The notes under the pieces: model-generated | Database searches by the model: none | Told to the model about the DNA's origin: nothing | The model's input: only the letters and a program-made list of their open reading frames with translations | Translations under genes and position numbers: made by a program | Sequence record: PZ386947.1 | Length of the DNA stretch: 64,000 nucleotides | DNA from: a phage | Direction: 5' to 3' (one strand) | In this document: positions 1 to 64,000 of the stretch, one piece after another | How the letters are laid out: every line of letters begins with the position of its first letter | How positions within the stretch are numbered: the stretch's first letter is position 1

Positions 1-172
1 GAGCAGGTGCAGATTTAATTTTGTTCTGAATAACTTCCATTGCGTTATCAGAAAGAGACAAAACCCATGCTCGACGAATTTTATTTTGATTTTGTGGATT
101 TGATTCAGAACGCACGTGTTTTGGCTGAATATCTTTTACATCAACAGTATAATTCACAGTAATTTTAGTCAT
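1..172 (-). CDS. hypothetical protein, N-terminal part only (ORF runs off window start)
   Basis: ATG at 170-172 on minus strand, open frame to position 1 ([14 protein letters not shown]...); lies downstream of gene 46. Confidence 0.35.
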
Positions 173-181
173 AATACACCT

Positions 182-370
182 TTAATCATAATAATCAGTA
201 ACAGTCCAAGCTTCATTTCTATTGGACATTATTTTTGTATATTCTGCTTTAAATGCATTCTTAAGCATAGATTCAGTAACTATATGCTCTTCATTAGAAA
301 AATTATTTCTCAGAATATATCGTTTTATTTCAGGAATAGTTAATAGATGCTGTCCAGTTGAATATTCCAT
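182..370 (-). CDS. hypothetical small protein (62 aa)
   Basis: ORF track; same strand and tight packing with neighbours. Confidence 0.45.
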   Translation of the reverse strand: MEYSTGQHLLTIPEIKRYILRNNFSNEEHIVTESMLKNAFKAEYTKIMSNRNEAWTVTDYYD

Positions 371-425
371 GTTTTTCCTCCATAGAGATTATACTCTAAT
401 AAATTAAAGCATAATCTCTTATAAA

Positions 426-2108
426 TTAAACCATTACAGTAAATCGACCAACTTTCTTCATTTGAAGATGCTGACCATATTCTTGCGGGTCATGGTCTTT
501 ATGTGAAATTATAAAAACATTAGTGTTTTTCATTGAATTTATAATATTAGCTACACCTTTAATACCTTCGGCATCAAATGACCCATCAAACACTTCATCG
601 AGTATTAATGTACTAATACTAACACCAGATACAATAGAAGCAATATCACGCCAAGTAAATAAAAGAGCAATATCAATTCGTGCTTTTTCACCTTCACTAA
701 ATGAAGCATAACTAAAATCTTCACGACCACGGGATTTAATTGTCTCATTAAATTCTTCATCTAATGTAAACACATAATCCGCTTCCATTATTTTAAGATA
801 ATGGTTAATCTGCTTATTAAATAATGGAATGTACTTTTTAATAATAGCACCTTTAATACCAGAATCTTTGAGCATATCAGTCAAAATTCCTCGGTGGTAT
901 TTTTCCATTACTAAATTAGTTTTTGTCTTAACAATTTTATCAAGTTCTTCTTGAAGCAGTGCTATTTCATCAGCATGGTCAATAAACTCAGAAGATGCTT
1001 TTTCTATAGCCGCTTTAACTTTTTTGGCTTTATCTACCGTCGTGATTAGAGATTGCTTTTTATTGCGAATATCATTTGCCAACGACTGTTGGGTTTTAAT
1101 ATTATCTCGGTATTCATCAACAAGAACTTTTAAATTATCACGATGTGTTGAAAGCTGTTCAAACGAATGCGTACATTCAGAAACTTTATCTTTAATTTTA
1201 GAAACAACTTTATCACCGGAACTCAATTGTGACAAACAGGTTGGACATAATCCACCTTCGTGATACATATTAATGACTTTATTATACGAGTCAATTTTTG
1301 ATTTAATTAAAACTGCTTCTTGACCGATTTTATTAAATGCATCAGTCGGGTCTTCATCCAAAACAATATTAACTAATCTTTCGTTAGCTTCTTCTATTTC
1401 CGATTTTAGCGTTCTAGCTTCTTTTGCCAAATCATCATACATATTTTGCAGACGAGTAAGGTTGTCACCCGTTAATTTTTTCTGGCGTTCAACGTTATCA
1501 TTATATATTTTAATTTGTTGGATAATACTATCTTTTTTAACATCAAGCACTTGGTTCTGCGAATTTAATTCACGTATTAGTGCTTTATTAAGCTTATCCA
1601 TTTCAGCTAATGTTCCTACCTCAAGCAGGTCTTCCACAAGCTTTCTTCGCGCAGGGGTCGACAAACCCATGAAAGGGGTATACCCTGCTGTACCAAGGAC
1701 AACAATCTGCTTGAAACTGGCATATGACATTCCGATAAGCTGTTCAAATTCTGCTTGGAAATCTTTACTGCTGGCAGATTCATTAAGACGTGTACCGTTA
1801 ACGGTGATTTCGAAAACGTTTGGTTTTTGTCCTCTTTTGATATAGTACTTTTTCTCATCATATTCCATCCACAGTTCAACTAAAAGTTCTTTCTTATTTG
1901 TGCTGTTTATTAATTGACCTTTCTTTACATCACGAAATGGTTTGCCAAAAAGCCCAAATGTGATGGCTTCTAACATAGTAGACTTACCACCGCCATTTCG
2001 GCCAGTAATAAGAGTTTTTTGAACCTTATCTAATTGAATGTCAACTCCATTTTGACCAACTGACATTATATTTTTATATTTTACTCTATTAAGTTTAAAT
2101 GATTTCAT
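426..2108 (-). CDS. 46: recombination endonuclease subunit gp46 (Rad50/SbcC-like ATPase)
   Basis: 560 aa; Walker A GRNGGGKST near N-terminus, long coiled-coil middle with CPTC zinc hook, C-terminal LILDEVFDG Walker B/D-loop; length equals T4 gp46. Confidence 0.93.
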   Translation of the reverse strand: MKSFKLNRVKYKNIMSVGQNGVDIQLDKVQKTLITGRNGGGKSTMLEAITFGLFGKPFRDVKKGQLINSTNKKELLVELWMEYDEKKYYIKRGQKPNVFEITVNGTRLNESASSKDFQAEFEQLIGMSYASFKQIVVLGTAGYTPFMGLSTPARRKLVEDLLEVGTLAEMDKLNKALIRELNSQNQVLDVKKDSIIQQIKIYNDNVERQKKLTGDNLTRLQNMYDDLAKEARTLKSEIEEANERLVNIVLDEDPTDAFNKIGQEAVLIKSKIDSYNKVINMYHEGGLCPTCLSQLSSGDKVVSKIKDKVSECTHSFEQLSTHRDNLKVLVDEYRDNIKTQQSLANDIRNKKQSLITTVDKAKKVKAAIEKASSEFIDHADEIALLQEELDKIVKTKTNLVMEKYHRGILTDMLKDSGIKGAIIKKYIPLFNKQINHYLKIMEADYVFTLDEEFNETIKSRGREDFSYASFSEGEKARIDIALLFTWRDIASIVSGVSISTLILDEVFDGSFDAEGIKGVANIINSMKNTNVFIISHKDHDPQEYGQHLQMKKVGRFTVMV

Positions 2109-2123
2109 TTTGTATCCAATTGT

Positions 2124-2978
2124 TCACAATGAAGAAAATTCTTTAACTAAAGCCTGTAATGAAGCCTCTATTGGATATCCATTCTTAACTAACATTTTCC
2201 TAAACATTACATGTTTAGGACGATTATATGATATCCACAATTCATACAATTTATCTTTATTATCCCAATGATAGCCTTTTCGTCGAGATGCTATATGAGC
2301 TTTTCTAATCTCCGGATTTTTCCAACTAGCAGCTACTGAATTTGATATAGCTATTTTATATTCAGGTTTTGATAAAGCAGCACGAACAGCCTTTTGGTGT
2401 TTAATTTTATTTTCTTCGTTATTAAACCATTCCCTTGAAGCCATTGAAATTTTTTGTTTTGTTTTAAAATTATTTAATCTTTCTTTATTATCTTTCCTAT
2501 TTTTTGCTACTGAAAAATATTTTAATGCCCTTTCTCTAGCAGCATTTCTATTTTGCGGATTTGAATAATACTGTTGAAGCCTTTTTGATATTGTGTCACT
2601 TACATCTTGTTTTATAAAACTATATTCAGCAGCTATTAAATCAACTTCGGCTAAAGATAAATTTTTATATGTTTTTCCTGACATCATTCTATTTAAAGCA
2701 TTTAGCATTTTTCCATTTTTACCTTTTGCTAATAAGAAGTGTGCTTTAAAATGATTAAAATGACTTAAATTAACTAAATTCCATGTAGATTTTAAATATT
2801 CAGGAAATATTGATTTAGGAAGCACGTGGTGTGCTTCCGTTTTACCTGGAGTTTTAACAGTTGAATTCACAGAAATAAAATTAATGTAAGACTTGGCGTC
2901 TTCTTCACTCAACGCTAATTTTTCAACTAATTCCTTTATTAAAAATTCATCATTAATGTCAAGTTTAAAATTCTTCAC
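2124..2978 (-). CDS. HNH-family homing endonuclease (Mob-like)
   Basis: 284 aa; motif AHHVLPKSIFPEY...VNLSHFNHFKAHFLLAK; C-terminal region resembles ORF 22854-23633; GTG start, first codons duplicate the neighbour gene start. Confidence 0.75.
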   Translation of the reverse strand: MKNFKLDINDEFLIKELVEKLALSEEDAKSYINFISVNSTVKTPGKTEAHHVLPKSIFPEYLKSTWNLVNLSHFNHFKAHFLLAKGKNGKMLNALNRMMSGKTYKNLSLAEVDLIAAEYSFIKQDVSDTISKRLQQYYSNPQNRNAARERALKYFSVAKNRKDNKERLNNFKTKQKISMASREWFNNEENKIKHQKAVRAALSKPEYKIAISNSVAASWKNPEIRKAHIASRRKGYHWDNKDKLYELWISYNRPKHVMFRKMLVKNGYPIEASLQALVKEFSSL

Positions 2979-3190
2979 AAAAGATTCCTTTTAATGTATC
3001 TTTTAGACCATTCTATCATATCATCATAATCTAAAAAGTATTCATCAAATTCAGCCATGCAAACAACGCCTTGTGCTGCTTTTGATGTGATATAAATTAT
3101 TCCAACATATCTAGAATCTTCTTCGGTGTAATCAATATTTGCTATGAATTCATCATTAATGTCAAATGTCGAAAACTTCACAGTATGCAT
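2975..3190 (-). CDS. hypothetical small protein (46.1-like position)
   Basis: ORF track 2975-3238 trimmed to internal ATG (MHTVKFSTFDINDEF...) to resolve overlap with upstream ORF. Confidence 0.45.
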   Translation of the reverse strand: MHTVKFSTFDINDEFIANIDYTEEDSRYVGIIYITSKAAQGVVCMAEFDEYFLDYDDMIEWSKRYIKRNLL

Positions 3191-3425
3191 CCTTAATACA
3201 AGATACAGCCATATCTCGTAATGATTTAGGTGTGTCATTATCTAAAATGTTGAAGTTAAAAGATACAGCCCAGTCAGTGCAGACTGTAACCTTTTTAATA
3301 CAATTATCTTCAACCTCTAGCGGTTCAAACCAATATTCAATAATTTCTTTATGACCAATATCATCTTTTACTTCGCATTCAAAATGCTGACTCATCATAA
3401 CATTTTTAAATTCATCAAAAGTCAT
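3162..3425 (-). CDS. hypothetical small protein
   Basis: ORF track; 87 aa; start overlaps the gene 47 stop. Confidence 0.5.
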   Translation of the reverse strand: MTFDEFKNVMMSQHFECEVKDDIGHKEIIEYWFEPLEVEDNCIKKVTVCTDWAVSFNFNILDNDTPKSLRDMAVSCIKDAYCEVFDI

Positions 3426-4441
3426 TGTGTTGCCTCTACATATAGCTGATTCGCATATTGAATAAGTGCTTCACGGTCAGAATCAGTGATGTCTGGAATT
3501 GCATTAATGTATTCTTCCATCAACGTCTGAAGAGATTGAACTTCAACTTCTTCACTTTCATCTGACTCGACAGAGTTATCAATTTTTGACACAACTCGTA
3601 ATGAATGCACAACTTTTTCTAGTTCAGATTCGAACTTCGTCAGATTTTTGTCTACCTCAGTTACTATAACACGTACTGATAGATTTGTAAAATCTTTATA
3701 GTCAATTTTTCCTTTAAATGGATAATGAATTCTACGATGCCAGGTAGTATTGTTTGGAATAAATTCCATTCGTTCTGTTTCTGTATCAAACATCCAGAAC
3801 CCACGAGGGTCATTCTCGTCACCTGCAGTTAGTGTCCATGGTGTCCCAATATATCTGACGTTAGCAGCCTCAGAGATAGTATGGAAGTGACCAGACCACA
3901 CCTCTTTATAAGTCTTAAGGAAATCAGGTTCAAGACCGTGAGATTTCATTCCTTTATAAAAATAAAATCCATTCAGCTCCCAGTGACCAACACAAAAAGA
4001 AGCAGATGAAGTTTTGATGTGTTCAAGAATTTCACCAGTATTTTCTTCACACATCCAAGGAATTAAATCAATCAAACATCCGTCAAAATCTACTGTAGTA
4101 GGCTTATCATACACTTTAACATTAGGATATTTAGCCAAAAGCTCAGTAGAGGCATTTGGAGTTAAAGTATTTTTAAAGTGCATATCATGGTTTCCTACAA
4201 CAGTATGTAGGGTAATACCAGCATCATCAAGCATTTGAACTATTTCACGAGCGAACTCCATAGTTTTATGTGTGATTGCTTTTCGCACATCAAAAATATC
4301 ACCATATTGAATCCATACAGTAATTCCATTTTTCTTAGAATATTCTATCGCTTGCTTAATTCCATCAATTTGAATACCGCGAATCCACTCATCATCGGCT
4401 TTAACGCCTAAATGCCAATCACCTAAATTTAAAATTTTCAT
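3422..4441 (-). CDS. 47: recombination endonuclease subunit gp47 (Mre11/SbcD-like phosphoesterase)
   Basis: 339 aa; calcineurin-like phosphoesterase motifs (LGDWHLG, GDIFD, GNHD, GHWE, GHFH); length equals T4 gp47. Confidence 0.93.
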   Translation of the reverse strand: MKILNLGDWHLGVKADDEWIRGIQIDGIKQAIEYSKKNGITVWIQYGDIFDVRKAITHKTMEFAREIVQMLDDAGITLHTVVGNHDMHFKNTLTPNASTELLAKYPNVKVYDKPTTVDFDGCLIDLIPWMCEENTGEILEHIKTSSASFCVGHWELNGFYFYKGMKSHGLEPDFLKTYKEVWSGHFHTISEAANVRYIGTPWTLTAGDENDPRGFWMFDTETERMEFIPNNTTWHRRIHYPFKGKIDYKDFTNLSVRVIVTEVDKNLTKFESELEKVVHSLRVVSKIDNSVESDESEEVEVQSLQTLMEEYINAIPDITDSDREALIQYANQLYVEATQ

Positions 4442-4601
4442 ATATCAAGAACCGTCATTGAAATGCAAAATAAAATTATTGAAATAAACCCATCTGGTGT
4501 GCTAAAGAACCCAATCCAACATGCTCTAGTGAATAGATAAAATGCAAGAAAAAGTATCACATATCCAAGAAATATCATTATATCAAACTCCGTATAAAGC
4601 T

Positions 4602-4619
4602 AAAGGGCCGAAGCCCTTT
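4602..4619 (-). terminator. tetraloop hairpin (GGGC-UUCG-GCCC on minus strand) at the 3' end of a-gt
   Basis: plus sequence aaagggccgaagcccttt; overlaps the a-gt stop codon. Confidence 0.35.
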
Positions 4620-5820
4620 ATTTTGTAATAATGTCAAACTGTTCTTTAAAGCAGAAGCTTGAATCTTGATGCTGATACAAAAATTCATATGCTTTTTCTC
4701 GCTCACGGTCATAAAGAGCTCGGTCAGATGACAGTTCTTTAATACGTTCAAATGTTGATTCCATATCATTTTCATCAAACCAAATGATACCGCTATCATG
4801 CGAGGTCAAAGGAGTATTATCAACACGGAATTTTAAATTTTCGCCAGTAGATTTCCAAAATACCGGAATTGTTCCACATGCACCAAGCTCGAGATGAGTA
4901 TATTCTAAAGAACGTTGTAGATATTTTTTATCCAACTTACTCAACTGATAACCAAATCCGGATTTACTCATACGTTCAAGCATTTCGCTATTTACATAAC
5001 GGTCAAGAATTTGCGTTGGCAAATTAGGAGCAATTTTAATTTGGTCTACTTGATGAAGACGATAATACTCGTATGGAATTCCTTTTTCTTTAATAGGAAT
5101 GAACGCTGGAGAACGTTCCAGACCTTCCATAATAGTACTTAGTCCTGCAGGTTTAAGATGTTTTTCGTGAAAATCAAACATCTGATAAAAACCTTTCCAT
5201 GTAGTCGTACGACCAATCCAACGGTTGATATTCATGTTAATTTCAGAAACATCTTTCCAGTAGGTTGACCGAACCTTCGCAATATCCATAGGAGGCTGAA
5301 AGTTATATACTGTCGGTGCTTCTTCAATATCATCAAACAGAGAAACTGTTTCTGGATACCATTCTTTCATCAGAACTTTATTAAAATCGCCATTATCAGA
5401 ATGACTAAAAATAACATCAGCTCGACGAACAGTTTCTTCTAATCCCAAATTTCGGCGCAAAGAAAGAGAAGAATGGTCATGTTGATAAACTACAACACGA
5501 ACAGAAGGTTTAATGTTATCAATAATTTTTTTATAGTTATTAATAGTGTCTTCTTCAACCGAAGTAGCAGGAACTGAATTGATAATTAGAATATCACAAT
5601 CATTTACCAGCTTAAGTGTTTTATCATATTCTTTTGCCAATAAAACCGGAATTGAAAATGATTTATAATCATGCGCGCAATTACGAGTAAATGATTTATC
5701 TTTAGCATAAACCAAAGTTACTTCATGACCATTTTTAATAAACCAATCACGTTGCTCAAGAGAAAATTTAGTTACACCACAACCTTCAAGACCTCGAGCC
5801 ATAAAAATACATACTTTCAT
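4618..5820 (-). CDS. a-gt: DNA alpha-glucosyltransferase
   Basis: 400 aa; near-identical in recalled sequence to T4 AGT (MRxCIFMARGLEGCGVTKFSLEQRDWFIKNGHEVTLVYAKDKSF...). Confidence 0.93.
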   Translation of the reverse strand: MKVCIFMARGLEGCGVTKFSLEQRDWFIKNGHEVTLVYAKDKSFTRNCAHDYKSFSIPVLLAKEYDKTLKLVNDCDILIINSVPATSVEEDTINNYKKIIDNIKPSVRVVVYQHDHSSLSLRRNLGLEETVRRADVIFSHSDNGDFNKVLMKEWYPETVSLFDDIEEAPTVYNFQPPMDIAKVRSTYWKDVSEINMNINRWIGRTTTWKGFYQMFDFHEKHLKPAGLSTIMEGLERSPAFIPIKEKGIPYEYYRLHQVDQIKIAPNLPTQILDRYVNSEMLERMSKSGFGYQLSKLDKKYLQRSLEYTHLELGACGTIPVFWKSTGENLKFRVDNTPLTSHDSGIIWFDENDMESTFERIKELSSDRALYDREREKAYEFLYQHQDSSFCFKEQFDIITK

Positions 5821-5870
5821 TTAATATCCTCTTTGTTTTGGTTTATTTTACCAAAAATTTATAAAGCAAT

Positions 5871-5890
5871 ATAGGAGCCGAAGCTCCTAT
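5871..5890 (-). terminator. tetraloop hairpin (GGAGC-UUCG-GCUCC)
   Basis: plus sequence ataggagccgaagctcctat, upstream of a-gt. Confidence 0.3.
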
Positions 5891-6060
5891 CCACATAATA
5901 CGCCATACAGAGACTCGTTAGAACTTTTAAATTTTATGCGCTTATATGTTATAGTTCCTTCTGCTTTAGCTTTATCATGAGACTCTTTAAAGCGTCTCAT
6001 CATTTCCTCTTTAGAGGAACGAATTTTATTATAATCTATTTCAGAAGTCTGGATGTTCAT
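5887..6060 (-). CDS. hypothetical small protein (57 aa)
   Basis: hand-translated ORF MNIQTSEIDYNKIRSSKEEMMRRFKESHDKAKAEG...; below ORF-track size cutoff. Confidence 0.3.
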   Translation of the reverse strand: MNIQTSEIDYNKIRSSKEEMMRRFKESHDKAKAEGTITYKRIKFKSSNESLYGVLCG

Positions 6061-6063
6061 CTT

Positions 6064-6270
6064 TCACAGTTGCCACCATTTTTTGACTTGATAAGAATCA
6101 ACCCACACTTTCATATTAGGGTCTGCTCTTACAATAGGAGGATTAACTTCTTTAATTGAACTATCATGGTATTCTTTTTCAGAAATTTTCACACAAAGAT
6201 GACCATTCAAAGATTCAGTAAATCCTGCATTAATTTTAAGACGCTTGAATTTTACGTGTGTAAGCATCAA
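6064..6270 (-). CDS. hypothetical protein (68 aa)
   Basis: ORF track. Confidence 0.45.
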   Translation of the reverse strand: MMLTHVKFKRLKINAGFTESLNGHLCVKISEKEYHDSSIKEVNPPIVRADPNMKVWVDSYQVKKWWQL

Positions 6271-6553
6271 TCATATCCTCAATTTGCGATCTAGTAGTCT
6301 TCCAAAGAATACTGATGAGTTCATCGTTATATGGCTGTTTTAGAATATCCCGACTTTTCTTGATAGCATATTCGTATTGAGCAAAATTATTGTTTTCAGC
6401 TGCGATCTGAGCGTGCTTATAAAGACGATTCAGTTCGCGTTTGTTTTTAGACAATAACTTATTTGCTTTTCTTTCTGCTTCAAGACGGTTCTTTTCTTCA
6501 ATAGAAGAAATAAGCTTTTCCACTTCATCATTAATTTCGGGTTTATCAGTCAT
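6236..6553 (-). CDS. hypothetical protein (105 aa)
   Basis: ORF track; charged, helical-looking sequence. Confidence 0.5.
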   Translation of the reverse strand: MTDKPEINDEVEKLISSIEEKNRLEAERKANKLLSKNKRELNRLYKHAQIAAENNNFAQYEYAIKKSRDILKQPYNDELISILWKTTRSQIEDMIDAYTRKIQAS

Positions 6554-6554
6554 A

Positions 6555-6773
6555 TTATTTCTCTAATATAAAATAAAAATCATCATCTGTTAAATGATAC
6601 CTGTAATTTAATTCTACACCATTAGATTTAAAAGCGGTATCATACGGATTTTCTGGATCAATATCAATGTCAAGAGCTAAAACTTCCCTGAGATACATTT
6701 TAAGTAAATAGGGAATAGCTTCAACTTCAGGTATTTCTTCCAAGAATCCGGAGAGGTTAATCGTTAGCCTCAT
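6555..6773 (-). CDS. hypothetical protein (72 aa)
   Basis: ORF track. Confidence 0.5.
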
Positions 6774-7314
6774 ATAAAAAATCCAAACTAGGAGAATCGT
6801 CTACAACACTTTTCTTTTCAGCCCCCGGTGTTCTATAGGTTGATTCTTCGTAATGCGTCATTTTATCGTAAATGTCTTGAATAAAAGTTTCATCTACTAA
6901 CGCAACCATATCGTCGTCACGGCTGTCATAGACATTGTGAACGAAGTAACTATATTTCTTTGCAACTTCCTTACGTTCTTTTTTAATACGTTGGACGAAT
7001 GCATTAAAACAAGCTTGAGTTATATACGCATGTGGGTTTTTATATTTCGTTTCATCAAAATTATGAAGCCCCTTAATAGAAGCTTCTATACCATCTGCAA
7101 TCATTTCTTGTTTCCAAGACTGGGTGTATCCTGAAAAGTTGAAACGTTTAGATAAGCCTTCTGCAATAAGCATAATGGCTAATCCGATAGTATCATTCTG
7201 ACGAACTACTTTATTTGGGTCTTTATTATTTGCTAATTCTGTTTTCCAATCAATAATAGCTTGTAAAAGCTCTTTATTGTTTACGTAATTATATTTAGGC
7301 TTAGTTTCTGACAT
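6757..7314 (-). CDS. 55: late-transcription sigma factor gp55
   Basis: starts [24 protein letters not shown]...; 185 aa from second ATG, matching T4 gp55. Confidence 0.9.
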
Positions 7315-7392
7315 TTTCACCTCTTAGCTCAATTCATAGATCTATTATATCATAATATTTGAAGATCTATCTTAAAGCATAGAGGATATCAG

Positions 7393-7662
7393 TTATCTAA
7401 GTAAACAGTATGCTTGGAACACTTTATCCATCATCTTTTTAAATTCATGAATATCTATATAATGACTAGTTAGATCAGCATGATATAAAAAGTCTAAAAA
7501 CTTTTCATGTGTACTAACATATTCACTTTCATTTAATTCAGAAACATGACTTTCCCAATATCCAACACCAGTCTTATTTGGGAAAAATGAAATTTTCATG
7601 TATTGGTCAACATAGAAAATGCCATAATTTTCAATAGTAATAGAAATATTAATAAATTTCAT
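7393..7662 (-). CDS. hypothetical protein (89 aa)
   Basis: ORF track. Confidence 0.45.
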   Translation of the reverse strand: MKFINISITIENYGIFYVDQYMKISFFPNKTGVGYWESHVSELNESEYVSTHEKFLDFLYHADLTSHYIDIHEFKKMMDKVFQAYCLLR

Positions 7663-7880
7663 ACATTCATCAACTTAGCCGCTTCAAGAGCTGCATCTAG
7701 TGAATCAAATTGATCAACATATTCAATCAATTCGCCGTAATTGGCATATAACCACCATTGGCTAAATTCATACTCAAGGATGAATCCGTTTCCTTCAATT
7801 TGAGTTAAACCAATGCCATTTGTATTTACTTCATATCCGGCAAGACGCAAATCGTTAATAAGAGCTTCGTTCATATTCAT
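7659..7880 (-). CDS. hypothetical protein (73 aa)
   Basis: ORF track. Confidence 0.45.
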   Translation of the reverse strand: MNMNEALINDLRLAGYEVNTNGIGLTQIEGNGFILEYEFSQWWLYANYGELIEYVDQFDSLDAALEAAKLMNV

Positions 7881-8203
7881 ACCTTAGCAATTTTCAGGTC
7901 TGCAAATTTTTTCTTGCGTTGATTTTTCATGCGACGAATAGTTTTATCGGAAATTTCATGCTTTTGATAAGCTTTAGATTCTACGCCAAAAGCTTTAACA
8001 TCAAATTCCGACAAGATATATTGAACCAGCAATTCACGGACAGTATTACGTCCAATCTTCTGATCATTCTGTTTCATCGTCTGATGAAGCTCTTTTTCCC
8101 ATTTATCCAAAATTTGAGGAGTTACAATATCGCCTTTTTCTAACAAAGAAACTACTTTATCATATGCGTAAGAATTGATGGCGTTTTTAATTTGAATAGT
8201 CAT
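7877..8203 (-). CDS. hypothetical protein (108 aa)
   Basis: ORF track. Confidence 0.5.
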   Translation of the reverse strand: MTIQIKNAINSYAYDKVVSLLEKGDIVTPQILDKWEKELHQTMKQNDQKIGRNTVRELLVQYILSEFDVKAFGVESKAYQKHEISDKTIRRMKNQRKKKFADLKIAKV

Positions 8204-8241
8204 ACATTATCCTCAATTACGTTAAAATTTTATTATCCAAA

Positions 8242-8257
8242 AAGGGCCGAAGCCCTT
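8242..8257 (-). terminator. tetraloop hairpin (GGGC-UUCG-GCCC)
   Basis: plus sequence aagggccgaagccctt, same motif as 4602-4619. Confidence 0.3.
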
Positions 8258-8456
8258 AGCTAAACTTTTTGGCACCCTTCCAGCCTTCATACATCATTGC
8301 GGCTGATATTAATATTGCTCCTGAGCAACTTGAATATTTGTGATTCCAAAACCAGTTTAGAAAAACTTCATCATCAATACCTTGGGCTATCATATTTTCA
8401 AAGAACTGACGACGAGATTCGGCAATTCGTTGTGATAATTTAGATTCAGGATTCAT
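8256..8456 (-). CDS. hypothetical protein (66 aa)
   Basis: ORF track. Confidence 0.45.
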   Translation of the reverse strand: MNPESKLSQRIAESRRQFFENMIAQGIDDEVFLNWFWNHKYSSCSGAILISAAMMYEGWKGAKKFS

Positions 8457-8672
8457 TTAAATTTTCCAGTTACCGTTTTCATCAATAAATTTAATCCAGT
8501 CATTTACTGACCACTTAGTTGTATCGCCTTTTGGAGTAGCATTTAAAGTATATAGTCCTTGCTTAAAAAGCATTCGTTTGATATTCATATTTTCCTCAGC
8601 TATAACGATAACACTCGTTTGATTTACGTTTAGCAACTCGTTGAGAAGTATTATAATCAAAATCATCGTCAA
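8457..8672 (-). CDS. hypothetical small protein (possibly shorter, start at 8588)
   Basis: ORF track; N-terminal part overlaps next ORF in another frame, internal ATG MNIKRMLF more likely. Confidence 0.35.
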   Translation of the reverse strand: MTMILIIILLNELLNVNQTSVIVIAEENMNIKRMLFKQGLYTLNATPKGDTTKWSVNDWIKFIDENGNWKI

Positions 8673-8889
8673 TGTAAACAGATTTTTTCAACTTTCTTAC
8701 TTCGCCGCGTAATTGACGATTTAGCTCATCTTTAACTTCTGAATCAATACCTTTCATTCTACGCCATTTATCTGAGCGAAAAATGTTTTCAACCATATCT
8801 TTATGACTTACACCATCAGGAGCTTTACGCTTTCCGAAATAGTCATAATCACGCACTTTTAAGTCTTTACGACGATACGTTTTACCCAT
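8596..8889 (-). CDS. hypothetical basic protein
   Basis: ORF track 8596-8934 trimmed to ATG MGKTYRRKDLK... Confidence 0.4.
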   Translation of the reverse strand: MGKTYRRKDLKVRDYDYFGKRKAPDGVSHKDMVENIFRSDKWRRMKGIDSEVKDELNRQLRGEVRKLKKSVYIDDDFDYNTSQRVAKRKSNECYRYS

Positions 8890-9064
8890 GGAGTTTAATT
8901 TCCTTAGCAACTGAACTAAATACAGCACGATCACAAATCATACGTTTATGTAACTTGAGTATAATATAGCAAACTTCAAAACTATTTACATGAGTAACAC
9001 GAACAGCATTACCATTAATGAGATAATACTGTCCCTTTTTAATTTCTTTATCAACCACAACCAT
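8882..9064 (-). CDS. hypothetical small protein (60 aa)
   Basis: ORF track; early promoter immediately upstream. Confidence 0.45.
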   Translation of the reverse strand: MVVVDKEIKKGQYYLINGNAVRVTHVNSFEVCYIILKLHKRMICDRAVFSSVAKEIKLHG

Positions 9065-9092
9065 ATCAATTCCTCAAAGGTAATTCATATGT

Positions 9093-9125
9093 TAATAATA
9101 CCACGGTTTGAACTTGTTGTAAACA
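9093..9125 (-). promoter_or_regulatory. T4-type early promoter (GTTTAC -35, 18 nt spacer, TATTAT -10)
   Basis: minus strand reads aaagttGTTTACaacaagttcaaaccgtggTATTATtaac. Confidence 0.55.
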
Positions 9126-9203
9126 ACTTTGTGAAAATTATTTTAGGGAATGATAAGAAAGGAACGATAGCTTAGAATGGTAATATACAGAATGTGAGAA
9201 AGA

Positions 9204-9220
9204 AAGGCCCAGAGGGCCCG
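9204..9220 (-). terminator. GC-rich hairpin followed by U-rich tract, downstream of nrdH
   Basis: plus sequence ggcccagagggcc; minus strand hairpin then tttctttc. Confidence 0.4.
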
Positions 9221-9222
9221 TC

Positions 9223-9531
9223 TTAATCTTCTATGATATCTCTATCATATCCAAGTGAAATGAGAGTTTCTTTGAAGTGTTTAATGTTCTTTTGTCTAGA
9301 ATCATTAATGAAAATGACTGGATAACGAATGTTAAGAGATGTGAATCCAGCGCGTTTAGCAAGAGATACAATCAGTGGACGATCATACTCAATCTTACCG
9401 TTATTTGTAAGAACTTTATAGAAAGTAAAAGGAGCATTGAGCTCCTTTAGAAGTTTTGTAACTGATTGACATCCAGGACAACGACCTACTTCATCTGGAA
9501 TTCCATAGACTTCAATCTTATTTTGTTTCAC
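9223..9531 (-). CDS. nrdH: glutaredoxin-like redoxin
   Basis: 102 aa; CPGC redox motif; sits next to nrdG/nrdD as in T4. Confidence 0.65.
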   Translation of the reverse strand: MKQNKIEVYGIPDEVGRCPGCQSVTKLLKELNAPFTFYKVLTNNGKIEYDRPLIVSLAKRAGFTSLNIRYPVIFINDSRQKNIKHFKETLISLGYDRDIIED

Positions 9532-9533
9532 AA

Positions 9534-9746
9534 CTATTCCTTACTAAGAGCAGCATTCAGCTTGTTAGTAATTTTATCCAGACGCTCATTGAACTCACTA
9601 GAAGATAAGCCTTTTTCTGGAGAAATTAAGCTAATCACGAAAAATACAACAATAAAAGGAATAAGGAAAATAGCTCCAACTGCCATAAACAGAAAGAATG
9701 TTACAGTTGTAAGAAAATCAGCTAAACCTTTACGAAATTTATACAT
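9534..9746 (-). CDS. small membrane protein
   Basis: 70 aa; single long hydrophobic segment. Confidence 0.5.
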   Translation of the reverse strand: MYKFRKGLADFLTTVTFFLFMAVGAIFLIPFIVVFFVISLISPEKGLSSSEFNERLDKITNKLNAALSKE

Positions 9747-9861
9747 ATTTTACCCTTAATTGATTAACCAAGCATTGATAAGCACTAAACTATACTGCGA
9801 ATAAAATTCTGGACCAAAATGAAAAATCATATCATTTATAGTATCCATAATGTAATTCAAT

Positions 9862-10332
9862 TTAATCATGTTTCCACACCCCATCGGTATTTGACCAAAG
9901 CCGCTGATTATCTGATCCTCTCCACAGCTTTTTGGTCGGAAGATTTTTCTCATACTTCCCATCAATAATAACATCAACATATTTAAGCATTTCTAGTTGT
10001 TTAATATCTTCAAACTTATATCCTGTCCACAACCAAATGCTTTTATTTGGATAAAGATTTTTTACTGTTTGAACAATGCAATGAATAACATCTCGATTAT
10101 CAGGATAGAGAGGGTCTCCTCCAGTTATAGTTAATCCTTCTATATAATCATTATTCAAACATTCAATTAATTGTTCTAGTGTTTCACCAGTAAATGGAAT
10201 ACCATTTCTAGCATTCCATGTTGATTTATTATAACACCCTTCGCATTTATGCAAACAACCTGTAACGAAAAGAACGGCCCTGCATCCAGGGCCGTTCACA
10301 AAATCGCAAGGATAAAATCTATCATAATTCAT
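9862..10332 (-). CDS. nrdG: anaerobic ribonucleotide reductase activating protein (radical SAM)
   Basis: 156 aa; CxxxCxxC-type cluster (GCLHKCEGCYN); directly downstream of nrdD. Confidence 0.9.
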   Translation of the reverse strand: MNYDRFYPCDFVNGPGCRAVLFVTGCLHKCEGCYNKSTWNARNGIPFTGETLEQLIECLNNDYIEGLTITGGDPLYPDNRDVIHCIVQTVKNLYPNKSIWLWTGYKFEDIKQLEMLKYVDVIIDGKYEKNLPTKKLWRGSDNQRLWSNTDGVWKHD

Positions 10333-12146
10333 TGGTGTTTAACCCTATGCATGATTTCTTTATTTTTACCGAGATTAAATCCGCGTTCGTTCGGATTTCC
10401 CAAATAACCACATGTTCTTCTTATTGTGTTCATCTTTTTAGGATCAGTTTCTCCACAAATAGAACAAACAAATCCGTTTTCAGTAGGAGTCATTTCATGG
10501 GTACTTCCACATGTAAAACATTTATCTACTGGCATATTAACACCAAAATAATCTAAATGTTGTGCAGCATAATCCCATACGGCCTCAAGACCCTTTAAGT
10601 TATTTTTCATATCAGGAAGTTCAACATAAGAAATGTGACCACCTGTCGCAATGAAATGATATGGCGCTTCACGAGAAATCTTTTCAAACGGAGTAATATT
10701 TTCTTCTACTGAAACGTGGAAACTGTTAGTGTACCAGCCTTTATCGGTAACATCTTTTACACTTCCATATTTTTCTGTATCAAGTTTACAGAAGCGATAA
10801 CAAAGGTTTTCAGCAGGAGTCGAATATAAACTAAAAGCAAATCCAGTTCTTTCAGTCCACTGTTTAAGATGAGCATTCATTTTAGTTAAAATTTCTTGTC
10901 CAATATCACGACCGACAAGAATATTCAATTCGTGAATACCAATGTATCCTAGGGACACTGAACTTCTACCGTTTTTAAATAACTCAATTATGTCGTCATC
11001 AGGTTTAAGACGAACCCCGAATGCACCTTCTTGGTAAAGAATAGGAGCAACAGTAGCTTTAACTCCTTTTAAGGAACTAATTCTACACATCAATGCTTCA
11101 AAACATAAATCCATTCGTTCATTGAACAATTCAACAAATTTCTGTTCATTGAATTGTGTTCCAATATAAGAATCTAACGCGATGCGAGGAAGATTCAATG
11201 TTACAACACCAAGATTATTACGTCCATCAAGAATTTCATTGCCAGTCGAATCTTTCCATACGCTCAAGAAACTACGGCATCCCATCGGAGAAACAGGAAC
11301 AGATGAACCAGTGATAGCTTTATTGTTCTTAGCCGAAATGATGTCAGGATACATTCTTTTGCTTGCGCACTCTAAAGCAAGCTGCTTAATATCATAGTTC
11401 GGGTCGTCTTTATAAAGATTAACACCTTCTTCAACGAACATAACAAGCTTAGGGAAAATAGGAGTTATCCCATCACGACCAAGACCTTTAATACGATTTT
11501 TCAGAATTGCTTTCTGAATCATTCGTTCAGTCCAGTCAGTTCCCGTACCAAATGTAATTGTTACAAAAGGCGTTTGTCCGTTTGAACTAAAGAGAGTATT
11601 TACTTCATATTCATAAGCTTGGAATGCATCGTATACGTCTTTTTCTGTTTTAGATTGAGCATAATTTAACGCATCAGCGATTTGCCATTTTTCTGCATCC
11701 TCAATATGTTTTGCATAGGTGCGTTTAACATAAGGAGAAAGTACTTTATCTACATTAGCAAAAGTCGTTCCGCCGTATTGATGGGAAGCAACCTGTGCAG
11801 TAATTTGTGCCATAATTGCAGTAGCAACACCGATTGATTTAGGAGTTTCAATCTGTGCATTACCAAGCTTAAATCCATTCTCAAGCATTCCTTTTAAATC
11901 TACTAAACAACAATTAGTAAATGGAAGAGCAGGGGAATAATCAATATCGTGGAAATGAATAATTCCGCTTTCATGCGCTTTCATAATAAAAGACGGGACC
12001 ATATTTTTGGCAATGTGTTTAGACACAATACCAGCCATAAGGTCCCGTTGAGTTGGAAAAACACGAGAATCTTTATTAGCATTCTCGTTTAAAAGGTCTT
12101 TATTAGTTTTATGAATCAATCCTTCAATTTCTTTTTCAATTGTCAT
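10329..12146 (-). CDS. nrdD: anaerobic ribonucleoside-triphosphate reductase, uninterrupted
   Basis: 605 aa; C-terminal glycyl radical motif RRTCGYLG and zinc ribbon CFTCG...CSICG; continuous ORF. Confidence 0.93.
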   Translation of the reverse strand: MTIEKEIEGLIHKTNKDLLNENANKDSRVFPTQRDLMAGIVSKHIAKNMVPSFIMKAHESGIIHFHDIDYSPALPFTNCCLVDLKGMLENGFKLGNAQIETPKSIGVATAIMAQITAQVASHQYGGTTFANVDKVLSPYVKRTYAKHIEDAEKWQIADALNYAQSKTEKDVYDAFQAYEYEVNTLFSSNGQTPFVTITFGTGTDWTERMIQKAILKNRIKGLGRDGITPIFPKLVMFVEEGVNLYKDDPNYDIKQLALECASKRMYPDIISAKNNKAITGSSVPVSPMGCRSFLSVWKDSTGNEILDGRNNLGVVTLNLPRIALDSYIGTQFNEQKFVELFNERMDLCFEALMCRISSLKGVKATVAPILYQEGAFGVRLKPDDDIIELFKNGRSSVSLGYIGIHELNILVGRDIGQEILTKMNAHLKQWTERTGFAFSLYSTPAENLCYRFCKLDTEKYGSVKDVTDKGWYTNSFHVSVEENITPFEKISREAPYHFIATGGHISYVELPDMKNNLKGLEAVWDYAAQHLDYFGVNMPVDKCFTCGSTHEMTPTENGFVCSICGETDPKKMNTIRRTCGYLGNPNERGFNLGKNKEIMHRVKHQ

Positions 12147-12616
12147 TTTAAACTCTTTCTAAGCTGCTTCTTAAATGAAGCTATTAATTGTGTTTTGGTG
12201 TCAGATTCATTATATTCAAATCCTCTTTGAAGCATCTCGGCCATCATTTCCTCTTTTCCTAAACGAGAAAATTCCTTTGTTTTATCTCCAACAAAGTTAG
12301 GGTGAATATTATTTTGGGTGTAATCGGATTTTAAATAAGTAAGTAAATTTTCTAACCATTCAAGATAATCAACACCTTGTCCCTTTAAGCCAGAACGATT
12401 AAATTTGTGCTTCATTTGACCTTCTGCGGCATTACAGAGATTACAAAGCAATCCACGTACCTTTCCTGCTTTTGGTCCATTTAATTCATGGTCATGATCA
12501 AGATGATTAGCTTGAACATCAGGATTTAGTTCTCGTTGGCAAATTAAGCATTTACCGTTTTGTGCATCATAAAATTTCTGTTTTTCTTCTTTATATAATT
12601 TGCCAGTCAATAACAT
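12143..12616 (-). CDS. 49: endonuclease VII (Holliday junction resolvase)
   Basis: 157 aa; zinc motif CLICQ...HLDHDH...CNLCN; length matches T4 gp49. Confidence 0.9.
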   Translation of the reverse strand: MLLTGKLYKEEKQKFYDAQNGKCLICQRELNPDVQANHLDHDHELNGPKAGKVRGLLCNLCNAAEGQMKHKFNRSGLKGQGVDYLEWLENLLTYLKSDYTQNNIHPNFVGDKTKEFSRLGKEEMMAEMLQRGFEYNESDTKTQLIASFKKQLRKSLK

Positions 12617-12657
12617 AATAAACCCTTACCTTAAATAGATAAGGGTATTTATTATTT

Positions 12658-13143
12658 TCAAGTATTGTAAAACATTTGATGCAATCGCTTATATTGCCGA
12701 ATCTTTTGGTCAGAAAAAGAAATTTGGGTTTCAAGCCATTCAATATATTCTGCCGCAGCTTGCATCAAATTTCCTTCATAGCCATCGTTATTTTCTTGTG
12801 CAGCTAATTTAGCTAATGCGTATGAAATACGTTCACCCTGAAAATCGGCTTTAGGCTTCTGAACAACTTGATTAGTTCGCTCTACAACTTCTTCAATTTC
12901 GCCATTTTCGACTGATTCAGTATTCCACAAACACCAATACGTAATTGGCTTATCGTAGATGTTAATAATCTTTCCATCAGAAAGTTCAATTTCAATAATT
13001 CCAGTATCAGGTTCTATATCATCTTCACATTCTTTTGCAAGTTCACGAACCTTAAAGACAGTACCTGCACTAAGTTCCGGCCAGTAATTACACAGCCCTG
13101 TATCAGCACGATTAATTCTAAACCACTTATCTACTGTAATCAT
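12658..13143 (-). CDS. hypothetical protein, possibly Pin (protease inhibitor)
   Basis: 161 aa from internal ATG (T4 Pin is 161 aa) and position after gene 49; sequence identity not confirmed. Confidence 0.4.
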   Translation of the reverse strand: MITVDKWFRINRADTGLCNYWPELSAGTVFKVRELAKECEDDIEPDTGIIEIELSDGKIINIYDKPITYWCLWNTESVENGEIEEVVERTNQVVQKPKADFQGERISYALAKLAAQENNDGYEGNLMQAAAEYIEWLETQISFSDQKIRQYKRLHQMFYNT

Positions 13144-13266
13144 GTCCCATCTCCATATCAATTAAGTCATTTATCGTTGGTTCATTATATACTGTTTCTT
13201 CATCAGTGTAAACCGGTTCTTCCGGCTCTGGCTCTACAGTTTCCCATCTAGCCGCCCACCAAGGTT

Positions 13267-13587
13267 TTATAGCGTAATCCATTCTCGTACTGTCTGAGTT
13301 ACTACACGTTCATGGGGCTCGACTAGTTCAACAGTCGGAACTGCATAATACCAGTCAGAATGATAAGAACCTGACCGAGATTCATTTACCGCTACATGTA
13401 CATTATGTTTTGGACTAAAGTAAACAAACTGACGATATTGGCATTTACCATCTTGCACCCAGTCTTCTATTTCGATAGGTTTAAGATAGTCGGAAAAATC
13501 GAAATCATAGTTTTCCGAAAATGCATCATGGTCTTCAATGATTTCGCTCAGAACTGCATCAACATCTAATTTATTTTCAATAGTCAT
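13267..13587 (-). CDS. hypothetical protein (106 aa)
   Basis: ORF track. Confidence 0.5.
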   Translation of the reverse strand: MTIENKLDVDAVLSEIIEDHDAFSENYDFDFSDYLKPIEIEDWVQDGKCQYRQFVYFSPKHNVHVAVNESRSGSYHSDWYYAVPTVELVEPHERVVTQTVREWITL

Positions 13588-13597
13588 TTTTCACCAA

Positions 13598-13807
13598 TTA
13601 ATTTCGCAATTTATTAAGTTCTTCATAATCAATCCAGGATTCTAATCCTGATGGCAAATCACATTCAATTTCCCAAAGAAGTTCTTCAATTTTATGAAGA
13701 CGATCTAGTTCTTCAGCAGGAATAGTAACCATTGACGGAGCTCTTGCTACATTAATATCGTAAATCATATTTACACCAGTTTGACCATACAATCGCCGTA
13801 TTTCCAC
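13598..13807 (-). CDS. hypothetical protein (69 aa)
   Basis: ORF track. Confidence 0.45.
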   Translation of the reverse strand: MEIRRLYGQTGVNMIYDINVARAPSMVTIPAEELDRLHKIEELLWEIECDLPSGLESWIDYEELNKLRN

Positions 13808-13986
13808 TTAGAAATAGACTTTTCACCATTAGAATAATAAACTTCAAGTTTAGCACGATTATTTTTAATTTGAATAACCTTTGCTGTCATCAAAGTTCCA
13901 TACCCATAATAAACTGCAACTTCATCACCTACATATACAGCGCTTCCGCGGTAATCGTGAATATAGTCAGTTCCTTCGAGCATCAT
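13771..13986 (-). CDS. hypothetical protein (71 aa)
   Basis: ORF track. Confidence 0.45.
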   Translation of the reverse strand: MMLEGTDYIHDYRGSAVYVGDEVAVYYGYGTLMTAKVIQIKNNRAKLEVYYSNGEKSISKWKYGDCMVKLV

Positions 13987-14246
13987 TTAAAATATTCTCG
14001 CAGTTGGTCAAATCCACCAATATGACTTCCATCAGGAGCAAATACCTGAGGCATTGTCAAGCCGATTTGAGTATCACGACCTAGTTTAGTCAGAAGCTCA
14101 GCGATTTTCTCATCATCAAAAACACCTTTTTCCGGCATAATGTTGATAAATTCAAACGGCTGTTTCTTCACGGTCAAAAGACGTTTTGCATTATCGCAAT
14201 ACACACATTTATGAATGTTGCTATCATAACCATATACTTTAAACAT
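13983..14246 (-). CDS. nrdC: thioredoxin/glutaredoxin
   Basis: 87 aa; CVYC active site, MFKVYGYDSNIHKCVYCDNAKRLL...; length matches T4 NrdC. Confidence 0.88.
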   Translation of the reverse strand: MFKVYGYDSNIHKCVYCDNAKRLLTVKKQPFEFINIMPEKGVFDDEKIAELLTKLGRDTQIGLTMPQVFAPDGSHIGGFDQLREYFK

Positions 14247-14247
14247 A

Positions 14248-14490
14248 TTATTCCTTAATTCCTAGTACTTGTTTAAAAGTCTCGTCGTAATCAAGACTTT
14301 GGCCCGTTTGTTCTTTATGTTTGTATATAATATCACTTACTTCTGATAGCATATTTTTATATGAACGAGTTAAAGCAGATTTAAGCACGCTGTATCTATC
14401 AGGAAATTTACCATGTTCATTATAATAAGCTATTGCTAATTCATGGACTGCCTTTTCAGCAGCCTCCATATATTCTTTACGCTTGGTCAT
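14248..14490 (-). CDS. hypothetical protein (80 aa)
   Basis: ORF track. Confidence 0.5.
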
Positions 14491-14492
14491 TT

Positions 14493-14882
14493 TTAATCCA
14501 AAATATTATTAGGCATTGGTTGAACACTCACAAGTTCTTTAAAGAACTCAGTAGAGTCAGGCAATTTAACCATTTCCGGAGCATGCTTACTGAATTTATG
14601 TTTACATTGACGGCATTTATATTCAAGCTCTGGTTTACGCCAGTTAATCAATTGAACTTGTTCAGTACCGCATTCAGGGCAATTAGGAACGTTTTTAGAA
14701 GCTCTTTCACGTCGTTCAACCATAGCCATAATAGCATCCCATGCTGGAGGTTTAAAATCTAAATCGTCGCAGCCGTGAATCTTTCCACGCATTTCCATAT
14801 CATCTTCCTCACCAGCCATAATAATTTTAATTAGACTAGAATTACTTGAAGCTGCAATATCTTCTAATAAACGCTTTTTCAT
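14493..14882 (-). CDS. zinc-ribbon protein
   Basis: 129 aa; CPECG...CRQCK four-cysteine motif. Confidence 0.5.
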
Positions 14883-15805
14883 TTCAGTACCTCAATAGCA
14901 TCACGTAAACCATTTGCTTTGGCGGTTAAAGCCTTAAGAACTTTAGTATGCTCTTCAATTTGTTTTTCAACTTCAATCAAACGAGCATTGAGATATTCGC
15001 GTTCTTCTTTCATAGTATCATTTCCATGATTAGATTTTGGTGTAGGTTTAAATTCACTAGGGTCCTTTAATTTAATAACAAATTTAGTTTCAAACAGTGA
15101 AAGACCATAATTCGTATTATCATCAAAGGATTTGACTACATCCATATCAGATAATAACACGCGCAAATTATAAGCCAAAGAACTAATAGTTTCATTGTGT
15201 TTATTAGCTTCGCGTGGTTTCATATACGGAAGATTTTTATATATCTCATGCGGAGCGCAAACGATAATTGACAATTCAAATTGTCCATTCTGGGACGATG
15301 GAATGAATTTAGCCGTAACCCAGTCTTTTACATTCACATTAATAGTACGGTTATCACCATGACAAAACAGTCTACGAGAATGCTTAAAAAGCATATTCAC
15401 GTTATTATTGAATTCGTGTGAAAATTCACTAGCAAATTTTTCTTTACTATCTTTAGAAAACCATTCTTCTAAATAAGTTCTTTTCACATCGTTAATAATA
15501 TTAAATGTAACAACACTAGCATTTGATACATTAGTCTCAATGTAGCTTGGATACATAAATTTTTTAACATTATTAACAGCTATCACAGAAGATAGTAATC
15601 GGGAACGTTTGAACCACTCGAGCAAAGAACCAAGAGAATGTGAATACGCATTTTGTGTATCTTTACAAATATGGTTTTCCCATCCAATATAGTCTAAAAA
15701 ATCACGAAGAATATTATTGATTACTGCTCTGTGTCCTATCTGATAATCACGATGTTTAGTAATAAGACTGTCAAAATAATCAATATAATGTTTACGAGTT
15801 TTCAT
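14879..15805 (-). CDS. hypothetical protein with C-terminal coiled coil
   Basis: 308 aa; heptad-like C-terminus [33 protein letters not shown]. Confidence 0.55.
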   Translation of the reverse strand: MKTRKHYIDYFDSLITKHRDYQIGHRAVINNILRDFLDYIGWENHICKDTQNAYSHSLGSLLEWFKRSRLLSSVIAVNNVKKFMYPSYIETNVSNASVVTFNIINDVKRTYLEEWFSKDSKEKFASEFSHEFNNNVNMLFKHSRRLFCHGDNRTINVNVKDWVTAKFIPSSQNGQFELSIIVCAPHEIYKNLPYMKPREANKHNETISSLAYNLRVLLSDMDVVKSFDDNTNYGLSLFETKFVIKLKDPSEFKPTPKSNHGNDTMKEEREYLNARLIEVEKQIEEHTKVLKALTAKANGLRDAIEVLK

Positions 15806-15859
15806 GTTCTTCTCACTTGGTTAATGATTTATACTCCGAGCCATCCTTGGCTTTAAATT

Positions 15860-16858
15860 TTACTTAATTAACTGTAAAGCTTGTTCAAGACGATCCAAGC
15901 GATTGACAGATTCTTCCCAAATCCTTTTAGCCTGCTCATATTCTTTCTGCGCTTTATTAGAAATTTCTAGAACTTCTTTATAAGCTTTTTCTAATGCAAT
16001 AACTTCTGGACGAATTTCTACCGGTTCAGGTGAATCATCAAGACATTCCATTAGTTCCTCAAGGGTAGTTTCTTCTTTAGGAGTATTCACAATTTCATCA
16101 CATTTTTGTTGGTAAATTTCTTTACTAGTAGGTGAATAAGTACATTTCACTTCACGAAGACTAACTACAATTTTATATCCTTCCCAACCGCATATATTCT
16201 TAAAAGGATATGTATGAATATTTTCTACTGTTTCCATACAGCCCAAAACCGCCTTTAATTGATAAGTTATAGTGCTAGCAATTGAGAAAAATTTATTAAT
16301 ATTCTTTTGGTTAGCGTTTGGTGTAAAAAATCCATAATTCACAAAAATAGCTACTTTATTTTCATCAAGCTCATATTCTTTTACGATAATCATATCAGAA
16401 GCCAAAGGATGAATTTGACGATAATCGCCATAACATAATTTAGAAGCTGATTTTAGAATTTGTCCTTTGAAAAGTCTGAAATTACTAATCCAACGACGAG
16501 TAAAAATATTCTCAGGGGCTTCTTTATTAAGATGATAAGAATTAACATCACCGAACCAATTATATCCTACTACATCTTTAGTTCGTTTAATTTCTTTCCC
16601 AAATTTACTAAGAATATCTCTGTTGACTAAGTATGAAAGAAGACGAGACCCTTTAAAGGTTTTCTTAATGTCATCTTTATCTACACGGCTAGAAATTTCA
16701 CGAACTTCATGAATAAATTTGCCGGAAGAAACAATACTTGCATCAGTATTATTGAGCCATTGATTGATAATAGAAATCACACTATTCTTACTAGACATAG
16801 GTTTAACTTTATCATCAATAACGCTATTGAATGATTTGATATATTCGTTACGAGTCAT
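15860..16858 (-). CDS. hypothetical protein with C-terminal coiled coil
   Basis: ORF track 15860-16909 trimmed to ATG after GAGGAG (MTRNEYIKSF...); C-terminus LEISNKAQKEYEQAKRIWEESVNRLDRLEQALQLIK. Confidence 0.55.
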   Translation of the reverse strand: MTRNEYIKSFNSVIDDKVKPMSSKNSVISIINQWLNNTDASIVSSGKFIHEVREISSRVDKDDIKKTFKGSRLLSYLVNRDILSKFGKEIKRTKDVVGYNWFGDVNSYHLNKEAPENIFTRRWISNFRLFKGQILKSASKLCYGDYRQIHPLASDMIIVKEYELDENKVAIFVNYGFFTPNANQKNINKFFSIASTITYQLKAVLGCMETVENIHTYPFKNICGWEGYKIVVSLREVKCTYSPTSKEIYQQKCDEIVNTPKEETTLEELMECLDDSPEPVEIRPEVIALEKAYKEVLEISNKAQKEYEQAKRIWEESVNRLDRLEQALQLIK

Positions 16859-16884
16859 AATAATCTCCTCAGTAGAAAGTAAGA

Positions 16885-16917
16885 ACATTATACCACATCC
16901 TTGTGGCAAAGTAAACT
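16885..16917 (-). promoter_or_regulatory. T4-type early promoter (GTTTAC, 18 nt spacer, TATAAT)
   Basis: minus strand GTTTACtttgccacaaggatgtggTATAATgttc, then GAGGAG and ATG. Confidence 0.6.
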
Positions 16918-17935
16918 AGTTCAGTGCATTTAGTGCATTGTTCAGTTTAGAACGTTGCTTCGTGAGATTTTTGACTTTTTCTTGAGCTTTTTCTAGCATC
17001 TTTTCAGCTTCTAGCACTTCATTGGTCGCTTTAACGAGTTCATCATCTACTGCCTTGATAGACTTCTCAATCGCATCCGCGTGCCATTTTTCAACAGGTT
17101 TAAGACTCGGATTTTCAATAGGAAGAAAATTCACTTTATTGAATTTCCATGCATCTTTATTACCTGAACTATACATCCAAAATTTAGGATCGTTTGATGA
17201 GTAATTAGATGAATTTAAGTTATCTTGCACTTCTTGCTTTTTCTCTTGCGGGACTTCGTCCTTTCTCAAAAAATCGTATTTAAATGAAACGATCATATCA
17301 AGTTCATATGTTGTTGTATGTTCCCAATTTCGCTCAAAACGAGGTAAAATCTTAGAATGAACAGCGGCAACAACATCCATATACTTAAATGCTTCTGTCA
17401 ACTGCGATTTAAGGCATTCGCAAATTGAAAGAGAATTTTTTGTATTAGGTTTAAAGCTAATTCGTGCAGTTCTATTATTTTCTTTTAATGGTCTTACTTC
17501 CATCTGAAGAGTATAACCATCAAATTTCAGGTTCTTTAAGTTAATATCAGAACCTTTTAATCGACTAGCCGTCGACAAAATTTGCTTTAATTGTTTACGG
17601 AATAGAGCAATAAATCTCCATTCAATACGATAATGATTTGGATTGAAAAATCCAGATGATAAATCGACCTTACTCTGACCAACACCTTGAACAAACAGAG
17701 GATTTTTATAATCAATAGTTTTACAGAAATCGGTGAGCTGCTCACGAGCAGTCATTTGTGTAATATATCCCGCTTTACTAAAATGACGTAACCATTCACT
17801 GCTATTCATATACTTAAAGTGAATGGAACTATTAACTCTATCAGGGTCTAAATTATTTTGGCACAAAAATGTCATAACATCACGAGTATAGCTGGCATTA
17901 CGAACCATATCTTCAATTTGAGAACGAGTTTTCAT
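16916..17935 (-). CDS. hypothetical protein with C-terminal coiled coil
   Basis: 339 aa; C-terminus LVKATNEVLEAEKMLEKAQEKVKNLTKQRSKLNNALNALN. Confidence 0.55.
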   Translation of the reverse strand: MKTRSQIEDMVRNASYTRDVMTFLCQNNLDPDRVNSSIHFKYMNSSEWLRHFSKAGYITQMTAREQLTDFCKTIDYKNPLFVQGVGQSKVDLSSGFFNPNHYRIEWRFIALFRKQLKQILSTASRLKGSDINLKNLKFDGYTLQMEVRPLKENNRTARISFKPNTKNSLSICECLKSQLTEAFKYMDVVAAVHSKILPRFERNWEHTTTYELDMIVSFKYDFLRKDEVPQEKKQEVQDNLNSSNYSSNDPKFWMYSSGNKDAWKFNKVNFLPIENPSLKPVEKWHADAIEKSIKAVDDELVKATNEVLEAEKMLEKAQEKVKNLTKQRSKLNNALNALN

Positions 17936-17943
17936 AGTGTTCC

Positions 17944-18846
17944 TTAAGATTTAAGTAAATCAACAATTTTAATTAATTTTTCACGCTCAGATTTAGCTTT
18001 ACTACTCAATCCAGATAGTCTGAAAATTTCATCGTCATATTGTTGAATAGAAATATTCAGCTCTTCAATTTGCTTATTAAAATAATCAATTTGTTCAGAA
18101 TGTTTTTCGTTACTACGAACTGGTACAGGTTTTGTAGGCAATTTAGTTGAACTGGATTCATCCGGGCGATAAATTAAAATACAACTTGAACCAATAGGGC
18201 ATTTAGCACCAGATGAATATTCTAACGTTCCAGCTTCTTTTAAAACTTCAAAAGCTAAACAGAGATGATGCCCCATATTAACATAATCTGTAGAGCGAGC
18301 TCTGATATAATAATCATCGCCGCGAATACTAAATTTAAAGCATTTAAGGTCTTCTGTATTATTGGTCTTAAAAATCATTTGTTTATCTAGACCTTTAGCT
18401 AATCGAGCGCCTAATGCTAATAATCGTCGTTGATTTTCCCACAAATCCGCAATCATTTGATCGAATGATAATTTCGGCATTAGTCGACCATAAAGGTCAT
18501 ATCCTTTATTATAATTGCGAAGGATTTCACTCGCATTAATACGAGACAACGCTCCAATTTTATTAAGGGCTTTCATAATGCGATTAGATAAACCCATTCC
18601 AGACCCGTTTGTTCGTTGTAAATGTTTATCTAATCCAAACCCAATATCAACTTTAAATTTATCTAAAATTTCAGCATGAACATCTCTGTCAATAACATTC
18701 AAATCCAAAGTTGGGTTAAATCTATGAAAAAATTTATCTGGCTCTCCACGACGAAGTACAGTCCATTCATTTAATTTTTTATTAACTAAAGATTTAATTA
18801 CTGCATTGACATTATTAATTACTACTGACATATTTTTCTCACTCAA
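17944..18846 (-). CDS. hypothetical protein with C-terminal coiled coil
   Basis: 300 aa; C-terminus IDYFNKQIEELNISIQQYDDEIFRLSGLSSKAKSEREKLIKIVDLLKS. Confidence 0.55.
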   Translation of the reverse strand: MSEKNMSVVINNVNAVIKSLVNKKLNEWTVLRRGEPDKFFHRFNPTLDLNVIDRDVHAEILDKFKVDIGFGLDKHLQRTNGSGMGLSNRIMKALNKIGALSRINASEILRNYNKGYDLYGRLMPKLSFDQMIADLWENQRRLLALGARLAKGLDKQMIFKTNNTEDLKCFKFSIRGDDYYIRARSTDYVNMGHHLCLAFEVLKEAGTLEYSSGAKCPIGSSCILIYRPDESSSTKLPTKPVPVRSNEKHSEQIDYFNKQIEELNISIQQYDDEIFRLSGLSSKAKSEREKLIKIVDLLKS

Positions 18847-19247
18847 TTTTCAATTTTACTAAATACACAGAATATGATGGAAAAGACTATATAAGCACAA
18901 CACACAGATTGAACTAATACCATTCCAAAGAACCAAACAATATTATCAAACAATGTCTGTTTTACGTCGAAAGGACGTAAACTTACAGTAATATTATCGC
19001 CTTTTTCTATTGATGAATACATCTCTGGTGAAATATATTCGCTAAATCTATAACCGTCATTGAGTTCATATACGGCAATAAACGATAAACTAGACCCCTT
19101 TCCTTGAGTTCCTGTAAGGGTATTAACTACAGTAACATCATAATCTTTATAATGCATATAATCATTAATTGCGTAATAACCATATGCAACTACTACACAT
19201 AAACAACATATCAATAAATTCAATCTTTTAATTATCAACTGTTTCAT
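18843..19247 (-). CDS. membrane protein (two hydrophobic segments)
   Basis: 134 aa; N- and C-terminal hydrophobic stretches. Confidence 0.5.
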   Translation of the reverse strand: MKQLIIKRLNLLICCLCVVVAYGYYAINDYMHYKDYDVTVVNTLTGTQGKGSSLSFIAVYELNDGYRFSEYISPEMYSSIEKGDNITVSLRPFDVKQTLFDNIVWFFGMVLVQSVCCAYIVFSIIFCVFSKIEN

Positions 19248-19302
19248 AATAATCTCAATTAAAAGGGCTTAGAACCATTATACCATCCTTGGTATAAAGC
19301 GG

Positions 19303-19830
19303 TTATGCGAGTACCGTCTTTAACCGTTCTTCAAACTTCCGAAGAGTATTCTGGCGTTCAGCTCTTTGCTTTTTGTAAGTTTCAATACGCTCTGAAATGA
19401 GAGTGTATCGTTCATTTACTGATTCTTTCATAAAATCAGGAATTTCACGAGAAGCTTTAATCTCATCAAATTTATCAATAACAGCTTGCTCTTCAGCAAT
19501 TAAGTTATCATACATCAAAATATCTTTCTTGATGAACTCAATATCTTCTTGAGTTACACGAGATAACTTAGATGCTTTATCCTTTTTGTACTGTTCGTTA
19601 GTATCACGAGACCAGTGTAATGTACGATTTTTATTCGTATTCTTGTAAATTTCTACAATACCAATCTCATCAATAATAACGATCCAATTCCAACGAGATT
19701 TGTAAATTTGTCCTCCGTCAACCGTGATTTCACCTCCGATTGAGATGTCATTAAAGAACTTGCTTTGTGCTTCTGATTTAAATTTACCATCGTTGTAATT
19801 TACCAGGTTGAAAATATCTTTAGCGTTCAT
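19303..19830 (-). CDS. hypothetical protein with C-terminal coiled coil
   Basis: ORF track 19303-19890 trimmed to MNAKDIF...; the upstream 20 codons are a translated promoter. Confidence 0.5.
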   Translation of the reverse strand: MNAKDIFNLVNYNDGKFKSEAQSKFFNDISIGGEITVDGGQIYKSRWNWIVIIDEIGIVEIYKNTNKNRTLHWSRDTNEQYKKDKASKLSRVTQEDIEFIKKDILMYDNLIAEEQAVIDKFDEIKASREIPDFMKESVNERYTLISERIETYKKQRAERQNTLRKFEERLKTVLA

Positions 19831-19856
19831 TTTGTGTTCCTCCGTAGTTGATAGTT

Positions 19857-19890
19857 GTATAGTACCACAGAGGAACGGTCTTGTAAACAA
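19857..19890 (-). promoter_or_regulatory. T4-type early promoter (GTTTAC, 18 nt spacer, TGgTACTAT)
   Basis: minus strand GTTTACaagaccgttcctctgtggTACTATacaactatcaac. Confidence 0.6.
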
Positions 19891-20205
19891 CTAAAAGAAA
19901 CTTCTTTCACAATTTTTTCCACTGAACCACGCACTCACTGCTTTCTTAGTCTCAGGAGCAGTGTTATCCATAAACCATTCAAAGGCAGCCTTTTTATGAT
20001 TCTGGAGGTCTTCTCGGGCTTTAATCTGCTCACGGTCTATTAACACTAACATATGAGCCTTTCTTGTCACCATGGGCTTCTTATGATTTTTTGAATACTC
20101 CCAGTCATTTGTCCATCGCATTGTCGTTGCGAATTGAAATACAGCTTCTTTAATTTTAGTTTCGTAAATTTCACGAGCCTTTGAGTATAACATCATTACC
20201 TCCAT
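19891..20205 (-). CDS. hypothetical protein (104 aa)
   Basis: ORF track. Confidence 0.5.
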   Translation of the reverse strand: MEVMMLYSKAREIYETKIKEAVFQFATTMRWTNDWEYSKNHKKPMVTRKAHMLVLIDREQIKAREDLQNHKKAAFEWFMDNTAPETKKAVSAWFSGKNCERSFF

Positions 20206-20294
20206 TTACCAGTTTAATTCTAGTCATCTTTTTGATGGCAGTCCATATAATCTATTTCTGAACTGCCTTTTTATCTTAGAAGGCCTCTTATGAA

Positions 20295-21281
20295 TTATTT
20301 CAGAAGAGTAACCTCAGCGATTTCTTCCCAACCGTTTTTGTCGGTCATAATAAAGTCAGCAAGATAAAGAGCAGTACGCAGTGAAACATTGCGTAAACGA
20401 TTAACATTGACTTTCATCCATGATAATGCTTTATAAGTTTCTTCATCAGAAAGACCGCGCTTTTGCATCATGTCAGTTGAAAGAATAACATCTTCAACCC
20501 TGACCATAATTTCTTCATTAGTGTGAACACCCAAATCTAAATAAACTGAGCGGGACACTAATGCTTGTAAATGTGGAGCAAGTTTAGTACCACGGTCTAA
20601 TTCGCGGTCAATATCAACGTTTGTGATAAAAACAATCGTTCCTTTAAATTCAAACTCACGCTCAATGCCTTTTTCTTCTAAGTAAGAAGATGCAGTGCTC
20701 CAGCAGACTTTACGGGTCTCTCCGGTGTCCAGAGCAGCTTTCAGAAGATTAAGAATGTCCATATCAGAGAAAACATCCACATCATCAATCAAAAGGACAG
20801 AATTCTCTTCACGATTATTCCAAAGCTGTTCATAAAGACCGATACCAGAGATTTTACCATTAATGCTTTTATACTCAATGTATCCAATATCATTTGCTTT
20901 ATTTAAAGCTTTATCTAAAGAATACGTTTTACCAATACCTGCTGCTCCCGAGATAATTAATGAACGAATGTTTCCGTTAATAATACCATTCGTCATCATT
21001 CCCATAACATTAAATCTTTTATTAATGCGGGTTTTCATATCTTCATACGATTCTTTAACTTCTTCAACTTTTACACCATCATATGAAATGTCTGATTTGT
21101 AAACCCAAACACCGCGACGTTTACCGTCAATTTCAACAAAAACTTTACCATCTCCTTGTGCATCTACCGGAGCATTATCTGGGAACCATTCGCCTAAGAG
21201 CTCAAAAGTTCCAGAGATTTCTTTACCGAAGTAGATACCCTTATTGATAGTTACAGTTTTCATTTTGTTCTCCAATTTCAC
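20295..21281 (-). CDS. P-loop ATPase (AAA-like)
   Basis: 328 aa; Walker A GAAGIGKTY, Walker B VLLIDDVD. Confidence 0.6.
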   Translation of the reverse strand: MKLENKMKTVTINKGIYFGKEISGTFELLGEWFPDNAPVDAQGDGKVFVEIDGKRRGVWVYKSDISYDGVKVEEVKESYEDMKTRINKRFNVMGMMTNGIINGNIRSLIISGAAGIGKTYSLDKALNKANDIGYIEYKSINGKISGIGLYEQLWNNREENSVLLIDDVDVFSDMDILNLLKAALDTGETRKVCWSTASSYLEEKGIEREFEFKGTIVFITNVDIDRELDRGTKLAPHLQALVSRSVYLDLGVHTNEEIMVRVEDVILSTDMMQKRGLSDEETYKALSWMKVNVNRLRNVSLRTALYLADFIMTDKNGWEEIAEVTLLK

Positions 21282-21332
21282 ATTTGTTTTGATAGGGTAA
21301 TAATATCACACTACTACCCTGCTGTAAACAAT

Positions 21333-21596
21333 TTATTTTAATGTTTGCCAAATTTTTACTGCTTCACGACGAGATACTTCTACAGCTCCAAGTTCTACAG
21401 CTTTTTGGCGTCGCCGAGCGTGTAAGTCATAATGTTTAATGCGTTTATCTTGAAACCAAGAACGTTTCATTCCTATTGCTTCTGCCATTTCATGAAGCTC
21501 TTCAATATCTCCATCAGTGAACATATGACAATTTTTAGTTGGATGACCGCGAAGTTTCCATCCATGATTCATTAAAACATCTACGTAAACTGTCAT
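21333..21596 (-). CDS. hypothetical protein (87 aa)
   Basis: ORF track. Confidence 0.5.
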   Translation of the reverse strand: MTVYVDVLMNHGWKLRGHPTKNCHMFTDGDIEELHEMAEAIGMKRSWFQDKRIKHYDLHARRRQKAVELGAVEVSRREAVKIWQTLK

Positions 21597-21742
21597 TGAT
21601 TCTTCTCCAAATAAGTTTCGATAATTTTCTGAGCGAGATAAACTGCATTATCTTCAGTTGCATCTTCTAAGAAACTTTCAAAACACTCTGAAATTTCTTC
21701 TGTGTCAATCAACTTTTTTACTTCAATTGGTGTAATTTTCAT
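21593..21742 (-). CDS. hypothetical small protein (49 aa)
   Basis: ORF track 21593-21811 trimmed to MKITPIEV...; upstream part is a translated promoter. Confidence 0.4.
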   Translation of the reverse strand: MKITPIEVKKLIDTEEISECFESFLEDATEDNAVYLAQKIIETYLEKNQ

Positions 21743-21777
21743 TTTGTTTTTCCGTTTAAGTGTTTGTTTTGATAGTT

Positions 21778-21810
21778 GTATAGTACCATAAAGCTTTATG
21801 CTTGTAAACA
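21778..21810 (-). promoter_or_regulatory. T4-type early promoter (GTTTAC, 18 nt spacer, TGgTACTAT)
   Basis: minus strand GTTTACaagcataaagctttatggTACTATacaactatc. Confidence 0.6.
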
Positions 21811-21831
21811 ATTTTGTGAAAAATTTTTGAA

Positions 21832-21857
21832 ATAAAAAAGGGAGCCCGAAGGCTCCC
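21832..21857 (-). terminator. intrinsic terminator (GGGAGCC-UUCG-GGCUCCC then U-run)
   Basis: plus sequence aaaaaagggagcccgaaggctccc; directly after the nucleotidyltransferase ORF. Confidence 0.6.
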
Positions 21858-21859
21858 TA

Positions 21860-22870
21860 TCATTTATAATAACTTCGGTGGTTTTCAAGATAAACCCTCT
21901 CAAGGAAGTCATCCCAAAAACCCATGTCTACTTTTTGCTGCATACCGTTCTTAGAAGCTTCAGTAGATGCTGCTTCTACTTGATCGACCACATCTTCCAA
22001 AAACTCTTGAACCGTTTTAAATGGATGTTTACCCAACTTCACGTCGAGAATAAATGGAGCATCTTGGAGTGGATAAACCAAGTCACCAGTTTTGTAAATT
22101 TCCAATAGTTGGAGTCCACCACGGCAAGCATGACTCATAGCTTTCCAGTCAATACCTTCATTGGCTTCGGCCTTACGAGCACGTTCACCGTATTCAGCAT
22201 CTAATTTGTTCAGTGACTGCTTAAGCTCAATAAGAGAAAGCGTTGTCTGATATTTACGACCCAACACTGTGTAAAACGTCTGTGGGCCTGTTTTCTCATG
22301 ATTATGGAACACCCATTCACAGAATTCGTTTTCTGGAAGACGATGCTTAATATCTTCAACTTTAGTACGACGCTGCTTAATGGAACCGTCTTCTTGGTAA
22401 TCAACCCATTGCTCAGGGATTTGATTAACTACTTTCAATACATCGCGTAATGCAGCCAAACGAGAACCCTTAACGCCGTATTTAGAAGCTTGCTTACGGA
22501 CATATCCTAAATAGGATTTCATGTTAGTCGTATAAAAACGAGAACGGTTGTCTTGAATAAACTTCCACACATCAGGCAAATCAGATTTAACCACTAACTC
22601 AGGTGGAGTGTGAAGCATATCTAACGCTACAGTTTCACCATCTGCTGCTAATTTAAAGAAATATTTAAGACTATACAATTCGTGGTCAATATCATCTTTA
22701 GTGTTTTTAGATGATGTGTTGTTAGTGTTTTTACTCATATGCTCTTTAACATTTCCGATAAGAATATCGCGAGCAGGAGGAACAAAAATTTCTTTAAAAT
22801 CTACATCAGATTCTGGAGTAGAAGTTCCATAAAGATGACTACCAAAATAAGACTTAACTACAGTTTTCAT
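21860..22870 (-). CDS. predicted nucleotidyltransferase (Pol-beta superfamily-like)
   Basis: N-terminal motif YFGSHLYGTSTPESDVDFKEIF (GS...SDxD); trimmed to ATG MKTVVKSY preceded by AAAGG. Confidence 0.55.
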   Translation of the reverse strand: MKTVVKSYFGSHLYGTSTPESDVDFKEIFVPPARDILIGNVKEHMSKNTNNTSSKNTKDDIDHELYSLKYFFKLAADGETVALDMLHTPPELVVKSDLPDVWKFIQDNRSRFYTTNMKSYLGYVRKQASKYGVKGSRLAALRDVLKVVNQIPEQWVDYQEDGSIKQRRTKVEDIKHRLPENEFCEWVFHNHEKTGPQTFYTVLGRKYQTTLSLIELKQSLNKLDAEYGERARKAEANEGIDWKAMSHACRGGLQLLEIYKTGDLVYPLQDAPFILDVKLGKHPFKTVQEFLEDVVDQVEAASTEASKNGMQQKVDMGFWDDFLERVYLENHRSYYK

Positions 22871-23633
22871 TATTAGACCTTTCATAATCTTCATTAAATT
22901 GTACAATCAATCGATGATAATTAGATTTTGGATATCCTAATTTACTTATATAAGTTCCGAATGACCCACGTTTAGGTCTATTTAATTTAATCCATAACTT
23001 ATAAAGTAAGTCATAGTCTTGCCAATGTTTACCAGTTCTTTGTCTAATTTTAGATGAATTTGATTGTTTCTTTTTAGTTTCAAAATTATTCAAAGATTTT
23101 TTGACTGCAGCAGAGTGTTTTTCTTTAACTCCCGGTCGTTTAAAAGCAGCTTTCACCCCTTTAGATATTTTTTCTTTAACTTCCGGTTTGTTTTGTGCTT
23201 CTAACTGGGATTCTGAAATTTTAGCCCTTATTTCAGGAAGACTTAATGTTATCGAACGTTTTTCTCTGTATTCATTAGACTTCCACATTTCTTTCATTGT
23301 ATTAGAATGTATTTTTGAAAATTTTTCTCTAACTAACTGATATCCTCTTGAAGTTAATTTGAGATTTCTTCCTAAAGAATCTTCTCCAAAATTATAAAAT
23401 GACCACCATGCATAAATTAATCCAGGCGAATTATAATGAATTTTAGCTAAAAGCCAATGGGCTATAAAATGCTCTCTAGCTGTTAATAAAACTAGATTAT
23501 CAGAATCATCATTACCACCAATACAAGATGGAATAATATGATGCTTTTCCGTATAAAAATTTAATTTAGATTTATCTAATTTTCTGAGTTTTCCTTTCTT
23601 AATTAAATTATTATATACTTTAGTATAATTCAT
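22854..23633 (-). CDS. HNH-family homing endonuclease (Mob-like)
   Basis: 259 aa; motif KHHIIPSCIGGNDDSDNLVLLTAREHFIAHWLLAK; C-terminal module shared with ORF 2124-2978. Confidence 0.75.
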   Translation of the reverse strand: MNYTKVYNNLIKKGKLRKLDKSKLNFYTEKHHIIPSCIGGNDDSDNLVLLTAREHFIAHWLLAKIHYNSPGLIYAWWSFYNFGEDSLGRNLKLTSRGYQLVREKFSKIHSNTMKEMWKSNEYREKRSITLSLPEIRAKISESQLEAQNKPEVKEKISKGVKAAFKRPGVKEKHSAAVKKSLNNFETKKKQSNSSKIRQRTGKHWQDYDLLYKLWIKLNRPKRGSFGTYISKLGYPKSNYHRLIVQFNEDYERSNNENCS

Positions 23634-23707
23634 TGGTTTTTCGTCTCATTTAATTTTGCTTTGCATTTATAACACATGTCTGTTCCACTTGAAATAAACA
23701 TATTTCC

Positions 23708-24265
23708 TCACTTTGAAATCATAGTTGGAATGACAGAATCAAGATAAGTCTTTAGTGCAATAGCTTCGTCTTTGGTAAATGTGACAATATGTGCTCGAAA
23801 ATCATCAATTTGACGAATAGTTAAGACATCTCCATCTTCATAACATTTTGATACGTTTAAAACAGTTTCATCATTCTGATTGCAAGCGTTAGTAATAATA
23901 GCATTGCAATTTTTAAACCATTTTAAACTATGTTTTCTTTCATTAGAATAATAAAAATATTTAATCTTATCTATAAAACTATCCCAATGGATAACTGATA
24001 AACACATTGACTCACTTTTAATATTAAATCCTGGGCATGAAGAATAAAAATGAATTTTGTGCTCATCATTGATGCTTACTATTTTATCAGTATAAGGATA
24101 TTCAATTTGGGTTAAATGAATGATTTCACTAGGCGTAAAATATAGCATATCGTCTTCTTGTGTCAAACGATACATATTATTTACTTTTTCTATAGCTAAT
24201 TCACCAAAAAGCGGACTAACTTCTAATACTAATCGTTTCATATTGATTCTCTTCGACTCACTCAC
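23708..24265 (-). CDS. hypothetical protein (185 aa)
   Basis: ORF track; GTG start, alternative ATG at 24241. Confidence 0.5.
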   Translation of the reverse strand: MSESKRINMKRLVLEVSPLFGELAIEKVNNMYRLTQEDDMLYFTPSEIIHLTQIEYPYTDKIVSINDEHKIHFYSSCPGFNIKSESMCLSVIHWDSFIDKIKYFYYSNERKHSLKWFKNCNAIITNACNQNDETVLNVSKCYEDGDVLTIRQIDDFRAHIVTFTKDEAIALKTYLDSVIPTMISK

Positions 24266-24267
24266 AA

Positions 24268-24372
24268 TTACATACTCCTTTGAATAATATCAATAATGTT
24301 GTTCACCAGATTATAAGTAAACATTGGATAATTATATTGAATCATCACATACACAACAAACAAAACTTTCAT
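24268..24372 (-). CDS. hypothetical micro-protein (34 aa, hydrophobic)
   Basis: hand-translated; AAGGAGA Shine-Dalgarno 6 nt upstream of ATG; MKVLFVVYVMIQYNYPMF... Confidence 0.3.
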   Translation of the reverse strand: MKVLFVVYVMIQYNYPMFTYNLVNNIIDIIQRSM

Positions 24373-24399
24373 TCTCTTCTCCTTGGAAGTTGACAAGAT

Positions 24400-24431
24400 T
24401 ACTATACCATAACCTTGCCAACTTGTAAACC
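24400..24431 (-). promoter_or_regulatory. T4-type early promoter (GTTTAC, 18 nt spacer, TATAGT)
   Basis: minus strand GTTTACaagttggcaaggttatggTATAGTaat. Confidence 0.5.
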
Positions 24432-24432
24432 A

Positions 24433-24606
24433 TTAAATGGCGTTTTCAATAAAATTCTGAAGCTTTGTGTGAGCATCAACCATGATTTTCATTTCTTCTT
24501 TGGCGAAAGCTGTACCTCTTTCCCGAGAAGAACATTCATAGTCAGAAACTGCATTAGCATATTCTTCAATTAGTTTCATTAAAAACATCTGCTTTTCAGT
24601 TTTCAT
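24433..24606 (-). CDS. hypothetical small protein (57 aa)
   Basis: hand-translated ORF MKTEKQMFLMKLIEEYANAVSDYE...; below ORF-track cutoff. Confidence 0.3.
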   Translation of the reverse strand: MKTEKQMFLMKLIEEYANAVSDYECSSRERGTAFAKEEMKIMVDAHTKLQNFIENAI

Positions 24607-24790
24607 TATTCCACCTAATCATTTCAAGATATTGAACTAACTTAGCTTTAGATTTATCCAAATCCTTTTTAGCTGCTTCTATACCATCGTATGAATATCC
24701 TTCACAATGCTCAACTGCTAATTGATATGAATCTATTTCAATATCACGTGCTAATTTAATGATTTTTTCAAACTGTTCGCGTGTTAGCAT
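24596..24790 (-). CDS. hypothetical protein (64 aa)
   Basis: ORF track. Confidence 0.45.
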   Translation of the reverse strand: MLTREQFEKIIKLARDIEIDSYQLAVEHCEGYSYDGIEAAKKDLDKSKAKLVQYLEMIRWNNEN

Positions 24791-24792
24791 AC

Positions 24793-24996
24793 TTACACTC
24801 TCGTATTATGATCGATAATTTCATCAAGAAACATATCTAACGCTTCTATAGCATTATCCACTTTAGTTTCAAAGTCTTTAATGCCTTTATTCGAAATACC
24901 CGATGAATACCAAGCAAAGTCAATCAGCTCTTCATCTGCTTTACGAATTGAAGCCACTAATTCCTTGATTTTATCTGCTTGCTCTATACTAATCAT
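24793..24996 (-). CDS. hypothetical protein
   Basis: ORF track 24793-25032 trimmed to [13 protein letters not shown]... Confidence 0.45.
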   Translation of the reverse strand: MISIEQADKIKELVASIRKADEELIDFAWYSSGISNKGIKDFETKVDNAIEALDMFLDEIIDHNTRV

Positions 24997-25184
24997 TATT
25001 CCACCACATATGACAGAGAGAATATTGCACACGCCATGTGAGTTGCAACTTCATCACACATATCATAACGTTTCTTAAGAAGTTCTACAAGTTCTTCACT
25101 AGTGACTTCATCCATGTCGACGAAAAAATCACCATTAATGATGACATAGATATTTCCTTCTTGATTAAGTGCTTCAATTTTCAT
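24996..25184 (-). CDS. hypothetical acidic small protein
   Basis: ORF track 24996-25229 trimmed to MKIEALNQ...; upstream part is a translated promoter. Confidence 0.45.
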
Positions 25185-25209
25185 GATGTTCTCCTCTTTA
25201 TCCGATGGT

Positions 25210-25243
25210 TGTATAGTACCACAGCTCAAACGGAAAGTAAACC
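25210..25243 (-). promoter_or_regulatory. T4-type early promoter (GTTTAC, 18 nt spacer, TGgTACTAT)
   Basis: minus strand GTTTACtttccgtttgagctgtggTACTATacaacc. Confidence 0.6.
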
Positions 25244-25252
25244 GGTAAAATG

Positions 25253-25274
25253 AAAAAAGTCTCCCGAAGGAGAC
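25253..25274 (-). terminator. intrinsic terminator (GUCUCC-UUCG-GGAGAC then U-run)
   Basis: plus sequence aaaaaagtctcccgaaggagac; directly after ORF 25280-25666. Confidence 0.6.
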
Positions 25275-25279
25275 TAATG

Positions 25280-25666
25280 TTATTCGAGGGAAAGAAGATA
25301 CTTACTCTGGTAAAACATTCCAGTAATATCATCTATCGTGCTTTGGATGGCTGGAGGCATTTCTTTATAAATGCTGTTAGATTGGTCTAGTATGTGATCA
25401 ATCATTCTAATTGTGTCGGTAGGAAGTTTACTAGCATCTGGAATTGAAGGTGTGTATTTTCTACCAGAATACCCCAAATATTGCTCACCAAATTTATCAA
25501 TCAAATCTGGCAACTCGGAGAAAATAAAATCGTATGCTTTGTGTCTAGCATAACTTTTAGTTTCAAAATGTGCAGAATGAAAATAAGCTTGTGCAGCCAT
25601 TAATAAACCTAAGTATTCATCTGCCTTTGAAGGTTTTCCACTTTGTGAAAAGTCGCTGAATTTCAT
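25280..25666 (-). CDS. hypothetical protein (128 aa), rI-adjacent
   Basis: ORF track; downstream neighbour of rI. Confidence 0.5.
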
Positions 25667-25956
25667 TCAGTCTCCAATTTAATGTTCATAATTCTAGCGT
25701 ATGATTGTGCCATCTCCGCGCCTCGCTCTATACATTCAAAATCGGAAGAGCACGGGTCATTTTTATAAGTCGTTCGCATAAAACTATAGAACTGTTCAGA
25801 TGATTCTACGCTTTTGTTTTCAAAAAGCATATAAACGTGTCTAATACCAGATTCCATAAATTTATCAAAATGAGGATCGACATTCGCTTCAATTGGTGGA
25901 GATAAAGCAAACGCTAATCCTAGCATGGCAAATAGTGCCGTTGCTTTTAAGGCCAT
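25663..25956 (-). CDS. rI: lysis inhibition regulator RI
   Basis: 97 aa; N-terminal signal/anchor MALKATALFAMLGLAFALSPPIEA; matches recalled T4 RI sequence and length. Confidence 0.85.
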   Translation of the reverse strand: MALKATALFAMLGLAFALSPPIEANVDPHFDKFMESGIRHVYMLFENKSVESSEQFYSFMRTTYKNDPCSSDFECIERGAEMAQSYARIMNIKLETE

Positions 25957-25968
25957 AAAGGCCTCCTA

Positions 25969-26181
25969 TCATTTTTGTCCTGTATTTACTTTATGCCGAT
26001 GCACGGCCTTAACTTTATCAAGGTATTTTTCAAAATTTCGCAATCTAGTATAGTCTGCCGGAGATTGGTTGAGTGATACTTCTCGACGCAAAGCTGAAAT
26101 GATATTTCCAACTTCCCTACGAATTTCATCTAATTGAAGAACAGTAAGATTGCGAAGTTGCTTTTCAGTTAATTGTAGCAT
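25969..26181 (-). CDS. hypothetical protein (70 aa)
   Basis: ORF track. Confidence 0.5.
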
Positions 26182-26223
26182 ATATACCCCTTTAGTTAGA
26201 TAAACCTATTTATAACTTTTGCA

Positions 26224-26805
26224 CTAACCGAGCTTTTTAGTTAATTCATTCCAATGTTTTCTACACAAAGAAACATAAATTTCATCACCAATACAGATTT
26301 GATTACCTTCTTTAACTGGTGTTCCATCTTCCATTAATCGAGCTGTCATAATAGCTTTTTTACCACAATGACAAACTGCCTTTAGTTCAATAAGTTTATC
26401 TGCAATCGCCAAAAGTTCTTTAGAACCTTCAAATAATTTTCCAGCGAAATCAGTCCTTAGCCCATAAGCCATAACAGGAACATTATATGTATCAACAATT
26501 CGACTTAATTGATGCACCTGTTTAGTTTTTAAAAACTGAGCTTCATCTACAAATACACAATGAATATCTTTTTGTGCTTCAGCCCATTTATAGAACTCAA
26601 AAATATCCATATCATCCGTAATAATATTCGCTTCCTGCTTAATTCCAATGCGAGAAACGACTTCACAGACAGAATCACGAGTATCAATAGCAGGCTTAAG
26701 AACTAATACACCCATTCCGCGTTCTTTATAATTATGTGCAGCAGTCAAAAGAGAAGCAGATTTTCCAGCATTCATTGCTGCGTAAGTAAAAATTAAACTC
26801 GCCAT
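26224..26805 (-). CDS. tk: thymidine kinase
   Basis: 193 aa; P-loop AMNAGKSA; C-terminal zinc ribbon CHCGKKA...C; length matches T4 Tk. Confidence 0.9.
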   Translation of the reverse strand: MASLIFTYAAMNAGKSASLLTAAHNYKERGMGVLVLKPAIDTRDSVCEVVSRIGIKQEANIITDDMDIFEFYKWAEAQKDIHCVFVDEAQFLKTKQVHQLSRIVDTYNVPVMAYGLRTDFAGKLFEGSKELLAIADKLIELKAVCHCGKKAIMTARLMEDGTPVKEGNQICIGDEIYVSLCRKHWNELTKKLG

Positions 26806-26814
26806 ATCACCTTC

Positions 26815-27000
26815 TTAAAGCGTATTCACATAAGCTATTAATTCGTTTTCTTTCTTATCAAACCGATCAGCAAATTCTTCTTGCTGATCGGGAGATAGCG
26901 GGCCGTATTCATCATAAAAGGTGTTTGCTTCTGTATGCTCATCTAGAAGTTCATGGATAAGCTCAAACAATTTATCTTTTTGTTCTTTACTCAGACTCAT
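26815..27000 (-). CDS. hypothetical acidic small protein (61 aa)
   Basis: ORF track. Confidence 0.5.
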   Translation of the reverse strand: MSLSKEQKDKLFELIHELLDEHTEANTFYDEYGPLSPDQQEEFADRFDKKENELIAYVNTL

Positions 27001-27170
27001 ATATTAATTTCCAGGAGTTTTAAAATAATTCGCTTTTGCTTAAATATTTCCATAGTTAAATGACCAGTATCTTTTTGACCGATTCCAATGGCAAAACCTT
27101 TATTGACAGCGAGTTCAATTAAATTATCAAGCTCACGTAACACTTCATATTGTAACTCAAAACTATTCAT
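26997..27170 (-). CDS. hypothetical small protein (57 aa)
   Basis: hand-translated MNSFELQYEVLRELDNLIELAVNKGF...; ATGA overlap with next gene. Confidence 0.3.
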   Translation of the reverse strand: MNSFELQYEVLRELDNLIELAVNKGFAIGIGQKDTGHLTMEIFKQKRIILKLLEINI

Positions 27171-27394
27171 TTCGGTTTACCTTCTTTAACGAAATCAGGA
27201 TAAGGATAAAATCCTGAATAAAATCCTTCACCTTTATGATTGATGCATCCTTTATTAGAACAATAGCACCAATAATCGAAATCACAAGCCATTTCATCAT
27301 TACATAAAGCAAAAACAACTGGCCATTCACACTTTTCGCAGTGGGCATTTTTAAGAATACTGGTTTGGCTCATAACCATGTAACCTTTAAACAA
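27167..27394 (-). CDS. cysteine-rich small protein (putative zinc-binding)
   Basis: 75 aa; 9 Cys, CEKCEW...CNDEMACDFDYWCYCSNKGC. Confidence 0.5.
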   Translation of the reverse strand: MFKGYMVMSQTSILKNAHCEKCEWPVVFALCNDEMACDFDYWCYCSNKGCINHKGEGFYSGFYPYPDFVKEGKPK

Positions 27395-27582
27395 TATTCT
27401 TCTACATGTTGTTTACGACCTTTCCTATCAATAAAGGTATATTCAACGAATGTTCCAATATAGTCTTTATCTACATCATGTGGACTATTAATTGGGCATT
27501 TAGTACGGCAAATGCGTTCCCATTGACGAATAATTTCCACTTTGTTTTTAGGATCAAACGGATGCGGGTAATGTACTTTCAT
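27370..27582 (-). CDS. hypothetical protein (70 aa)
   Basis: ORF track; contains CPINSPHD. Confidence 0.45.
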   Translation of the reverse strand: MKVHYPHPFDPKNKVEIIRQWERICRTKCPINSPHDVDKDYIGTFVEYTFIDRKGRKQHVEEYCLKVTWL

Positions 27583-28033
27583 AATCCACCACTATTAAAT
27601 CAATATCAGGAGTAAACATGTCGATTAATTTAGAAACCTTATCCCAATCGCCGCCAGCAATACCGCAACCTATGCGTGGAATGTAAATTACTGGTTTAAA
27701 CAAAAGGGTTTCTGCCTGTAGATTTAATTCTATCATGCAGTTTACTAAAGCACCATAATCAAGATTAGGACCCGGTTCGTATTGTGTATACAGGTTATAG
27801 CATATACCAAATCCCGTAGGACTATGTTTAAAAACAATAGACATATCGCCTAATTTATCACGAGAACCGTACTCGGTAGTGGTTTTATCTATTTCTAAAA
27901 TTTTGGGATAGGCTCTTGCTAATTGACCCGCTACGCCAGAGCCCATTGTGTGGAAGCAATTGCACCCGTGCGCAATAATATTACCTTGAAGAAATAGGGC
28001 GACAATATCGCCCTTGATATATTTTACAATCAT
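27554..28033 (-). CDS. macro-domain-like protein (ADP-ribose binding/processing fold)
   Basis: 159 aa; N-terminal GDI...GNIIAHGCNCFHTMGSGVAGQLARAYP and later CGIAGG resemble macro domain signatures. Confidence 0.5.
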   Translation of the reverse strand: MIVKYIKGDIVALFLQGNIIAHGCNCFHTMGSGVAGQLARAYPKILEIDKTTTEYGSRDKLGDMSIVFKHSPTGFGICYNLYTQYEPGPNLDYGALVNCMIELNLQAETLLFKPVIYIPRIGCGIAGGDWDKVSKLIDMFTPDIDLIVVDYESTLPASV

Positions 28034-28371
28034 CTAGTACTCAATCCTCGATTATAAGAATCTACTAAACGGTCAACCATTGAATGACAAGCGGCTTTAT
28101 CTTTCTCCTCCGCAACTGAACATTCTAAAGTATTCCACTTTTTAGCATATCGTTTTAACAATGTATCATTTTTATATCTGCTTGATTTATCTCTTTCTCC
28201 GTCTTTATATGCATATATTAATTTCTGCGCAAATTCAGCTTGGCATGCTTTATTTTTCCCACAATAATCCGCGGCAGTACGGTTTACATACTCTCTAATT
28301 TCAGTATATGATGTATCTGCTAACGCAGAAAATGAAATTAATCCTATACATAAAACCAAAATTTTAGTCAT
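28030..28371 (-). CDS. small secreted protein (signal peptide)
   Basis: 113 aa; N-terminal MTKILVLCIGLISFSALA; four Cys. Confidence 0.5.
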   Translation of the reverse strand: MTKILVLCIGLISFSALADTSYTEIREYVNRTAADYCGKNKACQAEFAQKLIYAYKDGERDKSSRYKNDTLLKRYAKKWNTLECSVAEEKDKAACHSMVDRLVDSYNRGLSTR

Positions 28372-28909
28372 TTACTATTTCCAAAAGTTTATTATTTTTA
28401 AGGTAATTAGCCTTTTCTAGGACTTCAGAAGCATATTTAGAACCAGCTTTAACATTCCATCCCGAATTATAAGAGGATATTGCTTTTCTTATATCGCCCT
28501 TATGTATATTTAACCAATAAGAAAGTTCAATGTACGCCCAGGAAGCTGAATTGGATCGTTTATTCAACATTCTTTTTATTTCAGCATCGGTCATATTATA
28601 ACCAAGTTCCTTAACTCTTGCTCGCATAGTAGGCAAATAATTTTGGAACATTCCATAAGCGTGATGCTTTGGTTTAGATTTTAAATTAACTCCGCCAGAG
28701 CTTTCTTGCCATAAAATAGCAGCCATTATATGACCTAATCCGCTCTTGTGGATATTTTTGTGTGTTTTATATTTTCCATCCTTAGAAAATTGTTCCCCGA
28801 ATTGATACGCGTAACGCATGTTATCGAGTTGGACATTACTGAAAGTATGCTCGGAGCTATGTGCCATCATTGAAATGGCCAATAGACCAGCGAGTAGTGC
28901 TTTTCTCAT
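28364..28909 (-). CDS. secreted lytic transglycosylase-like protein
   Basis: 181 aa; signal peptide MRKALLAGLLAISMMAHS; core AAILWQESSG...GMFQN resembles SLT-domain catalytic region. Confidence 0.5.
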   Translation of the reverse strand: MRKALLAGLLAISMMAHSSEHTFSNVQLDNMRYAYQFGEQFSKDGKYKTHKNIHKSGLGHIMAAILWQESSGGVNLKSKPKHHAYGMFQNYLPTMRARVKELGYNMTDAEIKRMLNKRSNSASWAYIELSYWLNIHKGDIRKAISSYNSGWNVKAGSKYASEVLEKANYLKNNKLLEIVND

Positions 28910-28916
28910 GCTTACC

Positions 28917-29378
28917 TCATTGAGTTTTAATTACTGCTTTAGAAGCCTTTCCTGGTAAACGACGACTGTTAATAATTGCCATCCTACATTGAAGTGACGG
29001 GTCTTTGAACTTCGCATTAGGTTTACAAACTGTAAATCCAAGCCAAAGATTTCCATCTGTGATTTCTAAACGTCCAGGACGGTATTCAACCCCATCAATA
29101 AAATCCTCGTCAATGTCAGGACGCGGAGGCATACTCAGGAATTCATTAACTTCTAAAACATGGTCTTTTATTTTGTGGAATAATTCAAAAACATATGTCT
29201 CATCAATCTCCCGTTGAATTGCACGATCAAGAAGATGCTGAGAATATTTTAGATGAAACGATGAGACCCCTGCTGCTTTTGATGCCTCACGAATCTCATT
29301 GTTAATTTGACGAAACTCCGACTCAAAGTGACGACGAAGCTTATTTCGACGGATAAAAACTTCTGTGTTGATAGTCAT
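28917..29378 (-). CDS. regB: endoribonuclease RegB
   Basis: 153 aa; matches recalled T4 RegB sequence (MTINTEVFIRRNKLRRHFESEF...) and length. Confidence 0.85.
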   Translation of the reverse strand: MTINTEVFIRRNKLRRHFESEFRQINNEIREASKAAGVSSFHLKYSQHLLDRAIQREIDETYVFELFHKIKDHVLEVNEFLSMPPRPDIDEDFIDGVEYRPGRLEITDGNLWLGFTVCKPNAKFKDPSLQCRMAIINSRRLPGKASKAVIKTQ

Positions 29379-29404
29379 GTTATTCTCCTCTTAACTGATA
29401 GAAA

Positions 29405-29435
29405 AATTATACCACAGTCAAGAGGAAAAGTAAAC
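29405..29435 (-). promoter_or_regulatory. T4-type early promoter (GTTTAC, 17 nt spacer, TATAAT) upstream of regB
   Basis: minus strand GTTTACttttcctcttgactgtggTATAATttttc. Confidence 0.6.
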
Positions 29436-29437
29436 AG

Positions 29438-29716
29438 TTATTCTTTAAATCTAATCAATTTATTCATAGACTTTGAAACTTCTGCACGGACCTCATGAAG
29501 GTTTTTGAGCTGTTCAAGACGTTGCTCATAGTAAGCAATTTCATCTTCTTCAAGACAGTCCTGTGAATCTTCTTTAAGATAACGTGCATAGTCCTGAAAA
29601 GCTTTACGGACTACTTCCTGGAAGTCATCAAGACTTTGAATTTTCTTAGGAGCAGCAGACACACGACGAGGGGCAGTATAATACTCATAACCAAACCCTG
29701 CGCTTAATTGAGCCAT
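29438..29716 (-). CDS. hypothetical protein
   Basis: ORF track 29438-29758 trimmed to [13 protein letters not shown]... Confidence 0.4.
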
Positions 29717-30018
29717 TAGTATTTTTCCTCTGGTTGGAACACAGCACGACAAGCCCACATACTGGCTTCTTTGAGTTTCGTTTTAGCAATAGCTAAATGA
29801 TCGAGGCTTTCAGCGTAATTCTTCGCGAGTTCAAAGTCTTCGCAATTATCTAGTGCTTCCCAGAATTCATCATATAAAGCATCAAAGATAAGTCCTAAAC
29901 GAACTTCAGCGTCTTTAATAGCATTTACTTTACCGATTTTTTCGTCGGTATGTGGCTTATAACCTTTAATATCTTCAATCATATTTGACTTCCTCACCAG
30001 TACATAAATCGTATTCAA
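29716..30018 (-). CDS. hypothetical protein (100 aa)
   Basis: ORF track. Confidence 0.5.
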
Positions 30019-30196
30019 CTAAACGAATAGGTTCATGAATGCCATATCCTTGAACAGAAATTTCTGTCGTAGGATAAATTCCATTAATATCACCCATGTT
30101 CCATGCTTCGTTAAATTGCTGTTCGCCTGAATTACTAAACCACTCGGCGAAAGCATTTAGCACATCTTCAGAACCTTCAATAATTATCTTTGCCAT
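29975..30196 (-). CDS. hypothetical protein (73 aa)
   Basis: ORF track. Confidence 0.45.
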   Translation of the reverse strand: MAKIIIEGSEDVLNAFAEWFSNSGEQQFNEAWNMGDINGIYPTTEISVQGYGIHEPIRLVEYDLCTGEEVKYD

Positions 30197-30558
30197 TACA
30201 AACTCTCGGTGAAGGTACGAGCGATAACGTCGCGCTGCTGTTCCGGAGTCAGAGAGTTAAAGCGAACTGCATAACCGGATACACGGATGGTCAGCTGCGG
30301 ATATTTTTCCGGATGCTTAACTGCATCTTCCAGAGTTTCACGACGCAGAACGTTAACGTTCAGGTGTTGACCACCTTCAATTTTAACTGTAGGCTGTTGC
30401 TCAATTTCAATTTCACGGGCATGCAAACCATAGAAAATTTCTGGGTCTACAAAAGAGTCCTCTTTAAAGGTTTTAGAGACAATAATTCGTGCTTGAATAC
30501 CATCTTCAAAATAAATAGTACCTTTATGTGTGCCTTCAAGAATTTGATATGCTTTCAT
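30196..30558 (-). CDS. autonomous glycyl radical cofactor (GrcA/YfiD-like)
   Basis: 120 aa; C-terminal ~75 aa essentially identical to recalled E. coli GrcA ([60 protein letters not shown]). Confidence 0.85.
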
Positions 30559-30564
30559 ATAACC

Positions 30565-30891
30565 TCAATTAGAAAATAAATTTATCCAAGATTGTTCTTT
30601 AATTAAAAATGGCTCAGAATCATATGCCATTAAACTCTGTGTGATTAGTCCTTTAAAAGGCCCATCAATAAATTCCATGGTAAAATATGGAATTTTATTC
30701 ATTAGCCGTGCATTAGGAGCCGTGCACAAAACTCTGCATCCTTTGAATACGCCTTTTTGTAATTTGTATTGCTTGGGATAAAATTCGCTCAAAATGTTAT
30801 TTTTTGCCAAAATTTCAAAATGATTCACCAATTTATTTTTAATAGTTTTTGGCGAAAAATAAAGATATTCGAAAAGCTGAGTGTCTGTCAT
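30565..30891 (-). CDS. hypothetical protein
   Basis: ORF track 30565-30945 trimmed to MTDTQLFEY... Confidence 0.4.
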   Translation of the reverse strand: MTDTQLFEYLYFSPKTIKNKLVNHFEILAKNNILSEFYPKQYKLQKGVFKGCRVLCTAPNARLMNKIPYFTMEFIDGPFKGLITQSLMAYDSEPFLIKEQSWINLFSN

Positions 30892-31478
30892 CATTGCATT
30901 CCGATTACGAAAAACTGTGGACGAGTAATACCACCAATGCAACATTTAATATTACAGCAGCAGTGTACAGTGTCAATATGGACACTATAAATCTTATCCA
31001 TATCAGGAGATTTGACAGGCTCATCAATTATATACAAAATTCGCGAAAGCGATAAACCTCTGAACTTGCTTCCTTTATTACCAATAAAACTGCGCACAGA
31101 ATCAGTAAATAAACGAAAACGTATATCATCATTAGAATAACGCGAAAATTCCTTTTTAATATTATCTGCGGAAATTTTAGCGTAAGCTGAAGTATTAGAA
31201 AGAACAATAACTGTTCCACCGTCATACAACCAATTAGCGGCAAAATTAGTTACTGCAGTTGATTTACCAGATTGACGCCCACCATCTAGTCGAAGTGTAC
31301 AATACTGTTTAAGTAAGTCTTCAAATGGCGGGATATATTCGTTTTTACAAATTTCTTCTACTCTAGCATCAGAATGGTGTGTAAAAGCATTCATCAGGGA
31401 TAGATAAGGACCAGTTAAAAATGTTCTCATTTTGTTCTCTCTAGGTTTGGGCCATTCCATGGCGCATGAATTGTCCAT
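30891..31478 (-). CDS. small P-loop NTPase-like protein
   Basis: 195 aa; Walker A GGRQSGKST, Walker B-like ILYIIDEP; start may be internal (MRTFLTGPY). Confidence 0.45.
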   Translation of the reverse strand: MDNSCAMEWPKPRENKMRTFLTGPYLSLMNAFTHHSDARVEEICKNEYIPPFEDLLKQYCTLRLDGGRQSGKSTAVTNFAANWLYDGGTVIVLSNTSAYAKISADNIKKEFSRYSNDDIRFRLFTDSVRSFIGNKGSKFRGLSLSRILYIIDEPVKSPDMDKIYSVHIDTVHCCCNIKCCIGGITRPQFFVIGMQ

Positions 31479-31575
31479 TTCTGTATTTACCCATTACCGC
31501 ACTTGGGCTCGACCTTATTACAGGTTGGCGGGAATCCCTCACAGAATCATGAGGTCCAGGTTATTCCCATGTTAT

Positions 31576-31992
31576 TTAAATGTAAATATTTTTGCCGTAA
31601 TACTTATACCAGTGTGGCTTCATTAAAATTTTTTCATCGAGTCGTTGTTGACTCAACTTAATAGCTGATTTGCATGGATTATAATCATTTTTCCATTCTA
31701 CTGGAATATCGCTGATGTCAGGAACTTCAGTATCTTTTATACTGAACCCGCGTTTTAAGCATTCCGTTATAATGTCCGATTGACGCTTTCGCAAAAATTC
31801 TAACTTATCGTAAAAGAAAGTAACATGACCAGAACCTAAAATAAATTTAGAAGATATTTTAAAATCTTTAACGCGCTTACCGTTTGCCACATGCTTACGA
31901 ACTATACCAAAAACACGCGGCAATTCACGGTATTCTGCGATTAAATGTTGATCAGCAAGTTCAGATACTAAAGTCAAATTAATACGAGTCAT
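31576..31992 (-). CDS. denV: endonuclease V (pyrimidine dimer DNA glycosylase)
   Basis: 138 aa; [29 protein letters not shown]... matches recalled T4 endo V with substitutions. Confidence 0.9.
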
Positions 31993-32015
31993 TTTATCCC
32001 TCCAAGTAACTGTGA

Positions 32016-32049
32016 ATATACTATCACAATTCTAGGAGAAAGTAAACAA
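32016..32049 (-). promoter_or_regulatory. candidate early promoter upstream of denV
   Basis: minus strand GTTTACtttctcctagaattgtgaTAGTAT; spacer about 19 nt. Confidence 0.4.
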
Positions 32050-32051
32050 CT

Positions 32052-32582
<531 letters not shown>

Positions 32583-33038
32583 TTAAAAGAGGCTGTTCAT
32601 TATTCGGTAAAGTGAAGGACCCATCACATATTGCCACTGAGTACGAGGAATAAGGGCAAAAGCATCCATCTCTGGAATCATAACACCATCTTTATTTTCA
32701 AAATAAGACTCGCAATGGCAATTTCTGAACATCTCATGCTCTACTGGAATCGTATAATAAAATAACTGTAAGTCTTTATTACTAGAATATTTAAATACAC
32801 CTAGGTCTTCTAGAAGGTCTGGATTATAATTGCTAAAACCGGTCTCTTCTAAGCATTCTCTTTTTGCAGCTTCCAGTGCATTCAAATCAGAACTTTCTAC
32901 GCGGCCCTTTGGAATATCCCAGCGATGTGCCATCATTCCAGGCTTACGAGAACCAGTAACCCGACCCATAAATAAATCTTTATCTTCTGTCATAAAGATA
33001 ATACCAGCTGATAGTGTTTTCATTTTAATTTCCTGCAT
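32583..33038 (-). CDS. nudE: Nudix hydrolase
   Basis: 151 aa; Nudix box GRVESSDLNALEAAKRECLEETGF; position next to e as in T4. Confidence 0.8.
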   Translation of the reverse strand: MQEIKMKTLSAGIIFMTEDKDLFMGRVTGSRKPGMMAHRWDIPKGRVESSDLNALEAAKRECLEETGFSNYNPDLLEDLGVFKYSSNKDLQLFYYTIPVEHEMFRNCHCESYFENKDGVMIPEMDAFALIPRTQWQYVMGPSLYRIMNSLF

Positions 33039-33211
33039 TCAGTGATAAAGTTATTTAAATTTTGAGTATATTTCTTTTCATCAAAAATCTTTTGTTGTCT
33101 GCGTAAACGCCATGGCATTTCAATGAACATACGCCATATTCCTGATAATACTGCTGCTGTAAAAATATTAACAAGTATAGTTAAAAGAACCCAATCTCCT
33201 ATTCTGTCCAT
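33020..33211 (-). CDS. hypothetical small membrane protein (63 aa)
   Basis: ORF track; hydrophobic N-terminus. Confidence 0.4.
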   Translation of the reverse strand: MDRIGDWVLLTILVNIFTAAVLSGIWRMFIEMPWRLRRQQKIFDEKKYTQNLNNFITECRKLK

Positions 33212-33509
33212 TGGATTTTTTTATAAAAAAGTAAAATACGAACGATGATATAGGAAGACTAATGATATACCACAGAAGAACCTTCTTATCTGTGAACCAA
33301 TCAGCATTCGTTAACTTAGCGCGACCGTTTTGAATACATACGAACTTATCATCTGTTACAGTAAATGGCTTAGCTGCTTGATATCCCATTCTAAACTCCC
33401 TAATCAACAAATTTTTCATATCTTCGGAACAACCATTCCAGTCAACTCTATCAACTGAAATGCCATCATCCCCATCATCTAAATCATACCAGCGAGTTTT
33501 TAAAATCAT
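33168..33509 (-). CDS. hypothetical protein (113 aa)
   Basis: ORF track. Confidence 0.45.
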   Translation of the reverse strand: MILKTRWYDLDDGDDGISVDRVDWNGCSEDMKNLLIREFRMGYQAAKPFTVTDDKFVCIQNGRAKLTNADWFTDKKVLLWYIISLPISSFVFYFFIKKSNGQNRRLGSFNYTC

Positions 33510-33868
33510 TTAATTTTCCTACAATCACTCACAAACTCTTTCATTGACTCATTTTCAATATAAGACATGTAGCTATTATATTCTTTTAATTGTATTTTGT
33601 AATCTTTTTTTCTTTGCCAATTTATTTTAAAATTATCATAATGAAAATATAAAATGATACCAAAGAATGAAAACAATGAAATAATTTTAGTATAACAAAG
33701 CTCACTCCAAACTTCTGTTATATTTACTGTGCCGTCGATGTTTAAAATAAGACAGTCAATTAACAATCCAAAAAGACTACCTGCAAGAGCTGCAGCCAAC
33801 GCCACAGCAAAAATTAAAAATGACTCAGAAAACGAATATTTGACTTTATTTAGTTTTGGCTTTTGCAT
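33506..33868 (-). CDS. membrane protein
   Basis: 120 aa; two hydrophobic segments. Confidence 0.5.
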   Translation of the reverse strand: MQKPKLNKVKYSFSESFLIFAVALAAALAGSLFGLLIDCLILNIDGTVNITEVWSELCYTKIISLFSFFGIILYFHYDNFKINWQRKKDYKIQLKEYNSYMSYIENESMKEFVSDCRKIK

Positions 33869-34263
33869 CGTGATTCCTTAACAAATTTCATAATTTCATC
33901 AAATTCATACGCAGCAAGTTTAAGCTGATGTTCCTTTTTAATCTTTTTACACTGTGCTTTCCAATCACGCACGCGTTTACGATAATGCCTTCCTTGATAC
34001 CAGTATCCTACCCAATTTACGGGTACTAATAAAAGTGGAACTATTAATGGAAGAATTAGCATTAACACAAGTATTTCGCCAGAATCAATATCAGTCATAA
34101 CATCTAAAACACCTCCAATAATCAATAGAATTACAAATGATATGAGTATAACAGGACCTATTAACACATCAGTAGAAATTATCTGACGCTTTAATTCATA
34201 CTTCAACGGTTTACTTGGAAGGTATAGTGATGGCTTTGACATATTCTCTACATTCCTTAACAA
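33850..34263 (-). CDS. membrane protein
   Basis: 137 aa; two hydrophobic segments. Confidence 0.5.
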   Translation of the reverse strand: MLRNVENMSKPSLYLPSKPLKYELKRQIISTDVLIGPVILISFVILLIIGGVLDVMTDIDSGEILVLMLILPLIVPLLLVPVNWVGYWYQGRHYRKRVRDWKAQCKKIKKEHQLKLAAYEFDEIMKFVKESRCKSQN

Positions 34264-34825
34264 ATTTTTCTAGTAATAAATCACTTTCAAAATTGGGATT
34301 TTCTACAAATTTATCAAAAAGATCATCAACAATAGTTAAGATATTCTTTTTACTAAGAATACGTTTATTTTCATGCTTCGTTTCAGAATCAACTATAAGA
34401 GTAAAGAAATATTTCTTGCCCTGAAATTTTACAGTAGTATCAATATAAAATAAATTTGACTTTTGTAAATTACGTTTAAACCATGCGTCACTTAAACTAT
34501 AAACACCGAGATAATCAAAATCGTCGTTTAAATAACAAACCGTCCATTCAGGAGAAATGAAATCAGTAAATTCAACATCAAAATCACACGTCAATGAATG
34601 AATTGATTCAATACTGTTAATGAGTATTCCAGGACGTATTAAAGACTTTTTACCTCTAGAAAATCTTCCGGAAAGGCTTTCATCAGTTTCATATGAAGAC
34701 CCCCAATAGTAATTACGTCCTTCTGCCATGCGTTTAAGAGCATTTAGTAATTGGTCTGGAACATCAACCTGTCTTTGGAACTCTTCAAACATTGAATTGA
34801 AATCACTTTGCATTTTCATTTTCAT
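34211..34825 (-). CDS. hypothetical protein (204 aa)
   Basis: ORF track. Confidence 0.5.
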   Translation of the reverse strand: MKMKMQSDFNSMFEEFQRQVDVPDQLLNALKRMAEGRNYYWGSSYETDESLSGRFSRGKKSLIRPGILINSIESIHSLTCDFDVEFTDFISPEWTVCYLNDDFDYLGVYSLSDAWFKRNLQKSNLFYIDTTVKFQGKKYFFTLIVDSETKHENKRILSKKNILTIVDDLFDKFVENPNFESDLLLEKFVKECREYVKAITIPSK

Positions 34826-34842
34826 TCCTATTTACTCCAAGT

Positions 34843-34864
34843 ATAAGGGGCCGAAGCCCCTTAT
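34843..34864 (-). terminator. tetraloop hairpin (GGGGC-UUCG-GCCCC), no clear U-run
   Basis: plus sequence ataaggggccgaagccccttat. Confidence 0.3.
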
Positions 34865-34866
34865 CA

Positions 34867-35460
34867 TTATTTCAGAGAATTAATGTATTCCTGAACATCG
34901 GCAGAGGTAGTTTCAACCCCAGAAATATTACCGTTAAAGGTTTCAACTCGAGCAAGGGTATCTTCAATATCAACCTTAGTCAGTGCTGCAATTTCAACTA
35001 CATCATCAGCAGTACTAATTCCAAGGGCATTTGCTGCACGAGTTTCACGGATATATTCCAATTTAACTGCAAGTTCTTGGCGAGCATCATCCAATTCAAC
35101 TACTTTCTTGGCGATTTCAATTCGCATTTCAGCATAACCATCAGCTTTAGTAGTCAACTGTTCAGCTGTTCGACGATATAGCAAGCCGAGTTTAGCATGC
35201 ATTGTTACATCTTGACTTTCAGAAAGAAGCTTGCGAATTTCACGCTCTTTTGATTCGGCCTGTCGATTCTTTTCGACAATAAGTTCACGAATACGTTTTT
35301 CTTCATTAATAGATTTAACAGAAGCAGTTTTTAGATCTTTAATTTTATCAAGTAGTTTTGCTGCTGCAGCAGTATACTGTTCTTCGACAGATAGATTTTT
35401 AGCCATAGCAGAACCAAGTTTAGTGCGAATAAACTCAACAATTTTCTTCAGTGTGTTCAT
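34867..35460 (-). CDS. coiled-coil protein, possibly PspA/IM30-like
   Basis: 197 aa; predominantly heptad-patterned helical sequence with amphipathic N-terminus; family assignment is a guess from pattern. Confidence 0.4.
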
Positions 35461-35503
35461 AGTATTTCCTTAGGTTGATTAAGATTTAAAATCCGTGAGA
35501 GTA

Positions 35504-35680
35504 TTATACTCCGGATAGTTTGTAAACTATTTCAACATCGCCTTTTGCTGCTTTATAACCTTCAGCCCAAGATATAACCGAGTTTTTATCTGAAGATTCA
35601 AATTCTGGCATTGGGCTTTCGCCAATGTTCACGCAGTATGTTTCTTCATTTTCGTCGAACCAAATAATTAAAGTAGTCAT
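35504..35680 (-). CDS. hypothetical small acidic protein (58 aa)
   Basis: hand-translated MTTLIIWFDENEETYCVNIGESPMPEFE...; GGAGA 7 nt upstream of ATG. Confidence 0.35.
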   Translation of the reverse strand: MTTLIIWFDENEETYCVNIGESPMPEFESSDKNSVISWAEGYKAAKGDVEIVYKLSGV

Positions 35681-35748
35681 TTATTTCTCCGTTTCTGTAT
35701 TTGTTTTGATAAGTCTATAATAACACCGTCCTTGGTGTTTGTACACAA

Positions 35749-36012
35749 TTATTTCATATTATTGAAATATTCTTCTGCGATTTCGTCGTTATCATGGTAA
35801 ACTTTAGAAGACAGTTTAACATAACCTTCAGCAGTGAACATGTTAATCACAACCTTTACAGTATACCACTGACCATCTTCATTACCCATTACTGCGTAAG
35901 TTTCAAACATCGGATGGTCAGGACCGATAACTTTAATATCATTCACTGTACGACCGAAATCTTCTGAAACACATTTCATAAAGAAGTTGAACAGCTCACC
36001 GTAATTATCCAT
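35749..36012 (-). CDS. hypothetical protein
   Basis: ORF track 35749-36075 trimmed to MDNYGELFNFF...; upstream part is a translated promoter. Confidence 0.5.
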   Translation of the reverse strand: MDNYGELFNFFMKCVSEDFGRTVNDIKVIGPDHPMFETYAVMGNEDGQWYTVKVVINMFTAEGYVKLSSKVYHDNDEIAEEYFNNMK

Positions 36013-36053
36013 TTCATTCTCCAAGTTGTTTTCTGTATCAGTAGTTGATAGTT

Positions 36054-36086
36054 GTATAGTACCATGGAAGGACAAGGATGTAAACC
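36054..36086 (-). promoter_or_regulatory. T4-type early promoter (GTTTAC, 18 nt spacer, TGgTACTAT)
   Basis: minus strand GTTTACatccttgtccttccatggTACTATacaactatcaac. Confidence 0.6.
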
Positions 36087-36218
36087 GTTTTGTGAAAAAA
36101 TTTTTAAAAAGTTTTGGGGAATTCTAGGGCAGGAAGGGGAAATCAAAGGATAGGATAATATATTATAAAGGGTAGAAACTAAATGATGTCTAGAGAGGCC
36201 TGGAAAGGCCTAGATACC

Positions 36219-36245
36219 AAAAAGCCCCAACCTTTCGGTCGGGGC
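36219..36245 (-). terminator. intrinsic terminator (9 bp stem, UUUC-type loop, U5), copy 1
   Basis: minus strand GCCCCGACCgaaaGGTTGGGGCttttt; directly after ORF 36254-36727; identical copy at 36774-36800. Confidence 0.65.
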
Positions 36246-36253
36246 TAAGAATG

Positions 36254-36727
36254 TTATTTGATTTGTTTAGCAGACCAAATGCGATCTTTAATAATTTTTT
36301 GGATGTCTTCAACATACTCAAGAGAGTGAGCATGTGGATTATCTTTGAAACTATAAGCACGAGCTAGTTTTTGGCCTTCAGTTTTGATTACTAAAAGCTC
36401 TTTAAGGATAGCTTCATATTTGGAGATAATTCCTTTAACAATATTTTTTTCTTGTGCAGCTTTAGGATCTGCTTTAGGAGCAGGTTTACCCGAAGCCTTT
36501 GCAAAAGCAGCGCCAGTAGCAACTAAACTTTTCCAGGCCATACTAACTGCATTTCCCGTAAATCCTTCCGCTTTCATGTCGCGTGCGAACTGGAATCGCG
36601 ATTCATCAGAAGCATCTTTATAAGAATATTTACCCGCTGCAATGGCTGCTTTTGCGACAGCTTGAATTTCGGTGCTAGATGCTTCATTTAACACCGCTTC
36701 ATTTAAAAATTGAGTATATGATTTCAT
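36254..36727 (-). CDS. basic Ala/Lys-rich protein with internal-protein-like N-terminus (candidate head internal protein)
   Basis: 157 aa; N-terminus MKSYTQFLNEA resembles T4 IP capsid-targeting sequence MKTYQEFIAEA; TATAAATA late promoter 36 nt upstream. Confidence 0.55.
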   Translation of the reverse strand: MKSYTQFLNEAVLNEASSTEIQAVAKAAIAAGKYSYKDASDESRFQFARDMKAEGFTGNAVSMAWKSLVATGAAFAKASGKPAPKADPKAAQEKNIVKGIISKYEAILKELLVIKTEGQKLARAYSFKDNPHAHSLEYVEDIQKIIKDRIWSAKQIK

Positions 36728-36763
36728 CTTATTTCCTGTTTTAATTCGTGGTTTTAATATACT

Positions 36764-36771
36764 TATTTATA
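36764..36771 (-). promoter_or_regulatory. late promoter TATAAATA
   Basis: minus strand TATAAATA upstream of ORF 36254-36727. Confidence 0.45.
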
Positions 36772-36773
36772 CT

Positions 36774-36800
36774 AAAAAGCCCCAACCTTTCGGTCGGGGC
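36774..36800 (-). terminator. intrinsic terminator, copy 2 (identical to 36219-36245)
   Basis: same 27 nt hairpin plus U-run; closes the unit between ORF 37111-37461 and the IP-like gene. Confidence 0.6.
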
Positions 36801-37110
36801 TAAGCCTTGCGGCAACCTTGTCGGGGTTCCACCTGCTAAGGCAAGTGTTTGTACGAAACGCCGGGATTCGAACCCGGTTATTAAGCAGTTGACGCTACTC
36901 AATATTTTTAAAAGGCCATATCTCGACCATATCCGAACGTTCCGTCAAAAACGCTACTCGGCTTACGGCAAAGATATTTCCTCGAATCGATAATTCGGTG
37001 CGCCGTTTCTGCTGTGATGTAAGAGGGCATCAATAAACGCAAAGATTATTAACGCAATTCCTTACTCAGGGAACATCAGTCCGACGACTTACCGGTAGCG
37101 ACCCGGTTTC

Positions 37111-37461
37111 TTAATATTCTTTTAAAGCATCAATCTGTTTACGGCGTTCACGCCATAAATCAATTGCTTCATACGCGGATTCAACATTTCGAATTGGACG
37201 GCATTTATATAAAGATTTGTGATTTTGATATTGCGTAGATAACGGAATTTTATCTAAAAGGTCTTTACGTTCAAAGTATTCGTAACCATCTAAGCCAAAT
37301 GAACGATTTTTGAGAAATTGCCAATGACCAAATTCGTTTTGAATATAAATATAATCCGCATGTTGATAAAGTAAATTAATTTCACGAAATGAGATATGTT
37401 TTTCATATTCATTGAAGTAAAATGTTAAATCATGAACTACTAAATAAACATTACCTTTCAT
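37111..37461 (-). CDS. hypothetical protein (116 aa)
   Basis: ORF track; immediately downstream of tRNA-Arg. Confidence 0.5.
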   Translation of the reverse strand: MKGNVYLVVHDLTFYFNEYEKHISFREINLLYQHADYIYIQNEFGHWQFLKNRSFGLDGYEYFERKDLLDKIPLSTQYQNHKSLYKCRPIRNVESAYEAIDLWRERRKQIDALKEY

Positions 37462-37479
37462 ATTTTCCTCACTTATAAT

Positions 37480-37555
37480 TGGTCGAGGCAGTAGGGATCG
37501 AACCTACGACCTAGGACTTAGAAGGTCCTTGCTCTTCCTTCTGAGCTATGCCCCG
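37480..37555 (-). tRNA. tRNA-Arg (anticodon UCU)
   Basis: hand-folded cloverleaf: 7 bp acceptor stem, T-arm GTAGG-TTCGATC-CCTAC, anticodon loop CTTCTAA, encoded CCA. Confidence 0.85.
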
Positions 37556-37659
37556 TAATTGGGGTGACCGATGGGAGTCGAACCACCCGAGTCGCAATGA
37601 CAATGGATTTACAGTCCACACCGCTACCTCTACGGGATAACTCCCCTTAATTCTTAATT
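37556..37659 (-). ncRNA. tRNA-like element of uncertain identity (degenerate tRNA or stable small RNA)
   Basis: fills the gap between tRNA-Ile and tRNA-Arg; has GGTTCGACTCC T-loop-like motif, acceptor-like 3' end ending CCCCA, and a hairpin with GUA in a 7 nt loop, but no canonical cloverleaf. Confidence 0.3.
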
Positions 37660-37734
37660 TGGTGGCCCTGGGTGGAATTGAACCACCATCTGGCGATTAT
37701 GAGTCGCTTGCTTGAACCTTCCAGCTACAGGGCC
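37660..37734 (-). tRNA. tRNA-Ile (anticodon CAU, presumably modified to read AUA)
   Basis: matches recalled T4 tRNA-Ile; T-arm GGTGG-TTCAATT-CCACC; anticodon loop CTCATAA; encoded CCA. Confidence 0.85.
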
Positions 37735-37735
37735 T

Positions 37736-37811
37736 TGGTGCTGATTGACGGAATCGAACCGCCGACCTTCTCATTACAAGTGAGTTGCTCTACCTACTGA
37801 GCTAAATCAGC
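37736..37811 (-). tRNA. tRNA-Thr (anticodon UGU)
   Basis: GCTGATTTAGCTCAGTAGG...ACTTGTAATGA...GGTTCGATTCC...CAGCACCA; 1 nt spacer from tRNA-Ile. Confidence 0.85.
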
Positions 37812-37816
37812 AAAAC

Positions 37817-37906
37817 TGGCGGAGGCGATAGGATTTGAACCTATGAGTCGCCGGAGCGACTGCCGGTTTTCAAGACCGGTGCATTAAACCACTCTGCCAC
37901 GCCTCC
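37817..37906 (-). tRNA. tRNA-Ser (anticodon UGA), long variable arm
   Basis: matches recalled T4 tRNA-Ser (GGAGGCGTGGCAGAGTGG...CTTGAAAA...GGTTCAAATCC...CCTCCGCCA). Confidence 0.9.
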
Positions 37907-37912
37907 AAATAT

Positions 37913-38563
37913 TTATATATTGTTAATTTGATTTAGAATTCTTTTTGCTTGAGTATGACTTACGCCAATATGCTTAGCATATTTAGACAATTCGCCACGT
38001 TTAGAAAAATCATATAATTTAGAAATTTCTATTCTTCTTTTTCTTTCATCCGCAGAAACTTTTGCTTCGTTTGCTTTTGCTATTTTACGTTTAGCTTCTT
38101 GAGAATGAGTTTTACCAGCAAAGCCATTCTTCATTAATCCATTTGAAGACCATCCTTTTAATTTTCCGTTAGAATGTGCCTTTTTAACACCCAATGAAAT
38201 TAATTCGCGTTGCTGATCTGTCATAGGATAATTATTTATATGATCCCATCCACCTTCACCTCCAAGTTTTAAATTATACACATCTGGTCTATTTAAAAAC
38301 TCTTCTGTGACAATATTTTTCTCGGCTTCAAGCATAGATTCTTTATCGTCAAAATACTCTAATATTTCTTTAGAAAAATTTTCTATACCATATTTATCTT
38401 GGGCTCTTTTTAATAATTTACCAGAACCCATATATCCATCATCTAAATTTTCGGTAGAATGCACACCAATATAAATTTTATTATTAATTTTATTTGTTAT
38501 TTTATAAAGATAAAAATGCATATCAGTCCCTAATAAAGAACTGAGCGTCTCACGACGAGTCAT
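37913..38563 (-). CDS. GIY-YIG homing endonuclease (Seg-like) inside the tRNA cluster
   Basis: 216 aa; GIY-YIG core YLYKITNKINNKIYIGVHS...GYMGSGKLL; C-terminal HTH-like region; wedged between tRNA-Gly and tRNA-Ser. Confidence 0.8.
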   Translation of the reverse strand: MTRRETLSSLLGTDMHFYLYKITNKINNKIYIGVHSTENLDDGYMGSGKLLKRAQDKYGIENFSKEILEYFDDKESMLEAEKNIVTEEFLNRPDVYNLKLGGEGGWDHINNYPMTDQQRELISLGVKKAHSNGKLKGWSSNGLMKNGFAGKTHSQEAKRKIAKANEAKVSADERKRRIEISKLYDFSKRGELSKYAKHIGVSHTQAKRILNQINNI

Positions 38564-38567
38564 AAAT

Positions 38568-38641
<74 letters not shown>

Positions 38642-38646
38642 AAATT

Positions 38647-38733
38647 TGGTGCGAGAAGTGGGACTCGAACCCACAAGGAAATCATTCCGCAGCATTTTAA
38701 GTGCTGTGCCTTTACCAATTTGACCATTCTCGC
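38647..38733 (-). tRNA. tRNA-Leu (anticodon UAA), long variable arm
   Basis: matches recalled T4 tRNA-Leu (GCGAGAATGGTCAAATTGG...CTTAAAA...GGTTCGAGTCC...TCGCACCA). Confidence 0.9.
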
Positions 38734-38739
38734 GCTATA

Positions 38740-39372
38740 TTATTTATTACGTGAAAAAGACTGTTCTATCAATTCTGGACACTTTCGTTCTATCCATTTT
38801 CTAGCTTTTTGTGGGCTTATACCTATTATTTTAGCAGCTTTACTAACCCATCCAAATTTAGAATAATCGATTTTAACTAATTCTTCGTAAATTTCATCAG
38901 TTAAAATCTTTTCATTAATATTTACCAGTAAATGATATAATTTATTATCATTAGCAATTTTAATGAATCTTTTATAGTTTCCGCCTTTACTTAAACCTAA
39001 TGAAGTAATTGCAGATGATATAGTAGCCGAATTTAATAGTGCGTTTAAAATTTCTTCATCACTAACATTATAACGCTTTTTATTATTTTTAATATTTTTA
39101 CCAGCAAAAGTATCAGTTTGCGAATGGCAGTTTGGACATAATAATCTTAAATTTGATTTAAGATGATTTTTGTTATTTCCATCAATATGGTCTAATTGCA
39201 GAACAATATGCTTATTTTGCCATTTTGAAATTTTACAAATTGCACACTCATATGGAAAAATATTTTCTTTTATTATTTTGTCTTTCAGCTTTCCTGTACT
39301 AAAATTTGGATGTTTTCCTTCAAAAATTTCAGCTAATTTAGTATCCATAATATGATTCCCAATTATTAACAA
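38740..39372 (-). CDS. HNH homing endonuclease abutting tRNA-Leu
   Basis: 210 aa; CAIC...LQLDHIDGNNKNH...LRLLCPNCH HNH/zinc-finger core; C-terminal HTH-like segment; stop 7 nt from the tRNA-Leu 5' end. Confidence 0.75.
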   Translation of the reverse strand: MLIIGNHIMDTKLAEIFEGKHPNFSTGKLKDKIIKENIFPYECAICKISKWQNKHIVLQLDHIDGNNKNHLKSNLRLLCPNCHSQTDTFAGKNIKNNKKRYNVSDEEILNALLNSATISSAITSLGLSKGGNYKRFIKIANDNKLYHLLVNINEKILTDEIYEELVKIDYSKFGWVSKAAKIIGISPQKARKWIERKCPELIEQSFSRNK

Positions 39373-39447
39373 AGGCTCTCTAACAAGAACCCTTGATGAT
39401 AGAGGGTATTAATCAGTGCGGTATGAGTTAATAATAACAAATAATTC

Positions 39448-39963
39448 TTAAAGCAAATTAAACATTTTAACGGTCGGCAAAACAATTTCTTTTTCTATAT
39501 AAGAGTATTTAACACTCTCAACTACACGCAAAAAATCATAATCATAATACTCAGAAGCATTACCTAAAATATTAATAAGTCCTTCAAGCACTTTATTACC
39601 ATTCACAAAGAATAAGTCAAATACGCGTTCTTCGTCTTCTTCGGATTTATTACCAAGGTCAACTTCTATATCAAAGACCTTTTTAATGAATTCTGGATAA
39701 AGTTGTTCTGAGAACAGTCCTTCAACCAAGTATTCATAAATAAAAAGCGATTGCTCGCTGAACAAGCCATTACCACAATAACGTTCAGCTTTAGTACTAG
39801 AATGTCTACTTTTAAACTTCTTTAAAAGATATTGAAATTGTAAGATTTCATGCTCTTCTACGCCAAACAGTGTTTTAGTTTTATAGTTGTCACCATCATT
39901 TTCCCAGGTAGTGACATCAATTACGTAACCCTGTGGAATTGTAGTACCTAAACAAATATTCAT
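39448..39963 (-). CDS. hypothetical protein (171 aa)
   Basis: ORF track; internal GLFSEQ repeat. Confidence 0.5.
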   Translation of the reverse strand: MNICLGTTIPQGYVIDVTTWENDGDNYKTKTLFGVEEHEILQFQYLLKKFKSRHSSTKAERYCGNGLFSEQSLFIYEYLVEGLFSEQLYPEFIKKVFDIEVDLGNKSEEDEERVFDLFFVNGNKVLEGLINILGNASEYYDYDFLRVVESVKYSYIEKEIVLPTVKMFNLL

Positions 39964-40253
39964 TTGCTCACCATATTAATGTAAGTATATTCAATACATT
40001 CAAGACCCAAAGGATTCTTGAAAATATCATATTCAAGAGGACCTTTTTCTGTTTCAATAAAGAAATCAAAATTTACTGTATTAAATTTACGGTCTTCCTT
40101 CACTAATTTAACCTGAGAAGATGAACGGTCAATGTAAACCTTTTCAACTTCAAAACATGTTAAAACGCCATAATCATCAATCAAGGCTTTAGCCGCGTCT
40201 TGATCATATTTATATCCATTTTCAATTGACGATACTTTAGCATAAAGAATCAT
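39960..40253 (-). CDS. hypothetical protein (97 aa)
   Basis: ORF track. Confidence 0.5.
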   Translation of the reverse strand: MILYAKVSSIENGYKYDQDAAKALIDDYGVLTCFEVEKVYIDRSSSQVKLVKEDRKFNTVNFDFFIETEKGPLEYDIFKNPLGLECIEYTYINMVSK

Positions 40254-40255
40254 TA

Positions 40256-40675
40256 TCAGCCTTCATCAACAATAGTATGAGTGTGGGCATTTACAATTTG
40301 CCACCAATCAAAGCGATTAGAACCACACATCGGTTTGTTTTCATTTTCTTTGATAATATCACGAAGTTCATCTTCGGTAGCGGCTTTCGCGATTAAATCA
40401 GCATATCCACCGCGAGGATAATAATTATCACCTGCAAAAAGTAAAAAGTTCGGTTTAATATTATTGAACTCTTCAAGAGTAATAACTTTTCCTGTCGGTT
40501 GAACAATCTCTACATATTTATATCCTAATTTTTGAGCAGCATCTACTGCTTCAAGCAAAGTATCATGAGCCCATCCAATTTGACAACCTGGCTTTTCAGA
40601 TGGATTAGCCTGATAATCCGCGTACACTTTATACATTCTATTCACCTTTAGAAATTTTATCCATAACGATAGCAA
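40256..40675 (-). CDS. hypothetical protein (139 aa or shorter)
   Basis: ORF track; start may be the internal ATG MYKVYADY. Confidence 0.5.
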   Translation of the reverse strand: MLSLWIKFLKVNRMYKVYADYQANPSEKPGCQIGWAHDTLLEAVDAAQKLGYKYVEIVQPTGKVITLEEFNNIKPNFLLFAGDNYYPRGGYADLIAKAATEDELRDIIKENENKPMCGSNRFDWWQIVNAHTHTIVDEG

Positions 40676-40823
40676 TTAAACCAATTAAAAATGCTACTAC
40701 AAGTGAAAAAACATTTTCTGCTGTAGTTAATAATCCGCATATAAATCCAACAAACATTGAAAAACTAAAAGCAGAAGCAGAAATTGCAATAGCAACATTT
40801 CGAATTAATTCACAACGTTTCAT
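40638..40823 (-). CDS. small membrane protein
   Basis: ORF track 40638-40892 trimmed to MKRCELIRN...; hydrophobic; upstream part is a translated promoter. Confidence 0.4.
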   Translation of the reverse strand: MKRCELIRNVAIAISASAFSFSMFVGFICGLLTTAENVFSLVVAFLIGLIAIVMDKISKGE

Positions 40824-40849
40824 TTTATTCTCCTCAGTAGCTGATAGGG

Positions 40850-40882
40850 TAATAGTATCACTACTAAAACCCAATGTAAACA
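40850..40882 (-). promoter_or_regulatory. early promoter, copy 1 of a 4-copy repeat module
   Basis: minus strand GTTTACattgggttttagtagtgaTACTATtaccctatcag. Confidence 0.55.
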
Positions 40883-40884
40883 AT

Positions 40885-41109
40885 TTATTCAACGCCAGCG
40901 GCTTTCAAAAGTTTCTTAAGATTGGCAACACCTTGAGCAGAAAATGTGACCTTGCCACCTTTTTCACTGATAGAACCAACCAATTTAGCAAGTTTATCAT
41001 TAGGAATTTTTTTAAAATCAGCCAATGTTCCATCAAAGGTTTTTGAAACAAAAGGCAGTTCGTCTTCGCGTCTTTTAGCTTCTACAATAAATTCTTGATA
41101 TGTTTTCAT
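40885..41109 (-). CDS. candidate head internal protein (CTS-bearing)
   Basis: begins MKTYQEFIVEA, matching the T4 internal-protein capsid-targeting sequence; GGAAA SD; own promoter copy upstream. Confidence 0.6.
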   Translation of the reverse strand: MKTYQEFIVEAKRREDELPFVSKTFDGTLADFKKIPNDKLAKLVGSISEKGGKVTFSAQGVANLKKLLKAAGVE

Positions 41110-41143
41110 TTTAGTTTCCATTTGAGTGTTTGTTTTGATAGGG

Positions 41144-41176
41144 TAATAGTATCACTACTAAAACCCAATGTAAACA
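41144..41176 (-). promoter_or_regulatory. early promoter, copy 2 of repeat module
   Basis: minus strand GTTTACattgggttttagtagtgaTACTATtaccctatcaaaac. Confidence 0.6.
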
Positions 41177-41193
41177 ACTTTGTGAAAAATTTA

Positions 41194-41481
41194 TTACAAA
41201 AGATTTTTAGCAATAATCTTGAGATGTGCCGCAGAAATGTGTTTAGCTTTAAACAACGCAGTTTCTTCAGCAGGAGAGATAACGATTGTAGCACCATCCT
41301 TTTTAGCAGACCACCCATCGCCTAGGTAAACAGTACCTTTGATTTCTTCGCCATCAACCAGACTAATCATTGGTTTACCTTCTCGTCCTTTATTTGCTTT
41401 AATAACTTCAGAAGTAAGAGTAGCTTCGGTAATAGTAGAAACCGGGGTAGTTGTAGAAGTAAATTCTTTGAAAGTTTTCAT
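41194..41481 (-). CDS. candidate head internal protein (CTS-like N-terminus)
   Basis: 95 aa; begins MKTFKEFTSTTTPVSTITE; GGAAA SD; own promoter copy upstream. Confidence 0.55.
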   Translation of the reverse strand: MKTFKEFTSTTTPVSTITEATLTSEVIKANKGREGKPMISLVDGEEIKGTVYLGDGWSAKKDGATIVISPAEETALFKAKHISAAHLKIIAKNLL

Positions 41482-41509
41482 TTTATTTTCCTAATTAATT
41501 TTGATAGGG

Positions 41510-41542
41510 TAATAGTATCACAACTAAAACCCTATGTAAACA
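41510..41542 (-). promoter_or_regulatory. early promoter, copy 3 of repeat module
   Basis: minus strand GTTTACatagggttttagttgtgaTACTATtaccctatcaa. Confidence 0.6.
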
Positions 41543-41553
41543 ACTTTGTGAAA

Positions 41554-41811
41554 TTATTTTAAATCTTCTAATCGTTTCTTCATCTTAGAACCGTTCTTAG
41601 CGATTTCGCCTGCATCAGAGCATAATGCTAAAAGCGCTTTAACTTTAGTTTGGTCTCCTTTAAAAGATGAAGGATCAACAGCAGCAGCAAGTTCTTTAAT
41701 ACGAGAGAAAAGACGCTCAGCTTCAGCTAAAGCCATTCCAAGCTTTACTTCCATACCGCGGGAAGATTCAGTAATAGTAGTTTTTGTAGCAAACTCTTTG
41801 AAAGTTTTCAT
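41554..41811 (-). CDS. candidate head internal protein (CTS-like N-terminus)
   Basis: 85 aa; begins MKTFKEFATKTTITE; own promoter copy upstream. Confidence 0.55.
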   Translation of the reverse strand: MKTFKEFATKTTITESSRGMEVKLGMALAEAERLFSRIKELAAAVDPSSFKGDQTKVKALLALCSDAGEIAKNGSKMKKRLEDLK

Positions 41812-41839
41812 TTTATTTTCCTAATTAATTTTGATGAGG

Positions 41840-41872
41840 TAATAGTATCACTACCTCATCAGTATGTAAACA
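41840..41872 (-). promoter_or_regulatory. early promoter, copy 4 of repeat module
   Basis: minus strand GTTTACatactgatgaggtagtgaTACTATtacctcatcaa. Confidence 0.6.
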
Positions 41873-41883
41873 ACTTTGTGAAA

Positions 41884-42568
<685 letters not shown>

Positions 42569-42569
<1 letters not shown>

Positions 42570-43294
42570 TATAGTACCTTTAGTGTATTTTTAATTTTAG
42601 AAAAAAGTTCTTCAAGAGAACCATCGTTTGTAATTACTAAATCGCCATCACGAATTGGCAATCCAGCTTCTGTAATATGTGTATCATTGGATTTTTGACC
42701 AGGACGAACTACATGAATTACTGTAGCACCCATCGCCCTAGCCGCATCCATTTCATGATCTTGACGGGTATCAGGAACGATATAATAATCATAACCTGAG
42801 TTAAATTTATCAAGATAATCTAAAGCAAATAATTTTACCCAGTACATGCGGTCGAAGTTATTAACAATCAAATCCGTACCTAGGGCTTGCATCAGACGAC
42901 GGACTGACCATTGATCTTCAATATTATTTATAACGTCAATAATCTTGTTAAATGCTACGGAATTAACTGATTCTTGTCCTTCGTCATCAAAAACAAACAC
43001 ACCCTTAATTGGGCTTTTACCGTTAAGATAGCAAAATGCTTGTTCCATAATCGTGATTACTTCTGATTTAGTCAGATTTAAATTAGTCTCACGATCATAG
43101 TCAATTCCTTCAAACTCTTTACGAGTTAAGCAAGGATAGTCAGTGTTTGCTGCAAATACTCCCCATGCATAAGCCAATGCATCCTTAATAGGACCAGCAA
43201 GTTGGTATTTAACTGCAGAATAATTGCTCATGATAAAATCAGCAGTAGTATCTTTTCCACTACGCTTTACACCGCTTAAAAAGATTAGTTTCAT
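42569..43294 (-). CDS. 1: deoxynucleoside monophosphate kinase
   Basis: 241 aa from ATG MKLIFLSGVKRSGKDTTADF...; matches recalled T4 gp1 and length. Confidence 0.9.
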
Positions 43295-43343
43295 GTGTTT
43301 CTCCTCAAATTTAATTAAGATTATAACACACAAAACTGAAGCA

Positions 43344-43874
43344 TTAAACTTCTGCTATAATTTTACCATCTTTTTCTACTTGAAAATACGTATAAGGAAT
43401 CGTAGCTGTACATACTAAAGCCGGGTCTGAATCTTCTGTGTAGCTAAATTCTACTTCAGATAGGTCAGAAACCCAAGGCTTATAAAAATTTATTGACATC
43501 ACGATTTCAGTTTTGCTATTATCTAAGATGTAAAGCGTAATGTACTCAGGACCTGTTTTTTGGGCAGTATTTTCACCTGTAAGATAGTTGCTAGTTCCTA
43601 GCATCCATTCATACATTCCTATCCACGACTTAAGTTCTTCATCAACTATAAATCTCACAATGAGTGGATCATACTCAAATGTAACACCTGGACGTTGTGC
43701 TCTACCCAGTCCAAACGGCCCAGTCACGGTATCAGTAACAGGTATTCTAATTCCTGGAATAGGAACTGACTGAGCATTTAAAGTAAAAGCAGATGTAGTA
43801 TTACTATGTGGTATTGATACTACAAAGTTAGTTGTATTTGCTTGGTTAAAAATTTGTTGCAGAGCTTGCGACAT
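43344..43874 (-). CDS. 3: tail completion / sheath stabilizer protein gp3
   Basis: 176 aa from ATG MSQALQQIFNQANTTNF... (GAGGAA SD); matches T4 gp3 length and N-terminus. Confidence 0.85.
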   Translation of the reverse strand: MSQALQQIFNQANTTNFVVSIPHSNTTSAFTLNAQSVPIPGIRIPVTDTVTGPFGLGRAQRPGVTFEYDPLIVRFIVDEELKSWIGMYEWMLGTSNYLTGENTAQKTGPEYITLYILDNSKTEIVMSINFYKPWVSDLSEVEFSYTEDSDPALVCTATIPYTYFQVEKDGKIIAEV

Positions 43875-43980
43875 ATATTCCTCATAATGCTTTATAACTG
43901 TTGGTGGTATAATGGGTCTAAGTCCCTTCCATTCAATTCCATTTAGAACAAACAACAGAAAAGAATGGAAGATAATAGAA

Positions 43981-44805
43981 TTAGATATTTGACCAGACTT
44001 TGTTTGCAGAGAAACGTTTTCCTTTTGAAACGAACTGCTGAAGTGGCATCAACACAACGTTCGCCCAGTCTTTCGGGGCGATTTCAACAAGGCTACCCAT
44101 AATATTACCAGGTATATATGCCTTAATCATTTGGTCTGCACCCCTAAATCCTTTCACTTGACTCCAATCAATTTTTAATTTCGTTTTATTAGTAATAGTA
44201 GGTGTATTTGCATATTGCTTTAAAAGCTCTTCTAGGAATTGCTGACGAGCTTTAGGTGGAATATAGTGCAAGTTTAATCCGTACATTAAATTATGCTTAC
44301 CTAAACCAAGGTAAATTATCAAAGGAAATTTATCCCAGTAAGGAAGAGTTTCCTTGTGTTTAGCATCATAAGCAAAAGCATATATTCGTCCCGGCTGCGG
44401 GCGAACAACTTTATGTCCTTTTACTTGCTTAATAGTTTCAGCAAACCATTTTCTGGTTTTATTATTAATTGCTGCACCTTCATTACGAATTTTATCACGC
44501 AATGTTTGTCTGAATGAATTTATCATAAGCAGTTGTCTTTCTTGCTTATTGAGCTTATTCATTGGTTTTGATTCAAGCTTTTGAATCTTTTCAGCCGTTT
44601 TAATTCCTGAAGCATATTTTGACATTGCCGAAGTAAACGTAGAGTATTTGATTCCTCTTTCTTCAGCAAATTGCTTTCCTGTCATTCCTTTTGCTTTGGC
44701 CTTTTTATATTCAAGACCTATCTGAATCCATTTCTTTTCGTTTAATGATTGCTTAACCTTTGGAACTTGGGGAGTGCTTTCATTAATTATTTGAAAAATA
44801 GCCAT
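43981..44805 (-). CDS. 2: DNA end protector protein gp2
   Basis: 274 aa, equal to T4 gp2; position between genes 4 and 3. Confidence 0.8.
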
Positions 44806-45257
44806 TATGCCCCCTTAAAGCCAAGAGCTCGTAATCCATCTTCTGTTAAAATTCTAAATTTTATTCCACGCTTTTCAGCTAAAGATTGTGCTGCTTTCCA
44901 TTTGTCGGTGTTAACAGACCAGGTATAAATTTCATTCATAAATCTTTTCTTCGCTGCGGTTGTTAGATGCGCCGGTTTAACTGGTGGTTGTGTTTCTTTT
45001 TTAGGTTTTATTTCAATAAAAAATTCTTGTCCAGAAGAATCTTTCATCCAAATATCCATGAAGTATCTACGTTTTTTCCCTTCTGCATTACAAAAATAAG
45101 GAATTACTGCTGTTTCACTACCCCATGCAATAATTTCTGGATTTTTATCTAACCATTCAAAAAAGAATTTTTCCCAATTTGATCTATACGTAATTTTTTT
45201 AGGGTCACCTCTATACTTTGATATATTTTTAGGAACCCATTTTCCAGAATATGCCAT
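44805..45257 (-). CDS. 4: head completion protein gp4
   Basis: 150 aa, equal to T4 gp4; late promoter upstream. Confidence 0.8.
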
Positions 45258-45268
45258 TGGATTCTCCT

Positions 45269-45276
45269 TATAAATA
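45269..45276 (+). promoter_or_regulatory. late promoter TATAAATA for gene 53
   Basis: TATAAATA 28 nt upstream of the gene 53 ATG. Confidence 0.6.
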
Positions 45277-45283
45277 GATAATA

Positions 45284-45291
45284 TATTTATA
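45284..45291 (-). promoter_or_regulatory. late promoter TATAAATA for gene 4 (divergent)
   Basis: minus strand TATAAATA 26 nt upstream of the gene 4 ATG. Confidence 0.55.
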
Positions 45292-45304
45292 AACAGGAGG
45301 GCCC

Positions 45305-45895
45305 ATGCTCTTTACATTTTTTGATCCGATTGAATATGCGGCCAAAACGGTGAATAAAAACGCGCCGACTATTCCTATGACAGATATTTTTAGAAACTAT
45401 AAAGACTATTTTAAACGCGCTCTTGCGGGATACCGCTTACGTACTTATTATATCAAAGGTTCACCACGCCCGGAAGAATTAGCAAATACTATATATGGAA
45501 ATCCACAGTTGTATTGGGTTTTATTGATGTGTAATGATAATTATGACCCGTATTATGGATGGATTACTTCACAAGAAGCAGCTTATCAAGCATCTATACA
45601 AAAATACAAAAATGTAGGTGGAGACCAAATAGTATATCATGTGAATGAGAACGGTGAAAAATTTTATAATTTAATATCATACGATGATAATCCATATGTT
45701 TGGTATGATAAAGGCGATAAAGCTAGAAAATATCCTCAATATGAAGGAGCACTTGCTGCGGTCGATACGTATGAAGCTGCTGTTCTTGAAAATGAAAAAC
45801 TTCGTCAAATAAAAATAATAGCAAAATCAGACATCAATTCATTTATGAACGACCTTATACGTATAATGGAGAAATCTTATGGAAATGATAAGTAA
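45305..45895 (+). CDS. 53: baseplate wedge protein gp53
   Basis: 196 aa, matches T4 gp53 length and position before gene 5. Confidence 0.85.
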   Translation: MLFTFFDPIEYAAKTVNKNAPTIPMTDIFRNYKDYFKRALAGYRLRTYYIKGSPRPEELANTIYGNPQLYWVLLMCNDNYDPYYGWITSQEAAYQASIQKYKNVGGDQIVYHVNENGEKFYNLISYDDNPYVWYDKGDKARKYPQYEGALAAVDTYEAAVLENEKLRQIKIIAKSDINSFMNDLIRIMEKSYGNDK

Positions 45896-47606
45896 TAACC
45901 TTAATTGGTTTGTTGGTGTTGTTGAAGATAGAATGGACCCATTAAAATTAGGTCGTGTTCGTGTTCGTGTGGTTGGTCTGCATCCACCTCAAAGAGCACA
46001 AGGCGATGTAATGGGTATTCCAACTGAAAAATTACCATGGATGTCAGTTATTCAACCTATAACTTCTGCAGCAATGTCTGGAATTGGAGGTTCTGTTACT
46101 GGTCCGGTAGAAGGAACTAGAGTCTATGGTCATTTTTTAGACAAATGGAAAACTAACGGAATTGTCCTTGGCACGTATGGTGGAATAGTTCGCGAAAAAC
46201 CTAATAGACTTGAAGGATTTTCTGATCCGACTGGACAGTATCCTAGACGTCTAGGAAATGATACTAACGTATTAAACCAAGGCGGAGAAGTAGGATATGA
46301 TTCGTCTTCTAATATTATCCAAGATAGCAATCTAGACACTGCGATAAATCCTGATGATAGACCACTATCAGAGATTCCAACTGATGATAATCCAAATATG
46401 TCAATGGCTGAAATGCTTCGCCGCGATGAAGGATTAAGACTAAAAGTTTATTGGGATACTGAAGGATATCCGACAATTGGTATTGGTCATCTTATCATGA
46501 AGCAGCCAGTTCGTGATATGACTCAAATTAATAAAGTTTTATCAAAACAGGTTGGTCGTGAAATTACCGGAAATCCAGGTTCTATTACAATGGAAGAAGC
46601 GGTAACTTTATTTGAACGTGATTTGGCTGATATGCAAAGGGATATTAAATCACATTCTAAAGTAGGACCAGTCTGGCAAGCTGTCAACCGTTCTCGTCAA
46701 ATGGCATTAGAAAATATGGCGTTTCAGATGGGTGTTGGCGGTGTAGCTAAATTTAACACAATGTTAACTGCTATGTTAGCCGGAGATTGGGAAAAAGCAT
46801 ATAAAGCCGGTCGTGATTCATTGTGGTATCAACAAACAAAAGGCCGTGCATCCCGTGTTACCATGATTATTCTTACGGGGAATTTGGAATCATATGGTGT
46901 TGAAGTGAAAACCCCAGCTAGGTCTCTATCAGCAATGGCTGCTACTGTAGCTAAATCTTCTGACCCGGCTGACCCTCCTATTCCAAATGACTCGAGAATT
47001 TTATTCAAAGAACCAGTTTCTTCATATAAAGGTGAATATCCTTATGTGCATACAATGGAAACTGAAAGCGGACATATTCAGGAATTTGATGATACTCCTG
47101 GGCAAGAACGATACAGATTAGTTCATCCGACTGGAACTTATGAAGAAGTATCACCGTCAGGAAGAAGAACAAGAAAAACTGTCGATAATTTGTATGATAT
47201 AACCAACGCTGATGGTAATTTTTTGATAGCCGGTGATAAAAAGACTAACGTCGGTGGATCAGAAATTTATTACAACATGGATAATCGTCTTCACCAAATA
47301 GATGGAAGCAATACAATATTTGTACGTGGCGATGAAACTAAGACGGTTGAAGGTAATGGAACTATCCTAGTTAAAGGTAATGTTACTATTGTAGTTGAAG
47401 GTAATGCTGACATCACAGTTAAAGGAGATGCTACCACTTTAGTTGAAGGTAATCAAACTAATACAGTAAATGGAAATCTTTCTTGGAAAGTTGCTGGGAC
47501 AGTTGATTGGGACGTTGGTGGTGATTGGACAGAAAAAATGGCATCTATGAGTTCTATTTCATCCGGTCAATACACAATTGATGGATCGAGGATTGACATT
47601 GGCTAA
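45879..47606 (+). CDS. 5: baseplate hub / cell-puncturing device with lysozyme domain gp5
   Basis: 575 aa; internal lysozyme domain (MAEMLRRDEGLRLKVYWDTEGYPTIGIGHL) paralogous to e; C-terminal VxGxxxV beta-helix repeats. Confidence 0.93.
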   Translation: MEMISNNLNWFVGVVEDRMDPLKLGRVRVRVVGLHPPQRAQGDVMGIPTEKLPWMSVIQPITSAAMSGIGGSVTGPVEGTRVYGHFLDKWKTNGIVLGTYGGIVREKPNRLEGFSDPTGQYPRRLGNDTNVLNQGGEVGYDSSSNIIQDSNLDTAINPDDRPLSEIPTDDNPNMSMAEMLRRDEGLRLKVYWDTEGYPTIGIGHLIMKQPVRDMTQINKVLSKQVGREITGNPGSITMEEAVTLFERDLADMQRDIKSHSKVGPVWQAVNRSRQMALENMAFQMGVGGVAKFNTMLTAMLAGDWEKAYKAGRDSLWYQQTKGRASRVTMIILTGNLESYGVEVKTPARSLSAMAATVAKSSDPADPPIPNDSRILFKEPVSSYKGEYPYVHTMETESGHIQEFDDTPGQERYRLVHPTGTYEEVSPSGRRTRKTVDNLYDITNADGNFLIAGDKKTNVGGSEIYYNMDNRLHQIDGSNTIFVRGDETKTVEGNGTILVKGNVTIVVEGNADITVKGDATTLVEGNQTNTVNGNLSWKVAGTVDWDVGGDWTEKMASMSSISSGQYTIDGSRIDIG

Positions 47607-47640
47607 TATACTTCCAATGAGCGCTGATTTAGGAGAATCC

Positions 47641-48135
47641 ATGGAAGGTTCTTCTATCGACGTCACCTTTACCGCTCAATTAGAAACAGGTGAAACGTTA
47701 GTATCTATAAATATAACTAGTTACGAAGAAACTCCTGGGGTTTTAGTAGAAGAAAATCGCTTATATGGAACATATGAATCTGTGTTTGGATTTGGAAATG
47801 ACGCGTTGAAATATCGTTTAGGCGATGAATTTAAAACTGCTGCTTCATGGGAAGAACTTCCTACTGATTCTGATACTCAGTTGTATTTGTGGAAAGCTCC
47901 TCAAAATCTCCAGAAGACATTCACTTACGAAGTAACATTAATATATGACTACCAAGAACAAAGTGAATCTGGAGGTTCTGGCAGTAATTCTAGGTCATCT
48001 TCTGATACTACTGAACCGACGGATCCTCCTGCTCCAGTAAGAAAAACTCTCGTTAAAAATTATACTAAAACTATAGTTGGAAATTGGAGTCGTTGGGCTA
48101 ATAAATTAAGAAGCTATGTGTATGAGAGGTCATAG
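47641..48135 (+). CDS. 5.1: gp5.1-like protein
   Basis: ORF track 47578-48135 trimmed to ATG MEGSS preceded by GGAG; Ser-rich segment. Confidence 0.55.
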
Positions 48136-48429
48136 ATGTCAGGATTAAGTTATGATAAATGTGTTACTGCTGGTCATGAAGCATGGCCTCCAACAGTTGT
48201 GAATGCTACACAAAGTAAAGTATTCACTGGAGGAATTGCTGTTCTCGTAGCAGGTGATCCAATTACAGAACATACAGAAATTAAAAAGCCATATGAAACA
48301 CATGGCGGAGTGACACAACCCAGAACTTCTAAGGTATATGTCACTGGAAAGAAAGCTGTTCAAATGGCTGATCCAATATCATGCGGTGATACTGTGGCTC
48401 AGGCATCATCTAAAGTATTCATTAAATAG
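48136..48429 (+). CDS. 5.4: spike-tip protein gp5.4 (PAAR-like)
   Basis: 97 aa, equal to T4 gp5.4; position after gene 5/5.1. Confidence 0.8.
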
Positions 48430-48437
48430 GATTTAAA

Positions 48438-50420
48438 ATGGCAAATACCCCTGTAAATTATCAATTAACAAGAACAGCAAATGCTATTCCCGAGATATTC
48501 GTCGGGGGTACGTTTGCTGAAATAAAACAAAATCTCATTGAATGGCTTAATGGCCAAAATGAATTTTTGGATTATGATTTTGAAGGCTCAAGATTAAACG
48601 TTCTGTGTGACCTTTTAGCTTATAATACATTGTACATTCAACAGTTTGGTAATGCTGCTGTGTATGAAAGCTTTATGCGTACTGCTAACTTACGAAGTTC
48701 AGTTGTTCAAGCTGCACAAGATAACGGATATTTACCTACTTCAAAATCCGCTGCGCAGACCGAAATTATGTTAACATGCACCGACGCATTGAATAGGAAT
48801 TACATTACTATTCCTCGCGGAACTCGCTTTTTAGCATATGCAAAAGATACTTCTGTTAATCCATATAACTTCGTTTCTACCGAAGACGTTATTGCTATTC
48901 GTGATAAAAATAACCAATATTTTCCGCGTTTAAAATTGGCCCAGGGACGTATAGTAAGAACTGAAATCATTTATGATAAATTAACACCTATTATCATTTA
49001 TGATAAAAATATTGATAGAAACCAGGTTAAATTATACGTTGATGGAGCAGAATGGATTAACTGGACAAGAAAGTCAATGGTTCATGCTGGTTCTACATCG
49101 ACAATTTACTACATGCGTGAAACTATTGATGGAAATACTGAATTCTATTTTGGTGAAGGTGAAATTTCTGTTAATGCTTCTGAAGGAGCTTTGACCGCTA
49201 ATTATATCGGAGGTCTTAAACCTACTCAGAACTCTACGATTGTTATTGAGTACATCAGTACTAATGGTGCTGACGCGAACGGAGCAGTCGGATTTTCATA
49301 CGCAGATACATTAACAAATATAACTGTCATCAATATTAATGAAAATCCAAACGATGACCCAGATTTTGTTGGGGCAGATGGCGGCGGTGATCCAGAAGAT
49401 ATTGAGCGTATCCGCGAATTGGGTACTATTAAACGCGAAACCCAGCAACGCTGCGTAACTGCGACTGACTATGATACATTCGTTTCAGAGAGATTTGGTT
49501 CTATTATTCAAGCAGTTCAGACTTTCACTGATTCTACTAAACCTGGTTATGCATTTATTGCTGCTAAACCTAAATCAGGTCTGTATTTAACTACCGTACA
49601 GCGTGAAGATATTAAAAATTATCTCAAAGACTATAATTTAGCTCCTATTACGCCATCAATTATTTCTCCTAATTATCTTTTTATTAAGACTAATTTAAAA
49701 GTCACATATGCTTTAAATAAACTGCAAGAATCCGAGCAGTGGCTTGAAGGTCAAATAATTGATAAAATTGATCGCTATTATACCGAAGATGTAGAAATTT
49801 TTAACTCGTCTTTCGCTAAATCTAAGATGTTGACATATGTAGATGATGCAGATCATTCTGTCATTGGTTCATCAGCGACTATTCAAATGGTTCGTGAAGT
49901 ACAAAACTTCTATAAAACGCCTGAAGCGGGTATTAAATATAATAATCAAATAAAAGATCGTTCTATGGAATCTAATACGTTTTCATTTAATTCTGGACGA
50001 AAGGTTGTAAATCCTGATACTGGTTTAGAAGAAGATGTATTATATGATGTTCGTATAGTATCAACAGACCGAGATTCTAAAGGAATTGGTAAAGTTATTA
50101 TTGGTCCATTTGCTTCTGGCGATGTTACAGAAAATGAAAACATTCAGCCGTATACAGGCAATGATTTTAATAAATTAGCAAATTCTGATGGACGTGACAA
50201 ATATTATGTTATCGGTGAAATAAATTATCCAGCTGACATGATTTATTGGAATATCGCTAAAATTAATTTAACATCTGAAAAATTTGAAGTTCAGACTATT
50301 GAATTATATTCTGACCCAACCGATGATGTTATCTTTACTCGCGATGGTTCACTGATTGTATTTGAAAATGATTTACGTCCGCAATACTTAACTATCGATT
50401 TGGAGCCTATATCACAATGA
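48438..50420 (+). CDS. 6: baseplate wedge protein gp6
   Basis: 660 aa, equal to T4 gp6. Confidence 0.9.
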   Translation: MANTPVNYQLTRTANAIPEIFVGGTFAEIKQNLIEWLNGQNEFLDYDFEGSRLNVLCDLLAYNTLYIQQFGNAAVYESFMRTANLRSSVVQAAQDNGYLPTSKSAAQTEIMLTCTDALNRNYITIPRGTRFLAYAKDTSVNPYNFVSTEDVIAIRDKNNQYFPRLKLAQGRIVRTEIIYDKLTPIIIYDKNIDRNQVKLYVDGAEWINWTRKSMVHAGSTSTIYYMRETIDGNTEFYFGEGEISVNASEGALTANYIGGLKPTQNSTIVIEYISTNGADANGAVGFSYADTLTNITVININENPNDDPDFVGADGGGDPEDIERIRELGTIKRETQQRCVTATDYDTFVSERFGSIIQAVQTFTDSTKPGYAFIAAKPKSGLYLTTVQREDIKNYLKDYNLAPITPSIISPNYLFIKTNLKVTYALNKLQESEQWLEGQIIDKIDRYYTEDVEIFNSSFAKSKMLTYVDDADHSVIGSSATIQMVREVQNFYKTPEAGIKYNNQIKDRSMESNTFSFNSGRKVVNPDTGLEEDVLYDVRIVSTDRDSKGIGKVIIGPFASGDVTENENIQPYTGNDFNKLANSDGRDKYYVIGEINYPADMIYWNIAKINLTSEKFEVQTIELYSDPTDDVIFTRDGSLIVFENDLRPQYLTIDLEPISQ

Positions 50421-53400
50421 CAGTAAAAGCACCTTCAGTCACTAGTCTCAGAATTTCCAAGTTATCCGCAAATCAGGTGCAAGTACGCTGGGATGACGTT
50501 GGTGCTAATTTCTACTATTTTGTAGAAATCGCTGAGACAAAAACAGACTCGGGGGAAAATCTCCCGAGTGATCAATATCGTTGGATTAATTTAGGATATA
50601 CAGCAAACAATAGTTTCTTTTTTGATGATGCTGATCCACTAACATCATACATCATTAGAGTAGCTACAGCTGCACAAGATTTTGAGCAATCTGATTGGGT
50701 TTATACGGAAGAGTTTGAAACTTTTGCTACGAATGCTTACACATTTCAAAACATGATTGAAATGCAATTAGCCAATAAATTCATTCAGGAAAAGTTTACT
50801 CTTAACAATTCTAATTATGTCAATTTTAATAATGACACTATAATGGCTGCATTGATGAATGAATCGTTCCAATTCAGCCCATCATATGTTGATGTTTCAT
50901 CAATCAGTAATTTTATTATTGGTGAAAATGAGTATCATGAAATACAAGGTTCCATTCAGCAAGTATGTAAGGATATTAACCGAGTTTATTTAATGGAATC
51001 AGAAGGGATTCTATATCTTTTTGAGCGTTATCAACCCGTGGTTAAAGTATCTAATGATAAAGGACAAACCTGGAAAGCTGTAAAGCTCTTCAATGACCGT
51101 GTAGGATATCCTTTATCTAAGACAGTATATTACCAATCTGCGAACACTACATACGTTCTAGGATACGACAAGATTTTCTATGGCCGCAAATCTACTGATG
51201 TTAGATGGTCAGCCGATGATGTCAGATTTAGTTCACAGGATATAACATTCGCTAAACTTGGCGACCAATTACATCTAGGATTTGATGTAGAAATTTTTGC
51301 CACTTACGCGACTTTACCAGCGAATGTATATCGTATAGCTGAAGCCATTACTTGTACGGATGATTATATCTATGTTGTCGCCAGAGACAAAGTTAGATAC
51401 ATAAAAACGAGTAATGCACCTATAGATTCTGATCCATTATCTCCAACATATTCGGAAAGACTTTTTGAACCTGATACCATGACTATAACCGGAAATCCTA
51501 AAGCAGTATGCTATAAAATGGATTCTATTGGTGATAAAGTTTTTGCTCTTATTATCGGTGAAGTTGAAACATTAAATGCTAATCCTAGAACGTCAAAAAT
51601 AATTGATTCTACTGATAAAGGAATATATGTTTTAAATCATGACACAAAAACGTGGAAAAGAGTTTTTGGCAACACTGAAGAAGAAAGAAGACGTATTCAA
51701 CCTGGGTATGCGAATATGTCAACTGATGGTAAATTAGTTTCTCTATCTTCGAGTAATTTTAAATTTTTAAATGATAACGTTGTTAATGACCCTGAAACTG
51801 TAGCAAAATATCAGTTAATCGGTGCCGTTAAATATGAATTTCCTCGTGAATGGTTAGCTGATAAGCATTATCATATGATGGCATTTATAGCAGATGAAAA
51901 GTCTGATTGGGAAACTTTTACGCCTCAGCCAATGAAATACTACGCAGAACCGTTCTTTAATTGGTCTAAAAAATCTAACACACGCTGTTGGATAAACAAC
52001 TCTAATAGAGCTGTAGTAGTTTATGCTGATTTAAAATACACTAAAGTTATAGAAAATATTCCGGAAACATCACCAGATAGATTAGTTCATGAATACTGGG
52101 ATGATGGTGATTGTACGATAGTAATGCCAAATGTTAAATTCACGGGATTTAAAAAATATGCGTCTGGGATGCTTTTTTATAAATCTTCTGGTGAAATAAT
52201 TTCTTATTATGATTTTAACTATCGTGTGAGAGATACAGTAGAAATTATTTGGAAGCCGACTGGAGTATTTTTAAAAGCATTTTTACAAAACCAAGAGCAT
52301 GAGACTCCTTGGTCGCCAGAAGAAGAGCATGGATTAGCTGACCCTGATTTAAGACCATTAATTGGCACAATGATGCCTGATTCTTATTTGTTGCAGGATT
52401 CGAATTTTGAGGCATTTTGTGAAGCATATATTCAATATCTTTCTGACGGATACGGAACTCAGTATAATAATTTACGAAATTTAATTCGTAATCAGTATCC
52501 ACGAGAAGAGCATGCGTGGGAATATTTGTGGTCAGAGATATATAAAAGAAACATTTATTTAAATGCTGACAAACGTGATGCTGTTGCAAGATTTTTTGAA
52601 TCACGTAGTTATGATTTTTATTCTACTAAAGGAATTGAAGCATCATACAAATTTCTTTTTAAAGTTCTTTATAATGAAGAAGTTGAAATTGAAATTGAAT
52701 CTGGAGCTGGTACTGAATATGATATAATCGTTCAATCTGATTCTTTGACTGAGGATTTAGTAGGACAAACGATTTATACAGCTACAGGAAGATGTAATGT
52801 TACTTATATAGAAAGAAGTTATTCTAACGGTAAATTGCAATGGACCGTGACTATACATAATCTTTTGGGGCGTTTAATAGCAGGGCAAGAAGTTAAAGCA
52901 GAAAGACTTCCTAGTTTTGAAGGCGAAATTATTCGTGGGGTTAAAGGAAAGGATTTGCTTCAAAATAATATAGACTATATTAATAGAAGTCGATCATATT
53001 ATGTAATGAAAATTAAATCCAATTTACCTTCTTCTCGTTGGAAATCTGACGTTATTCGTTTTGTTCATCCAGTAGGATTTGGATTTATAGCAATCACGCT
53101 TTTAACTATGTTTATTAATGTCGGTTTAACTCTTAAACACACAGAGACAATAATTAATAAATATAAAAACTACAAATGGGATTCTGGATTGCCTACTGAA
53201 TATGCTGATAGAGTAGCTAAATTAACTCCAACTGGCGAAATTGAACATGATTCAGTAACAGGAGAAGCAATTTATGAACCTGGCCCAATGGCTGGTGTAA
53301 AATATCCTCTTCCTGATGACTATAATGCTGAAAATAATAATTCAATATTTCAAGGTCAATTGCCTTCTGAACGACGCAAGTTAATGAGTCCTCTATTTGA

Positions 53401-53515
53401 CGCATCTGGAACAACATTTGCACAATTTAGGGATTTAGTTAATAAACGTCTAAAAGATAATATAGGAAATCCAAGAGACCCTGAAAATCCAACACAGGTT
53501 AAAATAGATGAATGA
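50417..53515 (+). CDS. 7: baseplate wedge protein gp7
   Basis: 1032 aa, equal to T4 gp7. Confidence 0.9.
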   Translation: MTVKAPSVTSLRISKLSANQVQVRWDDVGANFYYFVEIAETKTDSGENLPSDQYRWINLGYTANNSFFFDDADPLTSYIIRVATAAQDFEQSDWVYTEEFETFATNAYTFQNMIEMQLANKFIQEKFTLNNSNYVNFNNDTIMAALMNESFQFSPSYVDVSSISNFIIGENEYHEIQGSIQQVCKDINRVYLMESEGILYLFERYQPVVKVSNDKGQTWKAVKLFNDRVGYPLSKTVYYQSANTTYVLGYDKIFYGRKSTDVRWSADDVRFSSQDITFAKLGDQLHLGFDVEIFATYATLPANVYRIAEAITCTDDYIYVVARDKVRYIKTSNAPIDSDPLSPTYSERLFEPDTMTITGNPKAVCYKMDSIGDKVFALIIGEVETLNANPRTSKIIDSTDKGIYVLNHDTKTWKRVFGNTEEERRRIQPGYANMSTDGKLVSLSSSNFKFLNDNVVNDPETVAKYQLIGAVKYEFPREWLADKHYHMMAFIADEKSDWETFTPQPMKYYAEPFFNWSKKSNTRCWINNSNRAVVVYADLKYTKVIENIPETSPDRLVHEYWDDGDCTIVMPNVKFTGFKKYASGMLFYKSSGEIISYYDFNYRVRDTVEIIWKPTGVFLKAFLQNQEHETPWSPEEEHGLADPDLRPLIGTMMPDSYLLQDSNFEAFCEAYIQYLSDGYGTQYNNLRNLIRNQYPREEHAWEYLWSEIYKRNIYLNADKRDAVARFFESRSYDFYSTKGIEASYKFLFKVLYNEEVEIEIESGAGTEYDIIVQSDSLTEDLVGQTIYTATGRCNVTYIERSYSNGKLQWTVTIHNLLGRLIAGQEVKAERLPSFEGEIIRGVKGKDLLQNNIDYINRSRSYYVMKIKSNLPSSRWKSDVIRFVHPVGFGFIAITLLTMFINVGLTLKHTETIINKYKNYKWDSGLPTEYADRVAKLTPTGEIEHDSVTGEAIYEPGPMAGVKYPLPDDYNAENNNSIFQGQLPSERRKLMSPLFDASGTTFAQFRDLVNKRLKDNIGNPRDPENPTQVKIDE

Positions 53516-54512
53516 TTCAAGTGTTATCTATCGTGCGATAGTTACTTCAAAATTTAGAACAGAAAAAATGTTGAATTTTTATAATTCAATTGGGAGTGGT
53601 CCGGATAAAAACACTATCTTTATCACATTTGGAAGATCAGAACCGTGGTCATCAAATGAAAATGAGGTGGGCTTTGCCCCACCTTATCCAACCGATTCTG
53701 TATTAGGCGTAACTGACATGTGGACGCATATGATGGGAACAGTAAAAGTTCTTCCATCAATGCTTGACGCTGTTATTCCTCGCAGAGATTGGGGAGATAC
53801 TAGATATCCGGATCCATACACATTTAGAATTAACGATATTGTAGTGTGTAACTCAGCTCCTTACAACGCTACTGAATCAGGCGCAGGCTGGTTAGTATAT
53901 CGTTGTTTAGATGTTCCTGATACCGGAATGTGTTCAATAGCATCTTTAACTAATAAGGATGAATGCCTCAAATTAGGCGGAAAATGGACTCCTTCTGTTA
54001 GGTCAATGACTCCTCCTGAAGGTCGAGGAGATGCGGAAGGAACAATCGAACCTGGAGACGGATATGTTTGGGAATATCTTTTTGAGATTCCGCCCGATGT
54101 ATCTATAAATAGATGCACAAATGAATATATCGTAGTTCCTTGGCCTGAGGAATTAAAAGAAGATCCAACTAGATGGGGGTATGAAGATAATCTCACTTGG
54201 CAACAAGATGATTTTGGATTAATTTACCGGGTTAAGGCAAATACTATCCGTTTTAAAGCATATTTAGATTCAGTTTACTTTCCTGATGCTGCATTGCCAG
54301 GAAATAAAGGATTTAGACAAATATCAATAATCACAAATCCTCTTGAAGCTAAAGCTCATCCAAATGACCCAAATGTTAAAGCTGAAAAGGATTATTATGA
54401 TCCAGAAGATTTAATGAGGCATTCGGGCGAAATGATTTATATGGAAAATAGGCCACCTATTATCATGGCAATGGATCAGACAGAAGAAATCAATATTCTG
54501 TTTACATTTTAA
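53508..54512 (+). CDS. 8: baseplate wedge protein gp8
   Basis: 334 aa, equal to T4 gp8. Confidence 0.9.
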   Translation: MNDSSVIYRAIVTSKFRTEKMLNFYNSIGSGPDKNTIFITFGRSEPWSSNENEVGFAPPYPTDSVLGVTDMWTHMMGTVKVLPSMLDAVIPRRDWGDTRYPDPYTFRINDIVVCNSAPYNATESGAGWLVYRCLDVPDTGMCSIASLTNKDECLKLGGKWTPSVRSMTPPEGRGDAEGTIEPGDGYVWEYLFEIPPDVSINRCTNEYIVVPWPEELKEDPTRWGYEDNLTWQQDDFGLIYRVKANTIRFKAYLDSVYFPDAALPGNKGFRQISIITNPLEAKAHPNDPNVKAEKDYYDPEDLMRHSGEMIYMENRPPIIMAMDQTEEINILFTF

Positions 54513-54517
54513 ATTAA

Positions 54518-54541
54518 GGGAGCCCATGGGCTCCCTTTTTC
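54518..54541 (+). terminator. intrinsic terminator after gene 8
   Basis: GGGAGCCC-AUGG-GCUCCC hairpin followed by TTTTT. Confidence 0.7.
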
Positions 54542-54543
54542 TT

Positions 54544-54551
54544 TATAAATA
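54544..54551 (+). promoter_or_regulatory. late promoter TATAAATA for gene 9
   Basis: TATAAATA about 25 nt upstream of the gene 9 ATG. Confidence 0.6.
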
Positions 54552-54575
54552 CTATAAACTCATAAGGAAACCGCT

Positions 54576-55442
54576 ATGTTCATTCAAGAACCAAAGAAAT
54601 TGATTGATACCGGCGAAATTGGTAACGCTTCTACTGGTGATATCTTATTCGACGGTGGTAATAAAATTAATAGTGATTTTAACGCAATTTATAATGCGTT
54701 TGGCGATCAGCGTAAAATGGCAGTAGCAAATGGCACTGGAGCAGATGGTCAAATTATCCATGCTACTGGATATTATCAAAAACACTCTATTGCTGAGTAT
54801 GCAACTCCAGTAAAAGTTGGCACTAGACATGATATTGATACCTCTACTGTAGGTGTTAAAGTTATCATTGAAAGAGGAGAACTTGGCGATTGTGTTGAAT
54901 TCATTAATTCTAATGGATCAATATCAGTTACTAATCCTTTAACGATTCAGGCTATTGATTCAATTAAAGGTGTTTCAGGTAATTTGGTAGTAACTACTCC
55001 ATATAGTAAAGTTACTTTACGCTGTATTTCATCTGATAATTCTACGTCGATTTGGAATTATTCTATTGAAAGCATGTTTGGTCAAAAGGAATCACCAGTT
55101 GAAGGTACGTGGAATATTTCTACATCTGGATTAGTTGACATTCCATTGTTTCATCGCACTGAATATAACATGGCTAAATTGTTAGTTACATGCCAGTCAG
55201 CAGATGGAAGAAAAATTAAAACAGCAGAAATAAATATTCTTGTGGATATTGTTAATTCAGAGGTCATTTCTTCTGAATATGCTGTCATGCGAGTTGGGAA
55301 TGAAACCGAAGAAGACGAAATCGCTAATATTGCATTTAGTATTAAAGAAAATTATGTAACGGCGACTATAAGTTCTTCAACTGTCGGTATGAGAGCAGCA
55401 GTTAAAGTTATCGCTACGCAGAAAATCGGGGTGGCTCAATAA
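54576..55442 (+). CDS. 9: baseplate protein gp9 (long tail fiber attachment)
   Basis: 288 aa, equal to T4 gp9. Confidence 0.9.
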   Translation: MFIQEPKKLIDTGEIGNASTGDILFDGGNKINSDFNAIYNAFGDQRKMAVANGTGADGQIIHATGYYQKHSIAEYATPVKVGTRHDIDTSTVGVKVIIERGELGDCVEFINSNGSISVTNPLTIQAIDSIKGVSGNLVVTTPYSKVTLRCISSDNSTSIWNYSIESMFGQKESPVEGTWNISTSGLVDIPLFHRTEYNMAKLLVTCQSADGRKIKTAEINILVDIVNSEVISSEYAVMRVGNETEEDEIANIAFSIKENYVTATISSSTVGMRAAVKVIATQKIGVAQ

Positions 55443-57247
55443 TGAAACAAAATATTAATATCGGTAATGTTGTAGATGATGGTACCGGTGACTACCTGCG
55501 TAAAGGTGGTATAAAAATAAATGAAAACTTTGATGAGCTTTATTACGAGCTTGGTGACGGTGATGTTCCATATTCAGCTGGTGCCTGGAAAACTTATAAT
55601 GCTTCATCAGGACAAACATTAACAGCAGAATGGGGAAAATCATATGCCATTAACACTTCATCTGGAAGAGTAACTCTACAACTTCCTAAAGGAACCGTTA
55701 ATGATTATAATAAAGTAATTAAAGCTAGGGATGTATTTGCAACATGGAATGTTAATCCAGTTACTCTAGTAGCCGCTTCTGGTGATACTATTAAAGGATC
55801 ATCGTCATCAGTTGAAATTAATGTTCAATTTAGCGATTTAGAATTAGTTTATTGTGCTCCAGGACGTTGGGAATATGTCAAAAACAAACAAATTGACAAA
55901 ATTATTAGTTCAGATATTAGTAATGTAGCACGTAAAGAATTTTTAGTCGAAGTTCAAGGACAAACAGACTTTTTAGATGTTTTCCGTGGAACTAGCTATA
56001 ATGTTAATAACATCCGAGTAAAACACCGCGGTAATGAATTATATTATGGCGATGTATTTAGTGAAAACAGTGACTTTGGCTCTCCTGGGGAAAATGAAGG
56101 AGAATTGATTCCTCTTGATGGATTTAATATTAGGTTAAGACAGCCTTGTAATATTGGTGACACTGTTCAAATTGAAACATTTATGGATGGTGTATCACAA
56201 TGGAGAAGTTCATATACAAGACGCCAAATAAAAGTACTGGATTCAAAACTAACATCAAAGACTTCTTTAGAAGGAAGCATTTATGTTACTGATTTATCAG
56301 CGATGAAATCAATTCCATTTTCTGCATTTGGATTAATTCCTGGTGAACCCATTAATCCTAACTCTCTTGAGGTTCGTTTTAATGGAATTTTACAACAACA
56401 AGCTGGAACAGCCGGATATCCTCTGTTTTTGTGTGAAGGTGCTAATTCAGATACGCAAGAAGGATGTATATCTCTTGGTGGTGAATGGAAGGAATCGAAT
56501 ACAGATTATTCTATAGAATATGAAGATGGAAAACCTGTCAGTCTTTTATTTGATAGAAAATTTGAATCCGGTGATATAATCGTTATAACATGGTTCAATA
56601 ATGATTTAGGAACTCTTTTAGAAAAAGATGACATTATTGAATTAACTGATGACCGTTATGTTAGTAAAGGATCATCTACTGAAGTTACTGGTGATGTAGC
56701 CTTAACAGATTTTGATAAAATCGGTTGGCCAAATGTTGAAAAAGTTGATTCTTATACTAGAACGTATAATTCAATATCATCTATTTTCGACAGCATTTAT
56801 CCTGTTGGTTCAATTTATGAAAATGCTATAAATCCAAATAATCCAGTGACTTATATGGGATTTGGTTCATGGAAATTATTTGGTAAAGGGCAGGTTTTAG
56901 TAGGATGGAATGATGATGTTACAGATCCAAACTTTGCATTAAACAATAATGATTTAGATTCTAGCGGAAATCCTTCACATACCGCCGGTGGAACAGTTGG
57001 TACAACATCAGTAACGCTTGAAAACGCAAATCTTCCTGCGACTAAAACTGATGAAAGAGTTTTAATTGAAGACGAAAATGGATCAGTTATTATTGGAGGA
57101 TGTCAATATGACCCAGACGAAACTGGTCCTATATATACAAAATATCGTGAAGACTACGCAACAACAAACTCTTCACATACTCCTCCTACTAATATTAGTA
57201 ATATTCAACCGTCTATTACTGTATACCGTTGGATAAGGATTGCATAA
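55442..57247 (+). CDS. 10: baseplate wedge protein gp10
   Basis: 601 aa (T4 gp10 is 602). Confidence 0.9.
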
Positions 57248-57906
57248 TGAGTTTACTTAATAATAAAGCGGGAGTTATTTCCCGCTTAGCAGATTTTCTT
57301 GGTTTTAGAACTAAGAAAAATGATATTTCGGTTATGAATAATCAGCCGGTAGGCGCTGTAACAATTTCACAAATAGCAAAAGGTTTTTATGACCCAAATG
57401 TAGAATCTGCTATCAATGATGTTAGAAATATGGCAGAGCAACAGGTTGGAGCTGTATTAATTAATATAAGCGGCGTATCTCCTACTGGAGTGCAACAAAC
57501 AGACTATTGGTCATTTGAAGGAACTGTTACTGATACTTCAGCCAAACCAGGTGACCCAGTTATTGTTAACATGTTTGGTATTCCAGTTAAAGCTACTAAC
57601 GGAATGACTTCAATTGAATTTACCAGTGCCGTTAGAATAGCTCTACAGGAAATGGTTGCAAAATTTATTGCAATTGATTCATTTGAAGACCATCCTACCA
57701 TAGGAAATAAAATACAAGTTAAGTATTTAGATAACCAAGAACATATCTTAGAGCAATACTCTGATAAAGGAATTACTTTCAAGCAAGAAATAATTTCTCC
57801 TTCTAAACCTGGATATGGAACTTGGCAATTATTAGGTGCGCAAACTGTCACGTTAGATAGTCACACACAACCTACAGTATTTTATTATTTTGAGAGAATA
57901 GCATGA
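57247..57906 (+). CDS. 11: baseplate wedge protein gp11
   Basis: 219 aa from [23 protein letters not shown]...; matches T4 gp11. Confidence 0.88.
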
Positions 57907-59453
57907 GTAATAATACATATCAGCACGTATCAAATGAATCAAAATATGTTAAATTCGATCCCATTGGATCGAATTTTCCTGACACTGTTACGACGGTTCA
58001 GTCTGCATTATCAAAAATAAGTAATATCGGCGTAAATGGTATTCCTGATGCAACTATGGAAGTTAAAGGAATAGCAATGATTGCATCAGAGCAAGAGGTT
58101 TTAGATGGAACAAATAATTCTAAAATCGTTACACCAGCTACATTAGCAACAAGATTATTGTATCCAAATGCTACTGAAACTAAATATGGTTTAACGCGTT
58201 ATTCAACAAATGAAGAAACATTAGAAGGCTCAGATAATAATTCATCAATAACACCGCAAAAACTGAAATACCATACTGATGATGTGTTCCAAAATAGATA
58301 TTCGTCTGAGTCATCAAACGGGGTTATTAAAATATCATCTACGCCTGCAGCTTTGGCTGGTGTCGATGATACTACGGCGATGACTCCGCTGAAAACCCAA
58401 AAACTTGCAATAAAATTAATTTCACAAATAGCTCCTTCAGAAGACACTGCAACAGAATCTGTGAGAGGAGTAGTTCAATTATCTACTGTTGCACAAACTC
58501 GTCAAGGAACTCTCCGCGAAGGATATGCAATTTCCCCGTATACCTTTATGAATTCTGTTGCAACACAAGAATATAAGGGTGTTATACGTCTAGGAACACA
58601 AGCAGAAATTAATAATAATTTGGGGGATGTTGCAGTAACAGGTGAAACACTAAATGGTCGAGGAGCTACCGGTTCTATGCGTGGGGTAGTAAAATTAACG
58701 ACGCAAGCTGGTATTGCTCCTGAAGGTGATAGCTCTGGGGCATTAGCCTGGAACGCAGATGTAATTAATACTCGTGGTGGACAAACTATTAATGGTTCTT
58801 TAAATTTAGATCATCTCACAGCAAATGGAATTTGGTCGCGCGGCGGAATGTGGAAAAATGGCGATCAACCTGTTGCCACTGAAAGATATGCGTCCGAAAG
58901 GGTTCCGGTTGGAACTATTATGATGTTTGCGGGTGATTCAGCACCTCCAGGTTGGATTATGTGTCATGGTGGAACTGTGTCAGGAGACCAATATCCTGAT
59001 TATAGAAACACTGTTGGAACAAGATTTGGTGGGGATTGGAATAATCCAGGGATTCCTGATATGCGAGGTCTTTTTGTTAGAGGAGCGGGCACCGGTGGTC
59101 ATATTTTAAATCAACGAGGACAAGATGGTTATGGGAAGGATAGACTGGGCGTAGGATGTGACGGAATGCATGTTGGTGGTGTTCAGGCACAACAAATGTC
59201 ATACCATAAACATGCTGGTGGTTGGGGTGAATATAACAGAAGTGAAGGCCCATTTGGCGCGTCAGTTTATCAAGGATATCTTGGAACTAGAAAATATTCC
59301 GACTGGGATAATGCTTCATACTTCACTAATGATGGATTTGAATTAGGTGGACCGAGAGATGCTCATGGTACACTTAATCGTGAAGGATTAATTGGTTATG
59401 AAACTAGACCATGGAATATATCATTAAACTATATTATTAAAGTTCATTACTAA
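57903..59453 (+). CDS. 12: short tail fiber protein gp12
   Basis: 516 aa (T4 gp12 is 527); position between 11 and wac. Confidence 0.88.
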
Positions 59454-59462
59454 GGATTACAA

Positions 59463-60920
59463 ATGATTGAATTAAAAGAGTTACCTTTTGTTGATAGCGT
59501 TCCTGACGAAGGTCAGGAACGTATTTCATGGATTAAAAATGGTGAAGAAATATTAGGAGCTAGTACTAAGTATGGAAATGATGGATCAATGAATAGACCA
59601 ATTGTTTCCGTGTTTAAAAACGTCGAAGTTCTTGATGAAAATGTGGGAATTCTTAAAACTGCCATTGAAACATCACAGAAAGATATTAAAACAATTCAAG
59701 GAGTTTTAGATGTATCAGGAGATATAGAAGCACTATCGCAGATCAGTGTTAATAAAAATGACATATCGAATTTAAAGACACTTACCAGTGAACACACTGA
59801 TATATTAACTGGAACTAATAATACAGTTGACAAAATTATTGCTGATATAGGTCCATTTAATGATGAAGAAAACTCTGTTTATAGAACAATTAGAAATGAT
59901 TTATTGTGGATTAAACAGGAATTAGGACAATATTCTGGCCAAGACATTAACGGTCTTCCTGTTGTTGGTAATGCTAGCACAGGAATGAAACACAGAATAA
60001 TAACAAATAGTACATTATTATCTTCACAGGGCATTCGTTTAAGCGAATTAGAAAATAAATTTACTGAATCTGACGTAGGATCATTAACTGTTGAAGTTGG
60101 TAAATTACGTGATGAACTTGGTAATAAACCAGTAGATTTTGGGCCAAATATTTATAATAGATTAAACACCATAGATGATAAACAAACTTTAATAATTTCT
60201 GATATAGCAGAAATTAAATCTTCTATTGGATACCCAGAAAATGTTTCTATAATAACAGAAATTAATAATAACAAAAGTAGCATTGAAGCTATTAATAATG
60301 AATTAAATCAGAGTGAAGGTGTTAAACAGCGCTTAACGGCTATTGAAACTTCTATAGGTTCAGATGATATTCCTTCTAGTATTAAAGGAAAAATTAAAAA
60401 TCACACAACTTCTATTGAGTCTTTAAACGGAATTGTTGGTGAAAACACTTCGTCTGGTTTAAGAGCGAATGTTTCGTGGTTAAATCAAATTGTTGGAACT
60501 GACTCCAGCGGAGGACAACCGTCTCCTTCTGGATCTCTATTAAATAAAGTTTCAGTGCTTGAAGGAGAAGTTTCAGTTTTAAACAATAATGTTCAAAATA
60601 TACAAGTTGAAATAGGAAATAATAGAACAGGAATTAAAGGTCAAGTTATTGAACTTACTTCACTTATAAATGGAAATAATCCTGACGGATCAACTGTTGA
60701 AGAACGAGGATTAACTAATTCTATAAAAACGAATGAAACCAACATTGCGGCAGTCACACATGAAGTAAATACAGCTAAAGACAATATATCCTCTTTACAG
60801 AGCAGCGTTCAAGCTCTACAAGAAGCAGGTTATATTCCTGAAGCTCCAAAAGATGGCCAAGCTTACGTTCGTAAAGACGGCGAATGGGTACTACTTTCTA
60901 CCTTTTTATCACCAGCATAA
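59463..60920 (+). CDS. wac: fibritin (whisker antigen control)
   Basis: 485 aa; C-terminal foldon [27 protein letters not shown]; repetitive coiled-coil segments. Confidence 0.93.
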
Positions 60921-60923
60921 CAT

Positions 60924-60939
60924 GGGGCCGCAAGGCCCC
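60924..60939 (+). terminator. GNRA-tetraloop hairpin after wac (GGGGCC-GCAA-GGCCCC), no U-run
   Basis: seen directly; may be an RNA stability or processing element rather than a terminator. Confidence 0.35.
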
Positions 60940-60951
60940 AAAGGATTTTAA

Positions 60952-62654
<1,703 letters not shown>

Positions 62655-62695
62655 TAAATATTATAAACTAATTAAAGCCCAGATTAGGAGAAATC

Positions 62696-64000
<1,305 letters not shown>

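Follow-up and report, generated by a model that had tools for sequence, protein, structure and literature searches.

A candidate Mob-like HNH homing endonuclease gene at the 5′ end of gene 46 in Shigella phage CM8 and its patchwork start

Results

An HNH gene lies between genes 46.1 and 46

The window, which is the whole 64,000-nt stretch of DNA that was analysed (record PZ386947.1), comes from the Tequatrovirus Shigella phage CM8. Its first kilobases hold a co-oriented run of genes that begins with gene 47 and continues through 46.2, 46.1 and an HNH gene to gene 46 (Table 1). The product of gene 46 is half of a recombination nuclease needed for the growth of T4-type phages. The 46.1 product matches DUF5487 over its full length (PF17589, E = 1.1e-48, profile positions 1–66 of 66), and four other genera have 46.1 homologues in the interval from 47/46.2 to 46. 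An ATG at 3190 had been read as the start of this small gene in the initial annotation; the likely start is instead the GTG at 3181, which is preceded by AAGGA at a distance of 8 nt and serves as the annotated start in both T4 and CM8. The last 20 nt of 46.2 overlap the 46.1 start, and the GTGA at which the HNH gene begins overlaps the 46.1 stop codon.

Table 1 Positions of genes and sequence features around the start of gene 46 in the CM8 window
Feature	Position	Strand	Basis
Gene 46 (Rad50/SbcC-like recombination nuclease subunit), 5′ end invaded	426..2108	-	
Hyper-divergent patch, roughly gene 46 nt 19–66, residues NRVKYKNIMSVGQNGV; candidate target or immunity region	2045..2090	-	
Right copy of the 9-nt direct repeat TTTAAACTT, codons 4–6 of present gene 46	2091..2099	-	
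Replacement gene 46 start carried in with the insert: 15-nt spacer ACAATTGGATACAAA + ATGAAATCATTTAAACTT	2091..2123	-	
870-bp segment present in CM8, absent from T4	2091..2960	-	Alignment, pairwise and multiple, with six genomes that lack the endonuclease, T4 among them
Candidate Mob-like HNH homing endonuclease gene, free-standing, 284 aa, GTG start	2124..2978	-	ORF list and RefSeq
HNH catalytic core codons E48, H50, H51, N67, H76, H80	2739..2837	-	
Repeat copy B, inside the endonuclease ORF, codons 6–12 (L-DINDEF), equal to 46.1 nt 17–35	2944..2962	-	
Left copy of the 9-nt direct repeat TTTAAACTT, codons 4–6 of the old gene 46 start	2961..2969	-	
Captured ancestral gene 46 translation start (AAGGA, 7 nt, GTG, first 18 nt GTGAAGAATTTTAAACTT), now serving the endonuclease	2961..2990	-	
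Gene 46.1 (DUF5487, 68 aa, GTG start)	2975..3181	-	Pfam PF17589, T4 and CM8 annotations
Repeat copy A, native 46.1 sequence, codons 6–12 (F-DINDEF)	3147..3165	-	
Gene 46.2 (T4_Y03C family)	3162..3425	-	Pfam PF25721, 2.6e-43
Gene 47 (Mre11/SbcD-like subunit)	3422..4441	-	

The HNH protein resembles the Mob endonucleases of T4

The ORF had been recognized from the sequence as an HNH homing endonuclease with a GTG start, and this identification agrees with RefSeq (NC_054939), where the 284-aa ORF is labelled 'homing endonuclease'. A match to PHROG 655 ('homing endonuclease', E = 7.8e-45) spans residues 1–282. By tblastn, annotated mobC is 36% identical to the endonuclease over 73–80% of the protein (E = 1e-21 to 4e-22) and annotated mobD 30% identical (E = 2e-11); a large protein database holds at least seven relatives. 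When the protein was aligned with five Mob-like proteins, conservation was concentrated in residues 21–98, and E48, H50, H51, N67, H76 and H80 were invariant. The model of the HNH domain (mean pLDDT 82.6) places H50 and H51 in a strand (residues 47–51), N67 just ahead of a second strand (68–72), and H76 and H80 in a helix (73–84), a predicted layout consistent with the His, the Asn and the helix metal-binding His/Asn positions of the HNH (beta-beta-alpha-metal) superfamily. Homology, a conserved N-terminal HNH region and a variable C-terminal half together point to the T4 Mob type, and we regard the CM8 protein as a candidate Mob-like HNH homing endonuclease of known type. Residues 1–10 are disordered in both structure models. 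Across the family the native N-terminus is short and differs between members, with MDIN.. and MNYDRF.. among the beginnings seen. The N-terminus-bearing members read from an 85-member protein cluster all start MKNFKLDINDEF. A literature search found no paper on this particular gene; the 'other HNH' that Table 5 of PMC2993671 tallies for T2, T6 and RB51 is probably the same gene.

The insert captured the translation start of gene 46

Alignment with T4 and its relatives delimited an 870-bp segment that falls, relative to T4, after codon 6 of gene 46, with a junction that can slide within the 9-nt repeat TTTAAACTT. It confirmed the insertion suggested in the initial annotation, and its tie to a repeat described below, but not the proposed copying of the 46.1 start. 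Because the insert follows codon 6, the endonuclease ORF inherits the gene 46 ribosome-binding site, GTG and first six codons. The first 18 nt of the ORF are identical to the T4 gene 46 start at 18 of 18 positions, and the whole captured start is identical to the 46.1/46 junction of T4, PST, RB32, wV7, e11/2 and Sf24. In five genera, phages without the endonuclease have 46.1 and 46 overlapping at ATGA or GTGA, which makes the uninterrupted junction the ancestral one. Gene 46 itself now uses a new ATG start supplied by the insert. Judged from these alignments, the real insertion target is gene 46, whose start was captured, and not 46.1. The view that the start of the endonuclease duplicates that of its neighbour thus applies to codons 6–12, whose 19 nt come from 46.1, and fails for codons 1–6 (VKNFKL vs VKFSTF in 46.1), which are those of T4 gene 46; the Shine-Dalgarno sequence, GTG and first six codons, once taken for a copy of the 46.1 translational start, are the ancestral gene 46 start, left unchanged.

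A transposon-style target-site duplication was considered and rejected: the two gene 46 starts around TTTAAACTT differ at 5 of 18 positions (GTGAAGAAT.. vs ATGAAATCA..), there is no transposase, and the right copy of TTTAAACTT arrived with a foreign flank, the patch described below. Between the endonuclease stop codon and the new gene 46 ATG, a search for a remnant of the 46.1 3′ end yielded only TTCATT / GATACA-type short matches to the 46.1 ends of other genera. A 63-nt query over the right junction, where the new gene 46 start lies, matched in full only the 72 endonuclease-carrying records and returned nothing beyond the carriers.

The insert was also searched for expression signals. The late-promoter motif TATAAATA was not found in it, and sigma-70-like matches were at background (13 found vs 10.3 expected in shuffled sequence). 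Neither start had significant RNA structure, the folds being no better than those of shuffles (z-scores 0.41 and -0.83), and no hairpin sequestering the ribosome-binding site was detected for the endonuclease. By its sequence, then, the gene is promoterless; by analogy with T4 MobE, it would be translated from the 47–46 polycistronic mRNA through coupling to 46.1. A review covers overlapping starts and translational coupling among homing endonuclease genes of T4 (PMC2988022).

A 19-nt segment of 46.1 is repeated within the endonuclease ORF

A near-identical direct repeat of 19–20 bp had been noted here, and it proved to be an exact 19-mer, TTGACATTAATGATGAATT, that occurs exactly twice in the 64-kb window, at 2944–2962 and 3147–3165. 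This is far beyond chance: 0.01 matches with up to two mismatches are expected per window, and two or more matches were obtained in none of 100 shuffles. A repeat search extended the pair to 45 nt at 78% identity (2935–2979 vs 3138–3182). The two GTGs, at 3181 and 2978, are 203 nt apart, and the repeat occupies nt 17–35 of both ORFs counted from their GTGAAG starts, so that the copies are exactly in register. In alignments, T4 and the other endonuclease-free relatives carry the 46.1 copy only and have no copy B, which ties the repeat to the insertion; genomes with both copies and no endonuclease, which would have argued against such a tie, were not among them.

In four other genera, DUF5487 proteins share the conserved motif F-x-[IL]-[GND]-D-[GE]-[FWY]. 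Copying in the reverse direction, in which 46.1 took DINDEF from an endonuclease whose homologues begin MDIN.. or MIDAET.., was rejected because DUF5487 conserves the motif in genera where the genome sampled lacks an endonuclease at this place. BLASTP aligns 46.1 with the N-terminus of the endonuclease (E = 4e-4), but a deeper homology of the two was set aside, since the score comes from the repeat itself and is no independent evidence. Copy B carries a C to T change in T2 and copy A a change in Sf24, and the endonuclease homologues of phages F2 and SEA1 lack the 19-mer. The 19-mer contains a palindrome, CATTAATG, and a TTGACA hexamer, and the copied segment is bounded by TT and TT(T) microhomologies. 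The repeat appears to be the scar of a recombination event, without a function of its own, that encodes the disordered N-terminal tail; the suggestion of a recombination scar, offered at the outset as one of two readings, is the better one.

The endonuclease is sporadic in Tequatrovirus and has homologues at the same site in other phages

The endonuclease gene was found in 72 of 518 Tequatrovirus records, T6 among them; T4 lacks it, in keeping with the insertion of a homing-type HNH gene. The left junction was identical in the carriers aligned. Sporadic presence at one fixed site among collinear close relatives is the distribution expected of a homing gene, as far as sequences can indicate. 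A 2-nt deletion in T2 and a 1-nt deletion in RB51/RB68 shift the frame and split the ORF, and these degenerate copies would fit the cycle of invasion, fixation and decay of homing endonuclease genes. The description of the insertion as recent holds in a relative sense only, as the same junctions are present in all 72 carriers, classical T2 and T6 included, and frameshifts have already arisen in some copies.

Homologues 42–43% identical over their full length occupy the same site in two other phage groups, represented by Escherichia phages F2 and phiEC1 and Salmonella phages SEA1 and Melville; 5 of 16 Gelderlandvirus records carry one. They are annotated 'HNH endonuclease' or 'MobD-like homing endonuclease'. 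Like the CM8 gene, those of F2 and SEA1 lie immediately upstream of gene 46, have a start that overlaps the upstream gene, and are linked to a gene 46 patch. Unlike it, they replace 46.1 rather than follow it, and their stop codons overlap the gene 46 start by 14 nt. The F2 ORF opens on the first 22 nt of Mosigvirus 46.1, shared with APCEc01, and so begins on a 46.1 start; in Gelderlandvirus, SEA1 has its homologue where S16 has 46.1, and the start of that homologue lies on a variant gene 47 end.

Carriers share a hyper-divergent patch in gene 46

In all three phage groups the carriers have a divergent patch at gene 46 nt 19–66. Identity within it falls to 35/48 for CM8/RB32, 26/48 for SEA1/S16 and 37/48 for F2/APCEc01, against 97–100% over the next 700 nt. 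With 38/48 identity to CM8, the SEA1 patch is closer to CM8/T4 than to that of its congener S16. T4 has the patch without the endonuclease: T4 and PST share gene 46 nt 19–62 with the carriers, and T4 differs from them at 2045–2046, the distal edge of the patch. The patch is present and the endonuclease absent in about 85–88 T4-like records, and about 358 other endonuclease-free records have an RB32-type patch (G-type). The patch may mark the target of the endonuclease or an immunity variant; it may equally reflect simple hitch-hiking of donor sequence.

Discussion

We are confident that the 5′ end of gene 46 has been invaded by a free-standing Mob-like gene of the HNH homing type and that the patchwork start of this gene is a recombination scar. 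The route by which the arrangement arose is a separate matter, and we consider the one we propose to stand at an even balance. In its first step the endonuclease would have replaced the body of a 46.1 copy, as the F2 and SEA1 homologues do, and the first ~35 nt of 46.1 would have been kept because the first 20 of them overlap the end of 46.2. In the second step an unequal, in-register crossover would have taken place between the look-alike starts of 46.1 and 46 (AAGGA, 7–8 nt, GTGAAG...TT), leaving an intact 46.1 upstream and fusing the gene 46 start onto the 46.1 remnant. Given family members that begin MDIN.. or MNYDRF.., the endonuclease itself could have contributed a portion of the 19 nt, and the crossover could have used this native sequence as its homology. 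By analogy with MobE, the enzyme would then nick or cut endonuclease-free alleles in the conserved gene 46 nt ~19–66, recombinational repair would copy the endonuclease in, and the variant patch would protect the carriers.

This route predicts an intermediate consisting of 46.2, 46.1 nt 1–35 and the endonuclease, recognizable by the sequence CATTTGACATTAATGATGAATTTTTAAT. The intermediate was absent from 50,697 phage records, and all 30 carriers among the matches listed hit the synthetic intermediate in two pieces; the 71 full-length matches in this search agree with the carrier count. Its junction was not found in IMG/VR either, and because the CM8-type junction itself is missing from both IMG/VR and the JGI metagenomes, these collections are uninformative on the intermediate. 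A tandem duplication of 46.1 was not found in any genome searched, each record having 46.1 in one place.

The polarity may be reversed for part of the phages compared, in that the T4-like records with the patch would have lost the endonuclease by deletion between the TTTAAACTT repeats. We hold this tentatively, at somewhat less than even chances, and it complements the proposed route. Removal of 2091–2960 from CM8 gives the T4 sequence exactly, and the sharing of nt 19–62 by T4, PST and the carriers, set against the RB32-type majority, and the affinity of the SEA1 patch both favour loss. Yet T4 departs from the carriers at the patch edge, its allele could equally be the first landing allele or a patch-only conversion, and a 9-nt repeat is short for precise deletion.

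A one-step insertion, in which the cassette entered a break at gene 46 codon 6 and illegitimate repair copied 17–19 nt of 46.1 from 203 nt upstream through a template switch at TT, would do away with the stage of a replaced 46.1. The failure to find an intermediate genome and the shortness of the copied segment, with its bordering microhomologies, speak for it, and endonuclease-initiated illegitimate exchanges have been discussed for T4-type phages (PMC2993671). We nevertheless think it unlikely, as it gives no reason for the exact same register in the two ORFs and ignores that the two nearest homologues replace 46.1, the F2 ORF opening on the 46.1 start.

It is much less probable still that the repeat was kept for a function, whether as an endonuclease operator that mimics the target, as another protein or RNA control element, or as a needed N-terminal peptide. 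For I-TevI, the operator bound by the enzyme matches the homing site at 15/20 positions (PMC2988022), and the palindrome and TTGACA hexamer could be read in the same way. Against this stand the RNA structure z-scores and the promoter-like matches at the level of shuffled sequence, the variation of both copies, the disorder of residues 1–10 and the F2 and SEA1 homologues that do without the sequence. Identity over 19 nt also needs no selection, because divergence among the compared carriers is well below 2% over the insert. Chance similarity, for which one could cite a region of about 70% A+T, is negligible given the expectation and shuffles above and the exact register from two starts.

Read as an insertion followed by recombination, the locus is a clean natural example of a selfish nuclease entering a tight, coupled operon without killing its host: the endonuclease takes the gene 46 start signals and gives gene 46 a substitute start. 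For annotation, the ORF opens with borrowed material: neither its GTG start nor its first 12 codons are enzyme-family sequence. The scar itself is ordinary, there is no new kind of system here, and the understanding of homing endonucleases is unchanged. More speculatively, and with the balance leaning against it, one Mob-like HNH lineage may have specialised on the first ~70 nt of gene 46 and moved among at least three Tevenvirinae groups together with a ~48-nt immunity patch, grafting itself onto local starts. The start region of T4 gene 46 may be a relic of this element. If such a lineage exists, T4 would have lost the element and would keep its footprint in the 5′ end of gene 46, as the Q-type patch with residues ...KNIMSVGQN..., and in-register unequal crossover at look-alike starts would be a general mode of operon entry for promoterless homing genes that keeps translational coupling. 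The predicted target of the T2/T6 endonuclease is gene 46 nt ~19–66.

Among known systems, the closest parallel is T4 MobE, a promoterless endonuclease that nicks the 5′ end of the downstream gene and whose carriers have protective polymorphisms (PMC2790892). MobE, an HNH enzyme encoded between nrdA and nrdB, shares with the CM8 endonuclease an N-terminal HNH region, a variable C-terminal region, the lack of a promoter of its own and a start codon that overlaps the upstream stop (here GTGA). It nicks nrdB, directly downstream, at nt 122–126 (PMC2790892; PMC2988022), and the CM8 endonuclease would likewise act on the gene directly downstream; to the polymorphism cluster at the MobE target site would correspond the patch in gene 46. 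The two differ in locus and presumed target, gene 46 in place of nrdB, and the CM8 ORF, unlike MobE, uses the first six codons of its presumed target gene, for which it provides a new start in exchange. MobC and MobD, the closest relatives by sequence in the characterised family, have in common with the CM8 endonuclease an invariant E-x-HHVLPKSIFPE...WN.V.L...H...H block, and differ from it in their C-terminal halves and their loci, with identity below 40%. SegF (gene 56; Belle et al. 2002) and SegG (gene 32; Liu et al. 2003) of T4, both cited in PMC2993671, reportedly show intronless homing with co-converted flanks and cause marker exclusion in related phages. The CM8 endonuclease can be likened to them as a free-standing gene beside an essential or conserved gene, with a cut, in CM8 a predicted one, in the neighbour's coding sequence; SegF and SegG differ from it in being GIY-YIG enzymes that make double-strand breaks and whose ORFs have not taken over the start of the target gene.

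Gene order around gene 46 and the insert relative to T4

Positions 1900–3600 are 100% identical to Shigella phage CM8 (Tequatrovirus) and share 98–99% identity with many T-even phages, T6, RB51 and PP01 among them. The minus-strand order is 47, 46.2, 46.1, a 284-aa ORF and 46; the T4 order is 47, 46.2, 46.1, 46, in which 46.1 directly abuts 46 and its stop overlaps the gene 46 start. The 284-aa product matched PHROG 655 'homing endonuclease' (E 7.8e-45), and tblastn retrieved annotated mobC (36%, 1e-21) and mobD (30%, 2e-11). The block E-x-HHVLPKSIFPE...WN.V.L...H...H is invariant among its relatives. Searches of Pfam, NCBIfam and PDB sequences did not recognize the protein, which we file from sequence similarity as a Mob-like HNH enzyme, structural confirmation being weak. 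The G+C content of its gene (28.4% vs 30–36% in 46.1/46.2, 46 and 47) fits a foreign origin.

Features of the gene 46–47 interval and of a mobB-like gene in other phage records compared (L numbers)
Feature	Record	Position	Strand	Annotation
Gene 47	window	3422-4441	-	
46.2	window	3162-3425	-	Pfam T4_Y03C
46.1	window	2975-3181	-	Pfam DUF5487
19-mer in 46.1	window	3147-3165		
284-aa ORF (endonuclease)	window	2124-2978	-	RefSeq 'homing endonuclease'
19-mer in endonuclease ORF	window	2944-2962		
Gene 46	window	426-2108	-	
mobB-like gene	L012 (RB51)	5055-5768	opposite gene 46	
mobB-like gene	L014 (RB32)	4385-5101	opposite gene 46	
mobB-like gene	L004 (F2)	4976-5692	opposite gene 46	

The T4 junction, in which gene 46 starts at the GTG, reads ...AAAAGGAATCTTTT-GTGAAGAATTTTAAACTT-AATAGAGTAAAATAT.... 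The CM8 sequence matches T4 without a difference through ...TTTAAACTT, then carries 870 extra nt (2091–2960), after which T4 sequence resumes at AATAGAG. This alignment indicates that the endonuclease ORF has as its Shine-Dalgarno sequence, GTG and first six codons (VKNFKL) the ancestral gene 46 start, that a 15-nt spacer followed by a new gene 46 start, ATGAAATCATTTAAACTT, closes the insert, and that TTTAAACTT forms a 9-nt direct repeat on both sides of the insert. The endonuclease GTG overlaps the 46.1 stop as GTGA. Endonuclease-free phages of five genera show an ATGA or GTGA overlap between 46.1 and 46 (junctions examined: T4 and RB32 types, Gaprivervirus PSD2001, Mosigvirus APCEc01, Karamvirus KMB17, Tegunavirus fHe-Yen9-01 and Gelderlandvirus S16), so the uninterrupted junction is ancestral.

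The endonuclease start has two sources

The near-identical direct repeat reported in the initial annotation is real and contains an exact 19-mer, TTGACATTAATGATGAATT, which occurs exactly twice in 64 kb, once in 46.1 and once in the endonuclease ORF; the pair can be extended to 45 nt at 78% identity. The GTGs of the two ORFs are separated by 203 nt, and the 19-mer spans nt 17–35 from each, in identical register. The start of 46.1 had been placed at ATG 3190; GTG 3181 is the better choice, with AAGGA 8 nt upstream and annotation as the start in both T4 and CM8.

DUF5487 proteins of distant genera conserve F-x-[IL]-[GND]-D-[GE]-[FWY] at the 19-mer position (FSIGDGY, FNIGDGW, FYLGDGW, FNLDDEF), so FDINDEF is native to 46.1 and was received by the endonuclease. 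The endonuclease resembles its own family only from about residue 11–24 onward, residues 1–10 are disordered in both structure models, and the N-termini of its homologues are short and variable, a few being faintly alike (MDINFKS, MNYDRF). Part of the shared stretch could be the homology used in crossing over. The likeness of the two ORF starts has two sources: codons 1–6 derive from gene 46, and 46.1 contributes nt 17–35 alone. The earlier view of the endonuclease start as an insertion scar holds, but not its borrowing from 46.1, since the T4 alignment assigns the start to gene 46.

Elsewhere in the window, exact repeats of at least 19 nt form families at 40842–41650, 9118 and 19844–21771 (e.g. 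TTGATAGGGTAATAGTATCAC...AAACCCAATGTAAACAA) that resemble repeated versions of the long consensus of T4 early promoters. A GC-rich hairpin, AAAAAGCCCCAACCTTTCGGTCGGGGCTAAG, at 36219–36249, duplicated 555 nt away, looks like a terminator.

Origin of the mosaic start

In general terms, the 19-mer arrangement is probably a recombination scar of homing endonuclease insertion. In the specific route that we propose, the endonuclease would first replace the body of a T4-type 46.1, keeping ~35 nt of its 5' end, since the last codons of 46.2 lie in 20 of them; the intermediate ORF would open GTGAAGTTTTCGACATTT-GACATTAATGATGAATT-TTTAAT.... Genes 46.1 and 46 have similar starts (AAGGA, 7–8 nt, GTGAAG; 12/18 first nucleotides identical, each 18-nt stretch ending in TT), and one unequal crossover between them, start codons aligned, would yield the exact CM8 sequence: intact 46.1, the first 18 nt of gene 46, nt 19–35 of 46.1 and the endonuclease. 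Crossover with an endonuclease-free genome, or a hybrid second 46.1 made first and then replaced by the endonuclease, would be equivalent. We give this route about even chances, because the predicted intermediate was missing from every collection searched (phage records, IMG/VR, metagenomes and a protein cluster).

The crossover route explains the exact register of the copies; random templated filler, laid down in one step, leaves it unexplained and is improbable. That the 19-mer is a functional element or operator is very unlikely: neither start has significant RNA structure, the insert holds no T4 late-promoter motif and is not enriched in sigma-70-like sites, each copy differs in some phages, and homologues lack the 19-mer. 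Chance similarity can be dismissed, with 0.01 matches expected at up to two mismatches and two matches in 0/100 shuffles.

Distribution of the insert and its homologues

The locus was matched by 518 Tequatrovirus records, 72 with the insert and 446 with the uninterrupted junction. The left junction reads the same across aligned carriers, a synthetic left-junction query splits into the same two matching pieces in the listed carriers, and a 63-nt query spanning the right junction matches fully only in the 72 carriers. The endonuclease copies of T2 and RB51/RB68 are broken, by deletions of 2 nt and 1 nt, respectively. Table 5 of PMC2993671 gives T2, T6 and RB51 a single 'other HNH', which is probably this gene. 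A 290-aa variant of the endonuclease from a Logan assembly (P0021) ends in EFLHCEQLDTK vs EFSSL (window 2109–2140). Such an ending is consistent with the loss of one base from a T-run (GAATTTTC to GAATTTC), by which the stop would overlap the ATG of gene 46 (ATGA) and translational coupling to that gene would be restored. In the phage Ac3 record (L013; GenBank OK040907), the locus at ~2500–3450 shares its coordinates with RB51, but its codons are systematically exchanged for E. coli-preferred synonyms (GTTAAAAACTTCAAACTGGACATCAAC...); the locus looks engineered or artefactual rather than naturally diverged.

The closest non-identical homologues (42–43% identity) occupy the same position, in phage F2 (46.2, endonuclease, 46) and Gelderlandvirus SEA1 (47, endonuclease, 46), and in both the homologue replaces 46.1. 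APCEc01, the endonuclease-free counterpart of F2, has 46.2, 46.1, 46; the SEA1 relatives S16 and STML-198 have 47, 46.1, 46 and 47, 46, respectively. The F2 ORF opens with the first 22 nt of Mosigvirus 46.1 (ATGACGAAGACTGATTATGAAA), of which the first 14 overlap the end of 46.2, and diverges 8 nt beyond. This endonuclease has thus been grafted onto the 46.1 start independently. The annotation of Salmonella phage S16 (L019, 890–1096) gives its 46.1 homologue 40 aa, beginning at an internal ATG. That start is probably wrong, as a full-length DUF5487-like ORF (VKLHEFNLGNGWYG...) opens at a GTG that overlaps the end of gene 47. Directly downstream of gene 46, RB51, RB32 and F2 carry a second, mobB-like homing endonuclease gene that is missing from CM8, T4 and T6; two different mobile nuclease genes can thus bracket gene 46.

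A variant patch in gene 46

The characterised relative MobE has no promoter of its own and, in genomes that lack it, nicks the gene downstream near its 5' end; in MobE carriers a polymorphism cluster at the nick region gives protection (PMC2790892). Gene 46 nt 19–66 form a variant patch matching this type of signature. Identity between carrier and endonuclease-free congener was 35/48 for CM8/RB32, 37/48 for F2/APCEc01 and 26/48 for SEA1/S16, with 97–100% over the next ~700 nt in each pair; the SEA1 patch is nearer to CM8 (38/48) than to S16. Carrier alleles read ...Y-[K/S]-NIMSVGQ..., and the endonuclease-free alleles examined in other genera ...Y-Q-NIMSVGG..., except Gaprivervirus PSD2001 (...YKNIMSVGAQ...). 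The conserved endonuclease-free patch is likely the target of the endonuclease, and the variant patch may be read as immunity or as co-converted donor DNA, readings that sequence alone cannot tell apart.

The RB32-type patch occurs in ~358 endonuclease-free Tequatrovirus records, and ~85–88 records, T4 and PST among them, lack the endonuclease yet have the carrier-type patch. The T4 sequence is exactly CM8 minus the insert between the TTTAAACTT repeats. Because deletion between these repeats recreates T4 exactly, we tentatively raise the possibility that T4 is a former carrier that lost the endonuclease; its allele could equally be one that the cassette first entered.

Expression and comparison with Mob-like endonucleases

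By analogy, and with no promoter signal in the insert, the endonuclease should be expressed from the 47–46 polycistronic message, coupled to 46.1 via GTGA; that such endonuclease genes can overlap the gene upstream and be translationally coupled has been described (PMC2988022). An 8-bp GC-rich hairpin, GGAAGCAC...GTGCTTCC, at 2818–2837 lies exactly over the catalytic EAHHVLP codons. A scan flagged it as terminator-like on the antisense strand, and the F2 and SEA1 homologues lack it; the MobE coding region has an internal terminator (PMC2790892). Modestly new are the mosaic start, the recurrent grafting onto 46.1, the cross-genus gene 46 patch and the possible T4 footprint. The element itself belongs, as an uncharacterised member, to the familiar group of Mob-like free-standing homing endonucleases; its predicted behaviour is consistent with the MobE paradigm.

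Follow-up and report, generated by a model that had tools for sequence, protein, structure and literature searches.

A core repeated at four early-gene loci of a T4-like phage probably represents one subtype of the T-even early promoter

Why does nearly the same short sequence follow GTTTAC at four separate loci of one phage genome, always on the same strand? We analyzed the whole 64,000-nucleotide stretch that carries the four loci (the window). Over 4 kb around the first motif, the window matches Shigella phage CM8 at 100% identity and hundreds of T4-like phages at about 98%. CM8 is itself a T4-like phage (genus Tequatrovirus, Straboviridae). Up to position 42096, subtracting 30243 from a CM8 record coordinate gives the window coordinate. 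The region corresponds to the counter-clockwise early-gene block, which in T4 has the order nrdC ... mobD ... rI/tk ... regB ... denV ... e ... tRNAs ... ipI. The four sites are, very probably, one subtype of the T-even early promoter (Pe), with a core that selection and recombination of promoter modules would together keep nearly identical.

The pattern GTTTAC-N15-TGGTACTATAC has exactly four matches in the window, all on the minus strand (19857-19888, 21778-21809, 25211-25242, and 36054-36085), and none in 100 dinucleotide shuffles of the window. All four sites also fit GTTTAC-N15-TGGTACTATACAAC on the minus strand, with a chance expectation of 0. The original prediction had the same minus-strand sequence after GTTTAC at each of the four. 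The matches are real, but the full 21-mer, TGGTACTATACAACTATCAAC, is exact at only two of them, 19847-19867 and 36044-36064. At 21768-21788 there is one mismatch, the last base being A. The 25.2-kb site retains 17 of the 21 bases and has only TGGTACTATACAAC-c-ATC in common with the 21-mer. The four sites are as follows.

19847..19888, minus strand: site 1, early promoter of the nrdC.8 homologue, from -36 to +6; the T4 orthologue is identical.
21768..21809, minus strand: site 2, early promoter of the small ORF CM8 gp090, followed by a DUF4031 gene.
25201..25242, minus strand: site 3, early promoter of the mobD.5 homologue, with the discriminator ACAACC.
36044..36085, minus strand: site 4, early promoter of the e.8 homologue (CM8 gp126).

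All four share GTTTAC at -36 to -31, a -35 hexamer TTTAC(A/T), a 17-bp spacer, TGG, and a -10 box TACTAT (-12 to -7). The discriminator ACAAC(T/C) at -6 to -1 comes next and then ATC(A/G), the predicted start being the A of ATCAA. At site 1 these elements are GTTTAC at 19883-19888, TGG plus TACTAT at 19859-19867, and ACAACT at 19853-19858, with a predicted +1 A at 19852 and the real ATG at 19830. The predicted +1 and the ATG are at 21773 and 21742 for site 2, 25206 and 25184 for site 3, and 36049 and 36012 for site 4. Upstream lies an A/T-rich UP-like tract, often TTTCACAAA, which reads TTTCACAAAA at sites 2 and 4 and is more T-rich at sites 1 and 3. A generic sigma-70 scan independently called sites 1 and 2 as TTTACA-17-TACTAT with TG. 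We rejected TATACA as an alternative -10 box; the final T, otherwise invariant, would be missing, and TGn would fall out of register. Start sites that favor NAD capping have the context HRRASWW, which the ACT-A-TCA context at these promoters does not fit.

T4 (AF158101) is identical at the orthologous places, with -12 at 53919 (nrdC.8), 55360 (nrdC.10), 58756 (mobD.5), and 70672 (e.8). The T4 counterpart of site 2 is alike in upstream sequence, spacer, and core but stands ahead of nrdC.10. No promoters are annotated in the T4 GenBank record AF158101, and PMC6024815 and the supplements of PMC9161530 hold no usable T4 transcription start or early-promoter coordinates for the four loci. The experimental standing of these loci rests on their assignment to the class, and from their sequence we infer that transcription probably initiates at the four predicted starts.

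To scan for further members we used the strict early-promoter pattern GTTTAC-N14-16-TGnTAnnnT, applied for CM8 to the assembled genome. The window has 14 matches against 0.14 expected and the CM8 genome 35 against 0.48. All 35 genome matches are on the minus strand, that of the early genes, with none on the plus strand, and downstream of every match are a short leader and then a Shine-Dalgarno sequence (SD) and an ATG. The ACAAC(T/C) core subtype is present in four copies in the window and seven in the CM8 genome, confirming that the core is reused. The identification of the sites as promoters, also part of the original prediction, is borne out as well: early-promoter anatomy, the excess over chance, the bias in strand and position, and identity with T4 all agree. 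Other early promoters in the window are listed here.

9083..9124, minus strand: strict early-promoter match (-36 to +6), -10 box TATTAT.
16875..16916, minus strand: early promoter of the nrdC.4 homologue, -10 box TATAAT.
21288..21329, minus strand: early promoter of nrdC.10 in this phage, subtype TATTAT-TACCCT, at the downstream boundary of a 493-bp cassette absent from T4.
24389..24430, minus strand: early promoter with its -10 box in the loop of a 15-bp inverted repeat.
29394..29435, minus strand: regB early promoter, with a spacer that pairs with the leader and SD.
32006..32047, minus strand: denV early promoter, orthologous to the T4 ipIII promoter, with a spacer that pairs with the leader and SD.
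40840..41871, minus strand: internal-protein (IP) locus with four tandem early promoters, -12 at 40857, 41151, 41517, and 41847.

The promoter sequence also accounts for a set of odd peptides at the front of mechanically called ORFs. GTIQLSTT had been seen at the head of four ORFs; it is found in two of them (19303..19890 and 35749..36075), the others having GTIQLSK (21593..21811) and GTIQPSD (24996..25229). In all four ORFs the start codon is a TTG within or close to the -35 box (in two cases the TTG of ttGTTTAC), and the frame continues to the ATGs given above. These ATGs are the annotated starts in CM8 and T4 and each has an SD before it. As first proposed, the N-terminal extensions are fake, and the 'GTIQLS...' peptides are artefacts of mechanical ORF calling across a promoter. 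The leaders of the seven ACAAC(T/C) copies in CM8 are 22, 31, 22, 37, 28, 37, and 43 nucleotides long. All are 1 mod 3, which keeps 'GTIQLS' in frame with the true ATG in every copy. In close relatives, 1-nt indels give lengths of 21, 30, and 38, so the regularity looks coincidental. We considered the in-frame lengths as a meaningful feature and set the idea aside as coincidence plus ascertainment through the ORF track, the indels of the relatives breaking the frame.

A similar extension is present in a deposited annotation. The start of the nrdC.4 homologue (gp082) in the CM8 record is an ATG within the -10 box of its own promoter (TATAATG, window 16886-16888), while T4 nrdC.4 is annotated at the downstream ATG with an SD; gp082 is a deposited-record case of the same false extension. 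ORF callers can extend T4-like early genes through their promoters, even in deposited records, and masking GTTTAC-N15-TGnTAnnnT would prevent such promoter-derived extensions.

We also examined how far the shared block reaches into the transcript, based on 32 non-redundant strict sites of the CM8 genome, which underlie both the position-wise conservation and the folding counts below. With TACTAT as the -10 box, the block common to the four sites ends at +3 to +6 and so includes 3-6 transcribed bases. Among the 32 sites, the conserved positions outside the search pattern include -40 (A in 29), -16 (purine in 32), and -1 (T in 25), and the start region has A at +1 in 26, T at +2 in 23, C at +3 in 21, and A at +5 in 22. 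Farther up in the UP-like region, -44 is A in 26 of 32. The bases T(-1) A(+1) T C A A are thus common to 20-26 of the 32 early promoters, about two thirds. Being so widespread, T-ATCAA is a general property of early promoters in this genome and does not mark a leader or RNA-processing module.

The identity into the leader had been read as a possible sign of just such a shared regulatory or RNA-processing module, and this part of the original prediction is not supported. A conserved RNA-level element, that is, a shared 5' leader with a role in processing, stability, or regulation, would be consistent with identity that runs 3-6 nt beyond the predicted start and with GGAG, the RegB target, in many early leaders including those of sites 1, 3, and 4. 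However, the transcribed part would be only AUC(AAC), after which the four leaders are unrelated, and the bulk of the 21-mer is upstream of +1. The ATCAA start motif is found at most early promoters. An Rfam scan of the whole window returned six tRNAs only and no family at the motif. Three of the four leaders have no significant structure. The site 1 RNA is unstructured when it starts at +1, and sites 2 and 4 have no significant fold (z -0.75 and +0.97). Taken together, these results make an RNA-level element very improbable.

With the early-promoter reading, selection would preserve most positions of the core for their role in contacting the polymerase or fixing the start site. Unmodified host sigma-70 RNA polymerase would use these very strong promoters immediately after infection, each driving a short leader with an SD and a small, mostly non-essential early gene. 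Polymerase contacts alone do not account for the linked ACAACT discriminator subtype. That subtype is discrete, as C at -5 is found only in the seven ACAAC(T/C) promoters of CM8, all of which also have TGG and TACTAT. The predominant subtype at the IP locus (40.8-41.9 kb) is a second one, TGA-TACTAT-TACCCT-ATCAAAA. The promoters of that locus read TGATACTAT-TACC(C/T)(T/C)-ATCA, and each precedes a small IP gene and has an inverted repeat of spacer and discriminator.

A discrete subtype could mean that the -6 to +6 block (ACAACTATCAAC) is an operator through which a phage-encoded factor acts on a subset of early promoters, for example in early shut-off, the mechanism of which is described as unknown (PMC2988021, PMC3014915). 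Neither a factor nor a palindrome is evident, though, and common descent with gene conversion explains the linkage of positions equally well. Close relatives also exchange ACAACT for TACCCT at the same locus, which argues against a locus-specific regulatory need. Such block switches, the flanks staying as they are, occur at two loci; at one of them (CM8 record position 164673), TACCCT stands in CM8 and ACAACT in a relative. We regard an operator as improbable.

The six linked discriminator bases are left unexplained by selection for polymerase contacts, and the comparative data instead point to exchange between promoters. In one relative, TATTATTACCCT replaces TACTATACAACT in the nrdC.8 promoter and the flanks are identical. 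An exact scan of IMG/VR found the subtype only in T4-like contigs, with 7-8 copies per full genome. The 30 subtype copies from IMG/VR combine about six types of spacer with about seven types of leader in mosaic fashion, identical upstream sequence and spacer being joined to differing leaders and genes across phages. The leader ATCAACTGATACGGATTTGGAGAATAAAATG alone is found before three or more unrelated genes. Early promoters also flank a 493-bp insertion relative to T4 (21276-21768), which comprises gp090, the DUF4031 gene, and a second early promoter. On the right it stops at +5/+6 of site 2, and on the left its breakpoint lies in the next promoter's leader, at about +18. Other relatives have a gp090 homologue in a different context without the promoter. 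At the site 2 orthologue of IMGVR_UViG_2974787500_000001, the -35 box and UP region are deleted while the -10 box and leader are kept, and at the deletion junction the 5' half of the upstream terminator abuts ...TATGGTACTATACAAC.

That terminator is one of two intrinsic-terminator-like hairpins found next to the sites.

21839..21858, minus strand: GGGAGCC-TTCG-GGCTCCC followed by a T-run, directly upstream of site 2.
25258..25275, minus strand: AGTCTCC-TTCG-GGAGACT followed by a T-run, directly upstream of site 3.

The terminator/UP module of site 2 recurs before two other CM8 copies of the same promoter subtype. A paralogue of the site 3 terminator, with a compensated stem (GGACTCC/GGAGTCC), precedes the promoter at CM8 record position 14879. 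Sites 1 and 4 lack an upstream stem-loop. Sites 2 and 3 may thus each be a terminator-promoter cassette of the PeSL type, and for site 2 the terminator and promoter together have the appearance of one.

Judged from sequence comparison, the second process keeping the cores alike would be recombination of short promoter modules, with spacer, core, and leader exchanged and homogenized between loci and phages. The duplicated promoter-plus-leader module first suggested survives in part: segments are shuffled among loci and phages, but a shared leader module is not supported. It is hardly credible that a recent segmental duplication left the four copies, or that they are a functionless chance repeat. 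About 60 nt of the promoter regions do cross-match at 77-80% identity in BLAST. Against this, chance predicts 0 matches, the flanking genes are unrelated, and the spacers differ. Every copy keeps the exact GTTTAC spacing and a downstream SD and ATG on a single strand, and the sites are conserved in T4 and other relatives.

Other differences from T4 and from the CM8 record were observed in the window. At 32006-32047 the T4 ipIII promoter is joined straight to denV and the ipIII-ipII cassette is absent. The promoter that precedes denV in T4, with its SD-masking inverted repeat, is likewise missing from the window, another promoter-bounded gene swap. In the CM8 record as deposited, 974 bp of the IP locus are duplicated in tandem (IpI-Ip5-57B' repeated, record 71366-73313); the window (about 41100-42100) has no such duplication. 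Two identical early promoters, at record positions 71394 and 72368, lie exactly one repeat length apart. The duplication could be an assembly artefact or a real promoter-associated duplication, or the window could come from a sister genome. At 36825-37111 are 98%-identical homologues of two small stable RNAs of T4, rnaC and rnaD, which the CM8 record leaves unannotated. Compared with T4, about 520 bp (CM8 gp127; window 36249-36768) are inserted between the e.8 promoter region and rnaC, and a T4 segment of about 35 bp has a match on either side of the insertion.

Site 1 differs from the other three in its predicted folding.

19836..19876, minus strand: hairpin predicted in read-through RNA at site 1, with a 13-bp stem, -19.4 kcal/mol, z -4.3.

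None of 200 shuffles folds as well. The 5' arm (19864-19876) consists of promoter spacer, TGG, and the first base of the -10 box. The 3' arm (19836-19848) is leader including the SD GGAGG, and the loop is essentially the conserved core. The stem would pair the spacer sequence GUUCCUCUGUGGU with the SD-containing leader sequence ACUACGGAGGAAC. The site 1 spacer pairs with its own leader at -20.0 kcal/mol, compared with a cross mean of -7.9. This raises another explanation, that the core is conserved as the loop of a promoter-embedded hairpin that masks the SD in read-through RNA, so that translation would come only from transcripts of the gene's own promoter. The stem is strong while the transcript from +1 is open, and a 68%-identical orthologue (L013) keeps the hairpin architecture with different arm sequences.

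Such pairing is not confined to site 1. An inverted repeat brackets the -10 box at many CM8 early promoters. The sense RNA from -36 to the ATG has z<-2 at 18 of the 32 sites, and over the 32 promoter regions sense is more stable than antisense (-13.0 versus -9.3 kcal/mol). Spacers pair better with the discriminator and leader of their own promoter (-10.3 kcal/mol) than with foreign ones (-6.5 kcal/mol; Wilcoxon p=0.0012), and at 11 of 32 sites at least 95% of the cross-pairings are weaker than the own one. The 15-bp inverted repeat at 24389-24430 is perfect in T4 (57954-57990) and has two G.U pairs in the window. Both arise from A-to-G changes in the 5' arm and form on the sense strand, the pattern predicted if pairing matters in RNA and not in DNA.

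As an account of the four sites the hairpin nevertheless falls short. Sites 2 and 4 have no such pairing. At site 3 the fold is marginal and the arm is altered in relatives without compensation. In a second orthologue (L009), the site 1 hairpin lies around the -10 box and does not reach the SD. A hairpin also does not constrain its loop sequence and so cannot explain a shared 21-mer. We consider this explanation of the core unlikely and rejected RNA structure as the cause of the shared core, only site 1 folding significantly and the site 3 arm being uncompensated. A long-range pairing of AGTTGT upstream of the -35 box with ACAACT, seen by eye at site 1 alone and missing at the other three, was also dropped. 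The predicted hairpin characterizes site 1 and other early promoters, such as those of regB and denV, not the motif.

The folding results do allow a wider, tentative proposal, which we think possible though doubtful. About one third of T-even early promoters, among them site 1 (nrdC.8), regB, and denV of the window, may sit in hairpins of the spacer with the discriminator or leader, often with the SD, of the gene they drive. Read-through RNA would then be folded and poorly translated and the local RNA open, with ACAACT and TACCCT as interchangeable gene-conversion patches. If true, the promoter from which a transcript started would determine its translation, all within one temporal class.

Like E. 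coli sigma-70 promoters with UP, -35, extended -10, and -10 elements, the four sites have the polymerase contacts and the 17-bp spacing. They differ from them in having G at -36, T and not G at -33, and conserved discriminator and start positions. The T4 early promoters (Pe) are reportedly treated by Liebig and Ruger in 1989, Wilkens and Ruger in 1994, and Miller and colleagues in 2003. The T4 early consensus has GTTTAC at -36 to -31, an A-rich -40 to -44 region, and a conserved -10 box (PMC1524935), and the promoters have been termed 'uber UP/-35/TGn/-10' with 'additional regions of consensus' (PMC2988021). The CM8 sites share GTTTAC, the A-rich tract, TGn, the -10 box TAnnnT, the extra conserved positions, and the placement on the early-gene strand upstream of early genes, and they are identical in sequence to the T4 loci. 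Nothing essential separates them from the class, inside which the four are the subtype TGG-TACTAT-ACAACT.

Promoter-early stem-loop (PeSL) cassettes are known from T4-like phages such as RB49 and phi1, where they mediate promoter-based shuffling (Arbiol et al. 2010, PMC2839356). In the T4/PST type, a stem-loop comes immediately before a promoter with the consensus TTTACW-N17-TAYWAT (Comeau et al. 2014, PMC4122927). All four sites fit this consensus as TTTAC(A/T)-N17-TACTAT. The likeness extends to the terminator hairpin immediately upstream of sites 2 and 3, to the plastic regions before small ORFs, and to the indel breakpoints and mosaic joins that fall within promoter elements of CM8 and its relatives. 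Unlike PeSLs, sites 1 and 4 are without the upstream stem-loop, site 1 instead having a predicted hairpin that spans the -10 box. The element is a textbook T4 early promoter and its role as a recombining cassette has been published as the T4/PST-type PeSL. Both are already known, and nothing is added here to the knowledge of T4 early promoters or of PeSL-type shuffling.

Inhibitory mRNA hairpins with an internal late or middle promoter occur at T4 e, soc, 49, and I-TevI (PMC3014915). As in those genes, the SD of site 1 is predicted to be paired in longer transcripts, and the transcript of its own promoter is without the 5' arm. The internal promoter of the T4 genes is late or middle, making a temporal switch, whereas that of site 1 has early sequence, and the pairing is absent at sites 2 and 4. 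Complementarity of the spacer to its own leader and SD is the sole mildly new lead; if functional, it would place translation of early genes under the control of the promoter of origin.

Follow-up and report, generated by a model that had tools for sequence, protein, structure and literature searches.

The gene mobD has been listed among the genes of phage T4 ever since the T4 genome was annotated. It is one of 15 homing endonuclease genes in the 169 kb of T4, and a 2010 review gives "ND" for the activity of MobD and "unknown" for its target (PMC2988022); our search of the literature after 2010 found no report on MobD activity. Among the described relatives of MobD, MobE and MobA have nicking activity on their targets, and in crosses they are over-inherited (PMC2988022). 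MobE has been characterized as nicking nrdB and promoting the trans-homing of I-TevIII, and although its locus (nrdA/nrdB) differs from that of mobD, both genes are free-standing, promoter-less cassettes whose start codon overlaps the stop codon upstream (PMC2988022). For MobD, homing is proposed by analogy. A second comparison is SegF, encoded in the gene 56 region of T4, for which a cleavage site and marker exclusion ("intronless homing") have been demonstrated experimentally. SegF has a GIY-YIG catalytic domain, unlike MobD, but its gene is likewise free-standing, lies at the 5' end of a conserved gene, beside or within it, and has a junction at which carrier and non-carrier genomes differ in sequence. 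Lastly, I-HmuI of Bacillus phage SPO1 (PDB 1U3E), a nicking enzyme of solved structure, resembles MobD in overall design, with an extended, modular tail for DNA binding behind an HNH nuclease domain. However, I-HmuI is intron-encoded and belongs to HNH_3 (His-Me group 2), whereas MobA-E were assigned to His-Me group 1 by Jablonska et al. 2017 (PMC5714182), and I-HmuI/HNH_3 did not match MobD in sequence, profile or fold searches.

The window analyzed here, a stretch of 64,000 nucleotides, is 100% identical to positions 30244-94243 of the T4-like Shigella phage CM8 (NC_054939.1). The initial annotation had described an open reading frame at 22854-23633 on the minus strand as a Mob-type HNH endonuclease gene, and that gene is T4 mobD itself. 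The frame runs uninterrupted from an ATG at 23633 to a stop codon at 22854-22856, all 259 residues of its product are those of T4 MobD, and 779 of its 780 nucleotides (99.87%) match the T4 gene. The CM8 record labels it "homing endonuclease", and those of T4 and RB3 label it "mobD". CM8 and T4 also have the gene order nrdC.11-mobD-mobD.1, on one strand, in common. Downstream of mobD is nrdC.11 (21860-22870, minus strand), an RlaP-like nucleotidyltransferase gene (Pfam RlaP, PHROG 388), and upstream is mobD.1 (23708-24241, minus strand), which encodes a y05I-like putative transcription factor (PF24449 and PF24448). Nothing of substance sets CM8 MobD apart from T4 MobD, while the flanks of the gene differ between the two phages by 3-10%. 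The reading frame is the T4 gene mobD in CM8, a free-standing rather than intron-borne gene for a canonical HNH nuclease (His-Me finger group 1); as mobD was already catalogued, the identification made in the initial annotation was correct yet ordinary.

MobD is built of three parts: a nuclease domain (residues 1 to ~90), helical repeats (~95-195) and a C-terminal module (196-259). The HNH (beta-beta-alpha-metal) motif, TEKHHIIPSCIGGNDDSDNLVLLTAREHFIAH, comprises residues 28-59 (23457-23552, minus strand), as determined from conservation and an AF2 model. In an alignment of 55 homologues E29, H31, H32, P35, N46, H55 and H59 were invariant, and the H-N-H catalytic set of H31/H32 (with the general base), N46 and the metal-binding H55/H59 is intact in MobD. 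The AF2 model had a pLDDT of 91.6, rising above 95 across the beta-beta-alpha element (residues 28-65), in which strands at 28-32 and 47-51 are followed by a helix at 52-65, the beta-beta-alpha-metal fold. The score of MobD against the Pfam HNH family PF01844 was 18.2 bits, below the gathering cutoff of 21.4, and 43 of the 55 homologues matched this family at E ≤0.01. Marginal PDB matches to the MobD motif (a group II intron maturase, McrA and Cas8-HNH) were all HNH domains, and HNH domains also ranked first in a Foldseek search of the PDB, every one with E >0.1. Over its full length MobD matched PHROG 655, "homing endonuclease", with an E value of 1e-56.

MobD had no match to Pfam NUMOD3 (PF07460) at E ≤1; this domain is present in 23 of the 55 homologues. 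The middle region of MobD aligned weakly with those repeat regions of MobE and SegA that open with their Pfam NUMOD3 matches, and weakly also with an unannotated region of SegF. Based on these alignments, the roughly 17-residue helical repeats at ~95-195 are best called NUMOD3-like. The C-terminal module (22857-23048, minus strand) is helix-turn-helix-like and is presumed to be the DNA-binding end of the protein. MobE is similar to MobD in its N-terminal HNH domain (52% identity over 81 residues) and in the NUMOD3 repeats that follow, the ones to which the middle of MobD is weakly aligned; it differs in its C-terminal module, which is of a CxxC zinc type similar to that of I-TevIII.

Between genes 46 and 46.1, at 2124-2978 on the minus strand, is a second Mob-family HNH endonuclease gene, CM8 gp053. 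Its 284-residue product has conserved HNH residues and is labelled "homing endonuclease" in the record. Neither this protein nor MobD had a match in NCBIfam. The initial annotation regarded the two proteins as paralogues with a common HNH core and a similar C-terminal module. Our alignments bear out the common parts: BLASTP aligned the proteins over 243 residues at 30% identity (E 1e-18), from the HNH motif (residue 28 of MobD, 47 of the other protein) into the C-terminal module (246 and 281), far beyond the HNH core, and the peptides quoted for the two proteins occur verbatim in their translations. Paralogy holds at the level of the family, as the 2124-2978 protein also matched PHROG 655 over its full length (E 8e-45), but not beyond it, as the nearest relatives differ from domain to domain. 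The N-terminal domain of MobD is 52-61% identical to those of T4 MobB, MobA and MobE versus 38% to that of the 2124-2978 protein. In turn, the first 233 residues of the latter, its N-terminal two thirds, matched an HNH protein of Yersinia phage PST annotated as "MobC" with an E value of 1e-29, nearer than its match to MobD. The last 64 residues of MobD, in contrast, matched the 2124-2978 protein (41% over 51 residues, E 3e-11 in a 13-sequence database) and otherwise only SegA, weakly.

The kinship of the two proteins is modular, on the evidence of these comparisons, and its specific link is the C-terminal module, so that their likeness looks like the product of domain shuffling rather than of a recent duplication. 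A recent intragenomic duplication was rejected in view of the domain-wise similarities. That the two genes are true paralogues from a duplication within the phage lineage could be argued from their single PHROG family, their full-length alignment and the C-terminal module that they uniquely have in common. We consider this very improbable given an overall identity of a mere 30%, the closer ties of the MobD nuclease domain to MobB, MobA and MobE and of the other protein to PST "MobC", and the independent occurrence of the two genes among related phages: CM8 and G28 have both, T4 has mobD only, T2 and T6 have the other only and AR1 has neither.

The gene-46 endonuclease is of the same family as MobD and has the same C-terminal module, yet it is a separate element. 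Unlike T4 MobA-E, its product is without the MNYxKIYxxLI N-terminus, and unlike mobD, its gene sits inside a coding sequence and borrows the start codon. Relative to T4, the BLAST breakpoints and junction sequences delimit an insertion of 861 bp (2100-2960) after codon 6 of gene 46, bordered by a 9-bp direct repeat, TTTAAACTT, at 2091-2099 and 2961-2969. The endonuclease reading frame captures the GTG start of gene 46 and its six opening codons (MKNFKL), and the insert provides gene 46 with a new spacer and a new start (ATG, MKSFKL). The insertion was found in 72 records, T2, T6, RB51 and RB68 among them, and is precisely missing from T4, AR1 and others. T4 gene 46 has at its start the sequence GTGAAGAATTTTAAACTT|AATAGAGT, which is the expected target of the element. 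We found no publication on the gene 46/46.1 endonuclease.

Two further endonuclease genes lie among six tRNA genes. The first (37913-38521, minus strand), between tRNA-Ser and tRNA-Gly, encodes a SegB-like GIY-YIG protein (Pfam GIY-YIG and NUMOD3, PHROG 314) with 44% identity to the N-terminus of T4 SegA. The second (38740-39348, minus strand), next to tRNA-Leu, encodes an HNH endonuclease (PHROG 14736, E 5e-124) that had no similarity to the Mob proteins and is unrelated to them. A tblastn search of the whole window with 13 endonucleases of T4 and CM8 located exactly these four loci, and the count of four homing endonuclease genes in the initial annotation was thus accurate. Its description of the window as a hotspot is less apt, as four such genes are unremarkable: the inspected part of the corresponding stretch in the T4 record also has four (mobB, mobC, I-TevII and mobD), and segB, placed in the T4 tRNA region by the review, would make five (PMC2988022). 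As for the marker exclusion and gene conversion predicted along with the hotspot, we infer them for mobD from the behavior of other T4 endonucleases. Separately, a tandem duplication of IpI/Ip5/57B, suggested by the RefSeq feature table, was considered and rejected; the DNA copies are no more than ~30% identical and the features of the second set lack open reading frames, which indicates an annotation artefact.

Comparative analyses of the mobD locus delimited a mobD-specific cassette of 832 bp (22851-23682), based on BLAST breakpoints and a junction alignment of 13 genomes, that is absent from most related phages. It was present at ≥99.5% identity in 47 of about 506 matching phage records, or ~9% of related genomes, and the next best match was at 79%. 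Among seven carrier genomes the cassette differed by 0-2 of 832 nucleotides (mean pairwise difference 0.14%), while the flanks of these genomes differed by 3-10%; within nrdC.11 the difference was 3-7% per 100 bp. Between CM8 and T4, identity was 99.87% in mobD, 97.1% in nrdC.11 and 89.5% in mobD.1, and on the mobD.1 side it fell sharply within ~100 bp of the cassette. A near-identical cassette in such divergent flanks requires recent transfer between backgrounds. Two hallmarks of homing genes are thus seen in mobD, sporadic presence at one locus among close relatives and an element far more conserved than its flanks, and these data fit a mobile cassette.

The six non-carrier genomes whose slot content was examined had either intact genes or degraded versions of them in place of mobD. 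In AR1 and RB32 the slot is filled by a membrane-protein gene and a paralogue of mobD.1, a layout also found in T6 and ECML-134, and T2 and PE37 have partly degraded versions. The RB32 record itself describes its slot genes with the words "replaces mobD". In addition, VR26 (Gaprivervirus) and a20 (Mosigvirus) encode orthologues of MobD at 81% and 74% amino acid identity, respectively, and in both phages the gene immediately precedes the 5' end of nrdC.11. Together with T4, mobD and its orthologues therefore abut nrdC.11 in three genera, and this common position argues for site specificity.

Endonuclease-driven homing is not the only process that could generate such a pattern. Recombination among T-even phages is very frequent, and many of the 47 records are of T4 laboratory stocks or of RB phages from one collection, so the near-identity of the cassette might reflect homologous recombination of the ordinary kind, or the relatedness of isolates through laboratories and sampling. 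We think this quite improbable, as carriers were also isolated independently in Ireland, Germany, South Korea and Russia, as there are carriers in records named as Salmonella and Shigella phages, and as neither the sharp drop in identity on the mobD.1 side nor the position conserved in three genera is readily reconciled with it. Selection is another process from which the near-identity could stem.

The nrdC.11 end of the cassette provides some indication of where MobD might act. The 3' end of mobD overlaps the start of nrdC.11 by 17 nucleotides in CM8 and T4 alike. In this region (22851-22871, minus strand), comprising codons 1-7 of nrdC.11 and the last five codons of mobD, a cluster of seven substitutions fully separated mobD-carrying from mobD-less genomes in the seven and six genomes, respectively, that were compared. 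For nrdC.11, five of these substitutions are synonymous; of the other two, one turns Met5 into Val and the other is located 1 nucleotide before the ATG. No other column was fully diagnostic in the sequence compared, 1015 bp towards nrdC.11 and 559 bp towards mobD.1. We consider the cluster a candidate self-immunity or target region, while noting that it may exist merely because the mobD frame ends there, without conferring immunity.

At the other end of the cassette is a mini-ORF of 23 codons, MFISSGTDMCYKCKAKLNETKNQ (23630-23701, minus strand), whose TGA overlaps the ATG of mobD (ATGA). Its ribosome-binding site and first six codons are those of the slot gene in mobD-less phages, and in the junction alignment it was the same in all seven mobD-carrying genomes apart from two synonymous differences. 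Inspection of the sequence revealed no obvious ribosome-binding site belonging to mobD. Translation of the mini-ORF and mobD is probably coupled. The consensus of T4 late promoters is TATAAATA, and a predicted late-promoter-like sequence within the cassette, TATAAATG (23664-23671, minus strand), matches it at 7 of 8 positions. A generic scan for sigma-70 promoters and terminators produced output at chance level. An RNA hairpin sequestering the mobD start, comparable to those of I-TevI and Aeh1 mobE, was rejected, as the fold was no better than that of shuffled sequences (z = 0.74).

Based on these observations, we put the probability that this locus is T4 mobD in CM8, an HNH homing endonuclease gene whose homing resembles that of MobE, MobA and the Seg enzymes, at roughly 85%. 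By analogy with those enzymes, in a mixed infection MobD would nick or cut a mobD-less allele near the junction of the membrane-protein gene and nrdC.11, and recombinational repair off the mobD-carrying genome would then give the recipient a copy of the cassette and of the markers next to it. The carrier would be protected from its own MobD by the seven substitutions at codons 1-7 of nrdC.11, or by the absence of the replaced genes. Expression of mobD would probably depend on read-through transcription and on translational re-initiation from the upstream mini-ORF.

A different view of the same locus is that mobD is a decaying or domesticated remnant that no longer homes, and that either is inactive or persists because it does something else, for instance in regulation, in repair or in excluding competitors. 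Broken and deleted copies do occur: Pu-Krd-SF5 has a frame-broken mobD, and G8 has a deletion scar in which the last mobD codons alone are retained. The "ND" entry for MobD activity (PMC2988022), the small share of carriers (~9%) and the lack of an obvious ribosome-binding site for mobD point in the same direction. Nonetheless, we judge this view improbable, because all catalytic residues are intact and invariant in the 55 homologues, there is no amino acid difference between the T4 and CM8 proteins, and the 0-2 nucleotide differences in the cassette against divergent flanks indicate recent transfer; moreover, an active selfish element is expected to decay in some lineages as part of its life cycle.

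The value of these findings as a discovery is small, since the window holds an identical copy of a catalogued gene. Their comparative details, however, narrow the search for the MobD target to the 5' end of nrdC.11 and record the life cycle of mobD in its spread, decay and deletion scars, and they show how a second Mob-family element, hitherto unstudied, is built into gene 46 of T2/T6-type phages. Three further proposals, which could be new, are tentative and somewhat less likely than not. The junction of the membrane-protein gene and nrdC.11 may be the homing site of MobD, in which case the cluster of seven substitutions would be carrier self-immunity. The C-terminal module that links MobD with the gene-46 endonuclease and, more weakly, with SegA may be a portable DNA-binding domain, which would mean that a DNA-binding module has been exchanged between two unrelated nuclease families (HNH and GIY-YIG). 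Finally, T2 and T6 may have in their gene-46 element an active, so far uncharacterized endonuclease gene, and if this is true it could favor T2/T6-type genomes locally over T4 in crosses.

The ORF at 22854-23633 on the minus strand was found to be intact, with an ATG start, 259 codons and no interruption. A 1.3-kb query around it matched Shigella phage CM8 (NC_054939.1 / MK962750.1) at 100% identity and T4 at 97.6%, and because of the complete match to CM8 the window was assigned to CM8 30244-94243 (window positions are CM8 record positions minus 30243). The CM8 annotation calls the ORF, gp092, a homing endonuclease, and the gene is flanked by a nucleotidyltransferase gene (T4 nrdC.11) on one side and the homologue of T4 mobD.1 on the other; the equivalent slot of the T4 genome is occupied by mobD. 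The translated protein was identical to T4 MobD at 259/259 positions, and the CM8 and T4 genes had a single, synonymous difference in 780 nt. The initial annotation of a Mob-like HNH endonuclease gene was confirmed as an observation, and its interpretation was supported with qualifications. As protein identity to T4 is complete, the ORF is T4 mobD itself, more than a Mob-like gene, and it is already known. RefSeq labels the homologues of mobD.1 and mobD.4 (23708-24241 and 24793-24996, and in many related records) as [quoted passage not shown], a name apparently propagated by mistake from the T4 labels MobD.1 and MobD.4; by Pfam, mobD.1 encodes a y05I-like putative transcription factor.

MobD scored 18.2 bits against Pfam HNH, below the cutoff of 21.4. 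Its homologues in a large protein collection numbered 1591, and among 55 that were aligned, 43 matched Pfam HNH and 23 matched NUMOD3, with E29, H31, H32, P35, N46, H55 and H59 invariant. An AlphaFold2 model built from the alignment of homologues was confident (mean pLDDT 91.6) and had an N-terminal helix followed by a beta-beta-alpha element (strands 28-32 and 47-51, helix 52-65), then a long helical run and a three-helix C-terminal end. Together, these data showed the identity of the protein to T4 MobD, its HNH family membership, its intact catalytic residues and its modular architecture.

The gene had also been proposed to be paralogous to the second Mob-family HNH ORF (2124-2978, minus strand, 284 aa). 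The two peptides quoted in support were each found in their respective proteins, both of which matched PHROG 655 (homing endonuclease) over their full length. The two proteins were 30% identical over 243 aligned residues (E 1e-18); the alignment starts at the HNH motif and continues to the C-terminal end, so that the similarity reaches beyond the motif itself. Paralogy therefore stands at the family level. A recent duplication, as the origin of the two genes, was rejected because their domains have different closest relatives. Residues 1-95 of MobD were nearest to T4 MobB (61%), MobA (56%), MobE (52%) and MobC (44%), and were just 38% identical to the 2124-2978 protein. For residues 196-259 the sole match was to the latter (41%, 51 aa, E 3e-11), apart from a weak one to the C-terminal end of SegA, a GIY-YIG enzyme (E 0.004). 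Residues 1-233 of the 2124-2978 protein were closer to an HNH protein of Yersinia phage PST (E 1e-29) than to MobD; this 279-aa relative is annotated "MobC", occupies the nrdG/nrdD slot and has an identical GKTEAHHVLPKSIFPEY motif. These similarities point to a modular relationship with the pattern of domain shuffling.

In CM8, codon 6 of gene 46 is followed by 861 inserted bp (2100-2960) that T4 lacks, bordered by the 9-bp direct repeat TTTAAACTT (region 2091-2978). The 2124-2978 ORF starts at the original GTG of gene 46, which overlaps the 46.1 stop, and takes its six first codons (MKNFKL); gene 46 now starts from the insert end, which supplies a new spacer and an ATG (MKSFKL). This element was identified in 72 records at 98-100% identity, including T2, T6, RB51 and RB68, and was precisely absent from T4, AR1 and most others. 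Several records annotate it as a homing endonuclease, and a literature search found no publication on an HNH gene at this position, between 46.1 and 46.

With 13 T4 and CM8 endonucleases as tblastn queries, exactly four loci were recovered in the window, in agreement with the number originally proposed. The remaining two, a SegB-like GIY-YIG/NUMOD3 gene (37913-38521) and an HNH gene unrelated to the Mob family (38740-39348), are interleaved with the tRNA genes of the cluster at 37400-39450, which number no more than six (Arg, Met, Thr, Ser, Gly and Leu). Among the 852 phage records with a match, only 5 covered at least 80% of this 2-kb arrangement. SegB in T6 drives amplification of anti-defence loci, according to a 2026 paper (PMC13096335). 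Four such genes is an ordinary density for T-even phages: mobB, mobC, I-TevII and mobD are annotated in the inspected part of the corresponding T4 stretch, a review also locates segB in the T4 tRNA region, and T4 has 15 in total (PMC2988022). Three features of T4 are missing from the CM8 region 4442-12146: mobB (beside a-gt in T4), mobC (which in T4 lies between nrdG and nrdD) and the intron of nrdD that carries I-TevII; in CM8, nrdG and nrdD are contiguous.

Elsewhere in the window, the stretch assigned in CM8 to internal-protein genes (40842-41899) contains four copies of a 45-nt element (78-100% identity) and three of a 123-nt element (61-100% identity, relative to the reference copy), spaced about 294-366 bp apart. 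The RefSeq feature table also gives a second IpI/Ip5/57B set at 42168-43316, with a 974-bp offset relative to the first set. This duplication was rejected as an annotation artefact, based on the IpI and Ip5 pairs, whose DNA was just about 30% identical and whose second-set coordinates contain stop codons.

The distribution of mobD showed the population signature of a mobile cassette. About 506 phage records matched the region and only 47 of them contain the gene; a search with the 832-bp cassette alone (22851-23682) returned the same 47 at 99.5-100%, the next matches (79% and 73%) being from other genera. Among seven carriers (CM8, T4, RB3, G28, pSe_SNUABM_01, Pu-Krd-SF5 and F25) the cassette differed by 0-2 nt (mean 0.14%); the neighbouring nrdC.11 of the same phages differed by 3-7% per 100 bp, and mobD.1 was only 89.5% identical between CM8 and T4. 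In the mobD-less Tequatrovirus genomes AR1 and RB32 the slot contains a membrane-protein gene (PHROG 944) and a mobD.1 paralogue (y05I-like, PF24449/PF24448) in tandem with mobD.1 (AR1 locus L007, 1771-2756; RB32 locus L013, 2571-3556), and the RB32 record itself carries the remark "replaces mobD". T6 and ECML-134 have the same layout, and in T2 and PE37 the slot genes are partly degraded, to three small ORFs in T2. Pu-Krd-SF5 has a decayed mobD split in two ORFs (L011, 2480-3259). In G8, a 1.7-kb deletion (window equivalent 22881-24596; L017, 2240-2440) has left a scar that joins mobD.3 to the final residues of MobD (…NNENCS) beside a carrier-type nrdC.11 start. All four combinations of presence and absence of mobD and the gene-46 element were seen among relatives.

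Another variable slot lies beside the mobD locus, between nrdC.10 and nrdC.11, where about 545 bp of CM8 (21256-21800) have no T4 alignment. Its content in CM8 is a DUF4031 gene plus a 49-aa ORF, both also in ECML-134; T2 has a different gene there, annotated as an ADP-ribosylase.

At the upstream junction of the cassette, homology to non-carriers stops at 23683, past the ribosome-binding site and six first codons (MFISSG) of the displaced mobD.1 paralogue, whose start in carriers runs on into a 23-codon mini-ORF (23701-23630). Within this mini-ORF, TATAAATG is one base off the T4 late-promoter consensus. The mini-ORF TGA and the mobD ATG overlap as ATGA, which suggests translational coupling of the two, as proposed from a like arrangement for nrdA/mobE (PMC2988022). 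We looked for an RNA hairpin masking the mobD start and found none. At the downstream junction, the final five mobD codons overlap the nrdC.11 start, and seven positions in 22851-22871 fully separated the seven carriers from six non-carriers (five synonymous in nrdC.11, one Met5 to Val and one before the ATG). These were the only fully diagnostic columns in 1015 bp on the nrdC.11 side; the 559 bp compared next to mobD.1 had no such column.

Gaprivervirus VR26 and Mosigvirus a20 have MobD orthologues (81% and 74% amino-acid identity) that lie directly 5' of nrdC.11 and downstream of an intact membrane-protein gene. The ancestral insertion point was therefore the membrane-protein gene/nrdC.11 junction; in the T4-type cassette the membrane-protein gene has been lost as well, along with most of the mobD.1 paralogue. 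Based on this ancestral position, the leading candidate for the MobD target is the 5' end of nrdC.11. A review gives the activity of MobD as "ND" and its target as "unknown" (PMC2988022), and no later literature on its activity or target was found. If it acts as MobE, MobA and the Seg enzymes do (PMC2988022), MobD would nick or cleave the cassette-less allele near nrdC.11, recombinational repair would then copy the cassette together with flanking markers, and carriers would be protected by an altered junction or by the absence of the target.

Follow-up and report, generated by a model that had tools for sequence, protein, structure and literature searches.

Among described phage proteins, the closest to the one analyzed here is the product of phage T4 tk.4 (NP_049723), which has long carried the annotation 'A1pp phosphatase motif' in the T4 reference record. 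In a preprint that provides genetic evidence, tk.4 was the single significant match in a T4 transposon screen on a DarTG2-expressing host, and a clean tk.4 knockout sensitised T4 to DarTG2 (bioRxiv 10.1101/2025.11.20.689424); because of this sensitisation, Tk.4 was named AdfM (anti-DarT factor Macrodomain). The same name is borne by PhiKZ gp104 (Cell Rep 2026), which removes DarT2-made ADP-ribose in vitro and shows reduced activity when Asn23 is replaced by alanine (PMC13309987). Apart from these two reports, the literature matches listed include no further phage paper on AdfM. Among cellular proteins, SCO6735 of Streptomyces coelicolor, encoded by a chromosomal, DNA-damage-inducible gene, strips DNA of ADP-ribose linked to thymidine and can rescue cells from the action of DarT; Gln85 and Asn27 are needed for this, the Q85A variant being inactive and N27S almost dead, and Gly126 and Gly128 have been functionally implicated as well (PMC9411070). 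A parallel logic applies to AdfN, the anti-DarTG1 NADAR protein of T4, likewise an orphan antitoxin-like hydrolase of T-even phages that erases DarT-made DNA ADP-ribosylation, although its fold is unrelated and its substrate is guanine-ADP-ribose made by DarT1 rather than thymidine-ADP-ribose made by DarT2 (PMC11825919).

Identity and genomic position of the gene

The DNA analyzed here (64,000 nucleotides, record PZ386947.1; hereafter the window) belongs to a T4-like phage; the 3.2 kb searched match Shigella phage CM8 at 100% identity. The initial annotation had reported a 159 aa ORF with two macro-like motifs in the tk-regB interval, leaving the strand unstated. Both motifs are present in the ORF translation, namely GDIVALFLQGNIIAHGCNCFHTMGSGVAGQLARAYP (residues 8-43) and CGIAGG (residues 123-128), and the placement agrees with the positions of the genes for Tk (26224-26805, 98% identical to T4 Tk) and RegB (28917-29378, 99% identical to T4 RegB). 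The gene itself is the following:

27554..28033, minus strand: macrodomain coding sequence (counterpart of tk.4/adfM), an ATG-initiated ORF encoding a single-domain protein of 159 aa

The start of this ORF overlaps the stop codon of vs (ATGA, 28030-28033), the product matches PHROG_335 (E=1e-71), homologues of the tk.4 family are present in 2,790 phage records, and comparison of the window allele with a 93%-identical Dhakavirus allele yields a dN/dS of 0.07 at a dS of 0.65. Thus, this is a genuine gene, not a chance ORF, and it is maintained under purifying selection. It occupies the slot between vs and tk.3, as tk.4 does in T4, and its product aligns with T4 Tk.4 over 155 aa without gaps (58% identity, 74% positives, E=1e-70), whereas the flanking Vs and Tk.3 proteins are 97% and 91% identical to their T4 counterparts. 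The two proteins are also of near-equal length (155 aa in T4 vs 159 aa in the window) and share the assignment to PHROG_335 and the invariant residues discussed below, including N25 and Q84. Judged from sequence similarity and gene order, the gene is the positional orthologue of T4 tk.4 (adfM), an identity that the initial annotation had missed. As a macro-domain counterpart of tk.4, the gene is of a kind already known; the labels under which databases widely list genes of this family ('phosphatase', 'RNase III inhibitor', 'leucine aminopeptidase') are misleading.

A scan of positions 26000-31000 for sigma-70 promoters returned 16 sites, compared with 18.6 expected from shuffled sequences, and is not informative; the sole plausible-looking site in this region is regB-proximal (29434-29406).

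Fold, class and active site

The macro-domain call, together with the proposed ADP-ribose-binding signatures, is confirmed by Pfam, by profile searches against PDB and by fold prediction, at levels well beyond what chance would give, so that the profile and structure checks suggested with the initial annotation gave significant macro matches and a predicted macro fold. Pfam family PF01661 (Macro) is matched with 32 bits (gathering cut-off 22, E=1.3e-7), residues 22-136 of the protein corresponding to model positions 2-117 of 118. A family profile searched against PDB retrieved ALC1-like macrodomains with E values from 1e-19 to 6e-10 (among individual proteins, Bt_1257 at 1e-19, TARG1 at 2e-16, SCO6735 at 5e-16, Poa1p at 5e-15 and DarG at 3e-11) and nsp3 Mac1 at 4.5e-3. 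The AlphaFold2 model (pLDDT 94.8, with low values for residues 157-159) predicts a three-layer alpha/beta/alpha macro fold, for which the top Foldseek matches are TARG1, Bt_1257, Poa1p, DarG and SCO6735 (probability 1.00, TM 0.7-0.84). The best 50 of 161 Foldseek matches (E<=0.001) are all solved macrodomains or engineered proteins on a macrodomain scaffold, again with probability 1.00. On the strength of these profiles and of the model, the protein is assigned to the ALC1-like macrodomain class, rather than to MacroD, PARG or viral Mac1; the order of the Foldseek matches agrees with that of the profile matches.

Two narrower assignments were considered and rejected. The models for the MacroD/YmdB O-acetyl-ADP-ribose deacetylases score far below their cut-offs (NF001661, 15.7 bits vs 291; NF001667, 11.5 bits vs 252). 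In the PADLOC and NCBIfam libraries, a DarG model is either the top match or the sole one, although the scores are weak: the DarG equivalog NF048014 gives 27.7 bits vs a cut-off of 250, only positions 2-142 of its 338 being matched, and the PADLOC DarG model gives 27.5 bits for the window protein vs 132.9 bits for PhiKZ gp104. Membership in DarG is further contradicted by the lack of the FPTK catalytic Lys and of the C-terminal DarT-binding domain, and by the neighbours of the gene, which are vs and tk.3 and not darT.

The predicted active site comprises three segments:

27956..27970, minus strand: first active-site loop, H22-G23-C24-N25-C26, from profile alignments and conservation
27782..27796, minus strand: codons of N80-L81-Y82-T83-Q84, from alignment to TARG1, DarG, Bt_1257 and SCO6735
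27644..27679, minus strand: phosphate-binding loop, P119-R-I-G122-C-G124-I-A126-G-G-D-W130, from alignments and conservation

Across 65 family members, over which conservation was judged, H22, G23, N25 and C26 of the first loop are invariant, as are N80, Y82 and Q84 of the second segment, in which T83 is nearly so. The equivalences to SCO6735 and DarG are indirect, obtained from profile alignments through Bt_1257 and PhiKZ gp104 queries and hmmsearch. In these alignments, N25 falls on N22 of DarG, N23 of PhiKZ AdfM and N27 of SCO6735; H22 falls on H24 of SCO6735 and H23 of Poa1p; and Q84 falls on the catalytic Lys of TARG1 (K84), DarG (K80) and PhiKZ AdfM (K78) and on the essential Gln85 of SCO6735. 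The phosphate-binding loop is nearly identical to that of SCO6735 and Bt_1257 (PRIGCGLAGG.W). Altogether, Q84, N25, H22, G122 and G124, all five invariant in the 65 members, correspond to Q85, N27, H24, G126 and G128 of SCO6735. The T4 allele reads PRIGAGIGKGNW at the phosphate-binding loop, that is, GAGIGKGNW where the window protein has GCGIAGGDW.

SCO6735 (PDB 5E3B) and Bt_1257 of Bacteroides (PDB 2FG1) match the window protein better in sequence than any other solved structure, at an identity of only about 25%, and resemble it in being single-domain, in lying outside a toxin-antitoxin operon, and in having a Gln at the catalytic position locked by an Asn, along with a conserved His. There are nevertheless differences from SCO6735: its Val25, described as an SCO6735-specific feature (Val/Ile; PMC9411070), is replaced by Gly23, invariant in the phage family; the mobile loop that follows the Gln has about 5-6 fewer residues, with Lys89 and Lys94 missing; and the window protein is phage-encoded rather than chromosomal. 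The best fold match is human TARG1/OARD1 (PDB 4J5R, 4J5S; Foldseek E=6e-10, TM up to 0.84), which shares the PRIGCG loop and a similar size with the window protein but has a Lys84/Asp125 dyad in place of Gln84 and Ala126. DarG of T. aquaticus and M. tuberculosis (PDB 5M31, 5M3E, 5M3I) belongs to the same fold class (TM about 0.75). DarG, PhiKZ gp104 and the window protein have the Asn in common (N22, N23 and N25, respectively) and, presumably, also the substrate, thymidine-ADP-ribose made by DarT2 on single-stranded DNA; in contrast, DarG and PhiKZ AdfM carry an FPTK..WR motif with a catalytic Lys (K80 and K78) where the window protein has NLYTQ with a Gln, and DarG possesses a second domain that binds DarT, which the window protein lacks. 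PhiKZ gp104 has the same biological role in its phage as is presumed for the window protein, yet BLASTP aligns only 23 residues of the two. Given this alignment, the Lys vs Gln motif and the PADLOC scores, the two phage AdfM proteins represent separate lineages of the same class.

Predicted function and competing explanations

We consider it likely, by analogy with these proteins, that the gene product, corresponding to Tk.4/AdfM of T4, is an ADP-ribosyl hydrolase consisting of a stand-alone macrodomain and that it counters DarTG2-type systems. In such a scheme, infection would free the host toxin DarT2, which would modify thymidines of single-stranded DNA with ADP-ribose and so block phage replication; the phage enzyme would hold the ADP-ribose in the macro cleft and cleave the thymine-ribose bond, restoring normal DNA, and would thus play the role of an 'orphan antitoxin'. 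The chemistry would probably resemble that of SCO6735 and not that of DarG, with the invariant Gln84, held by the invariant Asn25, positioning the distal ribose for hydrolysis by water in a site devoid of both a catalytic Lys and the Lys/Asp dyad of TARG1. The suggestion of the initial annotation that the protein might counter host ADP-ribosylating defences gains support from its orthologue, T4 tk.4, which was the only significant match in the DarTG2 screen and the knockout of which sensitises T4 to this system. The window allele, 58% identical to T4 Tk.4, would probably have the same activity and target. Several features argue against this reading: the limited identity to T4 Tk.4, with a differing phosphate-binding loop; the absence of the DarG Lys and DarT-binding domain and of the longer, Lys-bearing DNA-binding loop of SCO6735, with Gly in place of Val25; and the presence of H22 and T29, equivalents of Poa1p H23 and S30, which is compatible with a small-molecule phosphatase activity.

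This last point bears on the legacy annotation of the family ('phosphatase', 'A1pp', 'O-acetyl-ADP-ribose deacetylase', 'RNase III regulator') as a metabolite enzyme that hydrolyses ADP-ribose-1''-phosphate or O-acetyl-ADP-ribose, like yeast Poa1p or E. coli YmdB. Poa1p indeed ranks near the top in both sequence and fold comparisons, and the database names 'phosphatase' and 'O-acetyl-ADP-ribose deacetylase' point in the same direction. Of the residues probed in Poa1p structures (H23, S30 and F152), H23 and S30 align with H22 and T29; the C-terminal half aligns poorly (9.9 bits). The bad failure of the YmdB/MacroD models, such as NF001661, and the position of YmdB at rank 48 in the Foldseek search speak against such an activity, which would also leave the DarTG2-specific phenotype of T4 tk.4 unexplained. 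Furthermore, RNA repair in T4 by Pnk and Rnl1 leaves no 2'-phosphate, and we therefore know of no source of ADP-ribose-1''-phosphate in T4-infected E. coli. A role in metabolite hydrolysis thus seems quite improbable to us.

A more serious competitor, if still an unlikely one, is a broad-spectrum eraser of ADP-ribose, selected mainly to act on targets modified by other ADP-ribosylating defences or toxins of the host, for which the ends or bases of RNA and Asp/Glu-linked ADP-ribose on proteins are candidates, with reversal of DarT2 modification being one activity among others or incidental. The substrates of SCO6735 and TARG1 include proteins as well as DNA (PMC9411070), and the 2,790 phage records cover hosts including Pseudomonas, Vibrio, Acinetobacter, Campylobacter and Bacillus, a range broader than a single defence system might lead one to expect; the deep diversity of alleles could likewise mirror different targets. 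Against this stand the depletion of tk.4 specifically on DarTG2 in the T4 screens (bioRxiv 10.1101/2025.11.20.689424) and the report, in a 2024 paper, that the mRNA-ADP-ribosylating system CmdTAC robustly defends against T-even phages, which carry tk.4.

The invariant residues, for their part, are relevant to the proposal that the protein is mainly a stoichiometric inhibitor of DarT2 or an ADP-ribose binder, which would protect not by hydrolysis but by attaching to the toxin or to DNA that carries the modification. In vitro, inhibition of DarT is seen with all three catalytically dead variants, SCO6735 Q85A, DarG K80A and TARG1 K84A, and is strongest with SCO6735 (PMC9411070), and AdfB of ICP1 acts through direct interaction. 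However, invariance across the tk.4 family of all residues required for catalysis in SCO6735 would be unexpected for a pure binder, and the C-terminal DarT-binding domain of DarG is missing, which makes protection by binding very improbable in our estimate.

The initial annotation had also raised, as its first suggestion, the possibility that the protein tunes the phage's own ADP-ribosylation, that is, erases or reads the ADP-ribose or RNA chains placed on host proteins by Alt, ModA and ModB. With three ADP-ribosyltransferases in T-even phages, the combination of writer and eraser in one genome is suggestive, but the linkage made by these enzymes, to arginine, is the wrong one: Arg-ADP-ribose is cleaved by DraG/ARH, whereas TARG1/MacroD-like enzymes cleave ester-linked ADP-ribose (PMC8120803). 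A survey of Mod-type transferases located them in 1,011 phage records, without exception from enterobacterial T-evens, compared with the 2,790 records with the macro family, and therefore most carriers of the family lack them. In addition, the transposon screen gave no phenotype on a plain K-12 host (bioRxiv 10.1101/2025.11.20.689424). Of all the explanations weighed here, this one is not supported and is the least probable.

Mosaic structure of the locus and its implications

In addition to the coding sequence as a whole, three segments of the locus are relevant to the origin of the window allele:

27996..28014, minus strand: GC-rich hairpin AGGGCGAT-ATT-GTCGCCCT followed by a U-rich tail (terminator-like), at codons 7-13, from a scan for terminator-like elements
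27583..27995, minus strand: divergent 'cassette', from DNA alignment and sliding-window identities
27554..27582, minus strand: 29-nt overlap of the 3' end of the macro ORF with the start of tk.3, from the ORF list and DNA alignment to T4

In sliding windows, the cassette DNA is 47-82% identical to T4 and 80-95% identical to the Dhakavirus phage dhaeg, whereas its flanks show the reverse pattern, being 97-100% identical to T4. The encoded protein is 93% identical to the dhaeg version, and alleles of the window type are common (about 313 records). The alignments place a Dhakavirus-like allele in a Tequatrovirus backbone and show a mosaic origin of the allele. The overlap with tk.3 is also found in dhaeg; owing to a 13-nt indel relative to T4, the C-terminus of the protein differs from that of T4 Tk.4 and becomes ...VVDYESTLPASV.

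The first 13 codons, including the 5' hairpin, are identical in the window gene and T4 tk.4. The hairpin has a computed folding energy of -12.9 kcal/mol (RNAfold), its codons are identical in 5 alleles from 3 genera, and compensatory changes in the stem occur in some other lineages; over the whole family, the number of covarying pairs is modest because about two thirds of the members lack the hairpin, which is therefore noted here as a side observation. The left edge of the cassette falls at this hairpin.

Gene neighbourhoods were examined for two homologues. The one clear bacterial case, from Pelagimonas (40% identity), stands alone and has no DarT gene beside it, and the other protein lies on a phage contig. 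An origin from a DarTG operon thus gains no support from the nearest cellular homologue in this set.

A broader proposal is that the tk.4/adfM slot is an exchangeable counter-defence cassette in which deeply diverged alleles are recombined between T-even genera. Under this proposal, which we put forward as a doubtful one, alleles of the CM8/Dhakavirus, T4 and Mosigvirus types would be swapped among these genera, the crossovers falling at the conserved 5' hairpin on the left and within tk.3 on the right; which DarT2 variants or ADP-ribosylated substrates are neutralised may vary with the allele, and the conserved terminator-like hairpin could also gate tk.4 expression. If the slot is indeed exchanged in this manner, the type of allele would help to set host range.

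The basic picture was already supplied by the literature and is left unchanged by this analysis. The name AdfM now covers two unrelated lineages, a Lys-type, DarG-like PhiKZ family (276 phage records) and a Gln-type, SCO6735-like Tk.4 family (about 2,790 records). Defence against phages by DarTG systems is widespread among enterobacteria, and the range of E. coli and Shigella strains that a T4-like phage can kill should be influenced both by the presence of a working adfM and by the allele carried, which is relevant to the choice of therapeutic phages.

A macrodomain gene between tk and regB

The initial annotation placed a macro-domain-like protein in the tk-regB interval on the strength of the motif strings GDIVALFLQGNIIAHGCNCFHTMGSGVAGQLARAYP and CGIAGG. 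Both strings are found in the translation of the 27554..28033 ORF, and the location is borne out by the Tk and RegB homologs; the segment 26200-29400 is 100% identical to that of Shigella phage CM8 (Tequatrovirus).

Features of the tk-regB interval
26224-26805, Tk, 98% identical to T4 Tk
26815-27000, minus strand, small ORF, PHROG_653, T4 Tk.2-like
26997-27170, minus strand, small ORF, PHROG_3452
27167-27373, minus strand, small ORF, PHROG_2306, Cys-rich 68 aa protein
27554..28033, minus strand, macro ORF, ATG start, 159 aa
27996-28014, minus strand, hairpin AGGGCGAT-ATT-GTCGCCCT, codons 7-13 (K G D I V A L) of the macro ORF
28364-28909, minus strand, vs.1, Vs.1 homolog of 181 aa with a signal-peptide-like N-terminus
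28917-29378, RegB, 99% identical to T4 RegB

At its start, the macro ORF overlaps the upstream stop codon (ATGA, 28030-28033), and 29 nt at its 3' end are shared with the next gene. The Vs.1 homolog shows weak matches to PHROG families of lytic tail proteins and endolysins (E 1e-5 to 5e-4), which suggests a lytic-transglycosylase-like domain; in the RefSeq CM8 record, vs.1 and other nearby genes carry the misleading note 'Endoribonuclease RegB'.

The protein matches the Pfam Macro model PF01661 with 32 bits (gathering cut-off 22) over 116 of the 118 model positions. A single-sequence search of solved structures retrieved Bt_1257 (4e-10), yeast Poa1p (2e-9), SCO6735 (9e-8), Mycobacterium tuberculosis DarG (5e-5) and human TARG1 (0.01), and a profile built from 65 homologs strengthened these matches to 1e-19, 5e-15, 5e-16, 3e-11 and 2e-16, respectively. 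An AlphaFold2 model derived from the 65-homolog alignment (mean pLDDT 94.8) has a macro fold, with TARG1, Bt_1257, Poa1p, DarG from three species and SCO6735 as the best Foldseek matches in the PDB (TM 0.7-0.84), and coronavirus Mac1 and Escherichia coli YmdB lower in the ranking. Since profile and predicted fold both point to a macro domain, the structural reading stands, and within the macrodomains the protein is of the ALC1-like class.

The T4 counterpart and a probable role against DarTG2

Between vs and tk.3, the T4 reference genome carries tk.4 (155 aa), whose product aligns with the window protein end to end, without gaps and with 58% identity; the window protein falls in PHROG_335. When transposon insertions in T4 were screened on bacteria that express DarTG2, a DNA-ADP-ribosylating toxin-antitoxin defense, tk.4 was the single significant hit, and a clean knockout rendered T4 sensitive to DarTG2; the gene was named adfM (anti-DarT factor Macrodomain) and proposed to remove ADP-ribose from DNA enzymatically (bioRxiv 10.1101/2025.11.20.689424, November 2025 preprint). 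DarT2 ADP-ribosylates thymidines in single-stranded DNA, a modification reversed by the macrodomain of the cognate antitoxin DarG2. Independently, PhiKZ gp104, also named AdfM, has been reported to remove DarT2-made ADP-ribose in vitro (Cell Rep 2026, PMC13309987). Given the T4 and PhiKZ results, the suggestion that the phage macro domain counters host ADP-ribosylating defenses is the one that gains support, and by analogy the window protein is probably a DNA de-ADP-ribosylating anti-DarTG2 factor; we hold our confidence at this level because the T4 genetics comes from a preprint and the function of the window allele is inferred from that of the T4 allele.

The other suggestion, that the protein tunes the phage's own ADP-ribosylation, appears unlikely on grounds of both chemistry and distribution. 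T4 Alt, ModA and ModB target arginine residues. Removing ADP-ribose from arginine is the work of DraG/ARH-type enzymes, and the linkage broken by TARG1- and MacroD-like macrodomains is instead an ester (review PMC8120803). By tblastn, members of the macro family were detected in 2,790 phage records, including phages of Pseudomonas (184), Vibrio (137), Acinetobacter (93) and Aeromonas (86), far beyond the 1,011 records with ModB-like transferases, every one of which is an enterobacterial T-even phage.

Family members are variously labeled in phage records as 'phosphatase', 'RNase III inhibitor', 'leucine aminopeptidase', 'ADP-ribosyltransferase', 'macro domain protein' or 'hypothetical protein', and T4 tk.4 itself as 'phosphatase; contains A1pp phosphatase motif'. 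The legacy assignments as a phosphatase or an O-acetyl-ADP-ribose deacetylase/RNase III regulator are weakly founded, YmdB-type models scoring 15.7 bits against a cut-off of 291; the presence of the Poa1p-like residues H22 and T29 nevertheless makes a small-molecule activity possible on sequence grounds.

A Gln-type active site and two AdfM lineages

Fourteen positions are invariant in the 65-member alignment (H22, G23, N25, C26, G33, A35, D49, N80, Y82, Q84, P119, G122, G124 and W130). In profile alignments, the family motif NLYTQ84 falls on YLITK84 of TARG1 and NFPTK80 of DarG, and A126 on D125 of TARG1, so that Gln and Ala stand in for the Lys (or Lys/Asp dyad) of DarG/TARG1 catalysis. This substitution is also known from SCO6735 of Streptomyces coelicolor, which strips thymidine-linked ADP-ribose from DNA and shields cells from DarT; there, Gln85 occupies the Lys position and is locked by Asn27, the Q85A mutant is dead and N27S nearly so (PMC9411070). 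SCO6735 numbering was verified on the chain from the Bt_1257 PDB search (E=3e-54), in which AHV45 and GQ105, minus a 20-residue tag, give Val25 and Gln85. SCO6735 residues H24, N27, Q85, G126 and G128 correspond to H22, N25, Q84, G122 and G124 of the window protein, all five invariant in the family, and the PRIGCG(I/L)AGG.W loop is nearly identical in the two proteins. The differences are Gly23 in place of Val25, the role of which has been proposed to involve the backbone oxygen (PMC9411070), and the missing SCO6735 mobile loop, which is five residues longer and carries Lys89 and Lys94. Catalytically dead SCO6735 still inhibits DarT, which makes a purely stoichiometric DarT inhibitor conceivable; the invariance of the catalytic residues favors catalysis.

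The PhiKZ protein, in contrast, is a true DarG-type domain: it matches M. tuberculosis DarG with E=9e-25, contains the motif FPTKdnWR and scores 133 bits on the PADLOC DarG model. On the latter the window protein reaches 27.5 bits, and on the NCBIfam DarG equivalog 27.7 bits, below the cut-off of 250; its BLASTP alignment with gp104 spans only 23 residues. The two phage AdfMs therefore represent separate lineages within one class, the Tk.4 type being about ten times more common in sequenced phages (2,790 versus 276 records).

The nearest clearly cellular homolog examined, from Pelagimonas (40% identity), stands alone on the chromosome and has no DarT gene beside it, and SCO6735 and Bt_1257 are stand-alone genes as well; this one neighborhood and these two proteins fit an origin from a 'genome-guardian' macrodomain rather than a DarG antitoxin. 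In metagenomic contigs of an unrelated large phage (L006/L008, 1541-1888 and 6001-6447), a homolog with 43% identity (P0095) is separated by about 4 kb from a gene of the Pfam Acb5 family, which, judging by its name, we take to be anti-CBASS, with a nucleotidyltransferase nearby, hinting at a counter-defense gene neighborhood.

A mosaic allele and its 5' hairpin

Compared to T4, the flanking proteins are 91-99% identical and the macro protein 58%. DNA identity to T4 is 97-100% across vs.1, vs and the first 38 nt of the macro ORF, drops to 47-82% between 27995 and about 27583 and recovers to 85-98% in tk.3. Compared with Dhakavirus dhaeg, it is vs.1 and vs that have the lower values (40-85%) and the macro ORF the higher ones (80-95%), which indicates a Tequatrovirus backbone carrying a Dhakavirus-like allele. 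The window allele class (at least 90% identity) is represented in about 313 phage records and the T4 class in about 224; a subclass at 80-90%, seen in Mosigvirus AlbertHofmann (84.5%), accounts for about 159. Purifying selection on the gene is strong within allele classes (dN/dS 0.07 for window versus dhaeg, dS 0.65; 0.068 for T4 versus AlbertHofmann), and between classes synonymous sites are saturated. All active-site residues are common to the allele classes; the phosphate-binding loop is GCGIAGG in the window allele, nearer the family consensus and SCO6735 than GAGIGKG of T4, and the classes may differ in specificity.

Between tk.3 and tk, the block 26815-27373 (minus strand) is not collinear with T4 (30-50% DNA identity); its 27167-27373 ORF, which has no T4 equivalent at the same place, shows 80-90% DNA identity to AlbertHofmann. 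This block is a second mosaic segment adjoining the macro cassette.

On its left side, the divergent cassette has its recombination boundary at the hairpin, which has a GC-rich 8 bp stem (-12.9 kcal/mol) with a U-rich tail after it and is terminator-like by a simple scan. Its codons are identical in five alleles from three genera (Tequatro-, Dhaka- and Mosigvirus), save for one variable loop base, despite the saturation of synonymous sites elsewhere. Compensated versions occur in other lineages, in the sequences L028/L032, L038, L041 and A6-1. Paired changes preserve the stem in L028 and L032 (AAAGGCGAC...GTCGCCTT), where both are synonymous, and in rV5-like phages (GGGAGAT...ATCTCCC), where they bring an Ala to Ser change. 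Of the 65 distinct 5' ends, 21 surpass 95% or more of their synonymous-codon shuffles in stability. The hairpin is absent from many family members, e.g., Jiaodavirus, and pairing over the whole set exceeds controls only modestly (61.7% versus 58.6±0.9 for shuffles and 28-52% for slid controls). Possible functions are termination or attenuation of transcription, stabilization of the vs mRNA, or a part as recombination anchor. Some records (vB_EcoM_SP1, Murica) have a 'terminator' annotated under the macro match.

The macro-domain observation is confirmed and its earlier reading supported; the gene is of an already known kind, a member of the T4 tk.4/adfM family, to which the present analysis makes the modest additions of a Gln-type active site, two AdfM lineages, a mosaic allele and a 5' hairpin.
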